Shown here: in pieces, positions 1-64,000 of the stretch | Layout of the letters: each line of letters starts with the position of its first letter | Numbering within the stretch: position 1 is the stretch's first letter | Assembly (NCBI GenBank): GCA_963666345.1 | Contig: OY762721.1 | Location: 3,360,001-3,424,000, forward strand | DNA: 64,000 nucleotides | Origin: Desulfatiglandales bacterium | GTDB taxonomy: Bacteria; Desulfobacterota; DSM-4660; Desulfatiglandales; Desulfatiglandaceae | Direction of reading: 5' to 3' | Program-made: the position numbers and the translations under genes | Notes under the pieces: generated by a model | Database searches by the model: none | The model's input: only the letters and a program-made list of their open reading frames with translations | Told to the model about the DNA's origin: nothing

Positions 1-252
1 ATTCAGTTCATCCAGAATAGCCGCGGCATCGTCAACCAGTTGCTCCATGGTGTAAGGCCCCGGCGGCGGGTCACTTCCTCCGTGACCGCGCGTATCATAT
101 CTGAGGACCTGGAAGCGGGATTCCAGCAAATCAAGCTGAGGGTGCCACATCACCATGCTGCAGGCCAGGGAGTGACTCAACACCACCACGGGTGCCTGCT
201 TTTTACCGGACAATTCACAATTGACGCGGATACCGTTTGCTTCGATTATCAT
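1..252 (-). CDS. alpha/beta hydrolase, 3-oxoadipate enol-lactonase (PcaD)-like; runs off the window edge
   Basis: Manual translation from ATG at 252: MIIEANGIRVNCELSGKKQAPVVVLSHSLACSMVMWHPQL...RYDTRGHGGSDPPPGPYTMEQLVDD. The LSHSL and YDTRGHG motifs are typical of PcaD. An AAGGAG RBS lies at 261-266. Not in the ORF track. Confidence 0.8.
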   Translation of the reverse strand, partial: MIIEANGIRVNCELSGKKQAPVVVLSHSLACSMVMWHPQLDLLESRFQVLRYDTRGHGGSDPPPGPYTMEQLVDDAAAILDELN

Positions 253-427
253 GATTTAGACTCCTTTCTTCAATATTTCATAAATCGCTTGGCCTTGATC
301 CCGACGCATAACTGGTAAGAATAAGTAAAAATTTATTGTAAAACAGAGAAAAAGAAGCAATAGCCGGCGAGTTCACTTTTTATCGAAAGTGAAGAATGAG
401 GCTCTGATCTATTGGCCTGGTGATTCA

Positions 428-961
428 TTATTCCAGTTTGTTGACCTGCCGGCTTTCAGGTACCTTAGATGTTTTTTGCAATGTATCGGTGGAATAAAGC
501 TGATTATATTTGTTTATTAGCAACTGAAGCCTCAGCATCTCCTCCTGGCTCAACTGCCCGTCTTTTTCTAACTTCTCAATTAGCGCGTTTATCGGGAACC
601 ATAGCTCATCGGCTGACTGCAATCGTTTTTCCATTATCTGATGAGACTCCGGTTCAGGGGCGATCGTGATCGTGATCTCTTCTGAAAAGGGGCTTTCAAC
701 AGAGGCTTGATTAACGGAAGTGACCGCAAAGTAGTAGGTCTTTCCGGCAACCAGATCCGTAAAGGTATGGCTTGTATTTTTCCCGGCCGAAACAGGCGGG
801 CCATATACCCTGGAAGCCGTTCCGCAATATACGTTGTAATGGTCAAGCTCGCCGGCCCCCGTGGACTGCCAGTCAAGTGTGTATGATCCGGCAGATGCAT
901 ACACGGGCAGTAGAAACAGGACACAAACAGCTATTAGATACAGCCTGATTTTTTTGCGCAC
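428..961 (-). CDS. secreted fibronectin type III domain protein
   Basis: Signal peptide (MRKKIRLYLIAVCVLFLLPVYASA) followed by the FN3 pattern LDW...YNVY...TFTDLVAGKTYYFAVTSVN...ES.FS. Confidence 0.75.
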   Translation of the reverse strand: MRKKIRLYLIAVCVLFLLPVYASAGSYTLDWQSTGAGELDHYNVYCGTASRVYGPPVSAGKNTSHTFTDLVAGKTYYFAVTSVNQASVESPFSEEITITIAPEPESHQIMEKRLQSADELWFPINALIEKLEKDGQLSQEEMLRLQLLINKYNQLYSTDTLQKTSKVPESRQVNKLE

Positions 962-1260
962 GACTCACCTCGCGGAATAGGATTACCCCCAAAAAAGAAG
1001 AAAACGGAACTTCCTCAATGAGAAAGGGTGCCCGATCATTAACATGGATGCCTACGGATATCTATCTAACACATACCGGCGTAGATAGATAAGTATGTCA
1101 GATTATTATTTTTATGTTTATTTTTGTCAAGATTTCAAGAAGCTTAAGGGCAAACCTGGCTTGTCCCTTACAACCCTGTCTTCACTCAAATTAGATAAAG
1201 AAAATGGAGGTGGTCTCATCTTTACCGAGTGAGCCGGCAGGGCTAAAGAAAAGCATGAAA

Positions 1261-1398
1261 TCATGGGCGTCCCCCTTGTCCACTTGTGGTAATGACATGA
1301 ATGCCGTCGACTTTTCTGTTGTTCTGGTGCAAAGCGTACAGGGTTTCAGTGATGACCTGGGGGCTCAAGCCTGTCACTGCCAGCAGCGTGTTTTTCAT
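1261..1398 (-). pseudogene. N-terminal fragment (45 aa) of a CRISPR-associated CARF protein, NE0113/TIGR02584 type
   Basis: Manual translation MKNTLLAVTGLSPQVITETLYALHQNNRKVDGIHVITTSGQGGRP*. It matches the GxSPQVITETLYAL...IHVITT start of this family. Its ATG overlaps the cas6 stop (ATGA). The ORF ends prematurely. Confidence 0.75.
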
Positions 1399-2335
1399 TC
1401 CACTATCTCCGCCTGTATCTTTCCCGGGCCAAAGGAGGTCTGTTTACCAAGATGAACTTTGGAGCAGAACTCGATCAGCGGCATATACTCACCCATATCG
1501 CCTTCATATGTGACGGATCCGACCATGCCGCCCATGAGCATTGCCTTGTCCTGGCGAAAGGAATAACGCCTCCAGTCAAACCAGTTGAGATCTTCGTCCA
1601 CGATTTTGACGTCCATGGCCTTTTTGACAAGGCCCCGGTAATCCAGCGAAGGTTCACCCTCTCCGTAGAAATTATAAAGAGAAGACATCCTTCTCAGCAT
1701 GGCCCTTACAAGGACATGGAACGGCAGATCGGCCTTGAGGCGGTTTTCAAACTTGAGGCGAAGGGGCGTTATCATGCTCAGCCTGAGTCTGAACGTTCTT
1801 TTCTGGAACTCTCCGTTATCCTTAAGTGAAAGAATGGGCGGATTTTCAGTCTTGAGTGTCTGGTCGGCACTTGAATAAATGGGTTTTTCACCGGCCTTGA
1901 CCTGTTCAAGGGAAAAATGTCCCCGCTTCCCGTTGACGCGTTTTCCGATCCCGATCTTTCCCATCTGTTCAAAGGCATAGATAAAATAGGGGAGGTTGCG
2001 GTTGGCTTCACCAAAGAGCAATAACCGAAAATCAAAGGAGGATCCTTCTGAAAAACGGGTTTCCATGGTAAGCGGAGGTTCGATAACAAAGGGATGAGGG
2101 GCTGCGGCAATTCTCGAACCCTCAGGCGTATCCATGGTGTCCTGGGTCTCAAAGACCATTGCATAGACGCATCTTTTTTTCAGCAGGCACTGGTCGCACT
2201 CCTGTCGTTTGAGGGCACAGACTACTCGTTTCAGGGCACGGCCGAATACCCCCCCCTGAAAGTGGAGCCCTTATAGCAGGGGAGCATGGCCTCATCAGTC
2301 AAACGGCATAGAAACTGATAATTTTCGTAAAGCAT
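1395..2335 (-). pseudogene. cas6: Cas6 crRNA-processing endoribonuclease (DUF2276-type), frameshifted
   Basis: ATG at 2335 gives MLYENYQF...LPCYKGSTFRG. A G8 run (C8 at 2249-2256) shifts the frame, after which VFGRALKRVVCALKRQECDQCLLKKRCVY joins ORF 1395..2159, which contains PHPFVI, TPLRLK and the C-terminal G-loop HLGKQTSFGPG. Confidence 0.8.
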
Positions 2336-2723
2336 ATTATCTTCCCGGTTATGTAAGCTAATAAATCGAATGCTCTAATTCTTTTCAGGTAACATTAAAG
2401 GAAATCAGAAAGCCCGCAAACTACTGCAACATTGCAAAAAAGAAAGCGCCGCCTCTTTTTGTGAGAAACGGGATTTTTTGGCGATCATTAAACATTTCCA
2501 GGCCTCATTGAGGTTGGATCGTGATTTCTCCTGCCAGTGCAATCAATGCCTGTCAGGATGTGGGAAGTGGATATACATAATTTGATGTGTTCCCGCATGA
2601 TGAGCCCTTTTGTTTGAAAGGGGTTAAGATAAGAAACATAAATGCAATTAGAACCATAAAATAAAACAGGGTTATGTCAAGTGAAAATAAAATTTATAGC
2701 TGATTTTAAACCTAATTTTTCTA

Positions 2724-2818
2724 AATGCACATAAACATGTGCATTGTTAAAATGTAATTGGCAGGAATGCACAGAAACATGTGCATGATAACCAGCGTGC
2801 ACATATTTCTGTGCACGC
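2724..2818. promoter_or_regulatory. three palindromic TGCACA-N6-TGTGCA sites (putative transcription-factor operators)
   Basis: 2726-2743 TGCACATAAACATGTGCA, 2768-2785 TGCACAGAAACATGTGCA and 2798-2815 TGCACATATTTCTGTGCA, in an AT-rich region upstream of cas6. Confidence 0.55.
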
Positions 2819-2940
2819 GGCAGGGAAGGGTGGCGGAGGGATTTTTTTGATGCATGAATTTAAAGCGATTAAATTGGAATTAGATCAATGATATAGGAGG
2901 TTTCTACAAAATTTGTAGGTGATAGAGCAGGGGCAACAGC

Positions 2941-4275
2941 TCAGACGGCCGCTGAAAATTGGGGTAGAAGCGATATGGCATATAATGGAAGATTGTAGAT
3001 TTTTCCGTCCTTTTTGAGGTTAAGGAGGTTTATCCGCAGAAGCCGGTCCGGTTTGAACTGTAAGTCATAAGACTTCAGGCTCTTGCTCTTTAGATTAATA
3101 CCGGCTTTAACTTCAAGCGGGCAGATATTCCCTTCAAAATCAAAAAGAAAGTCAAGTTCGGCCTTTCCGCCTTTACTTCGCCAGTAGTAAAGCCCTTGGT
3201 TAAAATGAGAAACCAGCTGCTGGGCAACATAATTCTCCACCAGGGCTCCTTCATATTCGTTGAAGAGCCGTTCTCCCTGTGCCGATAGCTCGACAGGCAC
3301 CTTGGCCATGGCTCCCAGCAAACCTACATCAAGGGCATATACCTTGAAACAATCGGTATTTGCATAATGTTTCAAGGGATGTCTGACTGTTTCAATCGCA
3401 TTTGCCTGATAAATCAAACCTGTATCTTCAAGCCATCTCAGGCTATCTTCATAGGCCCTCGCTCTAGCCCCTTTCTTGACAGCGGAGAAAACGAACTTTT
3501 TGTTTTCCCTTGCAAGATGCCTGGGTATTGAATCCCAAATCATTGTGAGCTTTGGTATGTCGGGCGCCGGGGCATGCTTGGCAAAATCCATGACATAAGA
3601 TTTGATGATTTCTTCCTGAATCTCTCTGATTTCCCTGCCATTACCTTCCCCGGCATGGTGCTTTACCGCTTCCGGCATGCCTCCGACAAAATAATAACGG
3701 CGAAGCATATCTATCAAATGTGAATGAAAGGCTTCAGGGAGGGGAGTTGGTCGACTGATCTCTTTGAGCAGCTTTCTGTACCTGGACTCACCCATGGCAT
3801 CTAGGAATTCCTGAAACGTCATGGGATAAAGATTTAGAAAGTTTACCTTTCCAACGGGGAAGGATCCCGGACCGGAAAGTTTCAACCCAAGTAAAGAACC
3901 AGCAGCGGCTATGTGGATATCGCTTTGCTCTTCAGCAAAGTATTTCAGCGCATTCAGGGCACGGTTTGAAACCTGGATTTCATCGAAGATAATAAGGCAT
4001 GCCCCTGGTTGGATGTCCAGATCCCTATAAATGGAGAGTTCTTTTCGTATTCGGTCAGGATTCAGGTCCTTTTTGAAGAATTGGTCGAGTCCGGGGTCTT
4101 CCTCGAAATTGAAGTATGCAACATTTTCGTATTCGTTGCGGCCGAATTCCTTCAGGATAAATGTCTTTCCTGTTTGTCTGGCACCTTGCAAAAGGAGCGG
4201 TTTTCTTCTGGAGGACGTCTTCCATTCCAATAATTTATTATAGATATCTCTTTTCATGGCATTGTATTTTGCCAT
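2941..4275 (-). CDS. AAA_14 family ATPase with DUF4143 / PD-(D/E)xK-like C-terminus
   Basis: Walker A GARQTGKT, Walker B IIFDEIQ, AAGSLLG, YYFVGGMPE and C-terminal AELDF...PLEVK. The start may be ATG 4257 (MKRDIY). Confidence 0.85.
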   Translation of the reverse strand: MAKYNAMKRDIYNKLLEWKTSSRRKPLLLQGARQTGKTFILKEFGRNEYENVAYFNFEEDPGLDQFFKKDLNPDRIRKELSIYRDLDIQPGACLIIFDEIQVSNRALNALKYFAEEQSDIHIAAAGSLLGLKLSGPGSFPVGKVNFLNLYPMTFQEFLDAMGESRYRKLLKEISRPTPLPEAFHSHLIDMLRRYYFVGGMPEAVKHHAGEGNGREIREIQEEIIKSYVMDFAKHAPAPDIPKLTMIWDSIPRHLARENKKFVFSAVKKGARARAYEDSLRWLEDTGLIYQANAIETVRHPLKHYANTDCFKVYALDVGLLGAMAKVPVELSAQGERLFNEYEGALVENYVAQQLVSHFNQGLYYWRSKGGKAELDFLFDFEGNICPLEVKAGINLKSKSLKSYDLQFKPDRLLRINLLNLKKDGKIYNLPLYAISLLPQFSAAV

Positions 4276-4436
4276 GATCGGGGTGTGGGGTCAAGGGTAT
4301 TCGGGCGGAAAATGTGATTTTATGCACATTATTCAGACGAAAAATGTGCATTTGCGCACAAAATACTCCCCAAAGTCATTATATTCTGTGCCTTGAACCT
4401 CACTTTTTGATAAGGATAATAAAGCAAAAGTGTAAC

Positions 4437-6182
4437 CTAATGGGATAGGTCCCTTCTATCCCAGAGTGTCTTCCGGTTAATAATGTCAAACACTCCTGCG
4501 TAGTTTATTCTTACTTCCGGAAGAAAGTCATTCGGAAGAAAGACCAGGGTGTAAAAGGGGTCATGAAAGGGGTAGCCCTTTTTGGAAAGGAATGCCTTGA
4601 ATTCGTTTTCCCTTTTAGAAAGCTCGCGCATCGGCACATGAGACATCATCCCTCCAAGGGGAAGGGGCCATTCATAGGCAACGCGGCCGTTATCGAGAGC
4701 CACGGTGCCGCCTCCCAGCTCGATGAGACGGTTTACCGCATCTGTCATGGATTGAAGGTTTCCGCCTATTACAAGGATCTGGTTTGCCGTGTTAAAGGTG
4801 GAGGCAAGGGCCTCGATATCATCTGCAAAACCCTTCAGTATCCCGTTGGAAACCCATTTTCCATCCCTGTCTATAAGGGAGATAAAAGAAAAACCTGCCC
4901 TGTCTTCAAGGTCGATAAGGCCGTGTTTAACGGGAAACAAGACCTGTTCCATGCGGGTGATGACGGCCGAGATAAGCCTTATGACCGGAAAGGATACCTC
5001 CTTTTGTTTGCTTCTTATCTCGAAATAATCCCTTTTTGCCCTCCAGCGCTTTTTTATAAAAGAGGAGCCGGGCAGAAATTTCTTCCAGTTCGGATGAGGC
5101 CAATCCCCTGAAAGCCTCCCCTCTTTTGCGACCAATAGACCCTTTGAAAAGACCATCTCGGGCACGGGATCGAGCAGGTCGTCTAAGACCAGGATATCCG
5201 CGTATCTGCCGGGTGCGATTCCTCCTATGTCGCGCTCCATTCCGAAATAAAGCGCCGGGTTTATAGTGACCATCCTGTAGGCGGACACAGGATCTATACC
5301 CTGTTTAAAGGCTGTTTTAAGGAGATGATCAGTAATTCCATTTTCCCTGTAAAAGGCGGGGCTTGATGAGTCGGTGGTAAGCATCATCCTGTCAGTTAAT
5401 GCACCCCCTTCTGTCACCGCCTTTAAAAGGCCATTCAGGTCCTGCCTTAAGGAACTTTGCCTCAGCATGACCCAGAGACCTGCCCTAAGCCTCTCCATCA
5501 CCTCAAGCGCGTTTATGCTCTCATGGCACGATTCGATTCCGCACCGGGCAAGGGCCTGTATCTTTTCATGTTTTGCTCCCGCGGTGTGTCCGTCCACCCT
5601 TTTCCCGAGACTTTTTGCGATATCGATCAGCTCAAGGATATCCGGATCACCTGAAAGAAGATCCTGCCACCGGGTGATTTCTCCCAGGGAGGCGGCAGCC
5701 GGGTGCATGAGCAACCTTTCCACATTTTCGACGGAAAAGAGTTCCTTTTCATCTTTCATGGGTGTCTGGGGATTCGACCGGCAGAACCAGAAAAATTTTA
5801 CCGGAAAATCTGCAAGCCGGTCCATGAAGGCCTCAAAGAGATCGACCCCCATAAGAGAGAAAAATACCAGATTGTCGCAGACAAAGGTGGTCGTGCCGAG
5901 GGTGCATGCCTCCTGGGCCAGTGTCACGGGATTGTAGAGGAACCAGGGGTGACAGTGGGGCTCGATGTATCCCGGGACAAGGGCCTTTCCCTTAACGTCC
6001 ACGATCTGCGTGTCTTTTTCCTGCGGGACCGGAAGGGTGCCCACATGATCGAATCTTTCACCCTTTATCGCGACGTTTGTCTTAAGGAGTTCCCCTGAAT
6101 AGACATTCAGGACCGTGCCACCGGTCAGACAGATGTCGGGGCCGTCGGTTGAATGGCTGTTTGCGCCCCGGGAGTTATTCAT
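4437..6182 (-). CDS. adenine deaminase-family amidohydrolase (YerA-like)
   Basis: PGYIEPHCHP (HxH), DGH, CHES, LTTD, TINPA, GGIAPGRYADI and the adenine deaminase C-terminal LPLGGMMS. The likely start is ATG 6182, which overlaps the dch stop. Confidence 0.8.
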   Translation of the reverse strand: MNNSRGANSHSTDGPDICLTGGTVLNVYSGELLKTNVAIKGERFDHVGTLPVPQEKDTQIVDVKGKALVPGYIEPHCHPWFLYNPVTLAQEACTLGTTTFVCDNLVFFSLMGVDLFEAFMDRLADFPVKFFWFCRSNPQTPMKDEKELFSVENVERLLMHPAAASLGEITRWQDLLSGDPDILELIDIAKSLGKRVDGHTAGAKHEKIQALARCGIESCHESINALEVMERLRAGLWVMLRQSSLRQDLNGLLKAVTEGGALTDRMMLTTDSSSPAFYRENGITDHLLKTAFKQGIDPVSAYRMVTINPALYFGMERDIGGIAPGRYADILVLDDLLDPVPEMVFSKGLLVAKEGRLSGDWPHPNWKKFLPGSSFIKKRWRAKRDYFEIRSKQKEVSFPVIRLISAVITRMEQVLFPVKHGLIDLEDRAGFSFISLIDRDGKWVSNGILKGFADDIEALASTFNTANQILVIGGNLQSMTDAVNRLIELGGGTVALDNGRVAYEWPLPLGGMMSHVPMRELSKRENEFKAFLSKKGYPFHDPFYTLVFLPNDFLPEVRINYAGVFDIINRKTLWDRRDLSH

Positions 6183-6942
6183 TTTTCCATTCGGGCCTTC
6201 TTTTTTCAAGAAACGCATTAAGCCCTTCCTGGGCGTCTGCCGTGGGCATGAGTTCATCAAGATAGATCTTTTCTATTACCTGCAAAGAGGCCTCAAGGTC
6301 GTCTCCAAGACCGGCCATGACCGCCTTTCTGGTCTTTCTAAGGACCTCCGCGCTCATCCTGAGATAGGGCTTTAGGAACTTTTCGGTTTCAGCCTCAAGC
6401 TCGCCTTGTTCGACCACCATGTTGACAAGCCCCATTCCTGCCGCCTCCTGAGCCGATATGATCTTACCGGAGAATATCAGCTCGGAGGCGGCCTTTCTAC
6501 CCATAATCCTAGGCATGATAAGGGCTGCGATAGGAGGAAACACCCCCACCTGTATCTCCGGCTGGCCGAATTTGGCGTCCTGAGAGGCGATTACAAGGTC
6601 GCAGAATACGGCAAGCTCGCATCCCCCGCCGAGGCAGGAGCCGTAGACCGAGGCGACGGTAGGAATCCCCAGCGCTTCCATCTTCCTGAACATGCCGTGA
6701 AAGGCCTCTATCATCTTAGGGGCAAGATCCCCCATATGCTCTCCCACGTCCACTCCGGCTGAAAAACACTTTCCCTTTGCGTCGAAAAGCACGGCCTTTA
6801 GATCCTTTTTGCCTTTCCAGGAATCGAGCCGGTTGTTTATCTCCTCCATCATGGCAATGTTCAAGATATTTACAGGGGGCCTGTTCAAGGTGATGGTGCC
6901 CAGGCCGCCGTCAAAAACCGATTCAATATATTGATAGGCCAT
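6175..6942 (-). CDS. dch: cyclohexa-1,5-diene-1-carbonyl-CoA hydratase (Dch/BamR)
   Basis: Crotonase motifs FSAGVDV, CLGGGCEL and GQPEIQVGVFPP; C-terminal YLDELM..DAQEGL.AFLEKR.P.W; adjacent to oah and had. Confidence 0.85.
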   Translation of the reverse strand: MAYQYIESVFDGGLGTITLNRPPVNILNIAMMEEINNRLDSWKGKKDLKAVLFDAKGKCFSAGVDVGEHMGDLAPKMIEAFHGMFRKMEALGIPTVASVYGSCLGGGCELAVFCDLVIASQDAKFGQPEIQVGVFPPIAALIMPRIMGRKAASELIFSGKIISAQEAAGMGLVNMVVEQGELEAETEKFLKPYLRMSAEVLRKTRKAVMAGLGDDLEASLQVIEKIYLDELMPTADAQEGLNAFLEKRRPEWKNE

Positions 6943-7100
6943 TTTGTGCTCCTTCCGGACGGTGCCACAAGTTTAAAAAAAGGGTTCAAGGGGCCAAGGG
7001 TTCAAGGGTTATAAAGGTTATAAAAAGAAGCGGCAGGCAGGTCAATGTTTCCGATCGTCCTGGCTGCCGCATGAAAGACCTTCCATTTCGGATAATTGGA

Positions 7101-8243
7101 CTATTCTTTCGGTTTCCCCATTACCTCTGCGTACATGTCCATGTCCCAGGTTCTGCATTCGGCTATGTTCTGGCGGAACTTGAGGAAGTCCACGGTGTCC
7201 TTGCCCGTTATCTTCTTCGTGTTAAAGGCGCCGAAGCCCAAAAACGCCTCGCCCGACATGTTGGCGGCCAGCCAGTGCCTGTTGTAGTTCTTGGAGTAAT
7301 CCCAGAAGAATTTTTTCTTTGCGCGCACGCTGTCGATCGATTTGATCAGGCAGGCGGGAAAGAGGTTGGCGAACGTCCATACGATCTTGTCCACCTCTTT
7401 GTCCAGGAGTTCAAAGTCGGCATTCGGCTGATGCTCCTTTACAAATGCCCTGGCCTCTTTTAGTTCCTCACCCTTTTTGAATTCGCCGTAGACTATCTCG
7501 CCGTCTTCGACGTAGCGGTCGGTGACGATCTGGGGATTTCTCATCCATTTTCCGTCCACCTTGAGCACCGGCACACACTTGCTGATCAGGTTTTTCATCT
7601 TCATCTTGTAGGCGGACCACATCTCGCATGATACGCAGTTCCACATTGCATCCTCAATCCCGAGGTACCAGGGCAGGAAGTCGGATGAGCCGCCGTCGGG
7701 GGCCGACCCGTGTCGGGGGCCTGCCTGTCCGAAGATCGCAAGATCCGAGGAGATGGCGATATCGCAGGCCATGCCGATTTCCTGACCCCCTGCCACCCTC
7801 ATCCCGTTTACCCTGCAGATCACCGGCTTTTTACATGCCAGGATCGAGTCGACCATATGGTTGAAAAGCTCCATGTACTGGCCGTATTCGTCGCAGCGCA
7901 TGCTGTAGAACTCACTGTATTCCTTGGTGTTTCCTCCGGTGCAGAAGGCATATGGCCCTGTCGCCGTAAACACCGCTGCAACGACGCTTCTGTCCAGGGA
8001 GGCGTTCTCAAAACCTGCGATAACCCCCTTGACCATCTCGGTGGTGTATGAGTTAAACTGTCTCGGGTTGTTGAGGCGGATCCAGCTCACGAAAAGCCCG
8101 TCGATCACCTTTCCTTCAGGATCGGTAAGGGGTCTTTTTTCGTACACCACACATGGGGCGTCGGCATCCGTTCCCCAATGTACATCCGTGTGCAGCGCGT
8201 GATCCTTCTGTTCGTTGTCTCTCGGCATCCACTCTAATGACAT
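7101..8243 (-). CDS. oah: 6-oxocyclohex-1-ene-1-carbonyl-CoA hydrolase (Oah/BamA)
   Basis: BamA signature LNNPRQFNSYTTEMVKGVI, FCTGGNTKEY, RVNGMRVAGGQEIGMACD, FGQAGPRHGSAP. Confidence 0.95.
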   Translation of the reverse strand: MSLEWMPRDNEQKDHALHTDVHWGTDADAPCVVYEKRPLTDPEGKVIDGLFVSWIRLNNPRQFNSYTTEMVKGVIAGFENASLDRSVVAAVFTATGPYAFCTGGNTKEYSEFYSMRCDEYGQYMELFNHMVDSILACKKPVICRVNGMRVAGGQEIGMACDIAISSDLAIFGQAGPRHGSAPDGGSSDFLPWYLGIEDAMWNCVSCEMWSAYKMKMKNLISKCVPVLKVDGKWMRNPQIVTDRYVEDGEIVYGEFKKGEELKEARAFVKEHQPNADFELLDKEVDKIVWTFANLFPACLIKSIDSVRAKKKFFWDYSKNYNRHWLAANMSGEAFLGFGAFNTKKITGKDTVDFLKFRQNIAECRTWDMDMYAEVMGKPKE

Positions 8244-8350
8244 AATACGCTCCTCCTTTCCTTCCTTTGATCTAGCTCTTCAGCAGTTTATGGTTGCTCC
8301 GCATAGCGGATTGTTTTCGCCTGTTGCCTGATGAACCTGTTAAAATAAAG

Positions 8351-9457
8351 CTAGAAATCGGGGGTCAGCACGATCCTCTTCATCGGAGGCGTCTTGTGCG
8401 CCTCCGCGAACGTATCGGCGATGGTGCTCATAGGCCGGGTCTCAACGAACTGCTCCATATTGATCTTTCCTGAAAGCACCATATCGAGCACTACCGGATA
8501 GTATTCGGGAAGACATCCCCAGGTCCCTATGATCTCTGCGTCAAATGCCATTAGCCTGCCGATCGCATACTCGGTTCTTGCCAGACTGAATCCTACCACT
8601 ATCAGCTTTCCGACAAACCCGAGAAGGGTGAGTGCTATCTCCTGTCCCGCCTTTGAGCCCGTCACCTCGAAGATCTTCCAGCCGAAGTTTGGAAGGCCCT
8701 TTTCCTTGCAAAGTCCCCTGAATTCCTTGGACACCGCCTTTGCGTCCTTGTCCGTGGAATTGATCACATAGTCCGCGCCGAACTTGAGAGCCCTGTCCAG
8801 CTTGTCCTGGTTCCTGGCGATTCCTACCACGGTCCTTGCTCCCAGGGCCTTTGCGACCTGGCCCATGTACTGCCCCACCCCTCCGGTGATGCCAAGGACC
8901 ACCACGTTGTCTCCGGGCTGCAGGGCCGCCCTTTTGGCGGCCTGGTAAGGCGTTGTCGCCGCATCGGCCACTACCGCGAAATGTGAAAGAGGGGTGTCAC
9001 CTCTTTGCTTTATCTCGCACAGATCGATGGTGGGTACCGGGATATGGCTTGAAAATCCGCCATAGATACCGAGGCTGTTTCCGGGCATCTTCTGGTTAAG
9101 GCACCTGTTTCCGCGTCCGGTCTTGCACAGGATGCACTTGCGGCAGGGCATCACGGCCGGGATGATAACCTCTTTGCCGACCCATGCCTCATCACCCGCC
9201 ACCACGGTGCCGGATATCTCGTGTCCCAGGGTAAGCGGGGGCTTTGAGACATTGGGCACTCCGTCATAAAAAAAACCGAGGTCAGTGTGGCAGACTCCGC
9301 AGCCGGCGATTTCCACAAGGGCCTCGTCCGGTGCAAGCCCCGGAACGGGTATCTCGGTTTTTTCCAGTTTACCGGGGGTAACCTCCCCTGTGTCCCTGTC
9401 CTTTGTCGTAGGCTGTACCATCTGCCATGTCTGAATTTTGTCAGGTACTGCTGCCAT
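8351..9457 (-). CDS. had: 6-hydroxycyclohex-1-ene-1-carbonyl-CoA dehydrogenase (Had/BamQ)
   Basis: Zn-dependent ADH motifs GCGVCHTD, GHEISG and CxxCxxC...C; VVADAATTPYQA; LMAFDA..IGTWGC; lies in the oah/dch cluster. Confidence 0.92.
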   Translation of the reverse strand: MAAVPDKIQTWQMVQPTTKDRDTGEVTPGKLEKTEIPVPGLAPDEALVEIAGCGVCHTDLGFFYDGVPNVSKPPLTLGHEISGTVVAGDEAWVGKEVIIPAVMPCRKCILCKTGRGNRCLNQKMPGNSLGIYGGFSSHIPVPTIDLCEIKQRGDTPLSHFAVVADAATTPYQAAKRAALQPGDNVVVLGITGGVGQYMGQVAKALGARTVVGIARNQDKLDRALKFGADYVINSTDKDAKAVSKEFRGLCKEKGLPNFGWKIFEVTGSKAGQEIALTLLGFVGKLIVVGFSLARTEYAIGRLMAFDAEIIGTWGCLPEYYPVVLDMVLSGKINMEQFVETRPMSTIADTFAEAHKTPPMKRIVLTPDF

Positions 9458-9625
9458 TTTTTGCCTCCTTTCAAAATGTTTGACTGGAGATCACTTGAAA
9501 AAATAAACTCATACAGGATAAACAGCACTGCTTCTATCTGCGTGATAAATCAGTCCTCAACCGCATATGTGCCCTGAGGCCCGCTTTGACCGGTACCTGG
9601 CTGCCTTTCAGACACTTCCCCGAAA

Positions 9626-10378
9626 CTACACCATCCCGTAGCCGCCGTCCACGCAGAGGAGCTGGCCCGTGATATAGCTGCTCTCATCGGATGCAAGAAA
9701 GACGAATGCCGGGGCTATATCCTCGGGCTCGGCAAAGCGCCTGAGCAGTATGCGGTTCATATATATCTCCCTCAGTTTTTCATCCGTTCTGATTTTTTCG
9801 GTCATATCGGTGGCCACGATTCCAAGAGAGATGACATTGGCGCATATGCCGTATCGGGCAAGCTCACGGGCGATCGACTTGGTCATGCTCAGTATGCCCC
9901 CCTTTGCCGCGCTGTAGTTTATCTGGCCGACCGTGCCCACCAGTCCGGCAACCGAGGTAACGTTTATTATCTTGCCGCTTTTTTGCTCTTTCATATGAAG
10001 GGCTGCCGCCTGTGAGCAGAGAAACGCGCCCTTAAGATGTATGTCCACCACCTGGTCCCACTGCTCCTCGGTCATCTTGACCATCAGGGCGGGGCGGGTA
10101 AAACCTGCGTTGTTTACCAGTATGTCGAGCCTGCCGAAACGGTCGATGGCGGCATTTACAAGCCCCTGCGCCTCGGATTTTTGAGCCACGTCCGCCTTGA
10201 CTGCAAAGGCATTGCGGCCCATGGCCTTTATGGCGTCGACCACCTCGTCAGCGGCCTTTTCATTTGAGGTGTAATTTACGATCAGGTCCGCTCCATCCTT
10301 TGCAAAACCGAGGGCCACGGATCTGCCCACACCTCTACTGCTTCCCGTTACAAGAGCTATTTTATTTTTTAGCCTCAT
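9626..10378 (-). CDS. short-chain dehydrogenase/reductase, FabG-like (3-oxoacyl-CoA/ACP reductase)
   Basis: TGSSRGVG, NNAG, catalytic YSAAK, and GQLLCVDGG. Confidence 0.85.
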   Translation of the reverse strand: MRLKNKIALVTGSSRGVGRSVALGFAKDGADLIVNYTSNEKAADEVVDAIKAMGRNAFAVKADVAQKSEAQGLVNAAIDRFGRLDILVNNAGFTRPALMVKMTEEQWDQVVDIHLKGAFLCSQAAALHMKEQKSGKIINVTSVAGLVGTVGQINYSAAKGGILSMTKSIARELARYGICANVISLGIVATDMTEKIRTDEKLREIYMNRILLRRFAEPEDIAPAFVFLASDESSYITGQLLCVDGGYGMV

Positions 10379-10500
10379 TATGTTATACCTTTCTTGAAAA
10401 TCACGCTTTGAGGTTTCCGATTGTTTTTCGTCAAGATTGATACGGCAAACAAAAAAAGCCCTCCCGCAGGGCGGGGAAGTTGAATGAGATCGGCAGAAAT

Positions 10501-10557
10501 AACTACAATATAGTTACAATATAGTTATAATTTAGGAAAAAGCACATTTGTTGTCAA
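10501..10557 (-). promoter_or_regulatory. putative sigma70 promoter of the SDR-had-oah-dch operon with overlapping 11-bp tandem repeats
   Basis: Minus-strand TTGACA (10552-10557), 17-bp spacer, TAAATT (10529-10534). ACAATATAGTT is repeated at 10505-10526, over the predicted start site. Confidence 0.45.
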
Positions 10558-10809
10558 GGAAAATTGAAGTATCTCTTTTAAGGAAAAAATGGTTTTTGAA
10601 AGGCCGAAATCATTAAAATCGATCGGTAACAGAGAAGGTCGAATAAATTATCTTCTCTGACAAGATTTATTTCAATAAAGAAGATCCGGTTCCGACGGCC
10701 ATGTCGGGAAAAGGGGCACGATTACGTCTTTGATCGGCAGGAAAGGCAAAAGAAGGGCAACGTTATTGTTTATACGGGAAAGGCGGGAAAAGGGAGAAGG
10801 GGTTAAGGG

Positions 10810-11958
10810 ATGAGGTACACATTTGTGCAACTCAGGAAGGAGAGGTTTTTCAATATACTTCTCGGTACCATCTCGGTTATCCTCTTCGGGGCGGTTACCG
10901 TCTTTTTCGCGGACAACTATTACAGCGAAAGGGGCCTCACAGGTATTTTCGACGCGGTATGGTGGGCGGTGGTAACGATCGCAACGGTCGGTTACGGGGA
11001 TATAGTGCCCACCAGCACCGTAGGGAAGATAGCCGGTCTTATAGTAATCATAAGCGGTCCGGTGCTTCTCTCTCTTGTAACCGCCTCTGTGGCATCCGTG
11101 CTGGTTGAAAAGAAGATAATGGAGGGAAAGGGTTTGGAGGCCGTAAGAGATAAGGATCACGTAATTGTATGCGGCTGGAACGAAAACGGTGATGCCGTTA
11201 TAGGGGGCATATCGGACCAGTCAGAGGGATCTGTTATCGTGCTCGTAAACGAGCTTGACAGAGACGACTTTCAGACCATTCAGTACAGGCACAAAGAGCA
11301 GGAGCTTCGTTTTGTAAGGGGAAATTTCGTCAAGGAGGATGTGCTTGCCAGGGCCAATCTTGCCAGGGCCAGAGCCGCCATAGTTCTGGCCGATACCTCG
11401 GGCGGCCACGCCATCGAAAAGGCGGACGAGCGGACCATCTTCGGGACCATGGCGATAAAGGCGATGGCCTCCAAGGTGAGGACCTGTGCCGAGTTGATCC
11501 ATTCGGAAAACAGGGAACACCTGAGAAGGGCCAATGTGGACGAGATCCTGGTGAGGGGTGAGTCGGCCGGTTCCATGCTGGCAAAGGCCGCGACCGCCCC
11601 CGGTATAACCGACGCGCTCAGGCTTCTGATTAACGACAGGGACGAAAACAAGTTGTGGCGCTTACCAGCGACCAGATATGAAGGCAGGGCAGTGGCCGAA
11701 ATGGCCTCTGCCATGCGCGAAAGACATGGGGCGATGATCGTCGCGGTGATAAAAGAGAAACAGCGCATGTCCATCAATGATATACTCTCTGATGACCTCA
11801 CTCTTGTGGACCAGTTCATAAAGAGAAAGTTTGAGGAGTCAGGCAAGGATTTTTTCGGTGAAAAAAAGGACGTATCGGTCATACTCAATCCTGATTATGA
11901 TTACGAATTAAACCCCGGTGACTGGGTGCTCGTGCTTTCAAAGGAAAGACCCTATTAG
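10810..11958 (+). CDS. potassium channel (2-TM pore plus TrkA-N/RCK domain)
   Basis: Selectivity filter WWAVVTIATVGYGD followed by the Rossmann HVIVCGWN RCK domain. Confidence 0.92.
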   Translation: MRYTFVQLRKERFFNILLGTISVILFGAVTVFFADNYYSERGLTGIFDAVWWAVVTIATVGYGDIVPTSTVGKIAGLIVIISGPVLLSLVTASVASVLVEKKIMEGKGLEAVRDKDHVIVCGWNENGDAVIGGISDQSEGSVIVLVNELDRDDFQTIQYRHKEQELRFVRGNFVKEDVLARANLARARAAIVLADTSGGHAIEKADERTIFGTMAIKAMASKVRTCAELIHSENREHLRRANVDEILVRGESAGSMLAKAATAPGITDALRLLINDRDENKLWRLPATRYEGRAVAEMASAMRERHGAMIVAVIKEKQRMSINDILSDDLTLVDQFIKRKFEESGKDFFGEKKDVSVILNPDYDYELNPGDWVLVLSKERPY

Positions 11959-11967
11959 GGGAGCGCC

Positions 11968-12498
11968 TTGGTAAATCCGATTTCAAAGGGTGCCCGTACG
12001 ATGGATAGGACTTTTAGAGATATCCCGATTTTCAGTTCACTTGATGAGTCTGAAATCTCGGATGTGATGAAGATCACAAGGGAGAAAAGATTCACTCAAG
12101 GCGATGTGATAATGAGGGAAGGGGACGACGGGGACACCATGTATCTGGTGCTTGAGGGAGAGCTGGAGGTGTCAAAGACACTTACCATGAAATTTGAAGA
12201 GGACGATTACAGGGAGGGCGAGAAGATCCTTACGAGATACCGGCCAGATGATCACGCGGTTTTCGGGGAGATGGCGCTGATCGGAAGATACCCCAGGTCG
12301 GCCACCATATCCGCCATGAGCGACTGCAGGCTGCTTGAGATAAACAGGGAAGATTTCATGAAATTACTGGAAGAAAACCCGGCGGTGGGTGCAAGGGTTC
12401 TAATCAAGATCTCAGAATCGCTCATAGCCAGACTCAGGCAATCAAGCAGAGACATAACAAGGCTTTCGACCGCCCTTTCGGTTGCCCTCGGCAAATAG
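11968..12498 (+). CDS. stand-alone cyclic nucleotide-binding domain protein
   Basis: IMREGDDGDTMYLVLEG and the phosphate-binding cassette FGEMALIGRYPRSAT; no HTH; alternative ATG at 12001. Confidence 0.85.
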   Translation: MVNPISKGARTMDRTFRDIPIFSSLDESEISDVMKITREKRFTQGDVIMREGDDGDTMYLVLEGELEVSKTLTMKFEEDDYREGEKILTRYRPDDHAVFGEMALIGRYPRSATISAMSDCRLLEINREDFMKLLEENPAVGARVLIKISESLIARLRQSSRDITRLSTALSVALGK

Positions 12499-12516
12499 AC
12501 GACAAAAGGGATTATA

Positions 12517-13320
12517 ATGCTGCCAAATAAACCGTATGATACGACAAGAGTCTTTCTGACCGTGATAATTGTGCTCTGCCTTTCGGGATGTGCAAGGGAA
12601 AGGCATGTGGTGAAATCGATCCCTCAGCCCATAAAAAAGCTTGTAATTCCGGATAAGATCACAGATCCCTCGTTCAGGCCCTATGATATAAACGGGGAAA
12701 AATATTATCCACTTCCCAGCGCGGACGGTTTTGTTCAATATGGCAAGGTATCCTGGTACGGAAAAAAATTTCACGGCCGTCCTACAGCAAGCGGTGAGAT
12801 CTACAATATGTACAAGAAGAGCGCCGCGCACAAGACCCTTCCCCTGGGGACGATCGTGAAGGTTATCAACCTCGACAACAACAGAGAGACGGTCGTCAGG
12901 ATCAATGACCGTGGGCCTTTTGTGAAAGGCAGGATCATAGATCTGTCATATGCAACCGCAAAGGAGGTCGGACTGGTTCGACAGGGCGTTGCCCGGGCCA
13001 AGATTATTGCACTGGGCAAAGAGGTCGGAAGGCTCAAGTCGCCTCAGGGTCTTAAACCGGTTCTTGAGGTGGGAAGCCTGACAAAGGGTGAATTCGTGGT
13101 TCAGATAGGGGCCTTCAAGAAAAAGGAAAATGCCTTGAGGCTTGCTGACAGACTTGGTGTTATTTTCAATTATGTGGACATTACCATCTTCGATGATGCC
13201 TACAGGGGAATCCTTTACCGGCTGCGCGTCTCCAAGTCCAAGACCCTGGAAGAGGCGGGCAGGGCCGAAAGGAAACTGGAGGATATGGGGTTCAAGGAGG
13301 CCTTCGTGGTCAGCCTTTAA
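12517..13320 (+). CDS. rlpA: septal ring lytic transglycosylase RlpA with SPOR domain
   Basis: Lipobox LSGC; SWYG..FHGRPTASGE; AAHKTLP; VRINDRGPFVKGRIIDLS; C-terminal SPOR VQIGAF. Confidence 0.93.
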   Translation: MLPNKPYDTTRVFLTVIIVLCLSGCARERHVVKSIPQPIKKLVIPDKITDPSFRPYDINGEKYYPLPSADGFVQYGKVSWYGKKFHGRPTASGEIYNMYKKSAAHKTLPLGTIVKVINLDNNRETVVRINDRGPFVKGRIIDLSYATAKEVGLVRQGVARAKIIALGKEVGRLKSPQGLKPVLEVGSLTKGEFVVQIGAFKKKENALRLADRLGVIFNYVDITIFDDAYRGILYRLRVSKSKTLEEAGRAERKLEDMGFKEAFVVSL

Positions 13321-13603
13321 CGTCCTGGTTTACCTTGTTTCTGAGCACGCCTGAAGTCTTGAAAACGACCACACGTCTGGCCCTCAACTGAAGGTCTTTC
13401 GTGGTCTGGGGATTTCTTCCGCGTCTTGCCGCCTTGCCCTTTACTATGAATTTTCCGAATCCGCTTATGAGGACATCCTCCTGTTCAGCGAGAGATCCTT
13501 TGATCAGCTCCAGAAGTTTTTCCACAACAGAACGGGAGTTGCTCTTGCTGAGTCCTACCTGGTGGTAGATATCATCGATTATCTTTTCTTTGGTAAGGGC
13601 CAC
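13310..13603 (-). CDS. ihfA: integration host factor subunit alpha
   Basis: GTG start at 13603 after GGAGG; ALTKEKII...VLISGFGKF...GRNPQT...RRVVVFKTSGVLR. Confidence 0.88.
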   Translation of the reverse strand: MALTKEKIIDDIYHQVGLSKSNSRSVVEKLLELIKGSLAEQEDVLISGFGKFIVKGKAARRGRNPQTTKDLQLRARRVVVFKTSGVLRNKVNQDVKG

Positions 13604-13695
13604 CTTTCCTCCTCCTGGTATAAGTGCGGTTTGAGGCGACAAGTAAAGATCTACGGAAAATACATCAAATAATATGAATTATGCCTTAAATGGTG

Positions 13696-14196
13696 TCAAG
13701 TGTTTTTTATTTGCCGGAATTTCTCTTTTAGCTTATGATTTACCACACTTGGCACCAGTGAACTGACATCGCCGCCCAGGCTGGCGGCCTCTTTTATTAT
13801 GGTTGAACTGGTGTAGAACCACTTATATTCGGTCATCAGGAAAATTGACTGGACATTCCTGTTCAGCTTTCGATTCATGAGCGCCATCTGAAACTCGTTT
13901 TCAAAATCGGAAAGTGCCCTAAGGCCCCTTAATATGACATTTGAGCCTTTTCTTACGGCATAGTCCACAAGCAGGCCGTCAAAGGAGTCGACCTCGACAT
14001 GGTCCCCTTCTCTGCTTAGGGCCTCCTTTATCATGCATATCCTTTCCCCCAGAGTAAAAAGCGGCCTTTTTTGAGGATTGATCAGTATGGCAACCACCAG
14101 TTTGTCAAATATCTTAAGGCCCCTCCTTACGATACTCAGATGTCCGTTTGTAATGGGGTCAAAAGACCCGGGATAAATTGCCAGCCTTCCATTCAT
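13696..14196 (-). CDS. coaD: pantetheine-phosphate adenylyltransferase
   Basis: AIYPGSFDPITNGH, RGLRALSDFENE, SSTIIKE. Confidence 0.97.
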   Translation of the reverse strand: MNGRLAIYPGSFDPITNGHLSIVRRGLKIFDKLVVAILINPQKRPLFTLGERICMIKEALSREGDHVEVDSFDGLLVDYAVRKGSNVILRGLRALSDFENEFQMALMNRKLNRNVQSIFLMTEYKWFYTSSTIIKEAASLGGDVSSLVPSVVNHKLKEKFRQIKNT

Positions 14197-14762
14197 ATTT
14201 GGCTAACCTCACATCTGTAGAAAGTAATTTTTGTATCTCCGTACAATCTTTCATCTTCAAGTTCGAGGACTCCCGAAGGAGAGGAAACTTTTTCGTTTTT
14301 GTAGGACTCCGCCACCACACAGGCCCCCGGCGAGAGTATCTTCCCGTTTGAGATTTCTTCGAGAATCTTGGGAAGCAAGCCCTTACCATAGGGAGGATCA
14401 AGAAAAACAAGATCAAAAAGGCCCGTGGCAAACAATCGCGAGGACGGGATTCCTCTTGCAAGATCCCACCTGAATGTAAGGCCCGATTTTTCAAATCCGC
14501 ACAGGGCCAGGTTTTTTTGCAGGATACCGAGGGCCCGAGAAGATTTGTCTACAAACAGCGTTTCGAGCGCCCCTCTGCTGAGGGCCTCAATTCCAAGCGT
14601 TCCGGCTCCGGAAAAGAGATCCATGACCCGAAATCCCTTCACGTCCTGACCCAGGATGTTGAATATCGCCTCTCTGACGTTATCGGAGGTAGGCCTGATT
14701 TTGAGCCCTTTGAGCGTGGAAAGACTCCGGCCTTTGTGCTTACCGCCGGTGATTCTCATCAA
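14193..14762 (-). CDS. rsmD: 16S rRNA (guanine966-N2)-methyltransferase
   Basis: MRITGG..KG, RPTSD.VREAIFN, DLFSGAG.LGIEALSRGA, FLDPPY; upstream of coaD. Confidence 0.95.
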   Translation of the reverse strand: MMRITGGKHKGRSLSTLKGLKIRPTSDNVREAIFNILGQDVKGFRVMDLFSGAGTLGIEALSRGALETLFVDKSSRALGILQKNLALCGFEKSGLTFRWDLARGIPSSRLFATGLFDLVFLDPPYGKGLLPKILEEISNGKILSPGACVVAESYKNEKVSSPSGVLELEDERLYGDTKITFYRCEVSQI

Positions 14763-15549
14763 AGGCTACCTGATTGCCGGCGGCGGGTTCATCCGTCTCC
14801 TTCTTTTTTATTGCCGTCTCCACCCTTCTATGGCGGAAGAGGGCCTGGATCGGACCCGAAACCAGATAACTGGCTAACATTAGAAAGAGCAGTATTTTGG
14901 GCCTGTAGGTAATAACAATGCATATAAGAATGGTTCCGACCAGCACGCTGAAGGGTTTCTGCTTTTTCAATTCCAGTTCCTTGAAACTGGCATAATCTAT
15001 GGTACTCACCATGAGAAATGAGAGGACATACACGAGCGCGAAGACAAATATGTGAGGGGACTCGGGGATCCAGCCTATGGCGTCGGTAAAGAGTATAAGA
15101 GAAGCAATTGAGCCGGCGGCGGCCGGTATTGGAAGCCCTTTGAATCTGTTGGGCGCTACTATCTCCTTCTGTATGTTGAACCTTGCCAGACGAAGGGCCC
15201 CGCAGATCACGTAAGTAAAACATGCAAGCCACCCGAGTCTTCCGAGGGGCTCAAGCGCCCACTGAAACGCCAGCACCCCGGGGGCCACGCCAAAGGCCAC
15301 CAGGTCGGACAGTGAGTCATACTCCTTCCCGAAGTCGCTTTCCGTTCCGGTAAACCTGGCCACCTTGCCGTCCAGCAGGTCGAAGACGCAGGATATGAGA
15401 ATTGCAGTGGAGGCAGCTACAAAACGCCCCTGAATGGCGGCTATGATGGCGTAAAAACCACCGAAAAGGCTCGCCGAGGTGAACATGTTGGGGAGCACGT
15501 ATATGCCTTTTCTATCCCTTTTAACCATCTCTCTTTTTTTATGTCTCAT
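14740..15549 (-). CDS. pssA: CDP-diacylglycerol--serine O-phosphatidyltransferase
   Basis: LPNMFT, CDP-alcohol motif DLLDGKVAR...GKEYDSLSDLVAFGVAP, ALRLARFN. Confidence 0.95.
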   Translation of the reverse strand: MRHKKREMVKRDRKGIYVLPNMFTSASLFGGFYAIIAAIQGRFVAASTAILISCVFDLLDGKVARFTGTESDFGKEYDSLSDLVAFGVAPGVLAFQWALEPLGRLGWLACFTYVICGALRLARFNIQKEIVAPNRFKGLPIPAAAGSIASLILFTDAIGWIPESPHIFVFALVYVLSFLMVSTIDYASFKELELKKQKPFSVLVGTILICIVITYRPKILLFLMLASYLVSGPIQALFRHRRVETAIKKKETDEPAAGNQVAFDENHRR

Positions 15550-16211
15550 GGCAGATTCGCTATGACGGTCATTCCCGCTTTTACCTTCTGACCCGGCACG
15601 GCCTTTATTTCGGAACCAACAGGAAGGTATACCTCAAGCCTTGAGCCGAAACGGATAAGACCGAAGCGCTGACCCCTGTCGACCTTGTCCCCTTCTTTTA
15701 CCCAGCATGCGATACGCCTTGCTATCAGACCGGCGATCTGTATAAAGACTATCGGCCTTGAGCCGGTGGTTTCAAGGGTAATGATATTCCTTTCATTAAG
15801 TTTTGAGGCCTTCTCCAGGCTGGCGGCAAAGAATTTGCCCGGCAGATAGGAGATCTTTTTTATTGTGCCTTCTGCCGGAACCCTGTTCACATGCACGTTA
15901 AAGACCGACATAAATATGCTGATCTTTAAAACGGCCTCACCTGAGGGGCTTTCATCTCCTGTTATCTCCTCAACCGCCAGGACCCTGCCGTCGGCTGGGG
16001 TAAGGATCTCTCCTTCTTTCGCGCTGTTGTTCCTTTCAGGATCCCTGAAAAAGAAACATATAAAAAGGCTGATCAACCCTGTGATAATTGCAATAAAAGA
16101 AAGTCCGAGTAATGCAAAAACAAGGGTAATTAACCAGCCTGCGCACATGAACGGGAGCCCTTCTTTCGCAAAGGGCCATTTATTGTAGATACGATTGTTG
16201 TTTGATTTCAA
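15546..16211 (-). CDS. psd: phosphatidylserine decarboxylase proenzyme
   Basis: FFRDPER, PADG, SIFMSVFNVHVNR, QIAGLIARRI, FGS cleavage motif. Confidence 0.95.
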   Translation of the reverse strand: MKSNNNRIYNKWPFAKEGLPFMCAGWLITLVFALLGLSFIAIITGLISLFICFFFRDPERNNSAKEGEILTPADGRVLAVEEITGDESPSGEAVLKISIFMSVFNVHVNRVPAEGTIKKISYLPGKFFAASLEKASKLNERNIITLETTGSRPIVFIQIAGLIARRIACWVKEGDKVDRGQRFGLIRFGSRLEVYLPVGSEIKAVPGQKVKAGMTVIANLP

Positions 16212-16667
16212 AATTGAGTCTCTGATTGTGCCCCGAAAAGTCGGATTAATACGCCTACATTGCAGATAGCTAAAACCGCGCTTACCCGGGGCTTATGTAA
16301 AATAATAAAACTACATTATATTTCTAAATGTTACTTTGTCAATGTCCTTATCGGAAACCGTATGATTATCCGGGTGTTTGACGGCCTTTTGAGTCGCTTT
16401 GCCAGGCATGAGGGCGGATTCGAAGAGCCAGGGGCTCCAGTGGAGAGCATGCCTCCTGTTTTATTTTTTTTGGGGTATTTGTTTCCGGTACGCTCCGGCC
16501 CCGGCGCTATTTCTCCGGCCTTCTCCAGCCTTTACGGAGAAATGGCCGCATCTGCGGGCTTTTGCAGACGCTACCTTCTCTGACAGGGCACCGTGGAAAG
16601 AAAGCCCTGTCTGCGGCCGCTGTGACTCCCCGTGCTATCTTTTTATGAGATAAGACCGGGAAAAAGA

Positions 16668-16780
16668 GCCCCGGCGCCTGCGCTTGTGTGTAAGGCAGGC
16701 AGAGGTATTGAAAAAAGGGAGGCTTTTCCCTTTCCCGCATTTCCCGCCTTTCTCGCTTAATTATAACAAATAACGAATAA
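16668..16780 (+). repeat. dispersed intergenic repeat, copy A
   Basis: GCCCCGGC.CCTGCG...GTAAGGCAGGCAGAGGTAT...CCTTTCCCGCATTTC.CGCCTTT...AATTATAAC.AATAAC.AATAA, shared with 36881-36997. Confidence 0.7.
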
Positions 16781-16857
16781 CGCTGCACGTCCAGCCTGCT
16801 GGTGCTGCGGCCACGGACTCCTTTTTTGATCTGCTGCCTATCATGGGGTGGAGGCGC

Positions 16858-17556
16858 TCAGCTTCCGGGTGTGTAGTAGGGGTTGGGTCGTATGTCGGGG
16901 GGACGGAGGTAGACCGGCTTTAGGTCATGGGGGTCGTCCGGACCGCGCTCTTTAAGGGCCTTAAGACCCAGAGCACCTACTGATGATGCCTTGAGATTCC
17001 ACAGGTCAGGGGGTGCCAGGTGTGCCTTTGAGTCGAATATGCCTTTTAGGATTCCTGCCTGCAAAGCAAAATTGTTGCCTACAAAAAGAGTGTTTCCTTT
17101 AAAAATTTCGGGAAGATCCCTGAACTTGACCGTGATATCCTCTCCAATCCGTTTTATCAGGGTTTCCGATTCCATTACGAATCTGGCGGTGAAAACCTCA
17201 TCCTTCCTGGAATCTAAAAGAGGAGCCAGACAGAGAGCGGAATAGGGGAGTTGATTGGCAAGCGCCTCAAGGGTGGATACCCCGATGAGCGGTATGTCGA
17301 GCCCGTGAGCGAGGCCTTTGGCAAAGGATATGCCCACCCTTAGCCCGGTAAAGCTTCCGGGACCGTTGGCAACCGCTATTGCATTTATATCACCTGTTGA
17401 AGTAGCGGTTCCCTTTATCATGAAATCAAGGGCAGGCATGAGACCCCCGAAGTGTCGCGCCCCTTTTGATGCCGTGTATTCGCTCAGTATGGTTGCATCA
17501 TTTTCCATAAGGGCGACACTGAACTGGGTCGTGGATGTGTTGATCGCAAGAAGCAT
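16858..17556 (-). CDS. tsaB: tRNA t6A biosynthesis protein TsaB
   Basis: MLLAINTST, GPGSFTGLRVG, GVSTLEALA, LDSRKDEVF, LKPVYLR. Confidence 0.93.
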   Translation of the reverse strand: MLLAINTSTTQFSVALMENDATILSEYTASKGARHFGGLMPALDFMIKGTATSTGDINAIAVANGPGSFTGLRVGISFAKGLAHGLDIPLIGVSTLEALANQLPYSALCLAPLLDSRKDEVFTARFVMESETLIKRIGEDITVKFRDLPEIFKGNTLFVGNNFALQAGILKGIFDSKAHLAPPDLWNLKASSVGALGLKALKERGPDDPHDLKPVYLRPPDIRPNPYYTPGS

Positions 17557-17593
17557 GTTTATCGGACCTGTTTTCTTAGGGGTATCCCACGGG

Positions 17594-18679
17594 CTATTTA
17601 ATGAGTCTTGTAACGTCGTTATAGATTACAAGCACCATGAGGCTTATGAGCAGGAAGAGCCCGATTTTTTGCGCCCATTCTCTTTTTCTGGTGCTCATCG
17701 GTTTTCCAGTTATCAGCTCGAACAGTAAAAACAGTATCATCCCACCATCAAGGATAGGCACGGGAAGCAGATTAAGTATGCCCAGATTTATGCTGATAAC
17801 CGCCATAAAGGGAAAGAGGTATATGATGCCCTCTTTGGCTATCTGACCAGTGAGCTGCCCTATGAGTATCGGCCCGCCCAGCGTCTTTATCGGCACCACC
17901 CTCTGGAACAGTTTCACTATGGTAAGAAGGGTCAGCTCCGTGATCTCCCATGTCTTTATAAAACCCTCTTTTACAGAGTCGATAGGGCCCAGGTTTATTA
18001 ACCGGCTTTTTCCGGAAGCAACCACCCCTATTAGCGGGATCTTTATCTGCTCTCCGAAGATATTTTTTACGACGGAGATCTCAGGCTCAAGGGATACGGA
18101 CAAAAGGGATTTATCCCTTTTCACGGTTATGAGCAGTTCTTCGGACCCGCCCTTTTTTACCGCCCGTTTTATGCCGGGCCAGTTTCCGACCTCGATACCG
18201 TCGATCGCGACTATTATGTCTCCTTTGATAAGGCCGGCTTGATGGGCCGGGGAGCCCTCGGTTACCTGCCCGATTTCAGAGGTCATTACCTCCTTGCCGG
18301 TGGTCATGAAAAAGAGACAGAAGACCAAAAGTGCGAGAAAGAGATTGAAAAAGGGACCGGCCGCCACAATAGCGATACGTTTCATCACGGACTGATTGTT
18401 GAACGATCTTTTTTCTTCCTCCGGGCTTGAAGGGGCCTCATCCTCATCATCGCCGCTTTCCCCCAGCATCTTCACGTAGCCGCCCAGCGGGACCGCGGAG
18501 ACCAGGTACTCGGTCTCTCCGAAGGTACGTCCGAAGATCTTCGGGCCGAAGCCCAGAGAAAACTTAAGGACCTTTACATTGAAGTACTTGGCAACCAGAA
18601 AGTGTCCAAGTTCATGGAAAAAAATCAGAATACCCAATACGAATACAAACGGCAATATATAGTAAATCAAAAAATCCAT
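17594..18679 (-). CDS. rseP: RIP metalloprotease RseP
   Basis: HELGH, AAGP, PDZ domain, NLLPVPILDGG. Confidence 0.96.
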   Translation of the reverse strand: MDFLIYYILPFVFVLGILIFFHELGHFLVAKYFNVKVLKFSLGFGPKIFGRTFGETEYLVSAVPLGGYVKMLGESGDDEDEAPSSPEEEKRSFNNQSVMKRIAIVAAGPFFNLFLALLVFCLFFMTTGKEVMTSEIGQVTEGSPAHQAGLIKGDIIVAIDGIEVGNWPGIKRAVKKGGSEELLITVKRDKSLLSVSLEPEISVVKNIFGEQIKIPLIGVVASGKSRLINLGPIDSVKEGFIKTWEITELTLLTIVKLFQRVVPIKTLGGPILIGQLTGQIAKEGIIYLFPFMAVISINLGILNLLPVPILDGGMILFLLFELITGKPMSTRKREWAQKIGLFLLISLMVLVIYNDVTRLIK

Positions 18680-18692
18680 TTTTCAGTCCTGT

Positions 18693-19853
18693 TTACCGAT
18701 ATCTTGAAACCAGTTCTCCGGCCTTTTCTCTGGCCCATCTGTCCGCCTCGATCACCATTTCCACATCTTCCAGTCTATGTGTGACGTGTGAGTCCATGGC
18801 CTTTTCTATAACCGCCGGTATATCGAGGAATCCTATCCGATTTTTTAAAAATGCGTCAACCGCGATTTCGTTTGCGCCGTTCAAGACGGTCTGCATGCTC
18901 CGGCCTTCGGCCGCGGCCTTCAAGGCCAGGTCAAGGCATCTGAATCTGTTCAGGTCAGGTTTTTCAAAACTGAGTGTGCCTATCTCTTCAAGATCCAGGT
19001 GGGGAAGGCCGTTGCCGTTATGGTGCGGAAAAGAAAGGGAATAAGAGATAGGGATCAACATGTCGGGAACCCCCATCTGGGCGATTATTGAACCGTCCTT
19101 GTATTCCGCCATTGAGTGTACGATGCTCTGCGGATGTATGAGTATTTCTATCTGATCCATTTTCAGGTCAAAAAGCCATTTGGCCTCGATGGTCTCAAGG
19201 CCCTTGTTCATCATTGTGGCGGAGTCTATGCTTATCTTGCGCCCCATGATCCAGTTGGGATGGTTGAGGGCCTGCTCCGGGGTAACACTTGCCATCCGTT
19301 CCAGGCTGAAGTCCCTGAAAGGGCCTCCCGAAGCGGTCAGAATTATACGAAGGAGGTCTTCTTTCGGATGACCCTGAAGTGATTGGAGTATGGCGCTGTG
19401 CTCACTGTCTATGGGGAGAACCGACACCCCCGTTTTTGCCGCCATGGCCATGACCAGATCTCCCGCCATGACCATGGTCTCTTTGTTGGCAAGGGCTATC
19501 TGCTTTCCGGCCTTTATAGCCTCGTATGTCGGCAGGAGTCCGGCTGCGCCGGTTATGGCTGATATTACGGTGTCCGCCTCATCCAGGGTGGCAAGCCTGA
19601 CAGCACCGTCACTGCCGAAATAGATGGCCGGCATTTCCTGTGTCGGGACACTCCTTTTGAGCTCCTCGGCAAGGGATTCATCCTGAACGGAGACGGCGGC
19701 AGGTCTGAATTCCCTGATCTGTCGCAAGAGCAGGTCTATATTTTTTCCCGCGGCAAGGGCCACCGCCCTGTATCTATCAGGATTATGCGCTATAATCTTA
19801 AGGGCATTTACACCGATCGAGCCGGTGGAACCCAGTAAGGTTATGTTTTTCAT
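18693..19853 (-). CDS. dxr: 1-deoxy-D-xylulose-5-phosphate reductoisomerase
   Basis: LGSTGSIG, LANKE, PIDSEHSA, LTASGGPF, HPNW.MG.KISIDSATMMNKGLE. Confidence 0.98.
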   Translation of the reverse strand: MKNITLLGSTGSIGVNALKIIAHNPDRYRAVALAAGKNIDLLLRQIREFRPAAVSVQDESLAEELKRSVPTQEMPAIYFGSDGAVRLATLDEADTVISAITGAAGLLPTYEAIKAGKQIALANKETMVMAGDLVMAMAAKTGVSVLPIDSEHSAILQSLQGHPKEDLLRIILTASGGPFRDFSLERMASVTPEQALNHPNWIMGRKISIDSATMMNKGLETIEAKWLFDLKMDQIEILIHPQSIVHSMAEYKDGSIIAQMGVPDMLIPISYSLSFPHHNGNGLPHLDLEEIGTLSFEKPDLNRFRCLDLALKAAAEGRSMQTVLNGANEIAVDAFLKNRIGFLDIPAVIEKAMDSHVTHRLEDVEMVIEADRWAREKAGELVSRYR

Positions 19854-20026
19854 TTCCTATTCTCAGTAAGGGTCCTGTAAGGGGCCCCGTGTTCAATCGG
19901 TAAAATTGATGTGTCCATAAAAAGTTATTGAGGCACAAATAGTAAGTTAATAACAGACTTCATATCCTACAAGTAAATTTGTTGCCTTTTTTTACGCCTG
20001 ATCAACCCCGGTAGGTTTCGTGTCTT

Positions 20027-20851
20027 TCACAAGAGGAAAATAATCAGGTAAAGATAAAGGATCGGGATAGAAAAAAGAAGGCCGTCGATTCTGTCCAGTA
20101 TCCCTCCATGTCCGGGAAGAATGCTGCCTGAATCCTTGAATCCGTGATTTCGCTTTATCATCGATTCGGCAAGATCACCGATCTGGGCTGAAACGGAAAG
20201 AAGTAGTATCAAAACCACCAGTGTCCAGTCTCTTCTTCCGATTGAAAACAGATGAAGGAACACAAGCCCCGCCAAAATGGAGCTTAATGTTCCGCCTATT
20301 GCGCCTGCCCAGGTTTTGCCCGGGCTTACGGCCGGATAAAGCTTCCGTTTTCCAAAGCTCCTTCCAAAATAGAACGCCCCTGTGTCGGTTGTGAAAACAA
20401 CGACAAGAAGAAAGAGTATCCACAGGTTACCCTTCGGCATAAGATCTATCAGCAACAGAAGCGAAAGTGGCAGGGCCGCATAGACAGGCCCGGTAACGAT
20501 CTTGCCCACGGCCTGAGTTCCTCCCTTATCTCCGTCCGGAGAAACAAACATGTAATAGGCAAGAGGCAGGAAGCAGATGATCGCGATAATCGCGGGAGTA
20601 ATATGGATTTGATGAATAAAATGGGAAAAGAAGAGAAGAGTCAGTAGGAAGTATACCGGCCATCTGACAAACCTTGAGTCGTCCGCAGCGGTAATCGTGT
20701 AGTACTCAGCAGTACCGATAATTGAAACGGCACATACAAGGGCGTAAAACAGCCATCTGGGTCCTGCCGTCAAAAGAAGGACCAGAACCGGTACGGCCAC
20801 AATGCCGGTAAGCCATCTTTTTATGTGAGCGGTCCTGCTATCTGATGACAT
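20027..20851 (-). CDS. cdsA: phosphatidate cytidylyltransferase
   Basis: DTGAFYFG, SPGKTW.G, GDLAESMIKR...KDSG.ILPGHGGILDRIDG. Confidence 0.96.
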   Translation of the reverse strand: MSSDSRTAHIKRWLTGIVAVPVLVLLLTAGPRWLFYALVCAVSIIGTAEYYTITAADDSRFVRWPVYFLLTLLFFSHFIHQIHITPAIIAIICFLPLAYYMFVSPDGDKGGTQAVGKIVTGPVYAALPLSLLLLIDLMPKGNLWILFLLVVVFTTDTGAFYFGRSFGKRKLYPAVSPGKTWAGAIGGTLSSILAGLVFLHLFSIGRRDWTLVVLILLLSVSAQIGDLAESMIKRNHGFKDSGSILPGHGGILDRIDGLLFSIPILYLYLIIFLL

Positions 20852-20888
20852 AGAGTGCTTTGGTACTGGATTTCAGATCAAAATATAA

Positions 20889-21296
20889 GGTTCTTCTCCA
20901 ACTTAGTTGGCGAAGAGGGTTCAAGGATCCAAGGCGTCAAGGGTTCAAGGGTTTGTTTTCTAGAGACTTTATCAGTATTTTTAACAATTTATTGATCTCT
21001 GTCTGCCTTATGTTATTTGAGGATTTTTCATTTATTCTATACCTAAAAAAAGTTTGTAGAACTTCTGCAACAGCTTTAGATTTTTGTAATGCATTAGCGG
21101 TGTTATCCGCCGTTTCAATGGAGCACTGGAATCCTTGAAACTGGGAACCCTCCCTGAGCTGGCCGAAGGGTGGGACTGAGCGAAGCGTTAGTGGAGCAAA
21201 GAATCCTCGACCCCTTCCTACGAACTCTCAGCCGCTTAAATAAGAAGGGTTTCATCGTTTAGTCCTGTTTAACACCAGCTAATCGGGAGATGATCC
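20889..21296. mobile_element. non-autonomous MITE-like insertion (408 bp)
   Basis: Imperfect 22-bp terminal inverted repeats (GGTTCTTCTCCAACTTAGTTGG vs the reverse complement of the right end, GGATCATCTCCCGATTAGCTGG; 16/22 match). The 8-bp direct repeat AAATATAA flanks it at 20881-20888 and 21297-21304. No transposase. Confidence 0.65.
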
Positions 21297-21351
21297 AAAT
21301 ATAAAAGGTTGAGACTGATATGGGGACTATACGCCTTCGCCCCGATTCCCA

Positions 21352-22077
21352 TTACTCCTCTTTTGTCGCCCCGAATCTTCTCTCCCTGTTTTGAAAGTCA
21401 CTGACCGCATCCAGCAGAGACTGCCTTCCGAATTCGGGCCACAGGCTCGGGGTGATATATATCTCAGTGTATGCTATCTGCCAAAGTAGAAAGTTGCTGA
21501 TCCTGAATTCTCCGCTCGATCGTATGAGAAGATCCGGATCGGGCATATCAGCGTTATACAGGTACCTCGAAAATGTATCCTTAGAGATATCGTCAATAAC
21601 GAGGGTCTGATTTTTCAGATCCCGGCCAATTGCCCTAACCGCGTCGATAATCTCCTGCCTTCCACCGTAACTGAGTGCCAGGGTCAGTAACAGGTCATTA
21701 TTTGAGGCGGTCTTTTCCATGGTATCATATAGGACCTGTCTGGTGTCTTCCGGGAGTTTTTCAATCCTCCCGATAGCCTGAAGTCGTATCCCATTTTCCT
21801 GCATCTCCTTGAGTTCATTTTTAAGGAAGCGCTTAAGCAGGCCCATGAGCGCCTTTATTTCCTTTGCGGGCCTTTTCCAGTTTTCCTCGGAGAAGGCATA
21901 CAGGGTCAGCCACTTGATGCCTATTTCACGACTGGTCCTGACAACTTCGCGTACCGCATCCGCGCCCTTTTGATGACCGAATATGCGATTCATCTTTTTC
22001 TTTTTTGCCCATCTACCGTTGCCGTCCATGATTATAGCGACATGCCGCGGCAGATTCTTGAGATCTATTGGGGTCAT
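21352..22077 (-). CDS. uppS: undecaprenyl diphosphate synthase
   Basis: HVAIIMDGNGRWA, YAFSEENWKRP, DLLIRSSGE.RISNFLLWQ, RRFG. Confidence 0.97.
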   Translation of the reverse strand: MTPIDLKNLPRHVAIIMDGNGRWAKKKKMNRIFGHQKGADAVREVVRTSREIGIKWLTLYAFSEENWKRPAKEIKALMGLLKRFLKNELKEMQENGIRLQAIGRIEKLPEDTRQVLYDTMEKTASNNDLLLTLALSYGGRQEIIDAVRAIGRDLKNQTLVIDDISKDTFSRYLYNADMPDPDLLIRSSGEFRISNFLLWQIAYTEIYITPSLWPEFGRQSLLDAVSDFQNRERRFGATKEE

Positions 22078-22167
22078 AGTGTACTGTTTATAAATAGTGG
22101 TCAGCCACTTTGCCCAGAGGAAAATGGGCCGGTGGATAGATTTAACTCTGTTTTCGGCAGGGGAGAG

Positions 22168-22725
22168 TTAGAACTCAATGATCTCCTTTTCCTTCTCTGA
22201 AGTAATTTCGTCGATTTTCTTGATAAAATCGTTCGTTATTTCCTGTACCTCGTCAAAAGCCCTGTGCAGGTCGTCTTCCGACAATAACTTCTCGTTTTTC
22301 ATCTCCTTGAGGTTGTCATTGGCTTCCCGCCTGTGATTTCTTATCGTGATCTTGTTTTCCTCTGCCATCCTTTTTGCCATCTTTGCAAGTTCCTTGCGCC
22401 GCTCTTCAGTCAGAGGCGGTATGGAGATCCTCAGGATCTTTCCGTCATTCATGGGAGTCAGACCAAGCTCGGATTTCAGAATGCTTTTTTCTATCTCACC
22501 GATTATGCTCAGATCCCAGGGCTGGATGGTGATGAGCCGGCTCTCGGGAACGGAAACGGAAGCTACCTGTTCGAGAGGCATCTGCGTATCATAGCAGGTC
22601 ACCTTGATTCCATCCAAGAGCGAGGTCGACGCACGTCCCGTCCTTATCCTCATGAAATCTCTCTTAAGGGCCTCTACTGTATTGTTCATCTTTGCGCGGG
22701 ATTCAGCCAGCACTTCATCCTTCAT
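22168..22725 (-). CDS. frr: ribosome recycling factor
   Basis: IRTGRAS, IQPWD, P.NDG, IPPLTEERRKEL, IRNHRR. Confidence 0.97.
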   Translation of the reverse strand: MKDEVLAESRAKMNNTVEALKRDFMRIRTGRASTSLLDGIKVTCYDTQMPLEQVASVSVPESRLITIQPWDLSIIGEIEKSILKSELGLTPMNDGKILRISIPPLTEERRKELAKMAKRMAEENKITIRNHRREANDNLKEMKNEKLLSEDDLHRAFDEVQEITNDFIKKIDEITSEKEKEIIEF

Positions 22726-23453
22726 TATTTTTCTCCTCCAATTGTAGTGCCTATCGGTTGTCCTGAAACCACCCTTTGTATATTTCCCTGAGCGAGCAGG
22801 TTAAAGACTACTATTGGCATTTCCTGATCCATTGCAAGAGAAACCGCCGTTATATCCATCACTTGCAGGTTTTTCCTGAGAACTTCCTCATAGCTCAGAG
22901 TTGAAAAGAATTTTGCAGATGGCTCCAGCTCAGGGTCGGAATCATAGACCCCGTCGACCTTTGTGGCCTTAAGCAGGACTTCGGCGCCCATTTCCATGGC
23001 CCGCAGTGCCGCCGCCGTGTCCGTGGTAAAATAGGGGTTGCCTGTGCCTGCACCGACCAGCACGATACGTGATTTTTCAAGGTGCCTGATGGCCTTCATC
23101 CTTATATAGGGTTCGGCAATCTTGATCATGTCAATTGCGGTCATGATCCTTGATTCGCAACCCAGCCTGTCAAGCGCTTCCCCAAGTGCAAGGGCGTTGA
23201 TTATGGTGGCAAGCATCCCCATGTTATCGGCCGCCGCACGGCCGACTCCGTAGGAATCGGCCTGCAGACCCCTGAAGATGTTCCCCCCGCCGATAACGAT
23301 CGCGATCTGTACTCCCATCTTGTGTACGGCGGATATCTCGGCTGCCACACGCTTGAGAACCGAGGGGTCGATCCCGTATTCGCCTTCACCCATAAGGGCC
23401 TCGCCGCTCAGCTTCAGAAGTATCCGTTGATAACGGGGGGTGAAATCACTCAT
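22725..23453 (-). CDS. pyrH: UMP kinase
   Basis: [39 protein letters not shown] at 23453 after GGAG. Confidence 0.97.
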
Positions 23454-23454
23454 C

Positions 23455-24048
23455 TTATTCTCCAAGCTGATATCTTACAAATCGCCTTATCACCATCTTT
23501 TCGCCTGTCTTGGCGATCATTTCGTTCAAGAGATCCTGGATGCTGATGTCGGGATTTTTTACAAAGGCCTGTTCAAGAAGACATGACTCGGAATAGAACT
23601 TGTTGAGCTTCCCTTCCACGATCTTGTCGATGATCTTCTCCGGTTTTCCGGTTTCCCTGGCCTGGGTCGCGTAGATGTCTTTTTCCTTTTCAAGCAGTTC
23701 TGACGGTACGCCTTCCCTGTCTATGGAAACAGGATTGGTCGCCGCCACATGCATGGCAAGGTCTTTGACAAAGATGGTGAAGTCCTCTGTCTTTCCCGTG
23801 AAATCCGTTTCACAGTTTACCTCCACCATTACCCCGATCTTGCCTCCGGCATGAATATAGGACTGGATCTGTCCCTGGGAGGTAATTCTGTCATTTCTTT
23901 TCTGCGCGGTGGCTATACCCTTTTTTCTGAGATATTCAACCGATTTGTCTATGTCGCCGTCACATTCCTTTAGGGCGGTTTTGCAGTCCATTATGCCTAC
24001 GCCTGTCTTTTCTCTCAATTTCTTTATAAGCTCAGTGGTAATCGTCAC
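23455..24048 (-). CDS. tsf: elongation factor Ts (short form)
   Basis: [31 protein letters not shown]. Confidence 0.97.
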
Positions 24049-24119
24049 CTTTGATCTCCTTCCGTTGTTAAGACGCCTTAACGATTTTTCGTATTTTCGT
24101 TATGTCTTTATTCCATTAT

Positions 24120-24145
24120 AAAAACCTGGCCCTCTGAGCCAGGTT
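24120..24145 (-). terminator. intrinsic terminator/attenuator between rpsB and tsf
   Basis: AACCTGGC-N7-GCCAGGTT stem followed by a T-run on the minus strand. Confidence 0.6.
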
Positions 24146-24151
24146 CCATTC

Positions 24152-25015
24152 TTATTCTTCCGCCTTGTCCGATTCGTCCGGTTTTTGCTCTTCAGCGGTG
24201 TTCTTCTCCTCTTTGGGAAGGATTATCACCTCCGGGCCTTCTTCCGTCGCCTCCTCTTGATCGACTTGATCGGCCTGCTGCGCGGCTTCCTGCTCCTCCC
24301 TCAGTTTCGCCTCCTGCTTCAGCCTCTCTTCGGCAAGGTTGTGACCTTCTATGCAGGCATCGGCAATCTTGGAGCAGATGAGCCTTATCGCCCTTATGGC
24401 GTCGTCATTACCGGGGATAATGTAGTCTATCTCGTCGGGGTCGCAATTGGAATCCGCGATTGCAACCACAGGGATACCAAGTTTCCTTGCCTCCCTGACG
24501 GCAATTTTTTCCTTCTTGGGGTCGACCACGAAAACCGCTCCAGGCTGCTCATCCATGTCCTTGATTCCGCCCAGGTTCCTCTCCAGTTTGAAGAGCTCCT
24601 TTTCCATCTTCAGGACCTCTTTTTTGGTGTAGCGGTTTATTGATCCGTCCTCTTTCATTTTTTCAAGTTCCTTGAGGCGGTTGATGCTCTTCTTGATTGT
24701 CTGAAAATTGGTAAGTGTCCCGCCTAGCCAGCGATTGACCACATAGAACATTCCGCATCTTTCGCTTTCTTCGACTATAGAGTCGTGACCCTGCTTTTTT
24801 GTTCCCACGAAAAGAACGGAATAACCATCTGCCACGGTCTTTGTTATGAAGTCGTAGGTTATCTTGAAAAGCCTTACCGTTTTCTGCAGGTCTATGATAT
24901 GGATTCCGTTCCTGGCCCCGAATATATAGGGTTTCATCTTCGGATTCCAGCGCCTCGTCTGATGTCCGAAATGCACACCTGATTCCAAAAGTTCCTTCAT
25001 GTTGATTACTGCCAT
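24152..25015 (-). CDS. rpsB: 30S ribosomal protein S2
   Basis: [42 protein letters not shown]; true start ATG 25015 after AAGGAG. Confidence 0.98.
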
Positions 25016-25441
25016 AATTCTCTCCTTTTGCCTCGGTTTTTTCTTAACGCGGGATCTTGTGGACCCTGAGGGCGACAGGGCACCGGGCATTATCCCGAGT
25101 CTGATTTGGCAGGATGAAAATAGGGCCTTGAGATCATTGATTACGATTGCTATAATAACCAAGACCGTGATATTTATCATCCTGAAGGTTTAACAGCCTT
25201 CCATGACCTCTCAATAATCGGAATCGCCCTTTGAGAAGCCAAAAAACATAAGCGTATAATATAAACAATATTGTTTTGTTTTTGCAAGTAAAAAAGCTCC
25301 TTCATCTTTGTTGACAGGCCTGATGATTTAATGATTCTTCCGGTCGTTCGTCGCCGGCATATGGTTCCGTCACGGCGTGCTTTTTGGCTGCCGGGGCAAT
25401 AACGGGGCCTATTTTGAAATCAGGTCAGGGAAAAATTTGAT

Positions 25442-25696
25442 ATGAAAAATGATGTCAAAAAAGATTTGAAAAAAATGGCTAAGGAGACCCAGACAAGTAT
25501 CGTACGCTCCCTGCTGAGCTGGAAATATAAGAGGGATGGGCGGCCTGTCCCGGATGATGAAACGCTGCAAATGCAGTCCAGACAGATATCCAGGCAGGCC
25601 AACGATTTTATTCTTGGGAGGGGAAAAGGCGTCTGGAATGAGGTAAAAAAGGCATATAATGAAGGCAGAAACAGTAGCAAGGGTTCGGATAAGTGA
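25442..25696 (+). CDS. hypothetical protein (84 aa)
   Basis: ATG ORF whose stop overlaps the start of the downstream dGTPase-like gene. Confidence 0.55.
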   Translation: MKNDVKKDLKKMAKETQTSIVRSLLSWKYKRDGRPVPDDETLQMQSRQISRQANDFILGRGKGVWNEVKKAYNEGRNSSKGSDK

Positions 25697-26862
25697 AGGC
25701 TCCTGAATCCTTGATTAAGATAAGAAATGAGCTCGATTCAAGGGAGCGTGACATCCTTTCACCCTTTGCATGTCTGAGCAGTGAAGCCGTAAGGGAAACA
25801 GGGGATGATAAAAACCTGAAGGGCCACAGACAGGGCTTTTCGGTAGATGGTGACAGGATCCTTCATTCCCTTTCATACTCACGCTATATTGACAAGACTC
25901 AGGTCTTTTATCTCGTCAAAAACGACCACATTACCCACCGGGTGCTTCACGTCCAATTCGTATCCAAGATAGCCAGAACAATAGGCCGTCTTTTGAGGCT
26001 GAACGAAGACCTGATCGAGGCGATCGCGCTGGGGCATGATATCGGCCATACCCCTTTCGGACATGACGGCGAGAAGATATTGTCGTCTCTTTGCATTGAC
26101 CATGGTATCGGATTTTTTCTTCACAATATTCAGAGTGTCAGGTTTCTGCAGGATATAGAAAGAAAGGGGAAGGGATGGAACCTCACCCTTCAGGTGCTTG
26201 ACGGGATACTGTCCCATGACGGGGAGATCTATTCGCAGGCGCTGGAGCCCCAGAGGCCGAAGGATTTCAGATCGTTAAAGCACGAAATGAGGCGTAAGGG
26301 AGAGGATAAGGACTATGCAATAAGGCCCATGACCCTTGAGGGATGCGTGGTCAGGATGTCCGATACCATAAGTTACATCGGAAGAGATATCGAAGACGCC
26401 ATAAGACTGGGTGTAATTAAGAGGGAGGATATCCCGGATGAATGCTCAAGGGTCCTGGGAAATACAAACGGAACGATCGTATACACGCTTGTGGAGGATC
26501 TCGTGACCAGCAGTCTTGATGTGCCCTATGTCAGTTTCAGCAGCAAGGTGGGCGATTCCCTAAAACAGCTGAAAGAGTTCAATGAAGAGAGAATATACAA
26601 AAACCATAAGGTAAAGGAGCAGATAGGCAAGATTACCCTTATGTTTAACCTCCTTTTTGAAAAATATTTTCAGGACCTTGAGCAGGGAAATGAGAATTCC
26701 GGCATATATACGGATTTTCTTGAAGGTATGAGCGACAGTTACCTTGAAGGAAGAAGATCACCTGAAATAGTTCGTGACTTTATTGCCGGAATGACAGATG
26801 AGTATTTCCTGAAACAGTGCTACAAACACCTTGTCCCGCAAATTAAACAAAACCTTTTCTAG
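25693..26862 (+). CDS. dgt: deoxyguanosinetriphosphate triphosphohydrolase-like HD protein
   Basis: D.DRILHS...KTQVF, THR.LH, GHDIGHTPFGH.GE, D.ISYIGRDIEDA, RDFIAGMTD. Confidence 0.85.
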   Translation: MKAPESLIKIRNELDSRERDILSPFACLSSEAVRETGDDKNLKGHRQGFSVDGDRILHSLSYSRYIDKTQVFYLVKNDHITHRVLHVQFVSKIARTIGRLLRLNEDLIEAIALGHDIGHTPFGHDGEKILSSLCIDHGIGFFLHNIQSVRFLQDIERKGKGWNLTLQVLDGILSHDGEIYSQALEPQRPKDFRSLKHEMRRKGEDKDYAIRPMTLEGCVVRMSDTISYIGRDIEDAIRLGVIKREDIPDECSRVLGNTNGTIVYTLVEDLVTSSLDVPYVSFSSKVGDSLKQLKEFNEERIYKNHKVKEQIGKITLMFNLLFEKYFQDLEQGNENSGIYTDFLEGMSDSYLEGRRSPEIVRDFIAGMTDEYFLKQCYKHLVPQIKQNLF

Positions 26863-26917
26863 CTTAAAATCAACGGCTTAATATCTATAGAGACAATTAG
26901 CGTCAGTTATAATGCTA

Positions 26918-26942
26918 TTTTGTGAAGCAGTGCTTTACAAAA
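26918..26942. promoter_or_regulatory. 25-bp palindrome upstream of the ABC/acyl-CoA operon
   Basis: TTTTGTGAAGCA-G-TGCTTTACAAAA (one mismatch), 4 bp before a TTGACA at 26947. Confidence 0.45.
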
Positions 26943-27430
26943 CTATTTGACAAACAGTATTCAAGCGAGTAAATGTATAGGCGCTAAATAGAAGTTAATA
27001 ATGATATCCAAATAACCATCCAAATCCCTTTCATATCAATAGAGATATTTGCGCCGGGTTCTATAGAAGTTTTAGTATATTTTGCAGAATTAGATCGGCG
27101 AACAGCTTTAAAAAAACGGGGTTAGGCCGCATTTTTCCCATTCCATATTCTGGACAGGCCGTAAAATTCATTACCCTTTTACATGATTCAAGATTCTTGA
27201 TCGGCGGTTTTCTAGTTGCGTTCCCAGGTTATGCCGCCTGACCTGCTCTCATCCGGGTTCGTTCAAAATCCCATACGTATATTTTCCCAAAAGGGATAAG
27301 AATATTTAGAAACCAGAAGATGGCTTTTCAACAAACGCTATTGTCTGGATAGTATCCCTTTCGGGCTGATTGGTTTTTTCCTTATTGATCGCTGATTTTG
27401 TAAGAAAAGCTGAGCAATGGAGGCAGTTAT

Positions 27431-28243
27431 ATGGCAGATCTAAAAGAAGGCGACACAATACTTGAGCTTGAAGATGTCCACATGTTTTTCGGAAAAGTGG
27501 CGGCTCTTGCCGGGGTCAGCCTTGAGGTAAAAAAGGGAGAGATCCATTCAATCATCGGTCCGAACGGGGCGGGCAAGACCGTAATGATGAATTGCATAAA
27601 CGGCCTTTACAGACCTCAGAAAGGAAGCATCTATTACAAGGGTGAAAAAATAAACGATCTGAAGCCGCACCGCAGGGCCGCGATGGGGATATCGAGGACC
27701 TTTCAGAAGATAGAATTGTTCGGCGGCATGACGGTGCTGGACAATATCAGACTCGGCAGACATGTCCATCTTAAAACCGGGATCGTAAGCGGTTCAATCT
27801 ATGTGGGAAAGACAAAGAGGGAAGAACTGGAGAGCAGAAAATTTATCGAGGAGGAGATCATAGATCTTTTGGAGATAGAGAGCATAAGAGACAAGACCGT
27901 TCATATGCTTCCCTATGGAATGCAGAAAAGGGTTGAACTGGGAAGGGCCCTGGCATTGAATCCGGAATTGCTGCTGCTTGATGAACCGCTGGCAGGACTC
28001 AACCTGGAGGAGGTCGAGGATATGGCCCGATTCATACTTGATCTCAACGAGGAGAAGAGGTGGAAGGTTACCTGTATCCTTGTTGAACATGATATGGGAG
28101 TCGTAATGGACATCTCCCACAATGTTTTTGTCCTGAATTTCGGAAATAAGATTATGGACGGGAAACCTGAGGATGTCCAGAGAAACCCGGAGGTGATCAA
28201 GGCCTACCTGGGTGAAGAGGATTTGTACTCTACAAGGAGGTAA
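27431..28243 (+). CDS. LIV-family ABC transporter ATP-binding protein (LivG-like)
   Basis: GPNGAGKT, RTFQ, LPYGMQKRVELGRAL, LLLDEP, VEHDM, VIKAYLG. Confidence 0.93.
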   Translation: MADLKEGDTILELEDVHMFFGKVAALAGVSLEVKKGEIHSIIGPNGAGKTVMMNCINGLYRPQKGSIYYKGEKINDLKPHRRAAMGISRTFQKIELFGGMTVLDNIRLGRHVHLKTGIVSGSIYVGKTKREELESRKFIEEEIIDLLEIESIRDKTVHMLPYGMQKRVELGRALALNPELLLLDEPLAGLNLEEVEDMARFILDLNEEKRWKVTCILVEHDMGVVMDISHNVFVLNFGNKIMDGKPEDVQRNPEVIKAYLGEEDLYSTRR

Positions 28244-28251
28244 AGGCGGAA

Positions 28252-30186
28252 ATGACTGAATCCGGGATAGAGATCAACAAGGACCTCACTATTCCCAAAT
28301 TATTTGCCAAGCAGTGTGAGAAATACGGCAAAGACAAGGTCGCCATGAGGGAAAAGGAGTTTGGAATCTGGATTCCTTTTACCTGGAAAGACTACTACGA
28401 CAATGTGAAATATCTTTGCCTGGGGATGGTCAGCCTCGGCCTGAAGCGCGGAGACAAGGTCTCGATGATAGGGGACAACCGTCCCGAGGGTCTTTGGGCT
28501 GAGATGGCGGCGATGTGCGCCGGAGGCGTAGGCGTCTGGTTATTCCAGGACTGCATGATGGAGGAGGTGAAGTACATTGTCGACCATTCAGACACGAAAT
28601 TTTTCGTGGGTGAGACGCAGGAGGAGGTTGACAAGGCCCTGTCCATAATGGATCAGTGCCCCAAACTTGAATGGATCATCTGGGATGATCCGAAGGGCAT
28701 GCGGAATTATCACCAGGACCATCTCATAAGCATAAAGAAGGTTCAGGAACTTGGAAGGGAAGCTGACAAGAAGGAGCCGGGCCTTTTCGAAGAGATGATA
28801 AGTCTGGGCCATGGGGACGACATATGCCTTCTTTTCTATACATCAGGCACCACCGCCCTGCCGAAGGGGGCCCTTTTGAGCCACTGGAATATGCTCACTA
28901 TGGGTAAGAACCTGATGGCGGTCGACCCCTGCTATGATACCGACGACTTCGTATCGTATCTGCCTTTTGCCTGGATTGGTGAGCAGATGATGTCCATATC
29001 ATGTGGTCTTCAGATCGGATATACCATCAACTTCCCTGAAGAACCCGATACGGCCCAGGAAAATATCAGGGAAATCGGGCCTCATGTCATGTTTGCCCCT
29101 CCCAGGCTCTATGAAGGAATGACAAGAAGCGTCCAGGTAAAGCATATAGATTCCAGCTGGAGTAAGAGGCATCTATATCAATTCGCAACAAAGGTAGGAT
29201 ACAAAGTCGCGAATCTCAAATTTGAAAAAAAGCCTGTCCCGCTGCAGTGGAAGATCCTGAACTGGATAACATACGCCCTTGTGCAGAAGAAACTGAAAGA
29301 TCACCTGGGGATGTCGAGACTAAGGCACTGCTACACGGGAGGGGCTGCAATGGGGCCCGATCATTTCCGCTTCTTCCACGCCCTTGGAGTGAACCTCAAG
29401 CAGATATACGGTCAGACCGAGATAGCGGGTATTTCCATTGTGCACAGGGACGGAGACGTCAAGTTCGATACCGTGGGTACGCCGATTCCGGAAACTGAGA
29501 TCAAGATCACCGAAGAAGGCGAGATCATAGCCAAGAGTCCATCGGTATTCCTGGGGTATTACAAAAATGACGAGGCAACCGCCAAGACCCTGGTGGACGG
29601 CTGGCTATATTCGGGGGACAGGGGTTTTATAGATGAAGAAGGACACCTTGTGGTCTTTGATCGATCAAAGGATGTCATGACACTTAAGGACGGACGGCCC
29701 TTCGCACCTCAGTACCTGGAAACGAGACTCAAATTCAGCCCCTTTATACAGGAGGTATGGGTAATAGGTGACAGGCGGGATTACATAGTATCGGTAATGT
29801 GTATTGATTATTCGGTTGTCGGAAAATGGGCCGACGACAAGAAGCTCAACTATACCAGCTATCATGAACTGTCCCAGAAAACCGAAGTCTACGACCTGGT
29901 TCAAGAACAGATCGAGGAAGCCAATAAGGATCTGCCGGAACCGGCCAAGATCAGAAAATTCGTCAACCTTTACAAGGTGTTTGACGCTGACGACGAAGAG
30001 CTTACCAGAACGAGCAAGCTTAGAAGGGCATTTGTGGAAGAGAGATATAAGGATATAGTCGATGCACTTTATTCCGACACCGGCACGGTGCACATGGATA
30101 CAACGATAACCTATGAAGACGGCAGGGAACAGCGAATAAAGACGGATCTGGGGATACGGGAAATCAAGGTCCAGGGAGGTGATTGA
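28252..30186 (+). CDS. long-chain acyl-CoA synthetase (AMP-forming)
   Basis: YTSGTTALPKG, YGQTE, WLYSGD.G, DRSKD, ELTRTSKLRR. Confidence 0.93.
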   Translation: MTESGIEINKDLTIPKLFAKQCEKYGKDKVAMREKEFGIWIPFTWKDYYDNVKYLCLGMVSLGLKRGDKVSMIGDNRPEGLWAEMAAMCAGGVGVWLFQDCMMEEVKYIVDHSDTKFFVGETQEEVDKALSIMDQCPKLEWIIWDDPKGMRNYHQDHLISIKKVQELGREADKKEPGLFEEMISLGHGDDICLLFYTSGTTALPKGALLSHWNMLTMGKNLMAVDPCYDTDDFVSYLPFAWIGEQMMSISCGLQIGYTINFPEEPDTAQENIREIGPHVMFAPPRLYEGMTRSVQVKHIDSSWSKRHLYQFATKVGYKVANLKFEKKPVPLQWKILNWITYALVQKKLKDHLGMSRLRHCYTGGAAMGPDHFRFFHALGVNLKQIYGQTEIAGISIVHRDGDVKFDTVGTPIPETEIKITEEGEIIAKSPSVFLGYYKNDEATAKTLVDGWLYSGDRGFIDEEGHLVVFDRSKDVMTLKDGRPFAPQYLETRLKFSPFIQEVWVIGDRRDYIVSVMCIDYSVVGKWADDKKLNYTSYHELSQKTEVYDLVQEQIEEANKDLPEPAKIRKFVNLYKVFDADDEELTRTSKLRRAFVEERYKDIVDALYSDTGTVHMDTTITYEDGREQRIKTDLGIREIKVQGGD

Positions 30187-31070
30187 TGGAGCTTTTTTTG
30201 ATGGCTTTGACAACGGGTATTATGGTGGGGGGCATCTACGCCCTGGTGGCCCTCGGCTGGGTGCTCATATACAAGTGCTCCGGCGTTTTGAATCTGGCCA
30301 TGGGTGAGTTGACCATTATCGGCGCCTACGTGACCCTTACCTTCTATCAGATGGGAATACCCTTTATCCTTTCCGTCGTATTTACCCTGATTGTCGGAAT
30401 TGTCCTGGGGTATCTGACGGAACGGATCTTTCTGGACAAGCTTATAGGAGAGCCGATACTGGCCGTCATAATGGTCACCGTGGGGCTTTCCTTCTTCTTC
30501 AAGGGGCTTGTGGAATTCATCTGGGGAACCGACACAAGGGTCTTTGAGCCGGCGGTTTTCCCCCTAAAGCCGATCAGTATAGGCATGTTAAAGATATCGC
30601 CTGTATATCTGTGGTCATTCATACTCTCGATCGTGCTTCTAATTGTGTTCGTATGCTTTTTCAAATACACCAAATGGGGGCTTTCCATGCAGGCCACGGC
30701 CGATGATGAGACTGCGGCCCTGTCGCTGGGGGTAAGCGCTCGTTTTGTGTACGCGGCTGCGTGGGCAATAGCTTTTATGAGCGCGGGAGTAGGCGGTGCG
30801 CTTCTGGGAAATATAAATGGGATAAACATATCAGTAGGATACCTGGGCCTGCTGGTGTTGCCCGCGGTTGTGCTGGGAGGGCTTAATTCGGTTCCCGGTG
30901 CCATAGTGGGGGGGATAATGATAGGCCTGCTTCAGAATTTTTCAGGCACCTATCTTGACGGATATTTCCCGGGCGGTGTCAAGGAAATCGTTCCCTTCGC
31001 CTTTATGGCCGTCTTTCTTCTCTTCAAACCTTACGGCCTATGGGGCTGGGAGCGTATAGAAAGGGTATAG
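30186..31070 (+). CDS. LIV-family ABC permease (LivH-like)
   Basis: YALVALGWVLIY...VLNLAMGE, G.SMQATADD, VVLGGL.S.PGA. Confidence 0.92.
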   Translation: MELFLMALTTGIMVGGIYALVALGWVLIYKCSGVLNLAMGELTIIGAYVTLTFYQMGIPFILSVVFTLIVGIVLGYLTERIFLDKLIGEPILAVIMVTVGLSFFFKGLVEFIWGTDTRVFEPAVFPLKPISIGMLKISPVYLWSFILSIVLLIVFVCFFKYTKWGLSMQATADDETAALSLGVSARFVYAAAWAIAFMSAGVGGALLGNINGINISVGYLGLLVLPAVVLGGLNSVPGAIVGGIMIGLLQNFSGTYLDGYFPGGVKEIVPFAFMAVFLLFKPYGLWGWERIERV

Positions 31071-31238
31071 AGGACGGTTTTCTCTAGGCCGACATGTAAA
31101 ACCCCTGTTTCGGATAAGAACCTTGCCTGGTTGTTCATTAGGGTAAGGGACGTTTCCGGATGAAAACCGGGTAATTTGAATGATTTTTCAAGAGCATAAA
31201 CCTTGATTCAGAAACTATAGATTCGGAGGGGTCGCTTT

Positions 31239-32351
31239 ATGTCCAATGTGTGGTTACCCTGTGGTGATTACCATCAGAACTACGGAGAGGATCAGGGCTG
31301 GTGGCAGACGAAGTTTCTTAAAGGCAAGATGCTTCTCTTATTGCTGGTAGTCTTTGTGCTGATTCCCCTTGCCCCCAAGACCTGGATGTTTGATGTCGTC
31401 GGCGTGAGCAATATGATCGGTTACACGGCAATGGGGGCGCTGGGCGTACAGCTGCTGATCGGATATACCGGCCTCATTACCCTGGGTCACGCAGCATTTA
31501 TAGCCGTGGGATCTTATACGAGCACAATGCTTGTGCTGCAGTTTCCCTGGCCTCAGTTTATAATCGACTGGGGGATTGCCTACCCGATAAGCATCCTTGT
31601 GGCCGGTGTTGTAGCAGGCATCTGGAGTGTGCTTTTCGGACTTCCATCGGCAAAGGTAAAGGGCTTTTACCTTATCCTGACGACCATGGCGGCTCAGTTT
31701 ATCACAGTGGATTTTATCCTTACCCAGTATGTGAGTCAGATCGGCGGGAGGGGACAGGCATTTTCTCTGCCCCCCGGCACAATAAAGATCGGGCCCTGGG
31801 TCATCGACAGCGATATCAAAATATATTACCTGATGGTGGTGCTTCTTACCCTCATGGTCATAATTATGGCCAACCTGCTGCGTTCCAAGCCGGGAAGGGC
31901 GTGGGTCGCCATAAGGGATAACGATATCGCGGCCGAGGCGCTTGGTATAAATATAGTATGGTACAAGTTGCTCGCCTTTTTTGTCGCGGGGTTTATGGCG
32001 GGAGTATGCGGGGCCTTCTGGGTGAGTAATACCGCCGCTTTGAGCCCGGAGCATTTTCCATGGTTCTGGTCTCTATGGTTGGTGGGTGTTATCTTGATCG
32101 GAGGAGTCGGTTCAATTCATGGGGCGATTTTCGGGTCGATATTCATGGTAGTAATCATGGAGCTGTTACAGTTGGCGGTAATTCCCCTTTCCGAGTACTT
32201 TCCCAAGTTGCTTATTGATTTCGCCTACATCAAGGACATGGCCTTTGGTCTGGCAATCTGTGCGTTTCTCATCTATGAGCCTAACGGCATTGCCTACCGC
32301 TGGTGGCAGGCCAAGAATTATTTTAACCTGTGGCCATTTTCCTATAAGTAG
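31239..32351 (+). CDS. LIV-family ABC permease (LivM-like)
   Basis: GYTGLITLGHAAF, GRAWVAIRDN..AAEALG...YKL.AF. Confidence 0.92.
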   Translation: MSNVWLPCGDYHQNYGEDQGWWQTKFLKGKMLLLLLVVFVLIPLAPKTWMFDVVGVSNMIGYTAMGALGVQLLIGYTGLITLGHAAFIAVGSYTSTMLVLQFPWPQFIIDWGIAYPISILVAGVVAGIWSVLFGLPSAKVKGFYLILTTMAAQFITVDFILTQYVSQIGGRGQAFSLPPGTIKIGPWVIDSDIKIYYLMVVLLTLMVIIMANLLRSKPGRAWVAIRDNDIAAEALGINIVWYKLLAFFVAGFMAGVCGAFWVSNTAALSPEHFPWFWSLWLVGVILIGGVGSIHGAIFGSIFMVVIMELLQLAVIPLSEYFPKLLIDFAYIKDMAFGLAICAFLIYEPNGIAYRWWQAKNYFNLWPFSYK

Positions 32352-32444
32352 AAAGGAGGTGAGGAGGGTTCATTTATCTTTCGGATCTTTCGGTTGGAGG
32401 TGGAAGTCAACTTCGTTTTTCATGAGAGCAAAGGGGGAGAACCA

Positions 32445-33689
32445 ATGAAAAAGAGCATTTTTCTGAAGCTTTTATCACTTTTTGCTGTAGTAGCGTTTGT
32501 GGCCTGTTTCCCCGCGATAGGAGCCGCAAAACAGATAAAGGTCGGTGGAATTATGGATACCACCGGTGCTACTTCAGATGTGGGAAAGGATTATGCCATC
32601 GGTATGGCGGAGGCGTTCAAATACATCAATGAGCAGGGTGGAGTGAACGGAAAGAAGGTCAAATATACATGGTTTGACTACGGATACCGTATCCCTGAGG
32701 CCATTACAAAGTACAAACTTGTGAAAAGGCTCAAATGTGTCGCCATCATGGGATGGGGCACAGGTGATACCGAGGCGCTTTCGCCCACCATCAACAAGGA
32801 CAAGATACCTTACGTGTCTGCTTCCTATTCAGCCCATTTGACGGATCCGAAGAAAACTCCTTACAATCTTTTCTTCTCATCTGATTATTCCACCAACGCG
32901 AGGGCCTGCATTACAGCCTGGTTTGACAAAAAATGGCCCAAGCACAAGGATTTCGGGAAGAGGAAGCCTAGGGTTGCATGCTGCTATATGTTTCCGTCTC
33001 CCTATGCCAGTGCCCCCATAAAAGCCATAAAGGACCAGGCAACGCTCCTCGGTTTCGAGGTCGGTGATGATCAGGATGTGTCCCTTTTCGCGCTCGACAC
33101 AAAGAGTCAGGTCATGGCACTCAAGAAGTTTAAACCTGATCTCGTATGGCACGGTAACACCACGATGTCGGTTTCAGCAACAATCAGGGACGCCTATGCG
33201 CTGGAATTGGGTGCCAGTCATATAGTCAATAACTGGGGGATCGACGAAAACCTTCCCCGTCTGGCCGGAGAGGCAGCGGAAGGTGTGATGGGAGCGACTC
33301 CCTGCGCATTTTACGGTCAGGACTACAAGAATATGGATGTCGTTGTCAAGACCGCCAAGAAATACAATCCAGGTATCCCGCAAGAGAAACGGCTCAACAG
33401 GACCATTCAGGCCTGGGGTGACGCTCTTCTTTTATGGGAGGCCATGAAACGGGCCGACAAGGCCGGAGATCTTTCAGGCCCGGGAATCATGAAAAAGGGT
33501 TTTGAGACGATGAGAAATTTTGAAATCGGCCTGGGCGCTTCACCCATCTCTTTTTCAGCCGGGGATCACAGACCGACCACGGGATGCCTCGTGCAGGAGT
33601 GGAAAAACGGCAAATTCCAGGAAGTCGAAAGAGTCAATCTCAAGGAGCGTTGGCCGGATAAGTGGGAAAAAGAATGGCTTGGATGGTAA
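32445..33689 (+). CDS. ABC substrate-binding protein (periplasmic binding protein type 1, LivK-like)
   Basis: Signal peptide from ATG 32445 (MKKSIF...); IKVG...D.TG.TS.VG; INEQGGVNG; GWGTGDT. Confidence 0.9.
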   Translation: MKKSIFLKLLSLFAVVAFVACFPAIGAAKQIKVGGIMDTTGATSDVGKDYAIGMAEAFKYINEQGGVNGKKVKYTWFDYGYRIPEAITKYKLVKRLKCVAIMGWGTGDTEALSPTINKDKIPYVSASYSAHLTDPKKTPYNLFFSSDYSTNARACITAWFDKKWPKHKDFGKRKPRVACCYMFPSPYASAPIKAIKDQATLLGFEVGDDQDVSLFALDTKSQVMALKKFKPDLVWHGNTTMSVSATIRDAYALELGASHIVNNWGIDENLPRLAGEAAEGVMGATPCAFYGQDYKNMDVVVKTAKKYNPGIPQEKRLNRTIQAWGDALLLWEAMKRADKAGDLSGPGIMKKGFETMRNFEIGLGASPISFSAGDHRPTTGCLVQEWKNGKFQEVERVNLKERWPDKWEKEWLGW

Positions 33690-33721
33690 AGAACGCTCAT
33701 TTTCATCCTCGGAGGTAAGTC

Positions 33722-34531
33722 TTGGATAGCTCAGAGTCTATTCTTAAATTGAATAACATAGAGGTCAAGTACCACGAAGTCATCCTGGTACTTAAAGGGG
33801 TGTCGATAGAGGTTCCCAGGGGAGGTATAGCAGCCCTTCTGGGGGCCAACGGCGCCGGCAAAAGCACCACGCTTAAGGCGATTTCAGGCCTTTTAAAGAC
33901 CGAAGACGGTGAGGTCACCGACGGCGCAATCGAGTATGAGGGCCGTCACATTCATCACGCCAAGGCCGCTGATATCGCGAAGATGGGGATAGTGCAGGTT
34001 ATAGAGGGAAGGAGGGTCTTCGAGCATCTTACGGTTGAAGAAAACCTGAAGGTCGGAGCCCACCTCCGCAAAACCGGAACAGTCAAGGAGGGTCTTGAAC
34101 TCGTGTATCACTATTTCCCCCGACTACGCGAAAAAAGAAACGAAGTAGCGGGTTTTGTCAGCGGTGGCGAGCAGCAGATGACCGTGGTCGGAAGGGCGCT
34201 TATGACCGAGCCCAAGCTGGTGCTGCTGGATGAGCCTTCCATGGGACTTGCACCCATGCTTATTCATGAAATCTTTAATATCATAACCAAGCTGAACCGC
34301 GAAGAAAAAATTTCTATCCTCCTGGTTGAACAGAATGCCAAGCTGGCTTTGAATGTGGCCCCCTATGCGTATGTGATGGAGACCGGAAGAATCGTCATGG
34401 ATGATACGGCAGAGACCTTGCGAGAAAACGAAGATATTAAGGATTTTTATCTGGGCCTTGGAGACAAGGGTGGAAAAAAGAGCTTTCGTGAAGTCAAACA
34501 CTATAAGCGAAGAAAAAGGTGGTTGAGTTAG
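33722..34531 (+). CDS. LIV-family ABC transporter ATP-binding protein (LivF-like)
   Basis: GANGAGKST, EGRRVF, SGGEQQM, LDEPSMGLAP, LVEQNA. Confidence 0.93.
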   Translation: MDSSESILKLNNIEVKYHEVILVLKGVSIEVPRGGIAALLGANGAGKSTTLKAISGLLKTEDGEVTDGAIEYEGRHIHHAKAADIAKMGIVQVIEGRRVFEHLTVEENLKVGAHLRKTGTVKEGLELVYHYFPRLREKRNEVAGFVSGGEQQMTVVGRALMTEPKLVLLDEPSMGLAPMLIHEIFNIITKLNREEKISILLVEQNAKLALNVAPYAYVMETGRIVMDDTAETLRENEDIKDFYLGLGDKGGKKSFREVKHYKRRKRWLS

Positions 34532-34623
34532 CAACGAAATCTCGCCATATCGGATTTCAAAACCAATCTTTTTTGCCGGAATATTTTGTTTTGAAGTCCG
34601 AAATCGAAAAGGGAGGTCCTATT

Positions 34624-35223
34624 ATGAGCAAGAAACTGGCCATTCTGACCGTGCTGTTTTTCGGCATGGGCATTATTCTCACATCCTGCGTCGGAATGCA
34701 GGTGAAGCCCACTTCAGACAATTTTAAAACCCCTCAAGTAGCCCTTGACTCCGTGCAATTGTCTTATTATGAGGGCTTTTGGTACTATGGCGGAAAAACC
34801 GAAACCGCTATGGGCAAAGCGCCCAAGGGAGGCGGATCGTCACCCGTAACGCTGGACTTTGTATTTGAAATAACCAATCCCAATGAATATCCCGTAAGCC
34901 TTGATTCTTCACAGTTCTTCCTGTTCTTTGATAATTATGAGCTGCGAGTTGTAAATGATGACAATCAGATGTGGATTCCTGCGGGAAAGACTAATTACAA
35001 GGTCCTTCATGTGACCCTTACCCCATTTTCAACTTATGTCAAGTTCCTGTTGGCAAGCAAGGAACTGGCGTTAAAGAGAGGCGATAAGCCCTGGGATAAG
35101 ATAACACAGTGGTGGACCGGACTCCCGGACATGTCCTTCCCCATTGATTTGAAAGACGGCAATTTCACCTTTTCAGCTGACGGGGTGGTAAAAGTCGTGC
35201 CCGTAAACATTACATATCCCTAA
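34624..35223 (+). CDS. lipoprotein, LEA_2/WHy-like
   Basis: ATG 34624 after GGAGG; lipobox LTSC; F.ITNPNEYPV.L motif. Confidence 0.65.
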   Translation: MSKKLAILTVLFFGMGIILTSCVGMQVKPTSDNFKTPQVALDSVQLSYYEGFWYYGGKTETAMGKAPKGGGSSPVTLDFVFEITNPNEYPVSLDSSQFFLFFDNYELRVVNDDNQMWIPAGKTNYKVLHVTLTPFSTYVKFLLASKELALKRGDKPWDKITQWWTGLPDMSFPIDLKDGNFTFSADGVVKVVPVNITYP

Positions 35224-35276
35224 CTGGACAGAGTCGGGGCCGGTGGGGATTCGCCCGGCCCCGCAAAAAAAAAGGA

Positions 35277-36809
35277 ATGAGAAAAACCATGGGACTGTAT
35301 GATTTCACCTTTTATGATCTTGTGGAGCGTAATGCCTTTTCTTTCGGGAAGCAGGATGCCTGGTTCGATGTAGAAGACGACAGGACTATGAGCTTTTCGC
35401 AGTACAAGCAATCCGTTGACAGACTTGCGAACGGTTTGCGGGCCTCAGGTGTTGGAAAGGGTGATCGAATAGGAGTCCTGGGCAAAAACTGTGCTGAATA
35501 TTTCCTCATATTCGGCGCTGCAGCGGCCCTTGGATCAATCGTTGTTCCGGTGAACTGGAGGCTCTCCGCCGAAGAGGTACAGTTCAATCTGAATGACTGC
35601 GGGTGCAAGGCGGTTTTTGTCGGGGATGAGTATCAGGAGATGGTTAACGGCCTGAAAGGTTGGCTAGGCACGGTTGAAAACTATTTCAACCTGGGCGGAT
35701 CAGGTGGTTCATTCTCCGATTTTGACTCACTCATGCAAAAGGGTGATAATTTCACGCCGGAAGAGGTATCGAGTGACGACGGTTTTGTCATAATCCACAC
35801 CGCGGCCGTGGCGGGTAGACCCAGGGGGGCGCTTCTAAGCCATGGAAACGTGCTTTGCGCTGACACGCATTTTGATTATTTTTTCTCACTTACCAGCGAG
35901 GATGTACATCTGAGTTTCCTGCCCCTTTTTCATGTAGGCGGGCTTTTCATGTCCACGGCAAGTTTCCATGCGGGTGCTCTCAACGTTAATGTAACCAAGT
36001 TTGATGCTGAAAAGGCGGTTCAACTGATTGAGGAAAAGAGGATATCGTTTATGATGGATTTCTCACCCATCCTTTCCTCGATACTTGAGGCGCATGAAAA
36101 AAGCGGCAAAGATATCTGTTCTCTCAGGGCCGTTACTGGCCTTGAGACCCCTGAGACCATCGAGAAGTATCAGGAGGTCACGGGAGGTGTTTTCTGGTCC
36201 ATGTACGGACAGACAGAGACCTCATGCCTTGCCTCCTTCAGCCGATATAACGATAGACCCGGTTCGGCCGGAAGGATGCTTCCGCTCGCGCAGGTGAGAC
36301 TTTTCGATGATTATGATAAACCGGTGGAGATGGGACAGGTCGGGGAGATCTGTATGAAAGGTCCGATGGTCTTCAAGGGCTATTGGAACCTGGAAGAAGA
36401 CACCTCTCACACCTTTCGTGAAGGATGGCACCATACGGGTGACATGGGCAGGTTCGACGAGGACGGATTCCTCTGGTATGCAGGAAGAAAAGCAGAAAAG
36501 GAATTGATCAAGCCCGGTGGAGAAAACGTCTATCCCGCAGAGGTTGAAAAGGTCATACTGAAACACCCGGCAGTTGAGCAGACCGTGGTTTTCGGAGTGC
36601 CTGACCCCAAGTGGAAAGAGGGTATAAAGGCGGTGTGTGTTCTGAAGGAGGGGGAAAAACTGGAGGCAAAGGAGCTGATGGACTTTGTCGGGGAGAGGAT
36701 CGCAAGATTTAAAAGGCCTCAATATGTTGAATTCGTGGAAAAACTCCCTCTTCTTGAAGACGGCGGCGTGGACAGGGCCAAGATCAAGGAGATTTACGGG
36801 CAGTCCTAG
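35277..36809 (+). CDS. AMP-binding (acyl-CoA synthetase-fold) protein with degenerate motifs
   Basis: YGQTE, WHHTGD and GGENVYP are present. The P-loop reads HTAAVAGRPRG, and the C-terminal Lys motif reads LPLLEDGGVDR. Confidence 0.88.
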   Translation: MRKTMGLYDFTFYDLVERNAFSFGKQDAWFDVEDDRTMSFSQYKQSVDRLANGLRASGVGKGDRIGVLGKNCAEYFLIFGAAAALGSIVVPVNWRLSAEEVQFNLNDCGCKAVFVGDEYQEMVNGLKGWLGTVENYFNLGGSGGSFSDFDSLMQKGDNFTPEEVSSDDGFVIIHTAAVAGRPRGALLSHGNVLCADTHFDYFFSLTSEDVHLSFLPLFHVGGLFMSTASFHAGALNVNVTKFDAEKAVQLIEEKRISFMMDFSPILSSILEAHEKSGKDICSLRAVTGLETPETIEKYQEVTGGVFWSMYGQTETSCLASFSRYNDRPGSAGRMLPLAQVRLFDDYDKPVEMGQVGEICMKGPMVFKGYWNLEEDTSHTFREGWHHTGDMGRFDEDGFLWYAGRKAEKELIKPGGENVYPAEVEKVILKHPAVEQTVVFGVPDPKWKEGIKAVCVLKEGEKLEAKELMDFVGERIARFKRPQYVEFVEKLPLLEDGGVDRAKIKEIYGQS

Positions 36810-36831
36810 CATATAGATCCTACTTTTACAG

Positions 36832-36864
36832 AAAAAAGCCCCTTAACTTAAAGGGGCTTTTTTT
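36832..36864. terminator. bidirectional intrinsic terminator
   Basis: AAAAAAGCCCCTT-loop-AAGGGGCTTTTTTT just after the operon. Confidence 0.85.
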
Positions 36865-36880
36865 GCAGACCTACGCTGCG

Positions 36881-36997
36881 GCCCCGGCACCTGCGGTCGT
36901 GCGTAAGGCAGGCAGAGGTATGGGAAAAAGGGTGGAGGTTTTATTCCTTTCCCGCATTTCACGCCTTTCCCTCCCAATTATAACCAATAACAAATAA
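36881..36997 (+). repeat. dispersed intergenic repeat, copy B
   Basis: Co-linear similarity to 16668-16780, including the exact blocks GTAAGGCAGGCAGAGGTAT and CCTTTCCCGCATTTC. Confidence 0.7.
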
Positions 36998-37250
36998 GAC
37001 AGACCCTGTTTTTAGCCTGTTCAAAGATCCGGCGGTCTTAAATATTGACAAGAGGGTGGGCAGGAGAATAGATGTGAGATGGTTGCTTTCCCGATATTAC
37101 GCCAATGATATCGTATAATGCCAATATGCCGGGGTGAACGGGTTTTTTTGAAAGTCGGGAAAGATATCGATTCTCTGTGAACCATACACACTCAAGTCTC
37201 CCTTAAGGGCCTGAAGCTGTGGAAAGGATGAAAGGATATCAGAGCCAGGC

Positions 37251-38000
37251 ATGGAACCAACAATTTCCCCCGCGATAATCATGCGAACCAGAGAACTTGG
37301 AGAAAGCGATCTCCTTGTGAACTTTTTTACCAGGGACATGGGGCTGCTAAGGGGTATTGCCAAGGGGGCCAAAAGGAGCAAACACAGGTTTTCCAATTGC
37401 CTGGATCTGTTCTGCCTTGCCAGTGTCGAATATGGGAAGAAGAGGGTGCAGAATCTCTATATGCTCAATTCCTGCAAATTGATAGACTCATTTTTCGGCC
37501 TCAGATCCGATTTTTCCGCCCTTTGTCTTGCAAGTTACATGGTAGAGCTGACCGAGGTCCTGTTTCCCGCCCAGATCTCGGAGAGCAGGATCTTTGACCT
37601 GCTGAAGGATTCTCTTTCGGCCCTTGACAGGGGTGTGGAGCCGGGGAGGCTGAGACTGTTTTTCGAGGCGAGGGCAATGGCCCTGGGTGGATATGAAATA
37701 GAACTATCCAAATGCTGTGACTGCGGTAGATCTTACAGGGGCGAGGGAAGGGCGGTCATTAACAGGGAAAAAGGGGGGCTGTCATGCCTGGGGTGCAGGA
37801 AAGAATCGGTTTCATTTCCAGGTATGGACCCTTCAAGTGTAAAGATACTGAAGACCCTCGCATGTAACGGCGAAGGCCTTCCGGATCTGGAGGCTTTAAG
37901 CTCCGAAAACACAAAGGAGATAGCGTGTGCACTCAGGATCCATATCGACTACTGGCTGGGAAGGAGATTAAAAACCTCCCGTTACATGGATGAGTTCTGA
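37251..38000 (+). CDS. recO: DNA repair protein RecO
   Basis: GESD.LV.FFTRD.G..RGIAKGAKRS..RF; Zn motifs CCDC...CLGC; LKTS at the C-terminus. Confidence 0.9.
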   Translation: MEPTISPAIIMRTRELGESDLLVNFFTRDMGLLRGIAKGAKRSKHRFSNCLDLFCLASVEYGKKRVQNLYMLNSCKLIDSFFGLRSDFSALCLASYMVELTEVLFPAQISESRIFDLLKDSLSALDRGVEPGRLRLFFEARAMALGGYEIELSKCCDCGRSYRGEGRAVINREKGGLSCLGCRKESVSFPGMDPSSVKILKTLACNGEGLPDLEALSSENTKEIACALRIHIDYWLGRRLKTSRYMDEF

Positions 38001-38022
38001 AGACAGGAGATAAACCTTGCCG

Positions 38023-39276
38023 TTACAACATCTCAATGACGCAGGCCATGGAGACTCCACCACCTCCGCAGAGCGTGGCAAGGCCGAGATTTCCCCCCCT
38101 TTTTTTCATCGCATGGATCAGGGTGACTATTATTCTGCTTCCCGTTGATCCGACCGGATGACCCAACCCGATACCTGATCCGTTTACATTGGTTATTTCA
38201 CGATTAAGGCCCAGTTCTCTTTCAACACCAATGTATTGGGCCGCGAATGCTTCGTTTACCTCTGTAAGCTCAAAGTCGTCCATCTTGAAGTTCGGATTTC
38301 TTTTTAAAAGGTCCTTTACCGCGAGAACCGGGCTGAGTCCCATTACAGAGGGATGACAAGCGCCCCTTCCAAATCCTCTTATGCGGGCCAAAGGCTCAAG
38401 CCCGAGTTCCTTTGCTTTTTCCCTGGACATGATGATAAGGGCGCTGGCCCCGTCGTTTATGCCTGAAGAATTTCCTGCCGTCACCTTTCCGGTTTTGGGC
38501 AGAAAAGCGGGAGGGAGACTTCTCAGCTGCTCCATGGTCAGAGCCGGTCTGAAGTGCTCGTCCCTTTCAAAGAGCAGGGGAGGCTTGTTCCCTTTTTGAG
38601 GAATTTCAACCGGTACGATCTCCTCTTTGAAGTCGCCTTCCAAGGTCGCCCTTTCAGTATTGTTGTGACTCCTGAGCGCCACCTCATCCATCTCTTCGCG
38701 GCTTATGTCATGAAGCTGCGCGATAAACTCCGCTGTATGCCCCATTATGTAAGGCTTACCCTTAAAAAGTTCAAGCGGCATGCCTTCCTTTAAAGGGCCG
38801 TCTTCAGGGTGCGGTATAAGGTGAGACCCGCAGTGAAGGGCATGTATCATGGCGTCGACAAATACCTTGTCCTGCAGACGGCATCCCCAGCGGGCATCCG
38901 GAACGATATAGGGCACTCCCGACATCTGTTCGACTCCCCCCGCCAGTATAATATCGGCCATCTCAGACTGAATCATGGCCGCGCCTGAGATAACCGCTTC
39001 CATCCCTGAAATGCATACCCTGTTTATAGTAACCGCCGGTATATCGTCAGGTATGCCAGCGATGAGTGCCGATACCCTGGCCACGTTAAGGGCATCGACC
39101 GGTTCGATACAACAACCGAAGCGAATATCATCTATTATCCCCGGTTCAATAGAGGCGCGCCTTATGGCCTCTTTCATGACAACGCTGCCGAGTTCCGCCG
39201 CATTCAGATCCCGCAGTGAACCACCGAACGCCCCTATGGCTGTCCTGCAGGCGGAAACGATTACTACCTCTTTCAT
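38023..39276 (-). CDS. acetyl-CoA C-acyltransferase (thiolase)
   Basis: RTAIGAFGG, NRVCISG, TAGNSSGINDGA, NEAFA, GHPVG, LCGGGG. Confidence 0.95.
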   Translation of the reverse strand: MKEVVIVSACRTAIGAFGGSLRDLNAAELGSVVMKEAIRRASIEPGIIDDIRFGCCIEPVDALNVARVSALIAGIPDDIPAVTINRVCISGMEAVISGAAMIQSEMADIILAGGVEQMSGVPYIVPDARWGCRLQDKVFVDAMIHALHCGSHLIPHPEDGPLKEGMPLELFKGKPYIMGHTAEFIAQLHDISREEMDEVALRSHNNTERATLEGDFKEEIVPVEIPQKGNKPPLLFERDEHFRPALTMEQLRSLPPAFLPKTGKVTAGNSSGINDGASALIIMSREKAKELGLEPLARIRGFGRGACHPSVMGLSPVLAVKDLLKRNPNFKMDDFELTEVNEAFAAQYIGVERELGLNREITNVNGSGIGLGHPVGSTGSRIIVTLIHAMKKRGGNLGLATLCGGGGVSMACVIEML

Positions 39277-39755
39277 GCAGCCTCCTTTCGATCTGAAGGA
39301 TTGTGAGGCTCATCTCAAAAAGACCTGACAGGGTGGTAAAACAGTTTCGTTATACTGGCCGCCGGATGGAAAAGTCCGAATTACCTTTAATCAGGATGCG
39401 GGCCGGTACCCTCAATGATTTATCTTTAATCGCAGGGGTCTTGAATCAGCGGACGGGATTTTTGCCGACCGGTTTTTTTACCAGGCATTCACCAGTATCC
39501 ACGGCAAGACGATCCTAAGAAAGGAGGAGTTCCTCTCCAGTTTGGAGATGGATCAAGAAATCGGAAATCGAGTAAACAGCCGGAATATAAAAATGCCCGG
39601 TTAATTCAATCCCTGTTACGAAAGATCGGAAAAGGGCTAAATCAAATCTGTTGTGAGCGGTTCCTTTACTCGTATTATAAGACAGTTAAGGAATAAAAAT
39701 GAATGGTACTTCATTTTAGAAAATATTTATACTCCAGAGGGAAGGGCAAGTAAAG

Positions 39756-39780
39756 AAAAAACCCGCCGTTAGGCGGGTTT
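39756..39780 (-). terminator. intrinsic terminator of the small basic ORF
   Basis: Minus strand AAACCCGCC-TAAC-GGCGGGTTTTTT. Confidence 0.75.
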
Positions 39781-39823
39781 CATATATGAAGATACCCCTT
39801 GCTTTCGGGGAAAAGAAAAGGGG

Positions 39824-39964
39824 TTAAGCATTGTCCTTAGTAGACAGTTCTCTCATGATCTCGATGTTTTTCTGAAGTCGTTTCTGGTTGGCCTTGAGGT
39901 TGGCCTTGTTGGGCCTTTTCTTTCTGTTTCGGATTGCCGATGTCTTTTTACTGTTTGACGCCAT
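39824..39964 (-). CDS. small basic protein (46 aa), unannotated
   Basis: MASNSKKTSAIRNRKKRPNKANLKANQKRLQKNIEIMRELSTKDNA*; GGAGA RBS upstream and its own terminator downstream; below the ORF-track cutoff. Confidence 0.65.
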   Translation of the reverse strand: MASNSKKTSAIRNRKKRPNKANLKANQKRLQKNIEIMRELSTKDNA

Positions 39965-40061
39965 TTTTTTTCTCCGATTTAATATTTATGAATCCGTACC
40001 TTATTACTAACCTCTATTAATTTTGTCAATAACAAAAGGGAAAATATGTAAATAGGGACCT

Positions 40062-40898
40062 CTATGCATTTTCTCTTATGTAATCGACCGCGTTTCTGAA
40101 AAACCTGATGCCTTCGCCTTCGCCTGGAATTCGGCCTTTGCCTTTTTCAAAAAGTCGATCCCTGTCCCTTGTCCAGTCAGGATGATTGGTTACATGGTTG
40201 AATGCCTCAGGGTGGGGCATAAGACCGAAAATCTTTCCGCTCGGGTCGCATATGCCGGCTATATCGCCGATAGACCCATTAGGGTTGAGGGGCCATCTGC
40301 CTTCCGCTGCGTTGCCGTTTCCATCCGCGTACTGCAATGCAACCTGGTTGTTTTCAAAAAGCCGTTCGATCGTATGACCGGAGGCGTAGAATTTGCCCTC
40401 TCCATGCCTCACCGGCAGTTCGATGGAGGAGATGCCTCTTGTAAAAACGCATGGTGAATCAGGATTGATCTTGAGCCTTACCCATGTGTCTATGAAGTTT
40501 CCGGAATCGTTATAGGTTAGAGCTGTGCTGCGCTCGCCTTTGGTGCCTTGAAATCCCGGAAGGAGCCCCATGTTTACAAGGGTTTGAAACCCGTTGCAGA
40601 TCCCAAGTATGAGTTTCCCTTTTTCGATAAAGGCTTCGATCTGCTCACCCAGGTGGTTTTTCATCTTTGTCGCGAGAAGGATACCCGCTCCATGGTCATC
40701 CGCCCAGCTGAACCCTCCTCCAAAAACGAGTATGTCGTAATCCTCAAGTCTTACGGGGCTGTCGGATCCTTCAGATCTTATGAGTTCGTTGATGTGATGC
40801 CTGTGCGACTCAGCCCCGGCGGTAACCAGGGAAAAATCGGTTTCATAATCGCAATTGAGTCCATATCCTGTCAGGACGAGTGCTTTGACCTGTTTCAT
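40062..40898 (-). CDS. purQ: phosphoribosylformylglycinamidine synthase glutaminase subunit
   Basis: G.NCDYET, GGFS..D, GICNGFQ, HGEG, NPNGS, MPHPE. Confidence 0.95.
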   Translation of the reverse strand: MKQVKALVLTGYGLNCDYETDFSLVTAGAESHRHHINELIRSEGSDSPVRLEDYDILVFGGGFSWADDHGAGILLATKMKNHLGEQIEAFIEKGKLILGICNGFQTLVNMGLLPGFQGTKGERSTALTYNDSGNFIDTWVRLKINPDSPCVFTRGISSIELPVRHGEGKFYASGHTIERLFENNQVALQYADGNGNAAEGRWPLNPNGSIGDIAGICDPSGKIFGLMPHPEAFNHVTNHPDWTRDRDRLFEKGKGRIPGEGEGIRFFRNAVDYIRENA

Positions 40899-43888
40899 AT
40901 CAAATCCCCAAAAGGCCTTTTCCAGTAGTCTTTCATTTCCTCTATATCCAGATCAATTACCCGGCTGTTTCCAGGGCCTGTAACGGTAAAATGTCGTGAA
41001 TCAGTAACCTTTCCGATCATGCCGAAACTGAGGCCGGACAGCATATCCTCAAATGCCGCAGCCTTTTCAACGGCTATCGTTACTATGAATCTCCCGCATG
41101 ATTCCGAATAAAGCATCCGGGCGGGGGAAAGGTCCTCTTTTGCGGGTATTTTTTCAAGGTCGATCTGCATTCCCAGTTCACCCGCCATGGCGACCATGGC
41201 CAGGTGCACTACCAGACCACCCCTTGAAACGGCGTGACATGAGGAAACCGTACCCATTGAAATAGCTCGATGAAGCGCCTTGTAAAGAGGCATGAATTTT
41301 TCCGCGTCCACGCTTGGAACGTTGAGCCCCACGTAATTCATGAGCTGGTAAAATTCACTACCGCCGAGCTCATCCGCTGTCTCACCCAGCACATATATAT
41401 GATGGCCCGGTACCTTTGAGTCCATTGTCACGCAGGTGCCTATATCTTCAACAACGCTGTTGGCGGTAAACAGGAGGGTAGGCAGACCGGAAATCTTTCT
41501 CCTTTCGCCATAGGGGCCTTCCAGATTCCCGTCGATATACATGCTGTCTTTCCCTGACAAAAGAGGGATGCCGTAGCTGAGACAATAATCTCTGAGTGCC
41601 CAGTTGGCCCTCACGAGCTGGGCCGCCTTGTATCTTCCGTCCGGATTTTTTTTCGGATCATACTCCACCGTGGGCCAGCAGAAATTGTCCACTCCCCCTA
41701 TATGTTCGGGGTTCCCACCCACTGCCAGCACCCTCCTGACTGCTTCATCTATAACGGCGGCGGCCATGTGATAGGTGTCTATCCGGGAAAACCAGGGATT
41801 GATGGCCTGGGAGACTGCAATCCCCCTTTTTGAATCGAGTACCGGCCTTATTACGGAGGCATCGCTCGGTATGTCGCGGCCTTTTCCTACCAGAGGCTTT
41901 ATAACGCTTCCGCCCTGGACCTCATGGTCGTACTGCCTTGCGATCCAGTTGCGGGAGCATATATTGGGCCTTGAAAGCATATCAAGAAGAAGCCTGTCAT
42001 GATCGTCAGGTTCATTTATGACCGGCTCGCTCAGCCCCCTCAGTCGGGGAGGTATCCAGTGAGCGTCAAATTCCCACTGGGGGAAGTCCGATTTCAGAAG
42101 ATCCATGCGTACGTAGGCGCAGGTCTCACCATTGTAATCGAGCCTGAGAAAACCAGAATCATTATACTCGCCTATTACGGTGCTTTCAACGGCATGTTTT
42201 TTTGAAAGCCGCATGAATCTGTCGAGATTCGCCGGTGTTACGGCAACGGTCATCCTTTCCTGGGATTCCGAGACCCATATCTCCCACTGATCAAGCCCCT
42301 CGTATTTGAGCGGCACCTTGTCCAGATCTACCCTGCAGCCGTTACTGAATCGGGCCGATTCTCCGATCGAGCTGGACAGCCCCCCACCCCCGTTATCGGT
42401 GATATAGGTGATAAGCCCGTCATCCCTTGCCTCTATCAGAAAGTCGTGCATCTTTTTCTGGGTGTAAGGATCGCCTATCTGCACATGCCCGGCCGGCGTG
42501 TGTTCCGTGTAGGTCTCTGATGCGGCGGTAACACCATGTATGCCGTCCTTGCCGACCCTGCCCCCGCACATTATTATCAACTCTCCCGGTGACGTGGTCT
42601 TGAGGTGAGAAGATCGGCCGTCTGTGACGGAAGGCATTATGCCGAGTGCGGTGACAAAAACGAGACATTTTCCGAGGTAGCTTTCGTCAAACAGGAGCAA
42701 CCCGAAGGGGGTGGGGATGCCGCTCTTGTTGCCTCCGTCCCTAACTCCCTCGATAATACCGTCAAGCAGTCGGCGGGGGTGCAGGTGAGGTTTCAGATCC
42801 CCATCGTAGTCCCTGGGACCGACGCAGAAACCGTACATGCCCATGGTCAGCTTGGCGACCTTTCCGGTACCCATCGGGTCTCTGTATATGCCCACGATTC
42901 CGGTTATCGCACCTCCATAGGCCTCCATGTTAGAGGGGCTGTTATGGGTTTCACCGGTAATCACGTAATAATGATCATCATCGAATTTTCCCACTCCGGC
43001 ATTGTCCCACAGCACCGATACGACCCAGTCTTTTTCATCCTTTATCTTCAGTGTCGGCTGCTCAATGCAGGTTTCAAACAGACTGTCCACATCCTCCTTA
43101 TGCCCTGTTTCCAGGTCGCGATAGTGGAAAAGGCCGGTAAAGGTATTGTGGTTGCAGTGGTCGCTGCGGGCCTGGGAGATATATTCAAGTTCAACATCGG
43201 TGGGAAGTTCCAGCCCGACTCCTTTTCTTTCTTCGATAACGTCTTTTCTCAGGAAATATTCCCTTATCACGGGGATATCCCTGTCTTGAAGGGCCAGATT
43301 GCGTTCCTTGGACAGACCTCTCAGTTCCGCGTCACTTTTTATGGAGATCCTATGGACGCATGGTTCATGATCGAGGATCACTTTAGGCAGGAGAAATCCT
43401 ACCCCTTCGCTGTCATTCCATAGCCCTTTGGAGTAGACCTTCCACTGTTGAATGACCTCGTTTGCCAGGAGTTCCGCGGCGATTGTGTTGATCTGGGCCT
43501 CTGTGAGCGCTCCTTTGACTTCATAGAGCTTTGAGGTGTAAACTGCATTATTATGACCGAATTTTATTCCCAGGAGGTCTTCTATCGCCTCTTTTGCGGT
43601 GCTTCCTTCATTGTCTTTGACACCGGGACGAAAACCGGTCCAGATAAGCCAGTCAAAGTCTCCGGCCATGGGAGAAAATGAGGACTCCTCGGTTACAGGA
43701 TTGGTGAAGATCTCCTTGCTTATTCTCGTCAACTGGGCTCTATCAAGTTCGGCATCAATGGTCAGTATCCTGATCACCCTTATGTCATCGACAGAAAAAC
43801 CGAAATATTCTCTGGCCTTTCTTTTTATCCCGGAGCCCTCGGCATCCAAAAGATCTTTTTTAAGCCTTATCTCAAGTCTTGAAATCAT
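40895..43888 (-). CDS. purL: phosphoribosylformylglycinamidine synthase synthetase subunit (with N-terminal PurS-like region)
   Basis: SDHCNH, ETHNSPS, GKDGIHG, VQIGDP, SESQERM, QYDHEVQ, SGKDSM; ATG 43888 after AGGGA. Confidence 0.95.
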   Translation of the reverse strand: MISRLEIRLKKDLLDAEGSGIKRKAREYFGFSVDDIRVIRILTIDAELDRAQLTRISKEIFTNPVTEESSFSPMAGDFDWLIWTGFRPGVKDNEGSTAKEAIEDLLGIKFGHNNAVYTSKLYEVKGALTEAQINTIAAELLANEVIQQWKVYSKGLWNDSEGVGFLLPKVILDHEPCVHRISIKSDAELRGLSKERNLALQDRDIPVIREYFLRKDVIEERKGVGLELPTDVELEYISQARSDHCNHNTFTGLFHYRDLETGHKEDVDSLFETCIEQPTLKIKDEKDWVVSVLWDNAGVGKFDDDHYYVITGETHNSPSNMEAYGGAITGIVGIYRDPMGTGKVAKLTMGMYGFCVGPRDYDGDLKPHLHPRRLLDGIIEGVRDGGNKSGIPTPFGLLLFDESYLGKCLVFVTALGIMPSVTDGRSSHLKTTSPGELIIMCGGRVGKDGIHGVTAASETYTEHTPAGHVQIGDPYTQKKMHDFLIEARDDGLITYITDNGGGGLSSSIGESARFSNGCRVDLDKVPLKYEGLDQWEIWVSESQERMTVAVTPANLDRFMRLSKKHAVESTVIGEYNDSGFLRLDYNGETCAYVRMDLLKSDFPQWEFDAHWIPPRLRGLSEPVINEPDDHDRLLLDMLSRPNICSRNWIARQYDHEVQGGSVIKPLVGKGRDIPSDASVIRPVLDSKRGIAVSQAINPWFSRIDTYHMAAAVIDEAVRRVLAVGGNPEHIGGVDNFCWPTVEYDPKKNPDGRYKAAQLVRANWALRDYCLSYGIPLLSGKDSMYIDGNLEGPYGERRKISGLPTLLFTANSVVEDIGTCVTMDSKVPGHHIYVLGETADELGGSEFYQLMNYVGLNVPSVDAEKFMPLYKALHRAISMGTVSSCHAVSRGGLVVHLAMVAMAGELGMQIDLEKIPAKEDLSPARMLYSESCGRFIVTIAVEKAAAFEDMLSGLSFGMIGKVTDSRHFTVTGPGNSRVIDLDIEEMKDYWKRPFGDLI

Positions 43889-44020
43889 TGTTGATTCCCT
43901 GTCTGATCCGTCCTGTGCGAACGAGCCTTGCCGGAGGCGGGCAAGTCCACCACAGGCGTTCGATGGTTTATTCCCCCTAATCCTATGCGGGGGTTGCATT
44001 CCGGTAGTGGAAAACGCTGA
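43889..44020 (-). ncRNA. structured purL 5' leader, candidate riboswitch (class not recognised)
   Basis: 8-bp P1, two internal hairpins, a 6-bp pseudoknot and an alternative anti-SD pairing (see findings); lies between the predicted promoter and the purL start. Confidence 0.5.
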
Positions 44021-44025
44021 GACAA

Positions 44026-44054
44026 AGGGTAAATGAATTGCCCCGGTGAGTCAA
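44026..44054 (-). promoter_or_regulatory. putative sigma70 promoter of purLQ
   Basis: TTGACT (44049-44054), 17-bp spacer, TACCCT (44026-44031) on the minus strand. Confidence 0.5.
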
Positions 44055-44081
44055 TACAATTAGCCCTTGAGTTAATATGGC

Positions 44082-44097
44082 TTGAAATCCCATATTT
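44082..44097. repeat. attL core TTGAAATCCCATATTT
   Basis: Exact 16-bp direct repeat with 59461-59476, ~54 bp from the integrase stop. Confidence 0.85.
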
Positions 44098-44150
44098 TCT
44101 TACCTAATCTAAAAAAATAAATCAAATAAATTTAAGTGTTTAACTCGTTT

Positions 44151-44852
44151 TTAGTGCTTCCCGTTCCCTTCATTGCTAACGGTTTTGCTAACATTTTTCC
44201 TGAAGGTCTCTAATATCTTTATTGCCTGGATTTTGTCTTGATCGTCAATTCTGTCATACCTTGAATCCATATCTCTTGATGAATGTCCGGTGATTGACAT
44301 CCTGACAGATTTTGAAACTCCGGCCTTTCTTGCATCTGTGACAAAGGTATGCCTCAAGTCATGGAATATAAAACCACCTTTGACCCTTGATCCCCATTGA
44401 ATCCCGGCATCCTTGCAAGCCTTCATCATGGCTTTTCTGAAATAATTTATGTCTCTGTATTGAATAGAAAAAACATGATCGTCATGTATTGACCTAGGAA
44501 TCTTCTTAAGTATCTGGAAGGTCTCTTCTGATATCGGAATGCTTTTCTTTTTACTTTCCTTTGTGTCTTCAGCCTCAAGGGTTATCATTCTATGTTTTAG
44601 GTCCACCTTATCCCATGTCAGATTGACAATTTCACCTTTTCGCATCCCTGACCAGTACCCTAGGGATATAATACCTTCTAACGGTTTTTGAGAATGCTCA
44701 AAAAGGCTGCTGTATTCACTTACAGTCAATATCCTATCCCTGGCATTAGTATTTCCTTTGAGAAGTGACTTGACCCTTCTTAATGCCTTCAGTGGTTCGC
44801 CTGTTATCAGGTCGTTATCAAATGCCTTTATCACCATTGATTTCGTGTATTT
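44151..44852 (-). pseudogene. int: tyrosine integrase, catalytic domain intact but 5' part lost at the IS21 junction
   Basis: SGMRKGEI (R), TK (K), HDLRHTF (HxxR), TGH and RYD (Y). The ORF-track N-terminus MGQFWTP... is IS inverted-repeat sequence. Confidence 0.88.
44173..44198. repeat. integrase arm-type sites, left (TTGCTAAC x2)
   Basis: TTGCTAACGGTTTTGCTAACATTTTT; the same motif is tandem at 59305-59327. Confidence 0.65.
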
Positions 44853-44982
44853 TGTGAATGGTTTTTGGTTTAAGGCGGCATGCAAAAATGACCCACCTAT
44901 AGGGCGAATCGGCGTCCAAAATTGACCCACCCCTGAAAGCCTTCTATTCTGCTGTGACTATGGTAGAAGGAGGCGGAAAGGG

Positions 44983-46500
44983 ATGCTCACAGTGGAAACA
45001 ATCCGTAAGATACGATTAGCTGTTCTCAGAGATGGCAAATCCATACGTCAGACAGCGAAGGATCTGCGCCTTAGCAAAAATACAGTAAAAAAGGCGATAA
45101 GGAGCGGAGAAACATCTTTTCAGTACGAACGAAGCAACCAGCCAAGACCCAAGCTGGGGCCGTTTATAGACATGCTGAAAGGCTTTCTGGAAGAAGACGA
45201 GAAACTGCCCAAAAAACTGCGCAGGACAGCCCAGATACTTTTTGAAGAGCTGCAACTCAACGGCTACGAAGGTGGCTATGACAGCGTACGGAGATATGTT
45301 CAAAGATGGCGCCAGGATCAAAGGAGCTTGCCAAAGGAGGTATTTATACCTTTGGTATTTGATCCTGCAGAAGCCTTTCAGTTTGACTGGAGTCATGAGT
45401 GGGTAGATCTGGACGGAAGCAGAGTAAAGGCAAAGGTTGCACATATAAGGTTATGTCACAGCCGCTACTTCCTTTGTATTGCCTACCCCAGAGAAACCCA
45501 GGAGATGGTGTTTGATGCCCATATCAGGGCCTTTGAGTTTTTTGGGGGAGTTTGCCGTAAAGGCATCTATGACAATCTCAAAACAGTGGTTAACAAGATC
45601 CTGGGAGGAAGGGAAAGACAGTTCAACAGCCGCTTCAGCCAACTGTGTTCCCATTATTTATTTGAACCGGTAAGCTGCACCCCTGCTGCAGGTTGGGAAA
45701 AGGGTCAGGTGGAAAACCAGGTAGGTGTGGTCAGAAGGAGATTTTTCACTCCCCGAATCAAGGCCAGGGATTTCACACACCTAAACGAGCTGCTTAGAGA
45801 ACAATGCATCACCTGGGCAAAGACCCGTAAGCATCCAACAATATCTGATAAGACGGTTTGGCAGGTCTACAGTGAAGAGAGACCCTATCTGATAAATCTA
45901 CCACCTCTCTTTGATGGATATGCACAACGTCCAGCCAGGGTTACCCCCAGCTCACTTGTAACCTATGACCGGAACCGATACAGCGTTAATTGCAGCCAGG
46001 TGGGTAAAGCGGTCTATATGAGAGTATATGCCGATCGGATAGTGATAGTAAATAACGGTTGTATCGTAGGAGAGCATGATAGGCATTTTGGAAAGAACAA
46101 GACTATTTTTAATCCCTGGCATTATGTCCCGGTCCTTGAACGTAAGCCCGGGGCTCTCCGTAATGGAGCCCCCTTTAAAGACTGGCAACTTCCCGATCCT
46201 GTCGAAGGCGTCCTAAATGGGCTTCAAAACCGTTTTTCCGACTGGGACCGTCAGTTTGTGGCCATTCTAAATGCTGTTCCTTTCTACGGACTTGAGGCTG
46301 TAAGTAAAGCCTGTAAGGAGGCCCTAAAGATAAGGGCCGTAAGTAAAGAGGTGGTTCTCAATCTTTTAAACAGGGATCAGGATCAGGATTGCACGCCTGA
46401 TTTGGGTATCCCCTCCCATCTGATTCTCAAGCAAGAGCCCATAGCAGACTGCCGCCGCTATGAACGTTTGGTAAGGGAGGGATACCATGCTGCGCAATGA
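44983..46500 (+). CDS. istA: IS21 transposase
   Basis: N-terminal HTH; DDE triad FQFDW / YDNLK / WEKGQVE; RYSV. Confidence 0.96.
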
Positions 46501-47218
46501 TATCATGGACCAGATGGAAAAACTAAAGTTGCGGGGTATGCAGTCCATTTATGATGAAGTTGTCTCCAATGGACGCAAGAGCCATTCAACGCCTGAAAAG
46601 GTAATCCTGGAACTGCTCAAGGCTGAAGCTGCCGAAAGATATATAAGGAGTATCCGATATCGTATGGGACAGGCCAGGTTTCCTGTCCTTAAAGATATCG
46701 ATGGCTTTGATTTTAACGGGGCCTGTGTTGATGAAGCCCAGATTAGGTCTATTTATCAGGGTGATTTTATAGCCGAACATATCAACCTGATTTTTGTAGG
46801 TGGCACCGGTACGGGCAAAACCCATTTAGCCATAACTATAGCGGCCCAGGCCATAAGGAATGGCAGGAAGTGCAAGTTTTATAACCTGGTGGATCTGGCA
46901 AATGAGCTTGAGCAGGAGAAAATGATTGGATTGGCCGGCAAAATCACAGCAAGACTACTTCGATTTGATCTTGTGGTCCTCGATGAACTGGGTTATCTGC
47001 CTTTTTCCAAAAACGGCAGTCAACTGCTCTTTCATCTTATATCAAAACTCTACGAACAGACATCCATAGTAATCACCACCAACTTGACCTTCGGTGAATG
47101 GCCCCAAGTCTTTGGAGATAAAAAAATGACTACGGCCATGCTTGATCGGTTGACTCATCATTGTGAAATTATAGAAACAGGTAACGAAAGCTGGAGAATG
47201 AAACACGCAGCTTCATAG
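46487..47218 (+). CDS. istB: IS21 helper ATPase
   Basis: [33 protein letters not shown]. Confidence 0.96.
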
Positions 47219-47321
47219 ATAAAGAAGGGATCAACTACTCAACTATTTAACCATATTTTTTTCTCAGGGGTGGGTCAATTTTGGACGCCGATGATGGGTC
47301 AATTTTCAACGCCTATTGACA

Positions 47322-49423
47322 TTCAGGTAGTCGCCTACAATAGAAGGGTCTAGGACATTGATATTTCTTACTCTTAATTCGGGAGTTACGCTTTCCTTGT
47401 CTACCTGTGCCAAGTTATTCATAGGGGATACTTTCTCCGGTCCCCTTTCTCCAAATTCATAGAGTTGTCCGCTTTCCCCAATACCCTTGATATGCTCGTT
47501 TATTGTCCCGCCACCAGCCATGAACTGCACCGGGTTATCAAAATTCGGAGTAAACCCACCACTAAACATCCCGGTAATTGCGCCTGCCGCTTTACTTATC
47601 AAACCATTACCTGAAGACCCTCCGGTCAAGGTATTAAATAGCGGTTCAATGGTGTACTTCTGAAGCATCATTTGTGTAACCATTTTTGAATATGATTTCA
47701 GGATGTCATTAAAAGAGGTATCAGCACCCCAGACCATTTCATTGAGGGTGCTTGACCATGAAGAGGCCCAACCGGACATAGCGTTTTCAAGTTCATTACT
47801 CAAAGACTTGACTTCGGTCTTCTGCTTTTCATAATAGACCTCTGTTAATTGCTCTATGGCTTTCTGTTTGGCCTCTTCATCTTGAATGCTTTTTTCTATA
47901 TATTCCCGCTGTACGTCGTACCAGTCAGACAGCCTTTGTTCTTCAGTCTGGAAATGTTCATTCCATAGGGTTTGGATGTCCTTTATGGTATCGCTTTCTA
48001 AGCTGATCCTGGCTTCCCAACCTTCAATGTTAAGTTGGTTCTCCTGTCTTATCCTGTCCGCTGCGGCTGCTAGTCTTTCTATGTCTGCGTTTCTGTTTGC
48101 CTTTGAAATGAATGCCAGTTTGTCGGCCTCAGTCAGCCCGGTAACTTTTGGCTGTATTGTTTTAATGTTCGCTGCTTTAGGGGTGAAAGAGGAAAAATCC
48201 GGCTGGGAAAGCATCCAACTATCTTTGATCTTGTTAAGCTCGGCATATTGCTGTCTGTTCTGAAGGTCTGAAATGGTCTTGTCTATCAATGCAATATTAG
48301 CAGTCAGCCTTTTTGCGCCCTCTCTTGCCTCTTCTTTCGTGATATATCCCGGCACCCATGCAAGGGCCTTGTCAGTAAAGTCTGATCCTGTAGTGGCACT
48401 CTGAAACTTATTCAGTTCCTTTTGTAGGTCTTCTCGCTGTTCTTTAAGCCTACCCATGACTGTATCAGGACCATACAGAAGCCCGGCCCACCACTCAGCG
48501 GCAAAGGCAACACTACCCACCGCGCCACCAGCGGCACTACTCACCAGCTTTAAAGACTGCGCGATATTTCCCAAATAAGTTGGGATATCCTGTCTTAAAA
48601 ATTCCTGATTCTGTGCAACCCAACTGGTCATGTCTTCGGCGATTTCTGCAATGCTAGGAGCTGCGGAAATAACAGCACTCGTCATTTGTGTTTTTATAAC
48701 AGTTGATAGGTCTGTTAATCTGTCATTTGCCGTTGCTGACCCCCGGATAAGGTGTTCATCTATGGCAAGGCCAAGACGTTCAAAAGTGGCCCTTAGCTCT
48801 TCTACTGACTTCATGCCGCCCTTTACGACATTGGTCATTCCCACACCAGCCGACCGGCCAAAAGCGGCAGATGAAAAAGCGGCCTTGTCCGTTGCATTCT
48901 CAATACCGGCCATTCGGTTTATGTAAATATCAAGGGCTTCCCCGGTTGTGTTCGTGGCTACAAGCTGATTTAATAGCTCTTCATCGTATTTCTTCAGATA
49001 GGTGAGCATCGCCCCGGTACCAACCTTGAGTTCACCTATTCGCTTTGTGAATGCTTCCAGGGCTCCATCGAGTTTGCCGGTTTCAACCCCCGAACGTTCA
49101 GCCATAAACCTATATTCCTGAAGTTTATCGGTAGATATGCCTATTCTGTCTGCTGTCTTTCCGATCGTGTCAGCGGCATCAATATTTCTTTTGATCAGAT
49201 ACCCTAGACCAGTTGCACCAGCCGCTAGAACCATGCCGCTCCTGAAGTTTAAAACTGACTTTCTTAAGGAGGTCCATTGCCGTTCAGCCTTTGCAAGATA
49301 TCTGTTTGTTTTGGCTGAAAAGGAATTGACTGAGCTGGCCGCGCTTCTTAGGTCTGCTTTGAATTTATCATCATTGACAATCAGGTCAGTTACCAGACTG
49401 CCAATGTCCATTTTATTTGCCAT
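47322..49423 (-). CDS. phage tail tape-measure protein (lambda-like), extreme C-terminus cut by IS21
   Basis: N-terminal IGSLVTDL...FKADL; D.IGK.ADRIG...LQEYRF.AE.SG; Ala-rich helical/coiled-coil body; C-terminal MAGGG...GERGPE...INVLDPS. Confidence 0.82.
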
Positions 49424-49698
49424 TACGTCTCCTTTCCTTAAAAATAAGCCCCAGGATCGTTTTTTGACTTAGACATATACATATTCAACCCTAGGGTAAT
49501 ATATTAAATACAACCTCGTGCCGATTAAGGCCCATAAAAGGCGCATTTTAGTTTGACACTAGATAGAGGTTCCCCCAGGCGGCTAAGAAGGCGCAAAACC
49601 GCCCAGGGGATAGGGGGGCTGTCCAGGCCCCAACTTTCTTGTTATGACTTGGAATGCTTTTCATTATAGTGTTTTATGGATCTAGCCTCTCGCTTCCT

Positions 49699-50235
49699 TT
49701 ATTCAAAATCTTTTGCCGTCAATATTTCCGGCTCAAAATCGGCATCCTTCAATCTGCTTTTCTCCGCGTCTGTCAAAAGCCCCACTCGATCCAAGTAAGC
49801 GGCCTGTGATTCAACAATTAACCGTTCATCCGGGTTAAACTCATAGGGGTCTAATATTGGTACTCCAAAAACAAAAGATTGTGTCTCTTCAAGCGGCTCT
49901 TCATCTGGTTTTCTTTGGTAATTTTGGGGGCATTCCAAGATTTTGCGATTTCCCGGCGCTTCAAGCTGCCACCATGCAAACGGTTTTTGCCCTGGATGTT
50001 CCTTTAACCAGCTTATAACCGTTGCTGAATTTTTAATTTCAGCCCATGTTTCAAACCATGTCGGTCCTTTACCATGCCTGACTGAAGGTTCACCCGGTAT
50101 GGCCCAACAAAATGAAAAACCCCTAAAACCTTCATTTTGTGGCTCATCCCCAGTAAGTAAAAATTTCACTTGCCAATCTTCAAGGCTATTGGCGTTTACT
50201 CTTTTTCTTGTAATTTTTTTCCTTTTTGTTGGCAT
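49699..50235 (-). CDS. hypothetical phage-satellite protein
   Basis: Starts 1 bp after the terS stop, with GGAG RBS; basic N-terminus; PG.KP.AWW and ESQAAYL.R.GLL motifs. Confidence 0.7.
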   Translation of the reverse strand: MPTKRKKITRKRVNANSLEDWQVKFLLTGDEPQNEGFRGFSFCWAIPGEPSVRHGKGPTWFETWAEIKNSATVISWLKEHPGQKPFAWWQLEAPGNRKILECPQNYQRKPDEEPLEETQSFVFGVPILDPYEFNPDERLIVESQAAYLDRVGLLTDAEKSRLKDADFEPEILTAKDFE

Positions 50236-50236
50236 T

Positions 50237-50581
50237 CTAGCTCCTTCCGCCTGGCCTTCCCGGTTTGTCCCTTAGCGGTTCAATGTCCAGGTTTAAGGCC
50301 CTTAACGCGTGGAATTTTTGTCCCCTGGCATCGCGTTCAATCCCTAATAGAGGATGTAATTTTTTCTGTTGAAAACGGTCCAAAATAGTTTGACCTTCCT
50401 TTTTAATCTGCTTGCGGCATTTGATCTCTCGCGACTCTGCGTTCCCGTATTGCTGTAAAAGCAGTAATCCGGCAACATCATTAATAAGATATTCGTCAGC
50501 TAAAGATTCTATTCTTAAAACAGTCTCTTTTGGCCAATGTTTACATGGCCTCAAGTGACTTGGTACGTCATTCCAGTCCAT
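50237..50581 (-). CDS. terS: phage terminase small subunit, P27 (HK97-like cos) family
   Basis: D.AGLLLL...I.KEG.TI.DRF.Q.K.HPLL..ERDAR...L.ALNLD.EP...PGRP pattern; GAGGAG RBS. Confidence 0.72.
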   Translation of the reverse strand: MDWNDVPSHLRPCKHWPKETVLRIESLADEYLINDVAGLLLLQQYGNAESREIKCRKQIKKEGQTILDRFQQKKLHPLLGIERDARGQKFHALRALNLDIEPLRDKPGRPGGRS

Positions 50582-50717
50582 TCCATAGACTCCTCAATTT
50601 TTTTTAAGGAAAAACTCAATTTAAAAAAGAAATTCCTAGGCACATGGTTATAGGCATAGGTCGTATAAGGCTATATAGGCCCCCCTGTAAAAGGGGGGAC
50701 CGCTAAACCCGACTGGC

Positions 50718-51443
50718 TTATAGTTTGGCTAGTTTTGCGTCAATCCTTGCAACCCTTGAAGCAAGATCTTCGTCAGTTGGTAGTAAGTGAAAGGGGTTTA
50801 TGTCGGAAACATCGCGGTCAGATTTTTCAATGTTAAAGTCTTCTAGTTGGTGCGGATCTGGAATATTATCCTTAAGCTTCTCAAGCAATACTTCGTCAAA
50901 CTCTGGCTCTAGCTTCATGGCCTCAAGCAACTTGATAGATTGCTGACAGTATTCTACAGCTCTCAATATAGAATTTTTGTTGCTATAGGTAACTAGCTTC
51001 TTTTTCAGCTTGATTAAATTTAAGCCCATGTTTCGTGTTTGGCTATTGGCTTTCAACCTTCGGAAGTCAGCTAGCTTGGTATTAAAAAACTCAATCCCCC
51101 GGTCAATTTCAGGATCGTAAGTTGTATAAATAATTTCCTGCCACTTGTTTATAGCATTGTTCAACCTCGCACTCTCACCCCATTTTTTTAATCGCAACCT
51201 GTTCACTTCCTTTTCTGCATCTCTTAGGGCATCTGCTGCGGAATTCATAGTCTGTGTCGCTTTTTCAAGATCGTCATTAAGTTTGAAAATCCTCTTTTCT
51301 CCTTCCGTCTTCAGCTTGTCGATTTCCTTTGCTGCCGCCTTTCGTTTTTTAATGACTTCGCGTTCTGCTGCTTCCCGCGCTGCTCTTATTCCTGCTGATT
51401 CTTCAATCTCCTTAAGCCTTTTCTCTAATGCTGTGTTTTCCAT
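50718..51443 (-). CDS. coiled-coil hypothetical protein
   Basis: ATG 51443 after GGAGG; E/K/A-rich heptad-like N-terminal half. Confidence 0.75.
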   Translation of the reverse strand: MENTALEKRLKEIEESAGIRAAREAAEREVIKKRKAAAKEIDKLKTEGEKRIFKLNDDLEKATQTMNSAADALRDAEKEVNRLRLKKWGESARLNNAINKWQEIIYTTYDPEIDRGIEFFNTKLADFRRLKANSQTRNMGLNLIKLKKKLVTYSNKNSILRAVEYCQQSIKLLEAMKLEPEFDEVLLEKLKDNIPDPHQLEDFNIEKSDRDVSDINPFHLLPTDEDLASRVARIDAKLAKL

Positions 51444-51472
51444 AATGCCTCCATTTTGTTTAGTGTTTTTGT

Positions 51473-51670
51473 TTATAAAGCCCCACATCTTTTAAGGATC
51501 TTCTTTCGGCGTATATTTGCCTGCAGTCTCTTTGCTCTTTTACGGTCTGATTTTTTGGGGTTTTTCAACCTTTCAGAGAGGGTCTTGAAACTGCCGTCTT
51601 TCTCAACTTTTTTCCTAAGTTTCAAGATCGCTAATCGAAGGTCACTTTTCCCCACCTTGACGCTAAGCAT
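51473..51670 (-). CDS. rpsU: ribosomal protein bS21 homologue (65 aa), element-encoded
   Basis: MLSVKVGKSDLRLAILKLRKKVEKDGSFKTLSERLKNPKKSDRKRAKRLQANIRRKK follows the S21 pattern (VKV...A..K.KK..EK.G...K.S..RKRAK); ATG 51670 after GGAAGGGA. Confidence 0.7.
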   Translation of the reverse strand: MLSVKVGKSDLRLAILKLRKKVEKDGSFKTLSERLKNPKKSDRKRAKRLQANIRRKKILKRCGAL

Positions 51671-51740
51671 AACTATCCCTTCCAGGCATCGCTTGCCTTT
51701 TGTGTGCTGTTCAGTGTTAATTGTATAATTGATAAGAGAT

Positions 51741-51944
51741 TTAATTTTGGGAGTAGGGAAGGGATTCAATAAACTTTCTGACATCAACGGAGTCAAATAG
51801 AACTCGGCGGCCTAACCGCTTGGCCTTGATAGGAAAAGGGTTCTTTGCTTTACGACAAATCCTATTTCGTATGGTGCGCGGTGAAAGGTTTAATCTATTG
51901 GCAACCTGTTCAACTGATAACAGTTGCCGCTGCTCCTGGCTCAT
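51741..51944 (-). CDS. AlpA/excisionase-like HTH DNA-binding protein
   Basis: LLSVEQVANRLNLSPRTIRN...FP....LGRRVLF...DV.KFI. Confidence 0.85.
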   Translation of the reverse strand: MSQEQRQLLSVEQVANRLNLSPRTIRNRICRKAKNPFPIKAKRLGRRVLFDSVDVRKFIESLPYSQN

Positions 51945-52119
51945 GACGCCCCCCTTTGGTTAAATTGTTATTGTTGACAAGACATCGGAAACACTTATTC
52001 TTAAGAATCCTTTTTAATACCTCGTAACCCTTTGTATTATCAGATTCAGTTAGACCCTGAATCCTAACGCTTTCAATCGGACATCCTTTGTCTGATTTAC
52101 ATTCAAAAGTTATTTCCAA
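51910..52119 (-). CDS. small hypothetical protein (69 aa, Cys-containing)
   Basis: TTG at 52119 after AGGAGG; lies in the co-oriented operon between primase and AlpA. Confidence 0.5.
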   Translation of the reverse strand: MEITFECKSDKGCPIESVRIQGLTESDNTKGYEVLKRILKNKCFRCLVNNNNLTKGGRHEPGAAATVIS

Positions 52120-52217
52120 GAATCCACCTCCTTTAATTGTTTTTAGCCCCTGTTCTAATTTTTTATTGCCCGCCCGTTCCCGGTCCCCGGAGCTAGCGAA
52201 GGACCACACCAAATATG

Positions 52218-53834
52218 TTATTTATGCCATTTATCTGTTGGCACAATTTCGCACCCCTTAACGATCTTAAAAGTTCGCTTTAGGTAATTTGGGTTATGTC
52301 CCTGCCTTGCCCAGGCTTTAGCCTTCCTGATTGTGATAATGGTTCCGTCTGGCGGATTCTGGTCAAGATTTAGATAAAGCCTCGGTTTCTCAAGGCCAAA
52401 GTCTCCGCCCCGCCCCTCTGCCTTATCTTGTGACTTCTGAAGACATACAATGCAGATTCCTTTGTCTAGCTTTTCATATATCCGCTTTAGGTCCGCCGAT
52501 ATCTTCCAGAAGTCAGAGCTAATTTCATAAAAGTCAATTATATTGAAGTCATTCGGTAGGATTGCATCTGAGAAGTTTGAGGACCTTTCCCTGAAGTCAA
52601 GAGACTTCCATTCATCAAGAGGTACAGGAAACAGCTTTAATCTTGTCTTTAGTTCCTGACTTCCCATTTCTGAGGAAAGATAACGCACCTTGTGGCGCTT
52701 CCTGTTCATATAGGCAAGGTTTAAGGCAAGGGCGCTTTTGCCTGCGTTTTGGGTCCCTGCGATTACAGCAATGTTTTTAGGATATAGCGTTGCAAGTTTT
52801 TCGATCCCTAGAGGCCATTGAATATTAAAGGGTGCATCATCTGCCGTTTGCCAGTCTATGGCATCGCATTCAGACTCAACCTTTCGATACTGCCCGCGCT
52901 TGTTTCCGTATTTCTCAATTATTCCTTCTGCCTTGAGTCTTGACAAATAGACCTTTACAGCGTTTCTTTCTTCCCTTGTTACTATCTGTAACTCTTTGTA
53001 ACTATCTGTTACTAAAAAGTAACCATCTGTTACTAACACCCACTCGCGGACCTCTTCAGCAAGGTTCCTCTCGCGCCTCTGTAACCTTTTCATGGCTGAT
53101 TGAATTTTTACTGAAATATCTCTTTCAGGATATGGAGGATTGCAGGCTTTTGATGCTATAACCCTAAGATATTGCTGTATTTCTTCTTGAGGCATCCCGC
53201 CTTTTACAAGATAATTGGTAAGGTGAAAAAGGTCATTATCACGACGGCCTTGTGTAAGTAAATTGTTACTATCTGTTACTATTTGTAACCTTTTGTTACT
53301 ATCTGGACTGGACCCCTCTATATAAATGCTTTTATTTAAAGAATTATATATAGGCTGCGGCAGCGGCTCGGTTTGAACCTCGCCTAATGACTTACCCGGT
53401 ACCCAGGCATAAGGCTTGCCGTTTTCTCCAATGCTTGGAGGTGCGACGATATATCCGCCCTGACCCCGGTAATCGACATCTTGAATAAAGCCTGTTGCAT
53501 TGCCTAGGCCCTCTCTATGACTAACGTATAAATGCCGACCTCCGCGCGGCGTTGTCGCTTCTGCCGTTTTAAACCCTTCAGGAAGTAGCTTTGTGACCTC
53601 AGAAAAGCCCTTGCCTGAATCAATGTCTATGACATCAACATTGCTTAGATCACCTGTGACAATGCCGATATTTGCATCAGGCCACTTTTGCCACCATTCA
53701 TTGACTTGATCCGTAGTCGGCCTTTCTTTTTGGAATTTTTCCCATTTGACTAGGGGCTTTTTGCCCTTTGCCTGAATGGGAATTACTGAAAGCCCTGCGC
53801 TTTCATACCTTAAGGCATCGTTTGAAAAGTTCAT
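52218..53834 (-). CDS. bifunctional primase-polymerase (Prim-Pol + PriCT) fused to a P-loop helicase
   Basis: G.SVIP...K.P.V.W, WW..WPDANIG..TG...VIDID, TPRGG.H, D.RG.GGYIVAPPS; QGRRDNDLF (PriCT); Walker A GTQNAGKS; IIDF. Confidence 0.9.
   Translation of the reverse strand: MNFSNDALRYESAGLSVIPIQAKGKKPLVKWEKFQKERPTTDQVNEWWQKWPDANIGIVTGDLSNVDVIDIDSGKGFSEVTKLLPEGFKTAEATTPRGGRHLYVSHREGLGNATGFIQDVDYRGQGGYIVAPPSIGENGKPYAWVPGKSLGEVQTEPLPQPIYNSLNKSIYIEGSSPDSNKRLQIVTDSNNLLTQGRRDNDLFHLTNYLVKGGMPQEEIQQYLRVIASKACNPPYPERDISVKIQSAMKRLQRRERNLAEEVREWVLVTDGYFLVTDSYKELQIVTREERNAVKVYLSRLKAEGIIEKYGNKRGQYRKVESECDAIDWQTADDAPFNIQWPLGIEKLATLYPKNIAVIAGTQNAGKSALALNLAYMNRKRHKVRYLSSEMGSQELKTRLKLFPVPLDEWKSLDFRERSSNFSDAILPNDFNIIDFYEISSDFWKISADLKRIYEKLDKGICIVCLQKSQDKAEGRGGDFGLEKPRLYLNLDQNPPDGTIITIRKAKAWARQGHNPNYLKRTFKIVKGCEIVPTDKWHK
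52977..53352. repeat. iteron arrays plus AT-rich tract (putative replication origin within the primase gene)
   Basis: TGT(T/A)ACTATC-like units at 10-11 bp spacing: six at 52977-53037 and four at 53264-53303, followed by an AT-rich tract at ~53319-53352. Confidence 0.65.
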
Positions 53835-53901
53835 TTTGTTCTAGCTCCTATCCCGGACACTCCGCCCGGAAGTTGGCTTTCAAGAAGCTCGGAGTTAGGT
53901 G

Positions 53902-54096
53902 TTAAAAAACCTCTTTTTCACTGACCCCCAGGAAATGACAGATTTTTTCCTTCATTTCCTGCGTGGGCGTTTCGTACCCTCGGATAACCTTTGAAACTCG
54001 GCTTTCTGCAATCCGTGTTTGAAATGCCAAATCTCTTTGGCTTACACCCTTCAGAAAAATTGCATTCCGTAACTTGATATTTCTTTCAGTTTCCAT
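53902..54096 (-). CDS. XRE-family HTH regulator
   Basis: LRNAIFLKGVSQRDLA...ESRVSKVIRG...ICHFLGV...VF; ATG 54096 after GGAGG. Confidence 0.85.
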   Translation of the reverse strand: METERNIKLRNAIFLKGVSQRDLAFQTRIAESRVSKVIRGYETPTQEMKEKICHFLGVSEKEVF

Positions 54097-54358
54097 GATC
54101 ACCTCCCTTAAATAAATATTGTTTGAATCTACGGTAAAAAAACATTTCTCCTTCCCGTCATTGACAATTTAGACAAAATTATCTGTTTTATCTTGTCAAT
54201 TTGGTATCTTATCCGCCTATGCGGATAAATCATACCCGGCCCCGATACTCTACTAGCTATCTGCTTATAGGTAAGTGGTGGATCTCCATAAAAAAGACTT
54301 AGGCATTTGTTTTGAAGTTAGGTTCTGGGGAAGGAGAAATATCAGACAGATATAAACG

Positions 54359-54940
54359 ATAAATCAAATTACTGATTTATATGAATCAAAAAAAAGACTG
54401 TTAAAGAATGCCTTCCGCTATGGCGTTGAGGTTGACAAGTAGAAGAGACCTTCGATTACCTAGCTTATGGGTAAGCTCTCTGTGTTTATGTGAACGATGA
54501 ACCTTGATATGCTCCGACACTTCCACTGTGTACCATTCATTAGTGTTGCCGATAAAATTGTTGGGGTCTAGGAAATCGAAATTCGGTTCGTTTCTAAATT
54601 CTTTGTATAGTTGAAAAAATCTCTTTATCTTGCGGAACTCAATGTTTAATTCGGCCAGTTCTTTAATTAATGCTAACTCTAGTAAGTTCCTTTTTGTATA
54701 TCTGCGGGGGACACCTCTTCCAGGCTGCTTGCTGTCTTCTTCAAGCGTCAACAGCCCTTCATCTGAATAGAACTGTATCCGTCGCCCTGGTAGGCCAATA
54801 AGTTTTTCAATATCTTTTCGGGTGTATGTTTCCATAATTTAAAAGTCGTAATCAGATTTATGATTTATAATAAAGTAAAAAAAATATATGTCAAGCGCTA
54901 ATGCTGCATTGATGGGCCATAAATCAGATTAATGGTTATT
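54359..54940. promoter_or_regulatory. three ATAAATCA-N6-TGATTTAT operator-like palindromes around the MerR-like gene
   Basis: Perfect copy at 54359-54380; variants at 54847-54868 and 54919-54940. Confidence 0.5.
54401..54835 (-). CDS. MerR-like winged-HTH regulator
   Basis: YT.KDI..LIGL..RRIQFY..EGLL...GRG..RRYT..NL.EL.LIKEL. Confidence 0.82.
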   Translation of the reverse strand: METYTRKDIEKLIGLPGRRIQFYSDEGLLTLEEDSKQPGRGVPRRYTKRNLLELALIKELAELNIEFRKIKRFFQLYKEFRNEPNFDFLDPNNFIGNTNEWYTVEVSEHIKVHRSHKHRELTHKLGNRRSLLLVNLNAIAEGIL

Positions 54941-56402
54941 CCCTTTCACTAATAAGCATAAATTCCTAAAATGTTATATATCTTATTGATATTAAATCCA
55001 AATTAGTCAATGGGCGTTTTTACGAAAAAACCGTGTTCTGTGTACTCGTCTTTATATTTTGAAAAGTCTATTCTGTCTTCAGGGTAATTTCTTGGCATTA
55101 AATCATATTCTCGGCCTAGATCCAGACTTTTAAGCTTTGCACAGGTCCCGCACTGTTCTTTCGGTAATCCATGAATACAGAGAAAGCAGAAAGATTCTGG
55201 CCCATTGCTTGAATTATCTAAATAACGCCGCTCAATAAATAAATTGTCCTTATCGAATCTTTTCAGAATATCATCGGCTTGGGTTATGTTGTTTACCAAA
55301 AACCCCTGGCAAACCTGGCTCCGCTTGCCTACTTCATTGTTTATAAGCAAAAGGGAATAGCCATCTGTTCCACAAGAAGTCGTTCTAAAGAACTTTAGAA
55401 ATTTATACAAGCCTTGCTGTATGTATGGGGTGCATTCCTTGCACTTTGCCGATCCAACATCCCTGTGACATAAATCACATAGTAAGCCCCTGGAGCTTTG
55501 TCCCTTTCTTGTGTCTGTCTTTTCAGGTTCTTTATATTTTAATGCAAGGCTTGCTTCAATAAAACTTCCCTGTTCAATGGTTAATTTAAACGGGTCTGAT
55601 TCCCCCCTAGATCCTATTGATTCTAACCCGTTATCAATAAGGGTCTGCCCCGGTTTTTCTCCTGTTCCCCTGTCAATTTTACCAAACACTTCAAAAAGTT
55701 CTTTATCATCAAACTTATCATTATATTGATTATATGAAAATTCCGGTTTCCAGTTTTCCTCATCAAAAGGTTTTTGCTTTGGCATCGCACGGACACCGAT
55801 TAACCAAAAAATCTTCATCATTCTATGTAAGCTGATTCTGTTTTTTATGTACCTTAAAGGATCTTGAAGTAGTGGGATAGCTTCGCCATTTACAGCAAGC
55901 ATCTTTCCCTTATCGGCTCTAAGTGCATAATGAAAGGCGTAATCACAATTATATTTTGTCCCCAGCCCGGCAAGTTTTTTTCTGCTCGCTTTATTTAACG
56001 GGTCCCTATTCATAAAAGCATAAAGGGGCAGACAGGGGATAAGCGCATCTTTCAAACCTGTATGCTTGCATAGATCTTTGAAAAATCTCTTTAGGTATGG
56101 CTTTTTTGTCAAAGATCCATCTTTTATTTTTTTTCTTTTTGCAGATTGAATTAAGTTATCAACCTTTTTTGTATCAACCTCCATTAAATATGCTGCGTCT
56201 GGATATTTATACTTTTGACCATAAACTAAATTTAAGGCCATGTTTTCTTGAATGGAAAGCCCTTCAATGTTAGCCCATTCGGTTCTATTGTGAATCGGCA
56301 TGCAAAAATGACCCACCTATAGGGCGAATCGGCGTCCAAAATTGACCCACCCCTGAAAGCCTTCTATTCTGCTGTGACTATGGTAGAAGGAGGCGGAAAG
56401 GG

Positions 56403-57920
56403 ATGCTCACAGTGGAAACAATCCGTAAGATACGATTAGCTGTTCTCAGAGATGGCAAATCCATACGTCAGACAGCGAAGGATCTGCGCCTTAGCAAAAA
56501 TACAGTAAAAAAGGCGATAAGGAGCGGAGAAACATCTTTTCAGTACGAACGAAGCAACCAGCCAAGACCCAAGCTGGGGCCGTTTATAGACATGCTGAAA
56601 GGCTTTCTGGAAGAAGACGAGAAACTGCCCAAAAAACTGCGCAGGACAGCCCAGATACTTTTTGAAGAGCTGCAACTCAACGGCTACGAAGGTGGCTATG
56701 ACAGCGTACGGAGATATGTTCAAAGATGGCGCCAGGATCAAAGGAGCTTGCCAAAGGAGGTATTTATACCTTTGGTATTTGATCCTGCAGAAGCCTTTCA
56801 GTTTGACTGGAGTCATGAGTGGGTAGATCTGGACGGAAGCAGAGTAAAGGCAAAGGTTGCACATATAAGGTTATGTCACAGCCGCTACTTCCTTTGTATT
56901 GCCTACCCCAGAGAAACCCAGGAGATGGTGTTTGATGCCCATATCAGGGCCTTTGAGTTTTTTGGGGGAGTTTGCCGTAAAGGCATCTATGACAATCTCA
57001 AAACAGTGGTTAACAAGATCCTGGGAGGAAGGGAAAGACAGTTCAACAGCCGCTTCAGCCAACTGTGTTCCCATTATTTATTTGAACCGGTAAGCTGCAC
57101 CCCTGCTGCAGGTTGGGAAAAGGGTCAGGTGGAAAACCAGGTAGGTGTGGTCAGAAGGAGATTTTTCACTCCCCGAATCAAGGCCAGGGATTTCACACAC
57201 CTAAACGAGCTGCTTAGAGAACAATGCATCACCTGGGCAAAGACCCGTAAGCATCCAACAATATCTGATAAGACGGTTTGGCAGGTCTACAGTGAAGAGA
57301 GACCCTATCTGATAAATCTACCACCTCTCTTTGATGGATATGCACAACGTCCAGCCAGGGTTACCCCCAGCTCACTTGTAACCTATGACCGGAACCGATA
57401 CAGCGTTAATTGCAGCCAGGTGGGTAAAGCGGTCTATATGAGAGTATATGCCGATCGGATAGTGATAGTAAATAACGGTTGTATCGTAGGAGAGCATGAT
57501 AGGCATTTTGGAAAGAACAAGACTATTTTTAATCCCTGGCATTATGTCCCGGTCCTTGAACGTAAGCCCGGGGCTCTCCGTAATGGAGCCCCCTTTAAAG
57601 ACTGGCAACTTCCCGATCCTGTCGAAGGCGTCCTAAATGGGCTTCAAAACCGTTTTTCCGACTGGGACCGTCAGTTTGTGGCCATTCTAAATGCTGTTCC
57701 TTTCTACGGACTTGAGGCTGTAAGTAAAGCCTGTAAGGAGGCCCTAAAGATAAGGGCCGTAAGTAAAGAGGTGGTTCTCAATCTTTTAAACAGGGATCAG
57801 GATCAGGATTGCACGCCTGATTTGGGTATCCCCTCCCATCTGATTCTCAAGCAAGAGCCCATAGCAGACTGCCGCCGCTATGAACGTTTGGTAAGGGAGG
57901 GATACCATGCTGCGCAATGA
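56403..57920 (+). CDS. istA: IS21 transposase
   Basis: Protein identical to 44983-46500. Confidence 0.96.
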
Positions 57921-58638
57921 TATCATGGACCAGATGGAAAAACTAAAGTTGCGGGGTATGCAGTCCATTTATGATGAAGTTGTCTCCAATGGACGCAAGA
58001 GCCATTCAACGCCTGAAAAGGTAATCCTGGAACTGCTCAAGGCTGAAGCTGCCGAAAGATATATAAGGAGTATCCGATATCGTATGGGACAGGCCAGGTT
58101 TCCTGTCCTTAAAGATATCGATGGCTTTGATTTTAACGGGGCCTGTGTTGATGAAGCCCAGATTAGGTCTATTTATCAGGGTGATTTTATAGCCGAACAT
58201 ATCAACCTGATTTTTGTAGGTGGCACCGGTACGGGCAAAACCCATTTAGCCATAACTATAGCGGCCCAGGCCATAAGGAATGGCAGGAAGTGCAAGTTTT
58301 ATAACCTGGTGGATCTGGCAAATGAGCTTGAGCAGGAGAAAATGATTGGATTGGCCGGCAAAATCACAGCAAGACTACTTCGATTTGATCTTGTGGTCCT
58401 CGATGAACTGGGTTATCTGCCTTTTTCCAAAAACGGCAGTCAACTGCTCTTTCATCTTATATCAAAACTCTACGAACAGACATCCATAGTAATCACCACC
58501 AACTTGACCTTCGGTGAATGGCCCCAAGTCTTTGGAGATAAAAAAATGACTACGGCCATGCTTGATCGGTTGACTCATCATTGTGAAATTATAGAAACAG
58601 GTAACGAAAGCTGGAGAATGAAACACGCAGCTTCATAG
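57907..58638 (+). CDS. istB: IS21 helper ATPase
   Basis: Protein identical to 46487-47218. Confidence 0.96.
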
Positions 58639-59304
58639 ATAAAGAAGGGATCAACTACTCAACTATTTAACCATATTTTTTTCTCAGGGGTGGGTCAATT
58701 TTGGACGCCGATGATGGGTCAATTTTCAACGCCTATTGACAATTCTATTGGCTTCTATCAGATCGCTTAAATCAAAATTAGCAGTATCGCTAGCATCTAA
58801 TAACGGACCATACCTAGCTTCTGTGTCTCTAAATCTTTTATTTAAACCGTGGTTAACATATTTCCTTTTTGAATTACACATTACCCATGTCAGTGTTCGA
58901 TCTTCAAAATCATTTTCAGTTGTTGTAGTTGAAAATCTCTTGAATCTGCGCGCTGCTTTCCGATTGCAAGTATCATATCTTTCACAAGTAAAACCTTTTG
59001 CCTTGCAAGGCTTCCTGATTGTTGGCTCTTTCTTGGGGATATTTGGTTCTGTGTCTGTCTGATTGATTTTAACTGTTGGAGGTCTATTTATAGGATATAG
59101 CCAATCCTTGTAGTCATTTTCAGGCATATATAGAGATTTCCGCTTTTCGTTGGCTGGTTTCCAGCGGGTCATATCAGCCCAAAAAGTATCAGCTATGTCA
59201 GTTAATTTAAAGATAACATACCCCCATACAACCAGTTTAAGGGCCACACAATAAAACTCAAGAAAAATCAAAACGCTATTGTAAGAAATCTGGTTCATAG
59301 TCAG

Positions 59305-59366
59305 CATTTTGCTAACATTTTGCTAACACTTGGCGGAAAATACCCCCCTATGTCACCTTATGTCAC
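59305..59366. repeat. integrase arm-type/accessory sites, right
   Basis: CATTTTGCTAA x2 (59305-59326) and TATGTCAC x2 (59349-59366), inside the element near attR. Confidence 0.65.
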
Positions 59367-59460
59367 TAGGTATCATATAGGCATTTAACTTACTGAATTA
59401 ATTTAAGAATAACGTTAAATTTGACTTATTTAAGCAAAGGAAAGAAAATGTTTATGCGGG

Positions 59461-59476
59461 TTGAAATCCCATATTT
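59461..59476. repeat. attR core TTGAAATCCCATATTT
   Basis: Exact direct repeat of 44082-44097. Confidence 0.85.
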
Positions 59477-59803
59477 CAATGAATATATTCCTGCATACGC
59501 ACCAAAGGGCGTCAATGGGAAAGAGTAAAAAACCGGGCCCGGAGGGTCGGGAATAGGGTTACCCCTGAAAAGAGCAGGCTGCTATGCAGGGCATTTTAAG
59601 ATGCCTAAAGGTAAGTGCCCGGCATTCATAAAATTAAGGAACCCTGCAAGGTCAAGAAACGGCTGAGTGGATCCGATCCTCATTTAGGCAGTTTTAGCTT
59701 TTGAGCATTACAGGTACTTCGATTCATTCGGGGATAGCGATTTATCAGGCCTGGGTCAAAGGACCAAGTATTCTATAATGAAATAAAATATAGGTGGTAA
59801 AAT

Positions 59804-61618
59804 ATGGATGGATATGAAATTACACTTGAGGATTCCCGTGACGGGGAACTTCCTGATCAGAAAGAGCTTGAGAAGGAACTGGGTGATTATCTTTCAAAGA
59901 AGTATGGAAACAGGGTAAAGATAATGTCGCCACTCGTGTTTCCGAAAAATGATGAACTGTCAACGGAACAGTCAGGAGGGGAAGGCGGAGGAGTTCTGGC
60001 CGATTTCGACCTTCTGCCTGAAGAACTTGAAAGTTATCTCCAGAGTTTTGTGGTAAAGCAGGATGACGCAAAGGCTGTTTTGTCCACAAAGGTGTGTACC
60101 CATTTCAACAGGATTAAACATTTCAAAAAACTGAAATCAAGGAAGAACGGATCCGGTGTCGGAATGATCAAGAACAATGTGTTGATGATCGGACCGACCG
60201 GAGTGGGAAAGACATATATTATAAAACTTATCGCCGAAAAACTTGGTGTCCCGTTTGTAAAGGGAGATGCCACCAAATTCAGCGAAACCGGATATGTGGG
60301 AGGTGATGTCGAGGACCTTGTACGCGATCTTGTTTATGAGGCGGATGAAGACATCGAACTTGCGGAAAACGGTATAATCTATATCGATGAGATAGACAAA
60401 ATCTCGTCATCTCAGAATATCATAGGCCACGATGTGTCAAGGACCGGAGTTCAGAGGGCTCTGCTGAAACCCATGGAAGAGACGGACGTGGATCTCAAGG
60501 TAGCCCATGATCCGATCTCTCAGATACAGGCCATAGAGCAGTACCGAAGGACGGGGAAAAAGGAAAAAAAGGTCGTAAATACCAAAAATATCCTTTTTAT
60601 AATGAGTGGTGCCTTTGGTGAACTCACCAAGATAATAAGAAAGAGGCTTCAGAGTCAGGGTATAGGTTTTGAGGCGGATGTGAGACCAGCGGAGATCCCC
60701 TGGGAGATTCTCAAGGAGACAACCGCCCAGGATCTTGTAGAATTCGGGTTTGAATCGGAATTTGTCGGCAGGCTTCCGGTTATCGTGGTCTTTGATGAAT
60801 TGAAAAAGGAAGATCTGTTTGAAATCCTCAAAAATCCGAATAATCCTATTGTCATAAGCAAGCGTCTCGATTTCGGGGCCTACGGAATAGACATGGAATT
60901 TGAAGAAGAGGCCCTGAGCAGGATAGCCGACCTTGCAGCCATTGAAACGACCGGGGCCAGGGGGATAGTGAGCGCGGTTGAAAGGACACTGATACCTTTT
61001 GAAAAGAGGCTTCCATCGACAGATATGAATAAATTTCTGGTTACCCCTGAACTGGTTGATGATCCTCATTGCTACCTGGACTGGTTGATAAATAACCCTG
61101 ATAATGAGGATACGTGCCTAAGATTCGACAAGGCGAGGGAAAAACAACTCGCCCATATAAGGGAATATATCCTGGAAAGGGCGGAGGAGCTGGGCAGAAG
61201 ACTCGGTATGGAGATTTACGATAAGAGGGTGGACCTGATAGCCGTGCTCAGCATGAAAACGCCGTCGGCCATAACAAAGGCGATAGATGATTTCCGCCAG
61301 ATGTATAACGAGGTAAGGATTGAGGAGTCATCGCTGGTGGAAAGCCTTGAGGTGAATTTTTCCTTTGATGACAGCGCAATTGATGAGATAGTCGGAAAGG
61401 CCATCGAGACAGGTCAGCAGGCCGGGGAACTCGCCATGCAGGTGGTAAAAAGGCTCGAGTATGGGCTTAAGCTTGTGAAAGACAGATCCGGCATGGATGA
61501 GTTCACCATAAACGATGAGGCCGTGCGGGACATGGAAAATTTTATAAACAGGCTTATTAAGATTTACTACAGACAGGATTACGAACCGGTACGTGAATCA
61601 GAGGAAAAAGGAGACTGA
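59804..61618 (+). CDS. ClpX-like AAA+ ATPase (no N-terminal Zn finger, C-terminal extension)
   Basis: GPTGVGKT, DATKFSETGYVGGDVE, YIDEIDK, DVSRTGVQ.ALLK, IGF loop, EFVGRLP, TGARG. Confidence 0.88.
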   Translation: MDGYEITLEDSRDGELPDQKELEKELGDYLSKKYGNRVKIMSPLVFPKNDELSTEQSGGEGGGVLADFDLLPEELESYLQSFVVKQDDAKAVLSTKVCTHFNRIKHFKKLKSRKNGSGVGMIKNNVLMIGPTGVGKTYIIKLIAEKLGVPFVKGDATKFSETGYVGGDVEDLVRDLVYEADEDIELAENGIIYIDEIDKISSSQNIIGHDVSRTGVQRALLKPMEETDVDLKVAHDPISQIQAIEQYRRTGKKEKKVVNTKNILFIMSGAFGELTKIIRKRLQSQGIGFEADVRPAEIPWEILKETTAQDLVEFGFESEFVGRLPVIVVFDELKKEDLFEILKNPNNPIVISKRLDFGAYGIDMEFEEEALSRIADLAAIETTGARGIVSAVERTLIPFEKRLPSTDMNKFLVTPELVDDPHCYLDWLINNPDNEDTCLRFDKAREKQLAHIREYILERAEELGRRLGMEIYDKRVDLIAVLSMKTPSAITKAIDDFRQMYNEVRIEESSLVESLEVNFSFDDSAIDEIVGKAIETGQQAGELAMQVVKRLEYGLKLVKDRSGMDEFTINDEAVRDMENFINRLIKIYYRQDYEPVRESEEKGD

Positions 61619-61629
61619 TTGGGAGACAT

Positions 61630-62808
61630 ATGATTGGAATATCGAAACTTTACTGCGGAACGGTGGAACCCTCGGATGCATTAAGATATGGAAGGCGCTC
61701 AAAGGACCTTCCCTCACATCTTCTCCAGTTTTCTCTTGATAAGAAGCCGGTGGTGGTGTGGAATATTACAAGGGCATGCAATCTAAACTGTGTTCACTGC
61801 TATGCCAGGGCGGGTGAAAAAGTACGGGAAAAGGAACTTTCCTACGGACAGGGTGTTTGTCTGATAGACGATCTCGCCGATTTCGGGGTGCCTGTTATCC
61901 TTTTTTCAGGCGGTGAACCGCTCATGCACCCTGATCTCATCAGATTCGCCAGTTATGCCGTCAAAAAGGGGATCAGGGCGGTCATCTCAACAAACGGCAC
62001 TCTCATAGACAAAGACAAGGCAAAAGGGCTCAAGGAGATCGGTCTGTCGTACGTAGGGGTCAGCCTTGACGGGATGGAGCCTATACATGATCGATTCCGG
62101 GGTAAAAAGGGCGCCTTCAAAGAGGCTATTCAGGGTTTGAAAAACTGTCAGGAGGCAGGACTCAAGGTAGGTCTGCGTTTTACCATCAACAAGATGAATG
62201 CGGGGGAACTACCGGCCATCTTCGATCTGCTCGAGGAATATGATATCCCCAGGGCCTGTTTCTATCACCTCGTCTATTCAGGCAGAGGTTCAAACCTTGT
62301 TCATGACGATCTGAATCACGATGAAACCAGGGATGTCGTAGACCTCATAATGAAAAGGACCAGGCAGATGCATCAGAAGGGGCTTGAAAAGGAGATCCTG
62401 ACTGTTGATAATCATGCAGATGGTCCATACCTCTATCTCAAGATGGTGGAAGAGAATGATCCGAGGGCCGGTGAGGTACTGGAACTTCTTGAAATGAACC
62501 AGGGAAACAGCTCGGGAAGGGGAATAGGTTGCGTCAGCTGGGACGGATCGGTCTATGCGGATCAGTTCTGGAGGCATCATAGCTTCGGAAATGTTCTGGA
62601 AAGGCCCTTTAGTGAAATCTGGTCCGATCTTTCAGATCCGCTTATGGCAAGACTGAAGGAAAAAAAGAGATATGTAAAGGGCCGCTGCGCCGGATGTCGG
62701 TGGCTGTCCGTTTGCGCTGGGAATTTCCGCGTCAGGGCGGAGGCCGTTACAGGAGATATATGGGCCCCGGATCCTGCCTGCTATCTGACGGATGAAGAGA
62801 TCTCCTGA
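61630..62808 (+). CDS. ahbC: 12,18-didecarboxysiroheme deacetylase, radical SAM (NirJ1-type)
   Basis: [22 protein letters not shown]...KKPVVVWN; CxxxCxx[28 protein letters not shown]; upstream of hemB. Confidence 0.93.
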
Positions 62809-62849
62809 CGGAAAACCGAATCCTCACAAAGGAAAGGACAAATCGTAAT

Positions 62850-63818
62850 ATGATCATAAGACCCAGAAGACTGAGAAAAACCCCCGCAATAAGGGACATG
62901 GTGCGAGAGACCTCCCTTTCCGTAAAAGATTTCATTGCGCCTCTTTTTGTAAAACCGGGAAAAGGCAAGGCGGACCCCATAGCCTCAATGCCGGGGCAGT
63001 ACCAGTATTCCGTGGATACCCTTACGGAAAAGACAAAGGTGTTGAATGGGCTTGGGATCCCGTCCGTTATCCTTTTCGGAATTCCGGACAGCAAGGATGA
63101 TTCCGGCAGCAGGTCCTGGGCGGAGGACGGCATAGTCCAGCAGGCGGTATCATCGATAAAGAATGCCGTTCCTGATATCGTGGTTATCACGGATGTGTGC
63201 CTGTGTGAGTATACCGATCATGGCCACTGCGGGGTTATAAGGGACGGCGAAGTGGACAATGACGCAACCCTTGAGCTGCTGGCAAGGCAGGCGGTATCCC
63301 ACGCGGCGGCAGGCGCCGACTTCGTGGCCCCGTCCGACATGATGGATGGGCGGGTGGCGGCGATAAGAGACGCTCTTGAGGCGGAGAATTTCAAGAATAC
63401 CGGGATACTTTCCTATGCGGTCAAGTACGCCTCCGCGTTTTACGGGCCTTTCCGTGACGCGGCCGATTCCACGCCCCGGTTCGGTGACAGGTCGGGGTAT
63501 CAGATGGACCCTGCAAATTCGCAGGAGGCAATCAAAGAGGCCCTGCTGGATATCGAGGAAGGTGCCGACATGATCATGGTAAAACCCGCCATGCCCTATC
63601 TGGATGTAATAAGAAATGTGCGCGAGATCAGCCTTCTGCCTCTGGCAGCCTACAACGTGAGCGGGGAATATGCCATGCTAAAGGCCGCCGATAGCAAGGG
63701 GTGGCTGGACGGCAAAAGGGCCATGATGGAAATGCTGACATCCATAAAGAGGGCCGGTGCCGACCTTATTATCTCATATTTTTCAGAAGAAGCAGCCCGC
63801 AGCCTTAAGGGGCTTTAG
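62850..63818 (+). CDS. hemB: porphobilinogen synthase
   Basis: [48 protein letters not shown]. Confidence 0.98.
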
Positions 63819-63904
63819 CCTCAGGCTTCCTTCCTAAGGAAACAGCCTATAAAAGAGGAGTGCTATGATGAAATTACCCGAGTTGCCCATGGGAGGGCGT
63901 TGTT

Positions 63905-64000
63905 TTGCGAAGTTCAGTTGAAAAGAAAGTGCGACCCGGCAGTCAGTTAAGGCTTGTGGCATGGGAGGTGACTCGTAAGTGCAATCTGAACTGCGTTCAC
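63905..64000 (+). CDS. ahbD: heme b synthase, radical SAM (NirJ2-type); only the 5' end is in the window
   Basis: TTG 63905 after GGGAGG gives ...GSQLRLVAWEVTRKCNLNCVH, the start of CxxxCxxC; ahbC-hemB-ahbD order. Confidence 0.8.
   Translation, partial: MRSSVEKKVRPGSQLRLVAWEVTRKCNLNCVH

Follow-up and report, generated by a model that had tools for sequence, protein, structure and literature searches.

The stretch between positions 44082 and 59476 of the analysed window (64,000 nucleotides from a Desulfatiglandales bacterium; assembly GCA_963666345.1, contig OY762721.1) probably represents a phage satellite in decay, one of a family of small integrative satellites marked by a P27-type small terminase subunit (TerS) combined with a free-standing protein that we call h178. 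It belongs to a wider group of such elements that has no name yet. Within the TerS/h178 small integrative elements, a group defined here by TerS followed by h178, by an integrase and a replication gene, and by the lack of TerL, the element takes its place with all of these features. None of its ORFs matched a TerL, portal, protease, major capsid protein (MCP) or connector family in Pfam, PHROG or NCBIfam, and no tail-tube or lysis genes were found in it. No resident helper is apparent in the host genome either, where Phage_capsid, Phage_portal, TerL_ATPase, Terminase_6N and GpA_ATPase all went without a match.

The limits of the element are given by a direct repeat and by an empty insertion site. 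The 16-nt att core, TTGAAATCCCATATTT, occurs in exact copies at 44082–44097 and 59461–59476, as part of an extended direct repeat of 27 nt (44071–44097 and 59450–59476, identical at 23 of 27 positions). In a metagenome of marine sediment from another study (run X3), a contig of 7,485 nt matches positions 43157–44097 with one letter differing and departs from the window exactly after 44097; its next 30 letters are identical to 59477–59506. Because 44097 is joined straight to 59477, this contig represents the empty attB, and positions 44098–59476 (15,379 bp) are therefore a discrete insertion. The element was inserted as a unit into the 16-nt attB between purL and a gene for an AAA+ protein, and the GC content is 0.36–0.47 inside the insertion and 0.49–0.55 outside. 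When its two IS copies and one target duplication are subtracted, 10,473 bp remain (15,379 − 2,446 − 2,453 − 7). The original prediction of an att-flanked element of about 10.5 kb without IS copies is thus borne out. Its gene arrangement was also correct: the native ORFs all share the minus strand, and their order is sigma4-like HTH protein, MerR, XRE, Prim-Pol, small ORF, AlpA, bS21-like protein, coiled-coil protein, TerS, h178, tape-measure protein (TMP) and integrase.

The element has its own replicon, composed of a Prim-Pol/PriCT_1/DnaB-like P-loop replication protein (52218–53834; Pfam Prim-Pol, E 1.6e-32) with phased iterons inside its gene. The motif TGT[TA]ACT is found nine times in the whole window, and eight of these occurrences form two clusters in the Prim-Pol gene (52977–53034 and 53264–53300) with a 10-nt phase, which likely serve as the origin of replication. 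Upstream are genes for an XRE/Cro-type HTH regulator (53902–54102; Pfam HTH_3, 8e-9) and a MerR-family regulator (54401–54835; MerR_1, 1.3e-10), the latter next to an 11/12 match to a sigma-70-like promoter at 54894–54867. Downstream are an unassigned 100-aa ORF (51910–52212), which matched nothing in the searches, and an AlpA/excisionase-type HTH_17 protein (51741–51944; Pfam 4.5e-9, phrog_66 2e-9). The tyrosine integrase at the other end (44151–44875; Pfam Phage_integrase 1.3e-20, phrog_1 2.1e-38) is represented by its C-terminal catalytic part. It lacks ∼145 N-terminal residues, its catalytic-domain motifs align with those of full-length relatives, and it shares 49% identity with that of locus L081. 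A search of 60 related genomes found Prim-Pol relatives with 41–44% identity in four, in each case in a one-strand XRE/Prim-Pol/AlpA/int element with 5.5–6.2 kb from Prim-Pol to int. The closest relative (48% identity) is in locus L181, where it is followed by TerS, an h178-like gene, a protease and an MCP.

The genes for TerS (50237–50581) and h178 (178 aa; 49699–50235) are separated by 1 nt, with h178 directly downstream. Taken alone, the TerS protein matches Pfam Terminase_4 with an E-value of 0.002 and 19 bits, below the cut-off of 24.7 bits. Relatives with 38–52% identity, present in the same order and phylum, score 26–36 bits, and the protein carries the conserved C-terminal tail of the family. 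The earlier TerS assignment would thus fail on the protein by itself, and it is through its relatives only that the ORF becomes a credible P27/Terminase_4-type TerS. The family of h178 is large and unannotated: at E ≤ 1e-3 it comprises 681 cluster representatives, of which the best 150 are nearly all 80–265 aa long, and none of the 37 members tested matched a PHROG. In phage contigs, the h178 domain forms the N-terminus of TerL, with the profile matching residues 2–155 of a 740-aa TerL (L086, L087) and residues 11–124 of a 673-aa TerL (L151, L152). Of the 68 loci with sufficient sequence on the upstream side, 50 have an ORF detected by the TerS profile immediately ahead of the h178-family ORF. 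On the other side, we surveyed 22 loci in which a free-standing h178-family gene is followed by at least 3 kb of sequence: TerL was found in none, an integrase in 17, an MCP in 5, a portal in 1 and a TMP in 2 (L163 and L179), the MCP, TerL and portal profiles being home-made from 3–7 sequences and thus able to miss other families. The capsid genes beside TerS, in these five loci and in L181, are of the HK97 type. The description of the element as capsid-less therefore applies to the present copy and does not extend to its kin. The gene upstream of TerS encodes a coiled-coil protein, cc256 (50718–51488), homologs of which adjoin TerS in L084 and L098.

Between cc256 and AlpA lies a 65-aa ORF (51473–51670, with the longest frame running to 51796) that had been assigned to ribosomal protein bS21. 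The ORF alone is well below the thresholds of the family models (Pfam PF01165, E 0.21 and 11.7 bits with a cut-off of 27; TIGR00030, E 0.073 and 12.9 bits with a cut-off of 28.95), and it was not listed in the whole-genome family scan, so the assignment does not hold on these models. Its alignment to the bS21 models nonetheless spans positions 1–54 of 55, and 13 columns are invariant when it is aligned to the host bS21 and to the small ORFs that precede TerS in L081 and L083. When a profile was built from the three satellite ORFs, the host bS21 was the only other ORF of the genome that was found (E 4.9e-9). With a profile of the L081 and L083 ORFs alone, the host bS21 ranked first (2.2e-4) and the ORF of the element second (6.3e-3). 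Through these relatives, and only through them, it can credibly be regarded as a divergent bS21 homolog. Homologs of bS21 on mobile elements of viral type are familiar from phages (PMC6375957 and PMC9723584). By comparison, the carrier here is a satellite-type element of ∼10 kb and the homolog is far more divergent. None of the papers in the collection searched mentions bS21 (ribosomal protein S21) together with a phage satellite.

The TMP gene (47322–49423) encodes ∼700 native residues and matches phrog_9483 (1.1e-27) and nine further TMP PHROGs; alignment with homologs indicates that its last ∼20–30 residues have been replaced by five IS-derived codons. The nearest relatives of this protein (59%, 47% and 44% identity over the N-terminal ∼290 aa) are all found in complete siphovirus modules with TerL, portal, protease, MCP, tube, chaperone and TMP, and the GC content of the TMP region (0.45–0.47) is slightly higher than that of the part from TerS to Prim-Pol (0.40–0.44), so the gene could be a recent capture. 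This raises the possibility that the TMP is a passenger on a real satellite backbone, i.e. a fragment of a siphovirus tail that was acquired shortly before the IS insertions and has no role in the life cycle. Further points in its favor are that a search upstream of the TMP found no gene for a tail-assembly chaperone, that a non-coding gap of 275 nt separates the TMP from h178, and that this position is occupied by a capsid gene, or is empty, in most of the kin. However, the reading frame has remained open over ∼700 codons and is preceded by a strong Shine–Dalgarno sequence 5 nt ahead of its ATG, and satellites that use their own TMP have been published (PMC12987554). In addition, two independent loci carry a full-length TMP after TerS and h178, with no capsid, portal or TerL match in Pfam. 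In L163, an IS-free metagenome contig of 10.2 kb, TerS and the h178-like gene are followed by three ORFs, the TMP (813 aa), three small ORFs, an integrase of full length (397 aa), XRE and AlpA, which is the kind of IS-free relative of ∼10–15 kb, with a TMP and a full-length int, that was proposed earlier as a check. L179 combines, in this order, DnaB, HNH, TerS, the h178-like gene, one gp10-like gene and a TMP of 729 aa. The TMPs of the two loci are only 22–24% identical to that of the element. We consider it unlikely that the TMP is a mere passenger.

The present copy of the element has been altered by two identical copies of an IS21-family element (istA, 505 aa; istB, 243 aa), the family assignment of which is based on Pfam matches to IstB_IS21 (6.9e-74) and rve (2.8e-9) and on the terminal inverted repeats. 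The complete IS has 2,453 bp and is present in 15 copies in the host genome, 14 of which start with TGTGAAT. It is an active element of this genome and has inserted twice in the satellite. IS-B (56289–58741, plus strand) is a complete copy flanked by a 7-bp target duplication (56282–56288 and 58742–58748, identical at 6 of 7 positions). Its excision unites the ORF at 58742–59307, the N-terminal part, and that at 55003–56288 into a single open frame of 614 aa, and taking out 6 or 8 nt instead leads to early stops, which indicates that the first gene of the element was split by a simple insertion of IS-B. The C-terminal 427 codons of this gene (55003–56288) encode a weak sigma-70 region-4-like HTH and Cys-rich motifs, and a search for homologs of this part found none. 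The sigma4-like HTH protein of the original prediction thus corresponds to this split gene. IS-A (44876–47321, plus strand; istA 44983–46500, istB 46487–47218) alone among the 15 copies is missing the 7-nt left tip, and no target duplication flanks it. On its right it truncates the TMP gene at the 3′ end, and on its left it runs directly into the middle of int, an arrangement that reveals a deletion adjoining IS-A. About 25 TMP codons, ∼145 integrase codons and an intervening stretch of undefined length were removed, in agreement with the caveat raised earlier that DNA was lost between the two genes. A capsid gene could have been among the sequences lost. Without the N-terminal third of its integrase, and with a clipped TMP and a split first gene, this degraded copy is probably unable to excise by itself and is most likely locked in the chromosome.

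Since target duplications (6–8 bp) are present at 7 of the 15 IS copies and absent at the other 8, IS-linked rearrangement is common in this genome. Together with the IS-A junction, which proves at least one deletion of undefined size, this might suggest that the element is what remains of an ordinary temperate siphovirus, the head genes and other tail genes of which were lost through IS-mediated or other deletions. The ordinary phage type of the TMP would fit such a history, as would a 101-aa ORF of L163 that matches a portal PHROG over the 63 C-terminal positions of the latter (E 6.5e-9) and hints at a reductive origin from a phage. However, a second and scar-free deletion would be required exactly between h178 and TMP, and the juxtaposition of these genes recurs in L163 and L179. 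Among the 150 best of the 681 representatives, free-standing h178 proteins stay within 80–265 aa, as random TerL debris would not be expected to do. Moreover, the relatives of Prim-Pol, TerS and integrase are all found in elements of ∼8–13 kb with the same layout, a one-strand array with int at the 3′ end. These kin and the absence of TerL from the surveyed loci uphold the earlier view of a satellite as opposed to the remnant of a 35–50 kb prophage, which we regard as very improbable.

The element resembles several known satellites in part. Gram-negative PICIs start at the 5′ end with int and alpA, which are followed by the primase gene (pri-rep) and a packaging gene, and contain no virion structural genes. 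The element shares with them att flanks, size (10.5 kb without IS copies, within a range of ∼8–18 kb), a tyrosine integrase (here truncated), AlpA, its own primase with an iteron-based origin, and a small-terminase-type protein that is predicted to redirect packaging. It differs in its order, with regulators, Prim-Pol, AlpA, TerS and TMP followed by int at the 3′ end, and in the additional TMP, h178 and bS21-like genes. In cf-PICIs, a joint set of genes encodes TerL, portal, protease, MCP and connectors. The element shares with them packaging genes of the HK97/P27 kind, and its kin carry an HK97-type capsid, a protease or a portal, whereas none of the cf-PICI set was found in the element itself and no TerL in its surveyed kin. 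Satellite P4 has a primase-helicase whose gene contains the origin repeats, as well as a tyrosine integrase and a small HTH regulator, all of which have counterparts in the element. P4 also encodes sid, psu and delta, the genes for capsid size and transactivation, has a cos site, and lacks TerS and TMP; no ORF of the element matched a family annotated as sid, psu or delta, with cc256 and the 100-aa ORF left without an assignment. The integrase and replication set of PLE differ from those of the element, which has a tyrosine integrase, Prim-Pol, TerS, h178 and a siphovirus-type TMP. According to the report on PLE11 of Vibrio cholerae (PMC12987554), this satellite, like the element, encodes a TMP of its own, which it uses to form chimeric tails from helper parts; putative tmp genes are also mentioned there for PLE-like elements and some cf-PICIs, and PLE is described as additionally encoding a tail-assembly chaperone and a baseplate hub, neither of which was found in the element. 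The EPIPs of Mycolicibacterium aichiense (PMC12822802, a preprint) are satellites of ∼11 kb with TerS and TMP and without tail-tube or lysis genes, as is the element. They have been isolated as free particles and encode a serine integrase, MCP, scaffold, head–tail adaptor and stopper. In the element, by contrast, the integrase is of the tyrosine type, Prim-Pol, h178 and the bS21-like gene are present, and no MCP or scaffold was found. The TMP, which together with the ribosomal protein had been thought to set the element apart from known satellites, is thus not new in itself, as TMP-bearing satellites (PLE11, PLE-like elements, cf-PICIs and EPIPs) have already been published.

For an intact satellite of this family, the gene content suggests the following life cycle. 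On replication of a helper siphovirus, the element would leave the chromosome and start its own replication at the iterons. TerS, together with h178, may steer the TerL of the helper to satellite DNA or off helper DNA, the satellite TMP may take the place of the helper TMP to give chimeric tails, as in PLE11, and the bS21-like protein may bias translation. An integrative replicon or defense island without helper-dependent transfer, in which TerS, h178 and TMP would mainly be decoys that poison phage packaging or tail assembly, is the least probable reading, even though h178 resembles a detached TerL docking domain and hence a plausible inhibitor and mobile elements that interfere with tail assembly are described in two reports (PMC11364771, PMC10884400), as a full-length TMP and a TerS with a conserved C-terminal tail are what a transferred element needs, the capsid, protease or portal genes of the kin fit particle formation, and interference and transfer can coexist. 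In the satellite reading, which we prefer, a broader proposal can be made tentatively. TerS and the detached N-terminal domain of TerL, h178, might mark a large, unnamed class of satellites that extends across phyla, with a constant pair of genes for the hijacking of packaging and a swapped virion cargo of capsid, protease, portal or TMP. In such satellites, h178 might be a new packaging factor that docks on TerS and recruits or blocks the TerL of the helper, and some members might reprogram ribosomes with a bS21 of their own.

The putative satellite lies between purL (40895–43999, minus strand) on the left and an AAA+ gene (59804–61618) on the right, and the GC content of the block between these two genes is 0.36–0.47, compared with 0.49–0.55 outside. 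A 27-nt direct repeat is present at 44071–44097 and 59450–59476, in which 23/27 positions are identical and the exact core is 16 nt long. In X3, a marine-sediment metagenome from a study other than that of the element-bearing runs, a contig of 7,485 nt (depth about 101) matches 43157–44097 with one mismatch, and its next 30 letters are exactly those of 59477–59506, so it represents the empty site. The segment 44098–59476 (15,379 bp) is therefore a discrete insertion that is absent from a near-identical population, and the crossover is within the 16-nt core. The original prediction had placed the element from the first copy of the core through the end of the second, and these boundaries are upheld by the empty site. 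A tRNA or ncRNA as the insertion target was rejected, as no tRNA or tmRNA was found in the whole window and Rfam gave no match at E ≤ 1 in 43000–60500. X3, with the empty site in its main contig, contains 9% (a share of 0.09) of the sampled words of 47322–52322 (TerS to the tape-measure protein, TMP), so a related element or an element-carrying minority may be present. The corresponding share in X4 is 0.00, and no RNA data set was listed as containing this interval.

All native genes are on the minus strand. Starting from attR, the element contains a 614-aa gene that is split by one of two IS21-family copies (IS-B) and has only a weak sigma-70 region-4-like HTH, a MerR regulator (1.3e-10; promoter match of 11/12 upstream), an XRE regulator (8e-9), a Prim-Pol/PriCT_1/DnaB-like P-loop protein (1.6e-32), a 100-aa ORF with no match, an AlpA-type HTH_17 protein (4.5e-9), a bS21-like ORF, a 256-aa coiled-coil protein with no family match (cc256), TerS (Terminase_4, E 0.002, below the cut-off), a 178-aa protein with no family match directly downstream of TerS (h178), TMP (ten TMP PHROGs, best 1.1e-27), the second IS copy (IS-A), and a truncated tyrosine integrase (int) with the catalytic domain only. 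This confirmed what had originally been observed of the element. A strong Shine-Dalgarno sequence precedes the TMP gene, and searches of the ORFs revealed no gene for a tail-assembly chaperone, capsid, portal, TerL, tube or lysis. Eight of the nine TGT[TA]ACT motifs of the window are inside the Prim-Pol gene, in two clusters with 10-nt phasing that are likely an origin. The 275-nt gap between h178 and TMP contains a G+C-rich hairpin (GGGGCC..GGCCCC, 49600–49640), with a possible role as terminator, attenuator or packaging signal. A word-based homologue search with the C-part of the 614-aa gene returned the query alone. The structure model of cc256 is of low confidence (pLDDT 64, pTM 0.25); its homologues with 32–34% identity at L084:8666–9472 and L098:2202–3044, in two other small elements, are located just downstream of TerS and h178, which makes cc256 a third gene that recurs among such elements.

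The two IS copies share an identity block of 2,446 bp (44876–47321 and 56296–58741), an IS21-family element that encodes IstA (rve and Mu-transposase C domains) and IstB (PF01695, 6.9e-74). The genome contains 15 full-length copies, 8 of which are identical. Comparison of their flanks placed the true left end of the IS 7 nt beyond the block, with TGTGAAT preceding it in 14/15 copies; target duplications of 6–8 bp are seen in 7/15 copies and none in 8/15. IS-B (56289–58741) is a complete copy with a 7-bp duplication (6/7 identical). Dropping IS-B and one duplication copy leaves one uninterrupted frame of 614 codons, and the flanking 193-aa and 437-aa ORFs are therefore one gene that was split by simple insertion; dropping 6 or 8 nt instead leads to a stop at codon 187 or 204. 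The possibility that ORF 58726–59307 is the missing N-terminus of int, with the cargo forming a composite transposon within int, was rejected because IS-B has its own target duplication and this ORF is in frame with the 437-aa ORF.

IS-A is the only copy without the 7-nt tip TGTGAAT, and it has no duplication. Its right end, which is intact, interrupts the TMP gene five codons ahead of the present stop, and its truncated left side is joined to int at mid-gene. When TMP was aligned with five homologues, only about 20–30 of its C-terminal residues were seen to be missing, and alignment with full-length integrases indicated that int lacks about 145 N-terminal residues, with the catalytic domain aligning throughout. 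These junctions and alignments point to an IS insertion near the 3′ end of the TMP gene, followed by a deletion from the IS tip into int, the size of which is not readable from the source genome. The length of the element without the IS copies is 10,473 bp, in agreement with the earlier estimate of ∼10.5 kb. Given that int has lost its N-terminal third, IS-B splits the first gene and TMP is clipped, this copy is probably fixed in the chromosome, and the locus illustrates clearly how an active IS21-family element can disable a mobile element. Contigs from the source sequencing runs (X1 and X2) contain 8 extra letters relative to the window at 44853–44856, beside the int/IS-A junction (at full depth in X2 and at 4.3 of about 14–29 in X1, the contigs of which also break at 44853), which reflects either heterogeneity or an assembly difference. 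The heptamer that is absent from the tip of IS-A occurs at 44853–44859, 16 nt left of the IS-A junction and within integrase coding sequence that is alignable with relatives; this may be a coincidence or a target preference. Two IS copies in the source genome (G000:C1) are located 400 bp apart (411625–414070 and 414470–416915), and IS-linked rearrangement seems to be frequent in this genome.

Single-protein scans returned only one weak locus for Prim-Pol in genome_contigs and no locus for TMP in viral_contigs; locus scans rest on the narrower alignments A3 and A6, as A1, A2 and A5 were too variable. Strong Prim-Pol relatives (41–44% identity, E 1e-110 to 1e-135) were found in 4/60 related genomes searched. 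At L012 and L014, where context is available, a one-strand array includes XRE, Prim-Pol, an ERCC4-type nuclease and an AlpA-like gene and has a tyrosine integrase last, 5.5–6.2 kb downstream of Prim-Pol; no TerS or TMP was found in these arrays. The closest Prim-Pol (48%) is that of the IMG/VR contig L181, where the genes after it are those for TerS, an h178-like protein, an S78 protease and an HK97-type capsid protein. This capsid gene is present as two ORFs (3893–4729 and 4737–5264), a split that may be due to a frameshift or sequencing error. TerS relatives with 38–52% identity occur in 5 other genomes among 209 of the order and in several of the phylum. Several of them are above the Pfam cut-off (26–36 bits), and a conserved C-terminal tail is common to all of them and the window TerS. 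They are found in small elements that have an integrase, a primase of varying type (Prim-Pol+AAA_25, Toprim+DUF3987, DUF3631, D5-like or DnaB) and often an HK97-type capsid gene, and in which no TerL or portal gene was found. L081 has the closest integrase (49%) and a layout as in the element, with Prim-Pol, TerS, a capsid gene and int at the 3′ end. At L157:9273–10955, a large serine recombinase (phrog_95, 2.3e-90) follows TerS and h178, replacing the tyrosine integrase.

A full HMMER scan for the h178 family returned 681 cluster representatives at E ≤ 1e-3, including 30 at ≤ 1e-10, and the best 150 of the 681 are 78–265 aa long. Pfam and NCBIfam gave no match to h178 itself, 0/37 aligned members match PHROGs, and the profile has no match among PDB sequences (best E 0.8). 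Its structure model is confident (pLDDT 85.9, pTM 0.79) and matched nothing in BFVD (best E 0.6) or among 48,161 PDB representatives (best Z 2.4), which is not proof of a new fold. In 50 of the 68 fetched h178-family loci with at least 400 nt upstream, a TerS-profile ORF is directly upstream of the h178-family ORF. The h178 domain was also seen in four phage-like contigs, which are of two kinds (L086/L087 and L151/L152); there it forms the N-terminal 120–155 residues of TerL, and these TerL genes have TerS before and a portal gene after them. The TerL at L086:3550–5772 comprises 740 aa with the ATPase domain from about residue 260, and in the 673-aa TerL at L151:674–2695 the h178 part is located ahead of the ATPase domain. 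Because the same domain is N-terminal in TerL of these four contigs, h178 is a free-standing version of a TerL N-terminal domain. In lambda gpA, the N-terminus is the part that binds the small subunit. On this basis and that of its conserved position, we infer that h178 contacts TerS, and it could act as an adaptor or decoy; the score of the predicted TerS–h178 complex (0.01) speaks neither for nor against contact. As it has no Pfam, PHROG or structural match, h178 is a candidate factor for hijacking or blocking a phage terminase in a new way. A P27-type TerS followed by an h178 domain can also serve as a marker for finding such elements.

The nearest TMP relatives in IMG/VR have 59%, 47% and 44% identity over the N-terminal ∼290 residues. 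They are located in ordinary siphovirus modules (TerL, portal, protease, capsid, tube, chaperone, TMP and minor tail genes), which indicates that the TMP gene came from the phage tail gene pool; none of the 46 IMG/VR contigs with TMP relatives has another gene of the element. IS-free relatives with the same gene order had originally been named as evidence that would favour a satellite, and TerS, an h178-like gene and TMP do occur together in two independent small elements. L163, a metagenome contig of 10,245 bp, encodes TerS, an h178-like protein, ORFs of 97, 341 and 101 aa, an 813-aa TMP (phrog_8462, 2.8e-63; Tape_meas_lam_C, 1e-25), ORFs of 116, 63 and 244 aa, a 397-aa integrase, XRE and AlpA, followed by iterons. 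Its 101-aa ORF matches the tail of a portal PHROG. Three to four iteron copies of ∼23 nt (9986–10104) follow XRE and AlpA at the contig end, consistent with an origin of replication and with a template that is circularly permuted or concatemeric. The IMG/VR contig L179 encodes DnaB, HNH, a TerS that is 50% identical to the window TerS, an h178-like protein, an HK97-gp10-like gene and a 729-aa TMP. Directly after TMP, a 1,039-aa MmeI-type restriction-modification gene (L179:6833–9952), which could be cargo or part of a neighbouring island, coincides with a drop in GC from 0.58–0.60 to 0.51–0.52. No Pfam match for capsid, portal or TerL was found in L163 or L179. In the 22 loci where the h178 gene is free-standing and the downstream sequence is 3 kb or longer, an integrase was found in 17, a capsid gene in 5, TMP in 2, a portal gene in 1 and TerL in 0, using home-made profiles that were built from few sequences and may miss other families. 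The alternative that the element is a deletion remnant of an ordinary prophage would predict relatives that are full prophages with TerL, at odds with the zero count of TerL in these informative loci. Based on these counts and the gene juxtaposition in L163 and L179, such elements seem to have several alternative virion cargos, of which TMP is one.

The 65-aa ORF alone is sub-threshold as a bS21 protein (Pfam, 11.7 bits; TIGR00030, 12.9 bits), with alignments that span positions 1–54 of 55 and 2–57 of 58 of the respective models. BLASTP gave 33% identity to the host bS21 over 33 residues, and a word-based homologue search returned the query alone. In L081 and L083, short ORFs immediately preceding TerS (E 0.015 and 2.2e-4 on the Pfam bS21 model) align with the 65-aa ORF and the host bS21, with 13 invariant columns. 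When a profile of the three satellite ORFs was used, the host bS21 was the sole other match among 27,190 genome ORFs (E 4.9e-9), and with a profile of the L081 and L083 ORFs alone the host bS21 ranked first and the window ORF second. The ORF is accepted, on these sequence comparisons, as a divergent bS21 homologue common to at least three related elements. Phages that encode bS21 have been described (PMC6375957, PMC9723584). Conservation of a bS21 homologue in three small satellites would extend ribosome tampering from large phages to ∼10-kb elements.

The reading of the element as a phage satellite has good comparative support and is fairly likely. None of the five capsid, portal and terminase families searched for is matched in the genome, and a resident helper is thus not apparent. 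The idea that the element is unlike all known satellites held only in part. In membership tests it fell outside PICIs, from which it differs by gene order and by having a structural gene, and also outside cf-PICIs, PLEs and EPIPs; in the comparison with P4, none of its ORFs had a family match annotated as sid, psu or delta. Satellite TMPs, however, have already been published. As described in PMC12987554, PLE11 swaps the TMP, chaperone and hub of ICP1 for its own, resulting in shorter chimeric tails, and putative tmp genes are noted in PLE-like elements and some cf-PICIs. The Mycolicibacterium satellites known as EPIPs are 11 kb in size and encode TerS, MCP, scaffold, adaptor, serine integrase and TMP (PMC12822802). 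A literature search, with most subscription papers outside its coverage, found no paper on phage satellites in Desulfobacterota and none that combined satellites with bS21. The element is predicted to act most like a PICI-type packaging hijacker with PLE-type tail substitution. What would be new here is that the TerS/h178 pair marks a broad group of small, putatively helper-dependent elements with swappable virion cargo, along with the probable derivation of h178 from a TerL domain and the bS21 homologue in the element. The remodelling of tails by satellites, beyond that of capsids, was experimentally shown only in 2026, for cholera-phage PLEs, and this locus and its kin suggest that anaerobic sediment bacteria also harbour this tail-remodelling strategy, built on another backbone.

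Follow-up and report, generated by a model that had tools for sequence, protein, structure and literature searches.

The 64,000-nt window (the whole stretch of DNA analysed here) contains a small island that stands out by its base composition (GC 0.37–0.46 vs ~0.50 in the flanks). On the minus strand, the order of its genes is MerR-family regulator, PrimPol-PriCT-helicase replication gene, a 100-aa ORF, an AlpA-type HTH_17 gene, an S21-like gene, a gene for a 241-aa coiled-coil protein and a small terminase (TerS)-like gene, followed by a 178-aa gene, a tape-measure-like ORF and a fragment of a tyrosine integrase (Table 1). A preliminary description of this DNA had reported an element-encoded homologue of ribosomal protein bS21 (rpsU) between a replication and a packaging module, and this placement is borne out by the gene content, as the S21-like gene lies between the PrimPol-helicase gene and the P27-type TerS. 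The TerS-like protein shares 49% identity (E 2e-24) with a Terminase_4-positive gene of a related island, L027. The coiled-coil protein appears in the ORF track as a version of 256 aa, starting at 51488.

Table 1. Positions of the island genes and associated features, counted from the first nucleotide of the window.
Feature	Position	Strand	Evidence or remark
Tyrosine integrase fragment, cut by IS21 copy A	44151..44930	(-)	Pfam PF00589
IS21-family element copy A (istA 505 aa, istB 243 aa)	44876..47321	(+)	
Tape-measure-like ORF, 705 aa	47306..49423	(-)	PHROG tape-measure families, best E 1e-27
178-aa gene	49699..50235	(-)	Homologue after TerS in island L060, 32% identity, E 5e-12
P27-type small terminase (TerS)-like gene, 114 aa	50237..50581	(-)	Pfam Terminase_4 E 0.002
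Coiled-coil protein, 241 aa, no family	50718..51443	(-)	ATG at 51443 preceded by GGAGG
Divergent bS21 (rpsU-like) gene	51473..51670	(-)	65 aa + stop
Shine-Dalgarno-like, purine-rich GGAAGGGA	51676..51683	(-)	5 nt 5′ of the S21-like ATG; read from the sequence
AlpA/excisionase-type HTH_17 gene	51741..51944	(-)	PF12728 E 4.5e-9; PHROG 66; directly upstream of the S21-like gene
PrimPol + PriCT + DnaB-like helicase replication gene	52218..53834	(-)	Pfam, PHROG
MerR-family regulator	54401..54835	(-)	Pfam PF13411 E 1.3e-10
IS21-family element copy B	56296..58741	(+)	100% identical to copy A over 2446 bp

Two further features were noted in the replication and regulatory part of the island. Iteron-like direct repeats (GTAACTATCTGTTACTA and variants) at 52976–53036 and 53263–53311 lie inside the PrimPol-helicase gene and constitute a candidate replication origin. 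A sigma-70-like promoter agreeing with the consensus at 11 of 12 positions (TTGACA, 16 nt spacer, TATTAT) is located at 54867–54894 on the minus strand, directly upstream of the MerR-family gene; the promoter and terminator scan of the region 49300–54900 gave a result at chance level.

The two IS21-family copies are directly oriented and enclose the greater part of the island. The tape-measure-like ORF runs with its 3′ end into copy A, and the integrase fragment at the other end of this copy is devoid of ~150 N-terminal residues; the remainder is 50% identical to residues 158–380 of the L027 integrase. No capsid gene was found in the window's copy of the island. Since the two IS copies are identical to each other, the damage is recent, and the island copy in the window is probably immobile. 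Target-site duplications were not recognisable at either IS copy, so that the arrangement may stem from a cointegrate or from a rearrangement mediated by the IS. Candidate att sites are provided by an imperfect direct repeat of 27 nt (85% identity) at 44071–44097 and 59450–59476, just outside the integrase fragment and a 193-aa ORF, respectively, by which the island would extend over ~15.4 kb with both IS copies and ~10.5 kb without them. Two ORFs adjoin IS copy B: one of 437 aa (55003–56316) with a weak N-terminal HTH resembling sigma-70 region 4, and the 193-aa ORF (58726–59307), which belongs to no family. The latter was considered as the missing N terminus of the integrase and discarded, having no similarity to the L060 integrase or, at E 1e-3, to ORFs of L025, L026, L027, L060 and L065. 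The idea that the 705-aa and the 437-aa ORFs are halves of one gene is likewise unsupported, since the latter possesses its own HTH at the N terminus.

The S21-like ORF is enclosed within a 107-aa call of the ORF track (51473..51796), and the gene caller reports it in a version of 103 aa (P0002). All of the 15 aligned homologues begin where the ATG of the 65-aa ORF stands, and both longer versions would run into the upstream HTH gene. We therefore preferred the 65-aa start, and this reading is the correct one. The encoded protein is very basic, with 24 lysine and arginine residues vs 5 aspartate and glutamate residues. It contains VKV at residues 4–6, the segment AILKLRKKVEKDG matching the pattern AxxKxxKKxEKxG, NPKKS at residues 37–41 and RKRAK at residues 43–47. 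Translation, residue counts and the purine-rich GGAAGGGA thus agree with the earlier account of a very basic 65-aa ORF with its own ribosome-binding site hidden in a 107-aa call, and all motifs named in that account, including NPKKS instead of the canonical YEKPS, were found again in the translation.

Judged on its own, the window protein misses the curated family cut-offs for bS21. PF01165, the Pfam family that the preliminary description had named for it, does align with the protein from end to end, at a score under the threshold (E 0.21, 11.7 bits; cut-off 27), and TIGR00030 gave the same picture of an end-to-end alignment (E 0.017, 15 bits; cut-off 28.95). The host's own S21 shares 33% identity with it over 33 residues in BLASTP. 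Searches with the single sequence yielded no S21 match in the PDB (phmmer), no PHROGs family at E 0.01 and, in a word-indexed protein search, nothing beyond the window's own protein. A six-frame search with the 65-aa protein alone gave matches in 57 of 61 related genomes; among the 19 best loci, which were inspected, 17 represented the canonical bS21 gene, with residues 3–62 aligned, and 2 were unrelated. At the level of sequence, the likeness of the window protein to S21 exceeds chance.

Among 1.84 billion representative proteins, phmmer recovered four relatives besides the window's own protein (68–76 aa, E 2e-4 to 1e-3), and none of the homologues exceeded 50% identity. The four have in common, with some substitutions, a motif of the type NPKxS/T-x-R-x-RAK, which replaces the canonical YEKPS. 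Three of the four match PF01165 (E ~2e-4 to 5e-4), and three relatives had already been annotated as ‘ribosomal protein S21’ by JGI. A profile built from the window protein and these four metagenomic relatives (A1, 5 sequences) removed the doubt about its identity. It found canonical bS21 in 188 of the 209 genomes of the order, with per-genome E values from 6e-12 to 4e-9 among the 150 matches listed, and the host's own rpsU at E 8.9e-10. In the PDB it matched 38 distinct sequences, 37 of which are bS21 (best E 7.7e-6). Alignment of A1 against a canonical S21 alignment by hhalign gave 98.0% probability and E 1.8e-13 over 62 ungapped columns. Taken together, the hhalign result, the PDB matches and the recovery of canonical bS21 across the genomes of the order reveal homology over the full length at the profile level. 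The PF01165 cut-off was passed by two of the island-borne relatives, those of L025 (28.1 bits) and L060 (30.6 bits).

The features that the window protein has kept fit this assignment. Its size (bS21 spans about 55–75 aa), its strong basicity and its conserved core positions are those of bS21. When island and canonical sequences were aligned, G26 and K47 were invariant and R34 and A51 nearly so, and the S-x-R-x-RAK stretch of bS21 is preserved in the island protein. An AF2 model computed with the alignment (pLDDT 84.4) consists of three helices, at residues 11–25, 27–36 and 40–64. Compared with 48,161 PDB chains, its top two hits were bS21 chains (8fmw_U, Z 5.2, and 11bq_U, Z 4.8; rmsd ~7 Å), with Z values of VIA-align that are within the noise for helical proteins, and a single-sequence model had no match to the PDB in Foldseek. 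From the sequence and profile comparisons, the 65-aa protein is a genuine, highly divergent bS21 homologue, as the preliminary description had claimed.

The genome encodes a canonical rpsU elsewhere (G000:C1:2114030-2114209, 61 aa, 58.3 bits), so that the island gene is an additional copy. More than one S21 match to profile A1 was detected in 8 of the 209 genomes. The extra copies in G071, G183, G131 and G126 are duplicates of the canonical type or fragments at contig ends. Those in G020, G031 and G050, the last with two loci, are divergent S21-like genes of 67–73 aa inside small islands. The S21-like gene thus recurs in four other islands. In these sister islands the order is integrase, primase or replication gene, a small ORF, the S21-like gene, a small ORF or HNH gene, TerS (Terminase_4) and an HK97 capsid gene, which in one of them is fused to a prohead protease. 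The primase/rep genes belong to different types (DUF3987, DUF3631, PrimPol-AAA_25 or HTH_36). In all five islands, including that of the window, the S21-like gene follows the replication genes and leads the packaging and capsid genes.

With a profile made from the island TerS (A7), 7 loci were recruited; they are distributed over 6 of the order's 209 genomes, one of which is that of the window. The S21-like gene is found at 4 of these 7 loci, always at the same position; the preliminary description had counted on such conservation among related elements. The A7 islands of G138, G170 and G175 are of the same kind, with an integrase, a DUF3987 primase or HTH_36 rep gene and TerS, and contain no S21-like ORF. 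Two of them, L077 (G170) and L078 (G175), possess an HK97 capsid gene, and nucleases are encoded in the islands of G138 (L076, VRR-NUC) and G175 (L078, HNH). In a sample of 401 genomes from the phylum, the TerS profile identified 11 further loci (L091–L101) in 10 genomes. With flanks fetched, of which 3–4 upstream ones were shortened by contig ends, none of the 11 displayed an S21-like ORF at E 0.01. These phylum loci were screened with the TerS and S21 profiles only; L076–L078 were scanned with Pfam. Because it is absent from most islands with the same terminase across the phylum, the S21-like gene is a recurrent accessory of this island type and neither a core component nor a core satellite function. 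Identity among the island-borne copies ranges from 18 to 41% (60% for the G050 pair), and they share 16–43% with canonical S21. Being as distant from one another as from canonical S21, they do not form one conserved satellite lineage and need not have a single origin.

Further searches retrieved few additional loci. The PrimPol protein identified one locus in the genome contigs (L065, 34% identity), which has no S21-like ORF, and no locus in the viral contigs. A metagenome locus obtained with the alignment query A6 (L066) was rejected for having no true S21-like match. In the viral contigs, the same query found one partial locus and, on a contig of 155 kb (L067), the S21 of a large phage.

The components of the islands resemble those of phage-inducible chromosomal islands (PICI) as laid down in the SatelliteFinder definitions (de Sousa et al. 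2023, PMC10085698), which include an integrase, AlpA/MerR, a primase-replicase and TerS. This core set is complete in the window's island, with an integrase truncated by IS21. A size of ~8–10 kb and the HNH and capsid genes of the sister islands are further traits shared with PICI or cf-PICI. In contrast to cf-PICI, for which TerL, portal and head-tail adaptor genes are defining, no Pfam match to TerL, portal or adaptor was obtained in the window's island or in the four S21-bearing sister islands, and none of these islands has a further unassigned ORF of that size. Apart from the capsid, primase and integrase genes, no ORF of the sister islands reaches the size of TerL or portal. Also unlike a PICI is the tape-measure-like ORF of the window's copy, a 705-aa ORF matching tape-measure PHROGs at E 1e-27, since the PICI model described there lists tail genes as ‘forbidden’ (PMC10085698). 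No tail or lysis family was matched by the subset of ORFs scanned in L025, L026, L027 and L060, and no unassigned ORF of tail-gene size is listed for them. It is plausible from this gene content that the islands are PICI-like satellite candidates, with a putative dependence on helper phages.

Of the ribosomal proteins encoded by viruses, bS21 is the commonest, and it has been tied almost entirely to lytic phages. In the study of Mizuno et al., no more than 3 out of 1310 viral genomes encoding bS21 had temperate markers, and a pelagiphage bS21 was described as becoming part of the 70S ribosomes of E. coli (Mizuno et al. 2019, PMC6375957). In the account of Chen et al. on 900 phages with bS21, genes for the capsid and the prohead protease were generally 2–4 genes away from bS21, and the authors proposed that, late in infection, phage bS21 is substituted into the ribosomes of the host (Chen et al. 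2022, PMC9723584). The gene studied here corresponds to the phage genes of these reports in being a mobile-element copy of ~65–75 aa that is very basic, resides a few genes from capsid or packaging genes and occurs in a host that keeps its own rpsU. It differs from them in its carrier, which is an integrative island of ~10 kb (integrase, primase, TerS, and a capsid gene in the sisters) instead of a phage genome, and in the far greater divergence of the protein, which falls under the Pfam threshold and has NPKKS for YEKPS. Another parallel is found in Francisella tularensis, for which three bS21 paralogues are described (PMC13374519), as a second, divergent bS21 exists beside a housekeeping copy within one cell. 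However, the Francisella paralogues, which specialise ribosomes, are chromosomal, whereas the extra copy here lies on a horizontally acquired island. Our literature search found no relevant report of S21 or bS21 on satellites or PICI, or together with an integrase and a small terminase. The words ‘ribosomal’ and ‘S21’ are absent from the main text of the SatelliteFinder paper (PMC10085698). What is known already is thus phage-encoded bS21, and what is added here are divergent S21 copies on satellite-like islands.

In the literature, bS21 is an exchangeable protein of the 30S platform. On balance, we lean towards the view that the S21-like ORF is a functional, fast-evolving bS21 paralogue, carried as an accessory on a PICI-like island, which would be made upon induction, occupy the bS21 site and sustain or tune initiation. 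Standing first among the packaging and morphogenesis genes, the gene would be co-expressed with them when the island is induced; the arrangement mirrors the neighbourhood of bS21 in phages. The island protein would then take the exchangeable bS21 site next to the 3′ end of the 16S rRNA, and might there support or adjust translation initiation at a time when the SD-led late mRNAs of the island need heavy translation. This role is modelled, by analogy, on the proposal for phage-encoded bS21. Expression on induction, incorporation into ribosomes and an effect on the choice of mRNAs are the parts of this reading that we infer. In the damaged island copy of the window, the gene may no longer be in use. 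A wider version, in which a group of PICI-like satellites from delta-proteobacteria of sediments carries a bS21 gene heading the packaging operon in order to re-equip host ribosomes upon induction, is doubtful at present and is offered tentatively.

The same gene order leaves room for a function away from the ribosome. A small basic protein derived from S21 could bind nucleic acids during packaging or the morphogenesis of heads, for instance by aiding TerS in DNA recognition or by neutralising the charge of DNA in small capsids, or it could act as an RNA chaperone or regulator. Its constant place immediately ahead of TerS, HNH and capsid genes would suit such tasks, and the same slot is taken by nucleases (HNH or VRR-NUC) in sister islands that are free of S21. 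Its strong divergence, with respect both to canonical S21 and to the copies on other islands, and the alteration of the canonical YEKPS motif point in this direction as well. However, the protein is collinear with bS21 over its entire length, with no gaps, and it retains the bS21-conserved G26, R34, K47, A51 and S-x-R-x-RAK, as continued selection for the same RNA-binding surface would give. Moreover, this kind of gene neighbourhood goes, in the phages described so far, with proteins that do enter ribosomes (PMC6375957, PMC9723584). We consider a career off the ribosome unlikely. An intact frame with start codon, SD site and full length also sits badly with the notion of a decaying passenger, that is, an S21 gene which a phage or island acquired in the past and which, no longer functional, now drifts in an IS-ridden, integrase-less remnant. 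Such a remnant is suggested by the truncated integrase, the two IS21 copies and the lack of a capsid gene here, and drift could also account for the lack of homologues above 50% identity among the 1.84 billion representatives and for the absence of the gene from many sister islands. Yet the perfect identity of the IS copies implies that the disruption is recent, and length, charge and motifs are kept in distant relatives, which drift would not preserve. Decay is thus quite improbable as an explanation of the gene.

Satellites commonly interfere with their helpers, and a divergent S21 might by analogy be a weapon that poisons or re-targets ribosomes, so that mRNAs of the helper phage or the host are poorly translated. 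The preliminary description had gone in this direction by proposing a translational bias toward satellite mRNAs or against the helper phage. What can be cited for it is an analogy only: bS21 content alters which mRNAs are translated in Francisella and Flavobacterium, according to the reports on these bacteria (PMC13374519, PMC9976891). The translation signals of the island and its host lend the proposed bias no support. The 3′ end of the host 16S rRNA, GGATCACCTCCTTTCT, carries the canonical anti-SD (CCUCC), most island genes have strong SD sites such as GGAGG, GAGGAG or AAGGAGA, and no unusual class of leader or SD was seen among the island genes. With ordinary SD sites on the island and a normal anti-SD in the host, there is no pointer to selective translation. 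The gene is, furthermore, dispensable in most sister islands, and we regard its use as a weapon as very unlikely.

The recurrence of bS21 in small, integrase-bearing, satellite-like islands extends tampering with the ribosome to a different class of mobile elements, and the islands offer compact test cases of ~10 kb for what an extra bS21 does. If satellites do re-equip ribosomes, translation initiation would be a battleground of satellite, helper phage and host, and bS21 would become the first known case of a phage satellite deploying a ribosomal protein. The Pfam thresholds evidently miss many divergent copies of S21, whose frequency on mobile elements is therefore probably underestimated. 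Irrespective of S21, a family of small islands that have a TerS of the P27 type in common occurs scattered across the phylum, and it looks like an uncharacterised group of satellite candidates in its own right.
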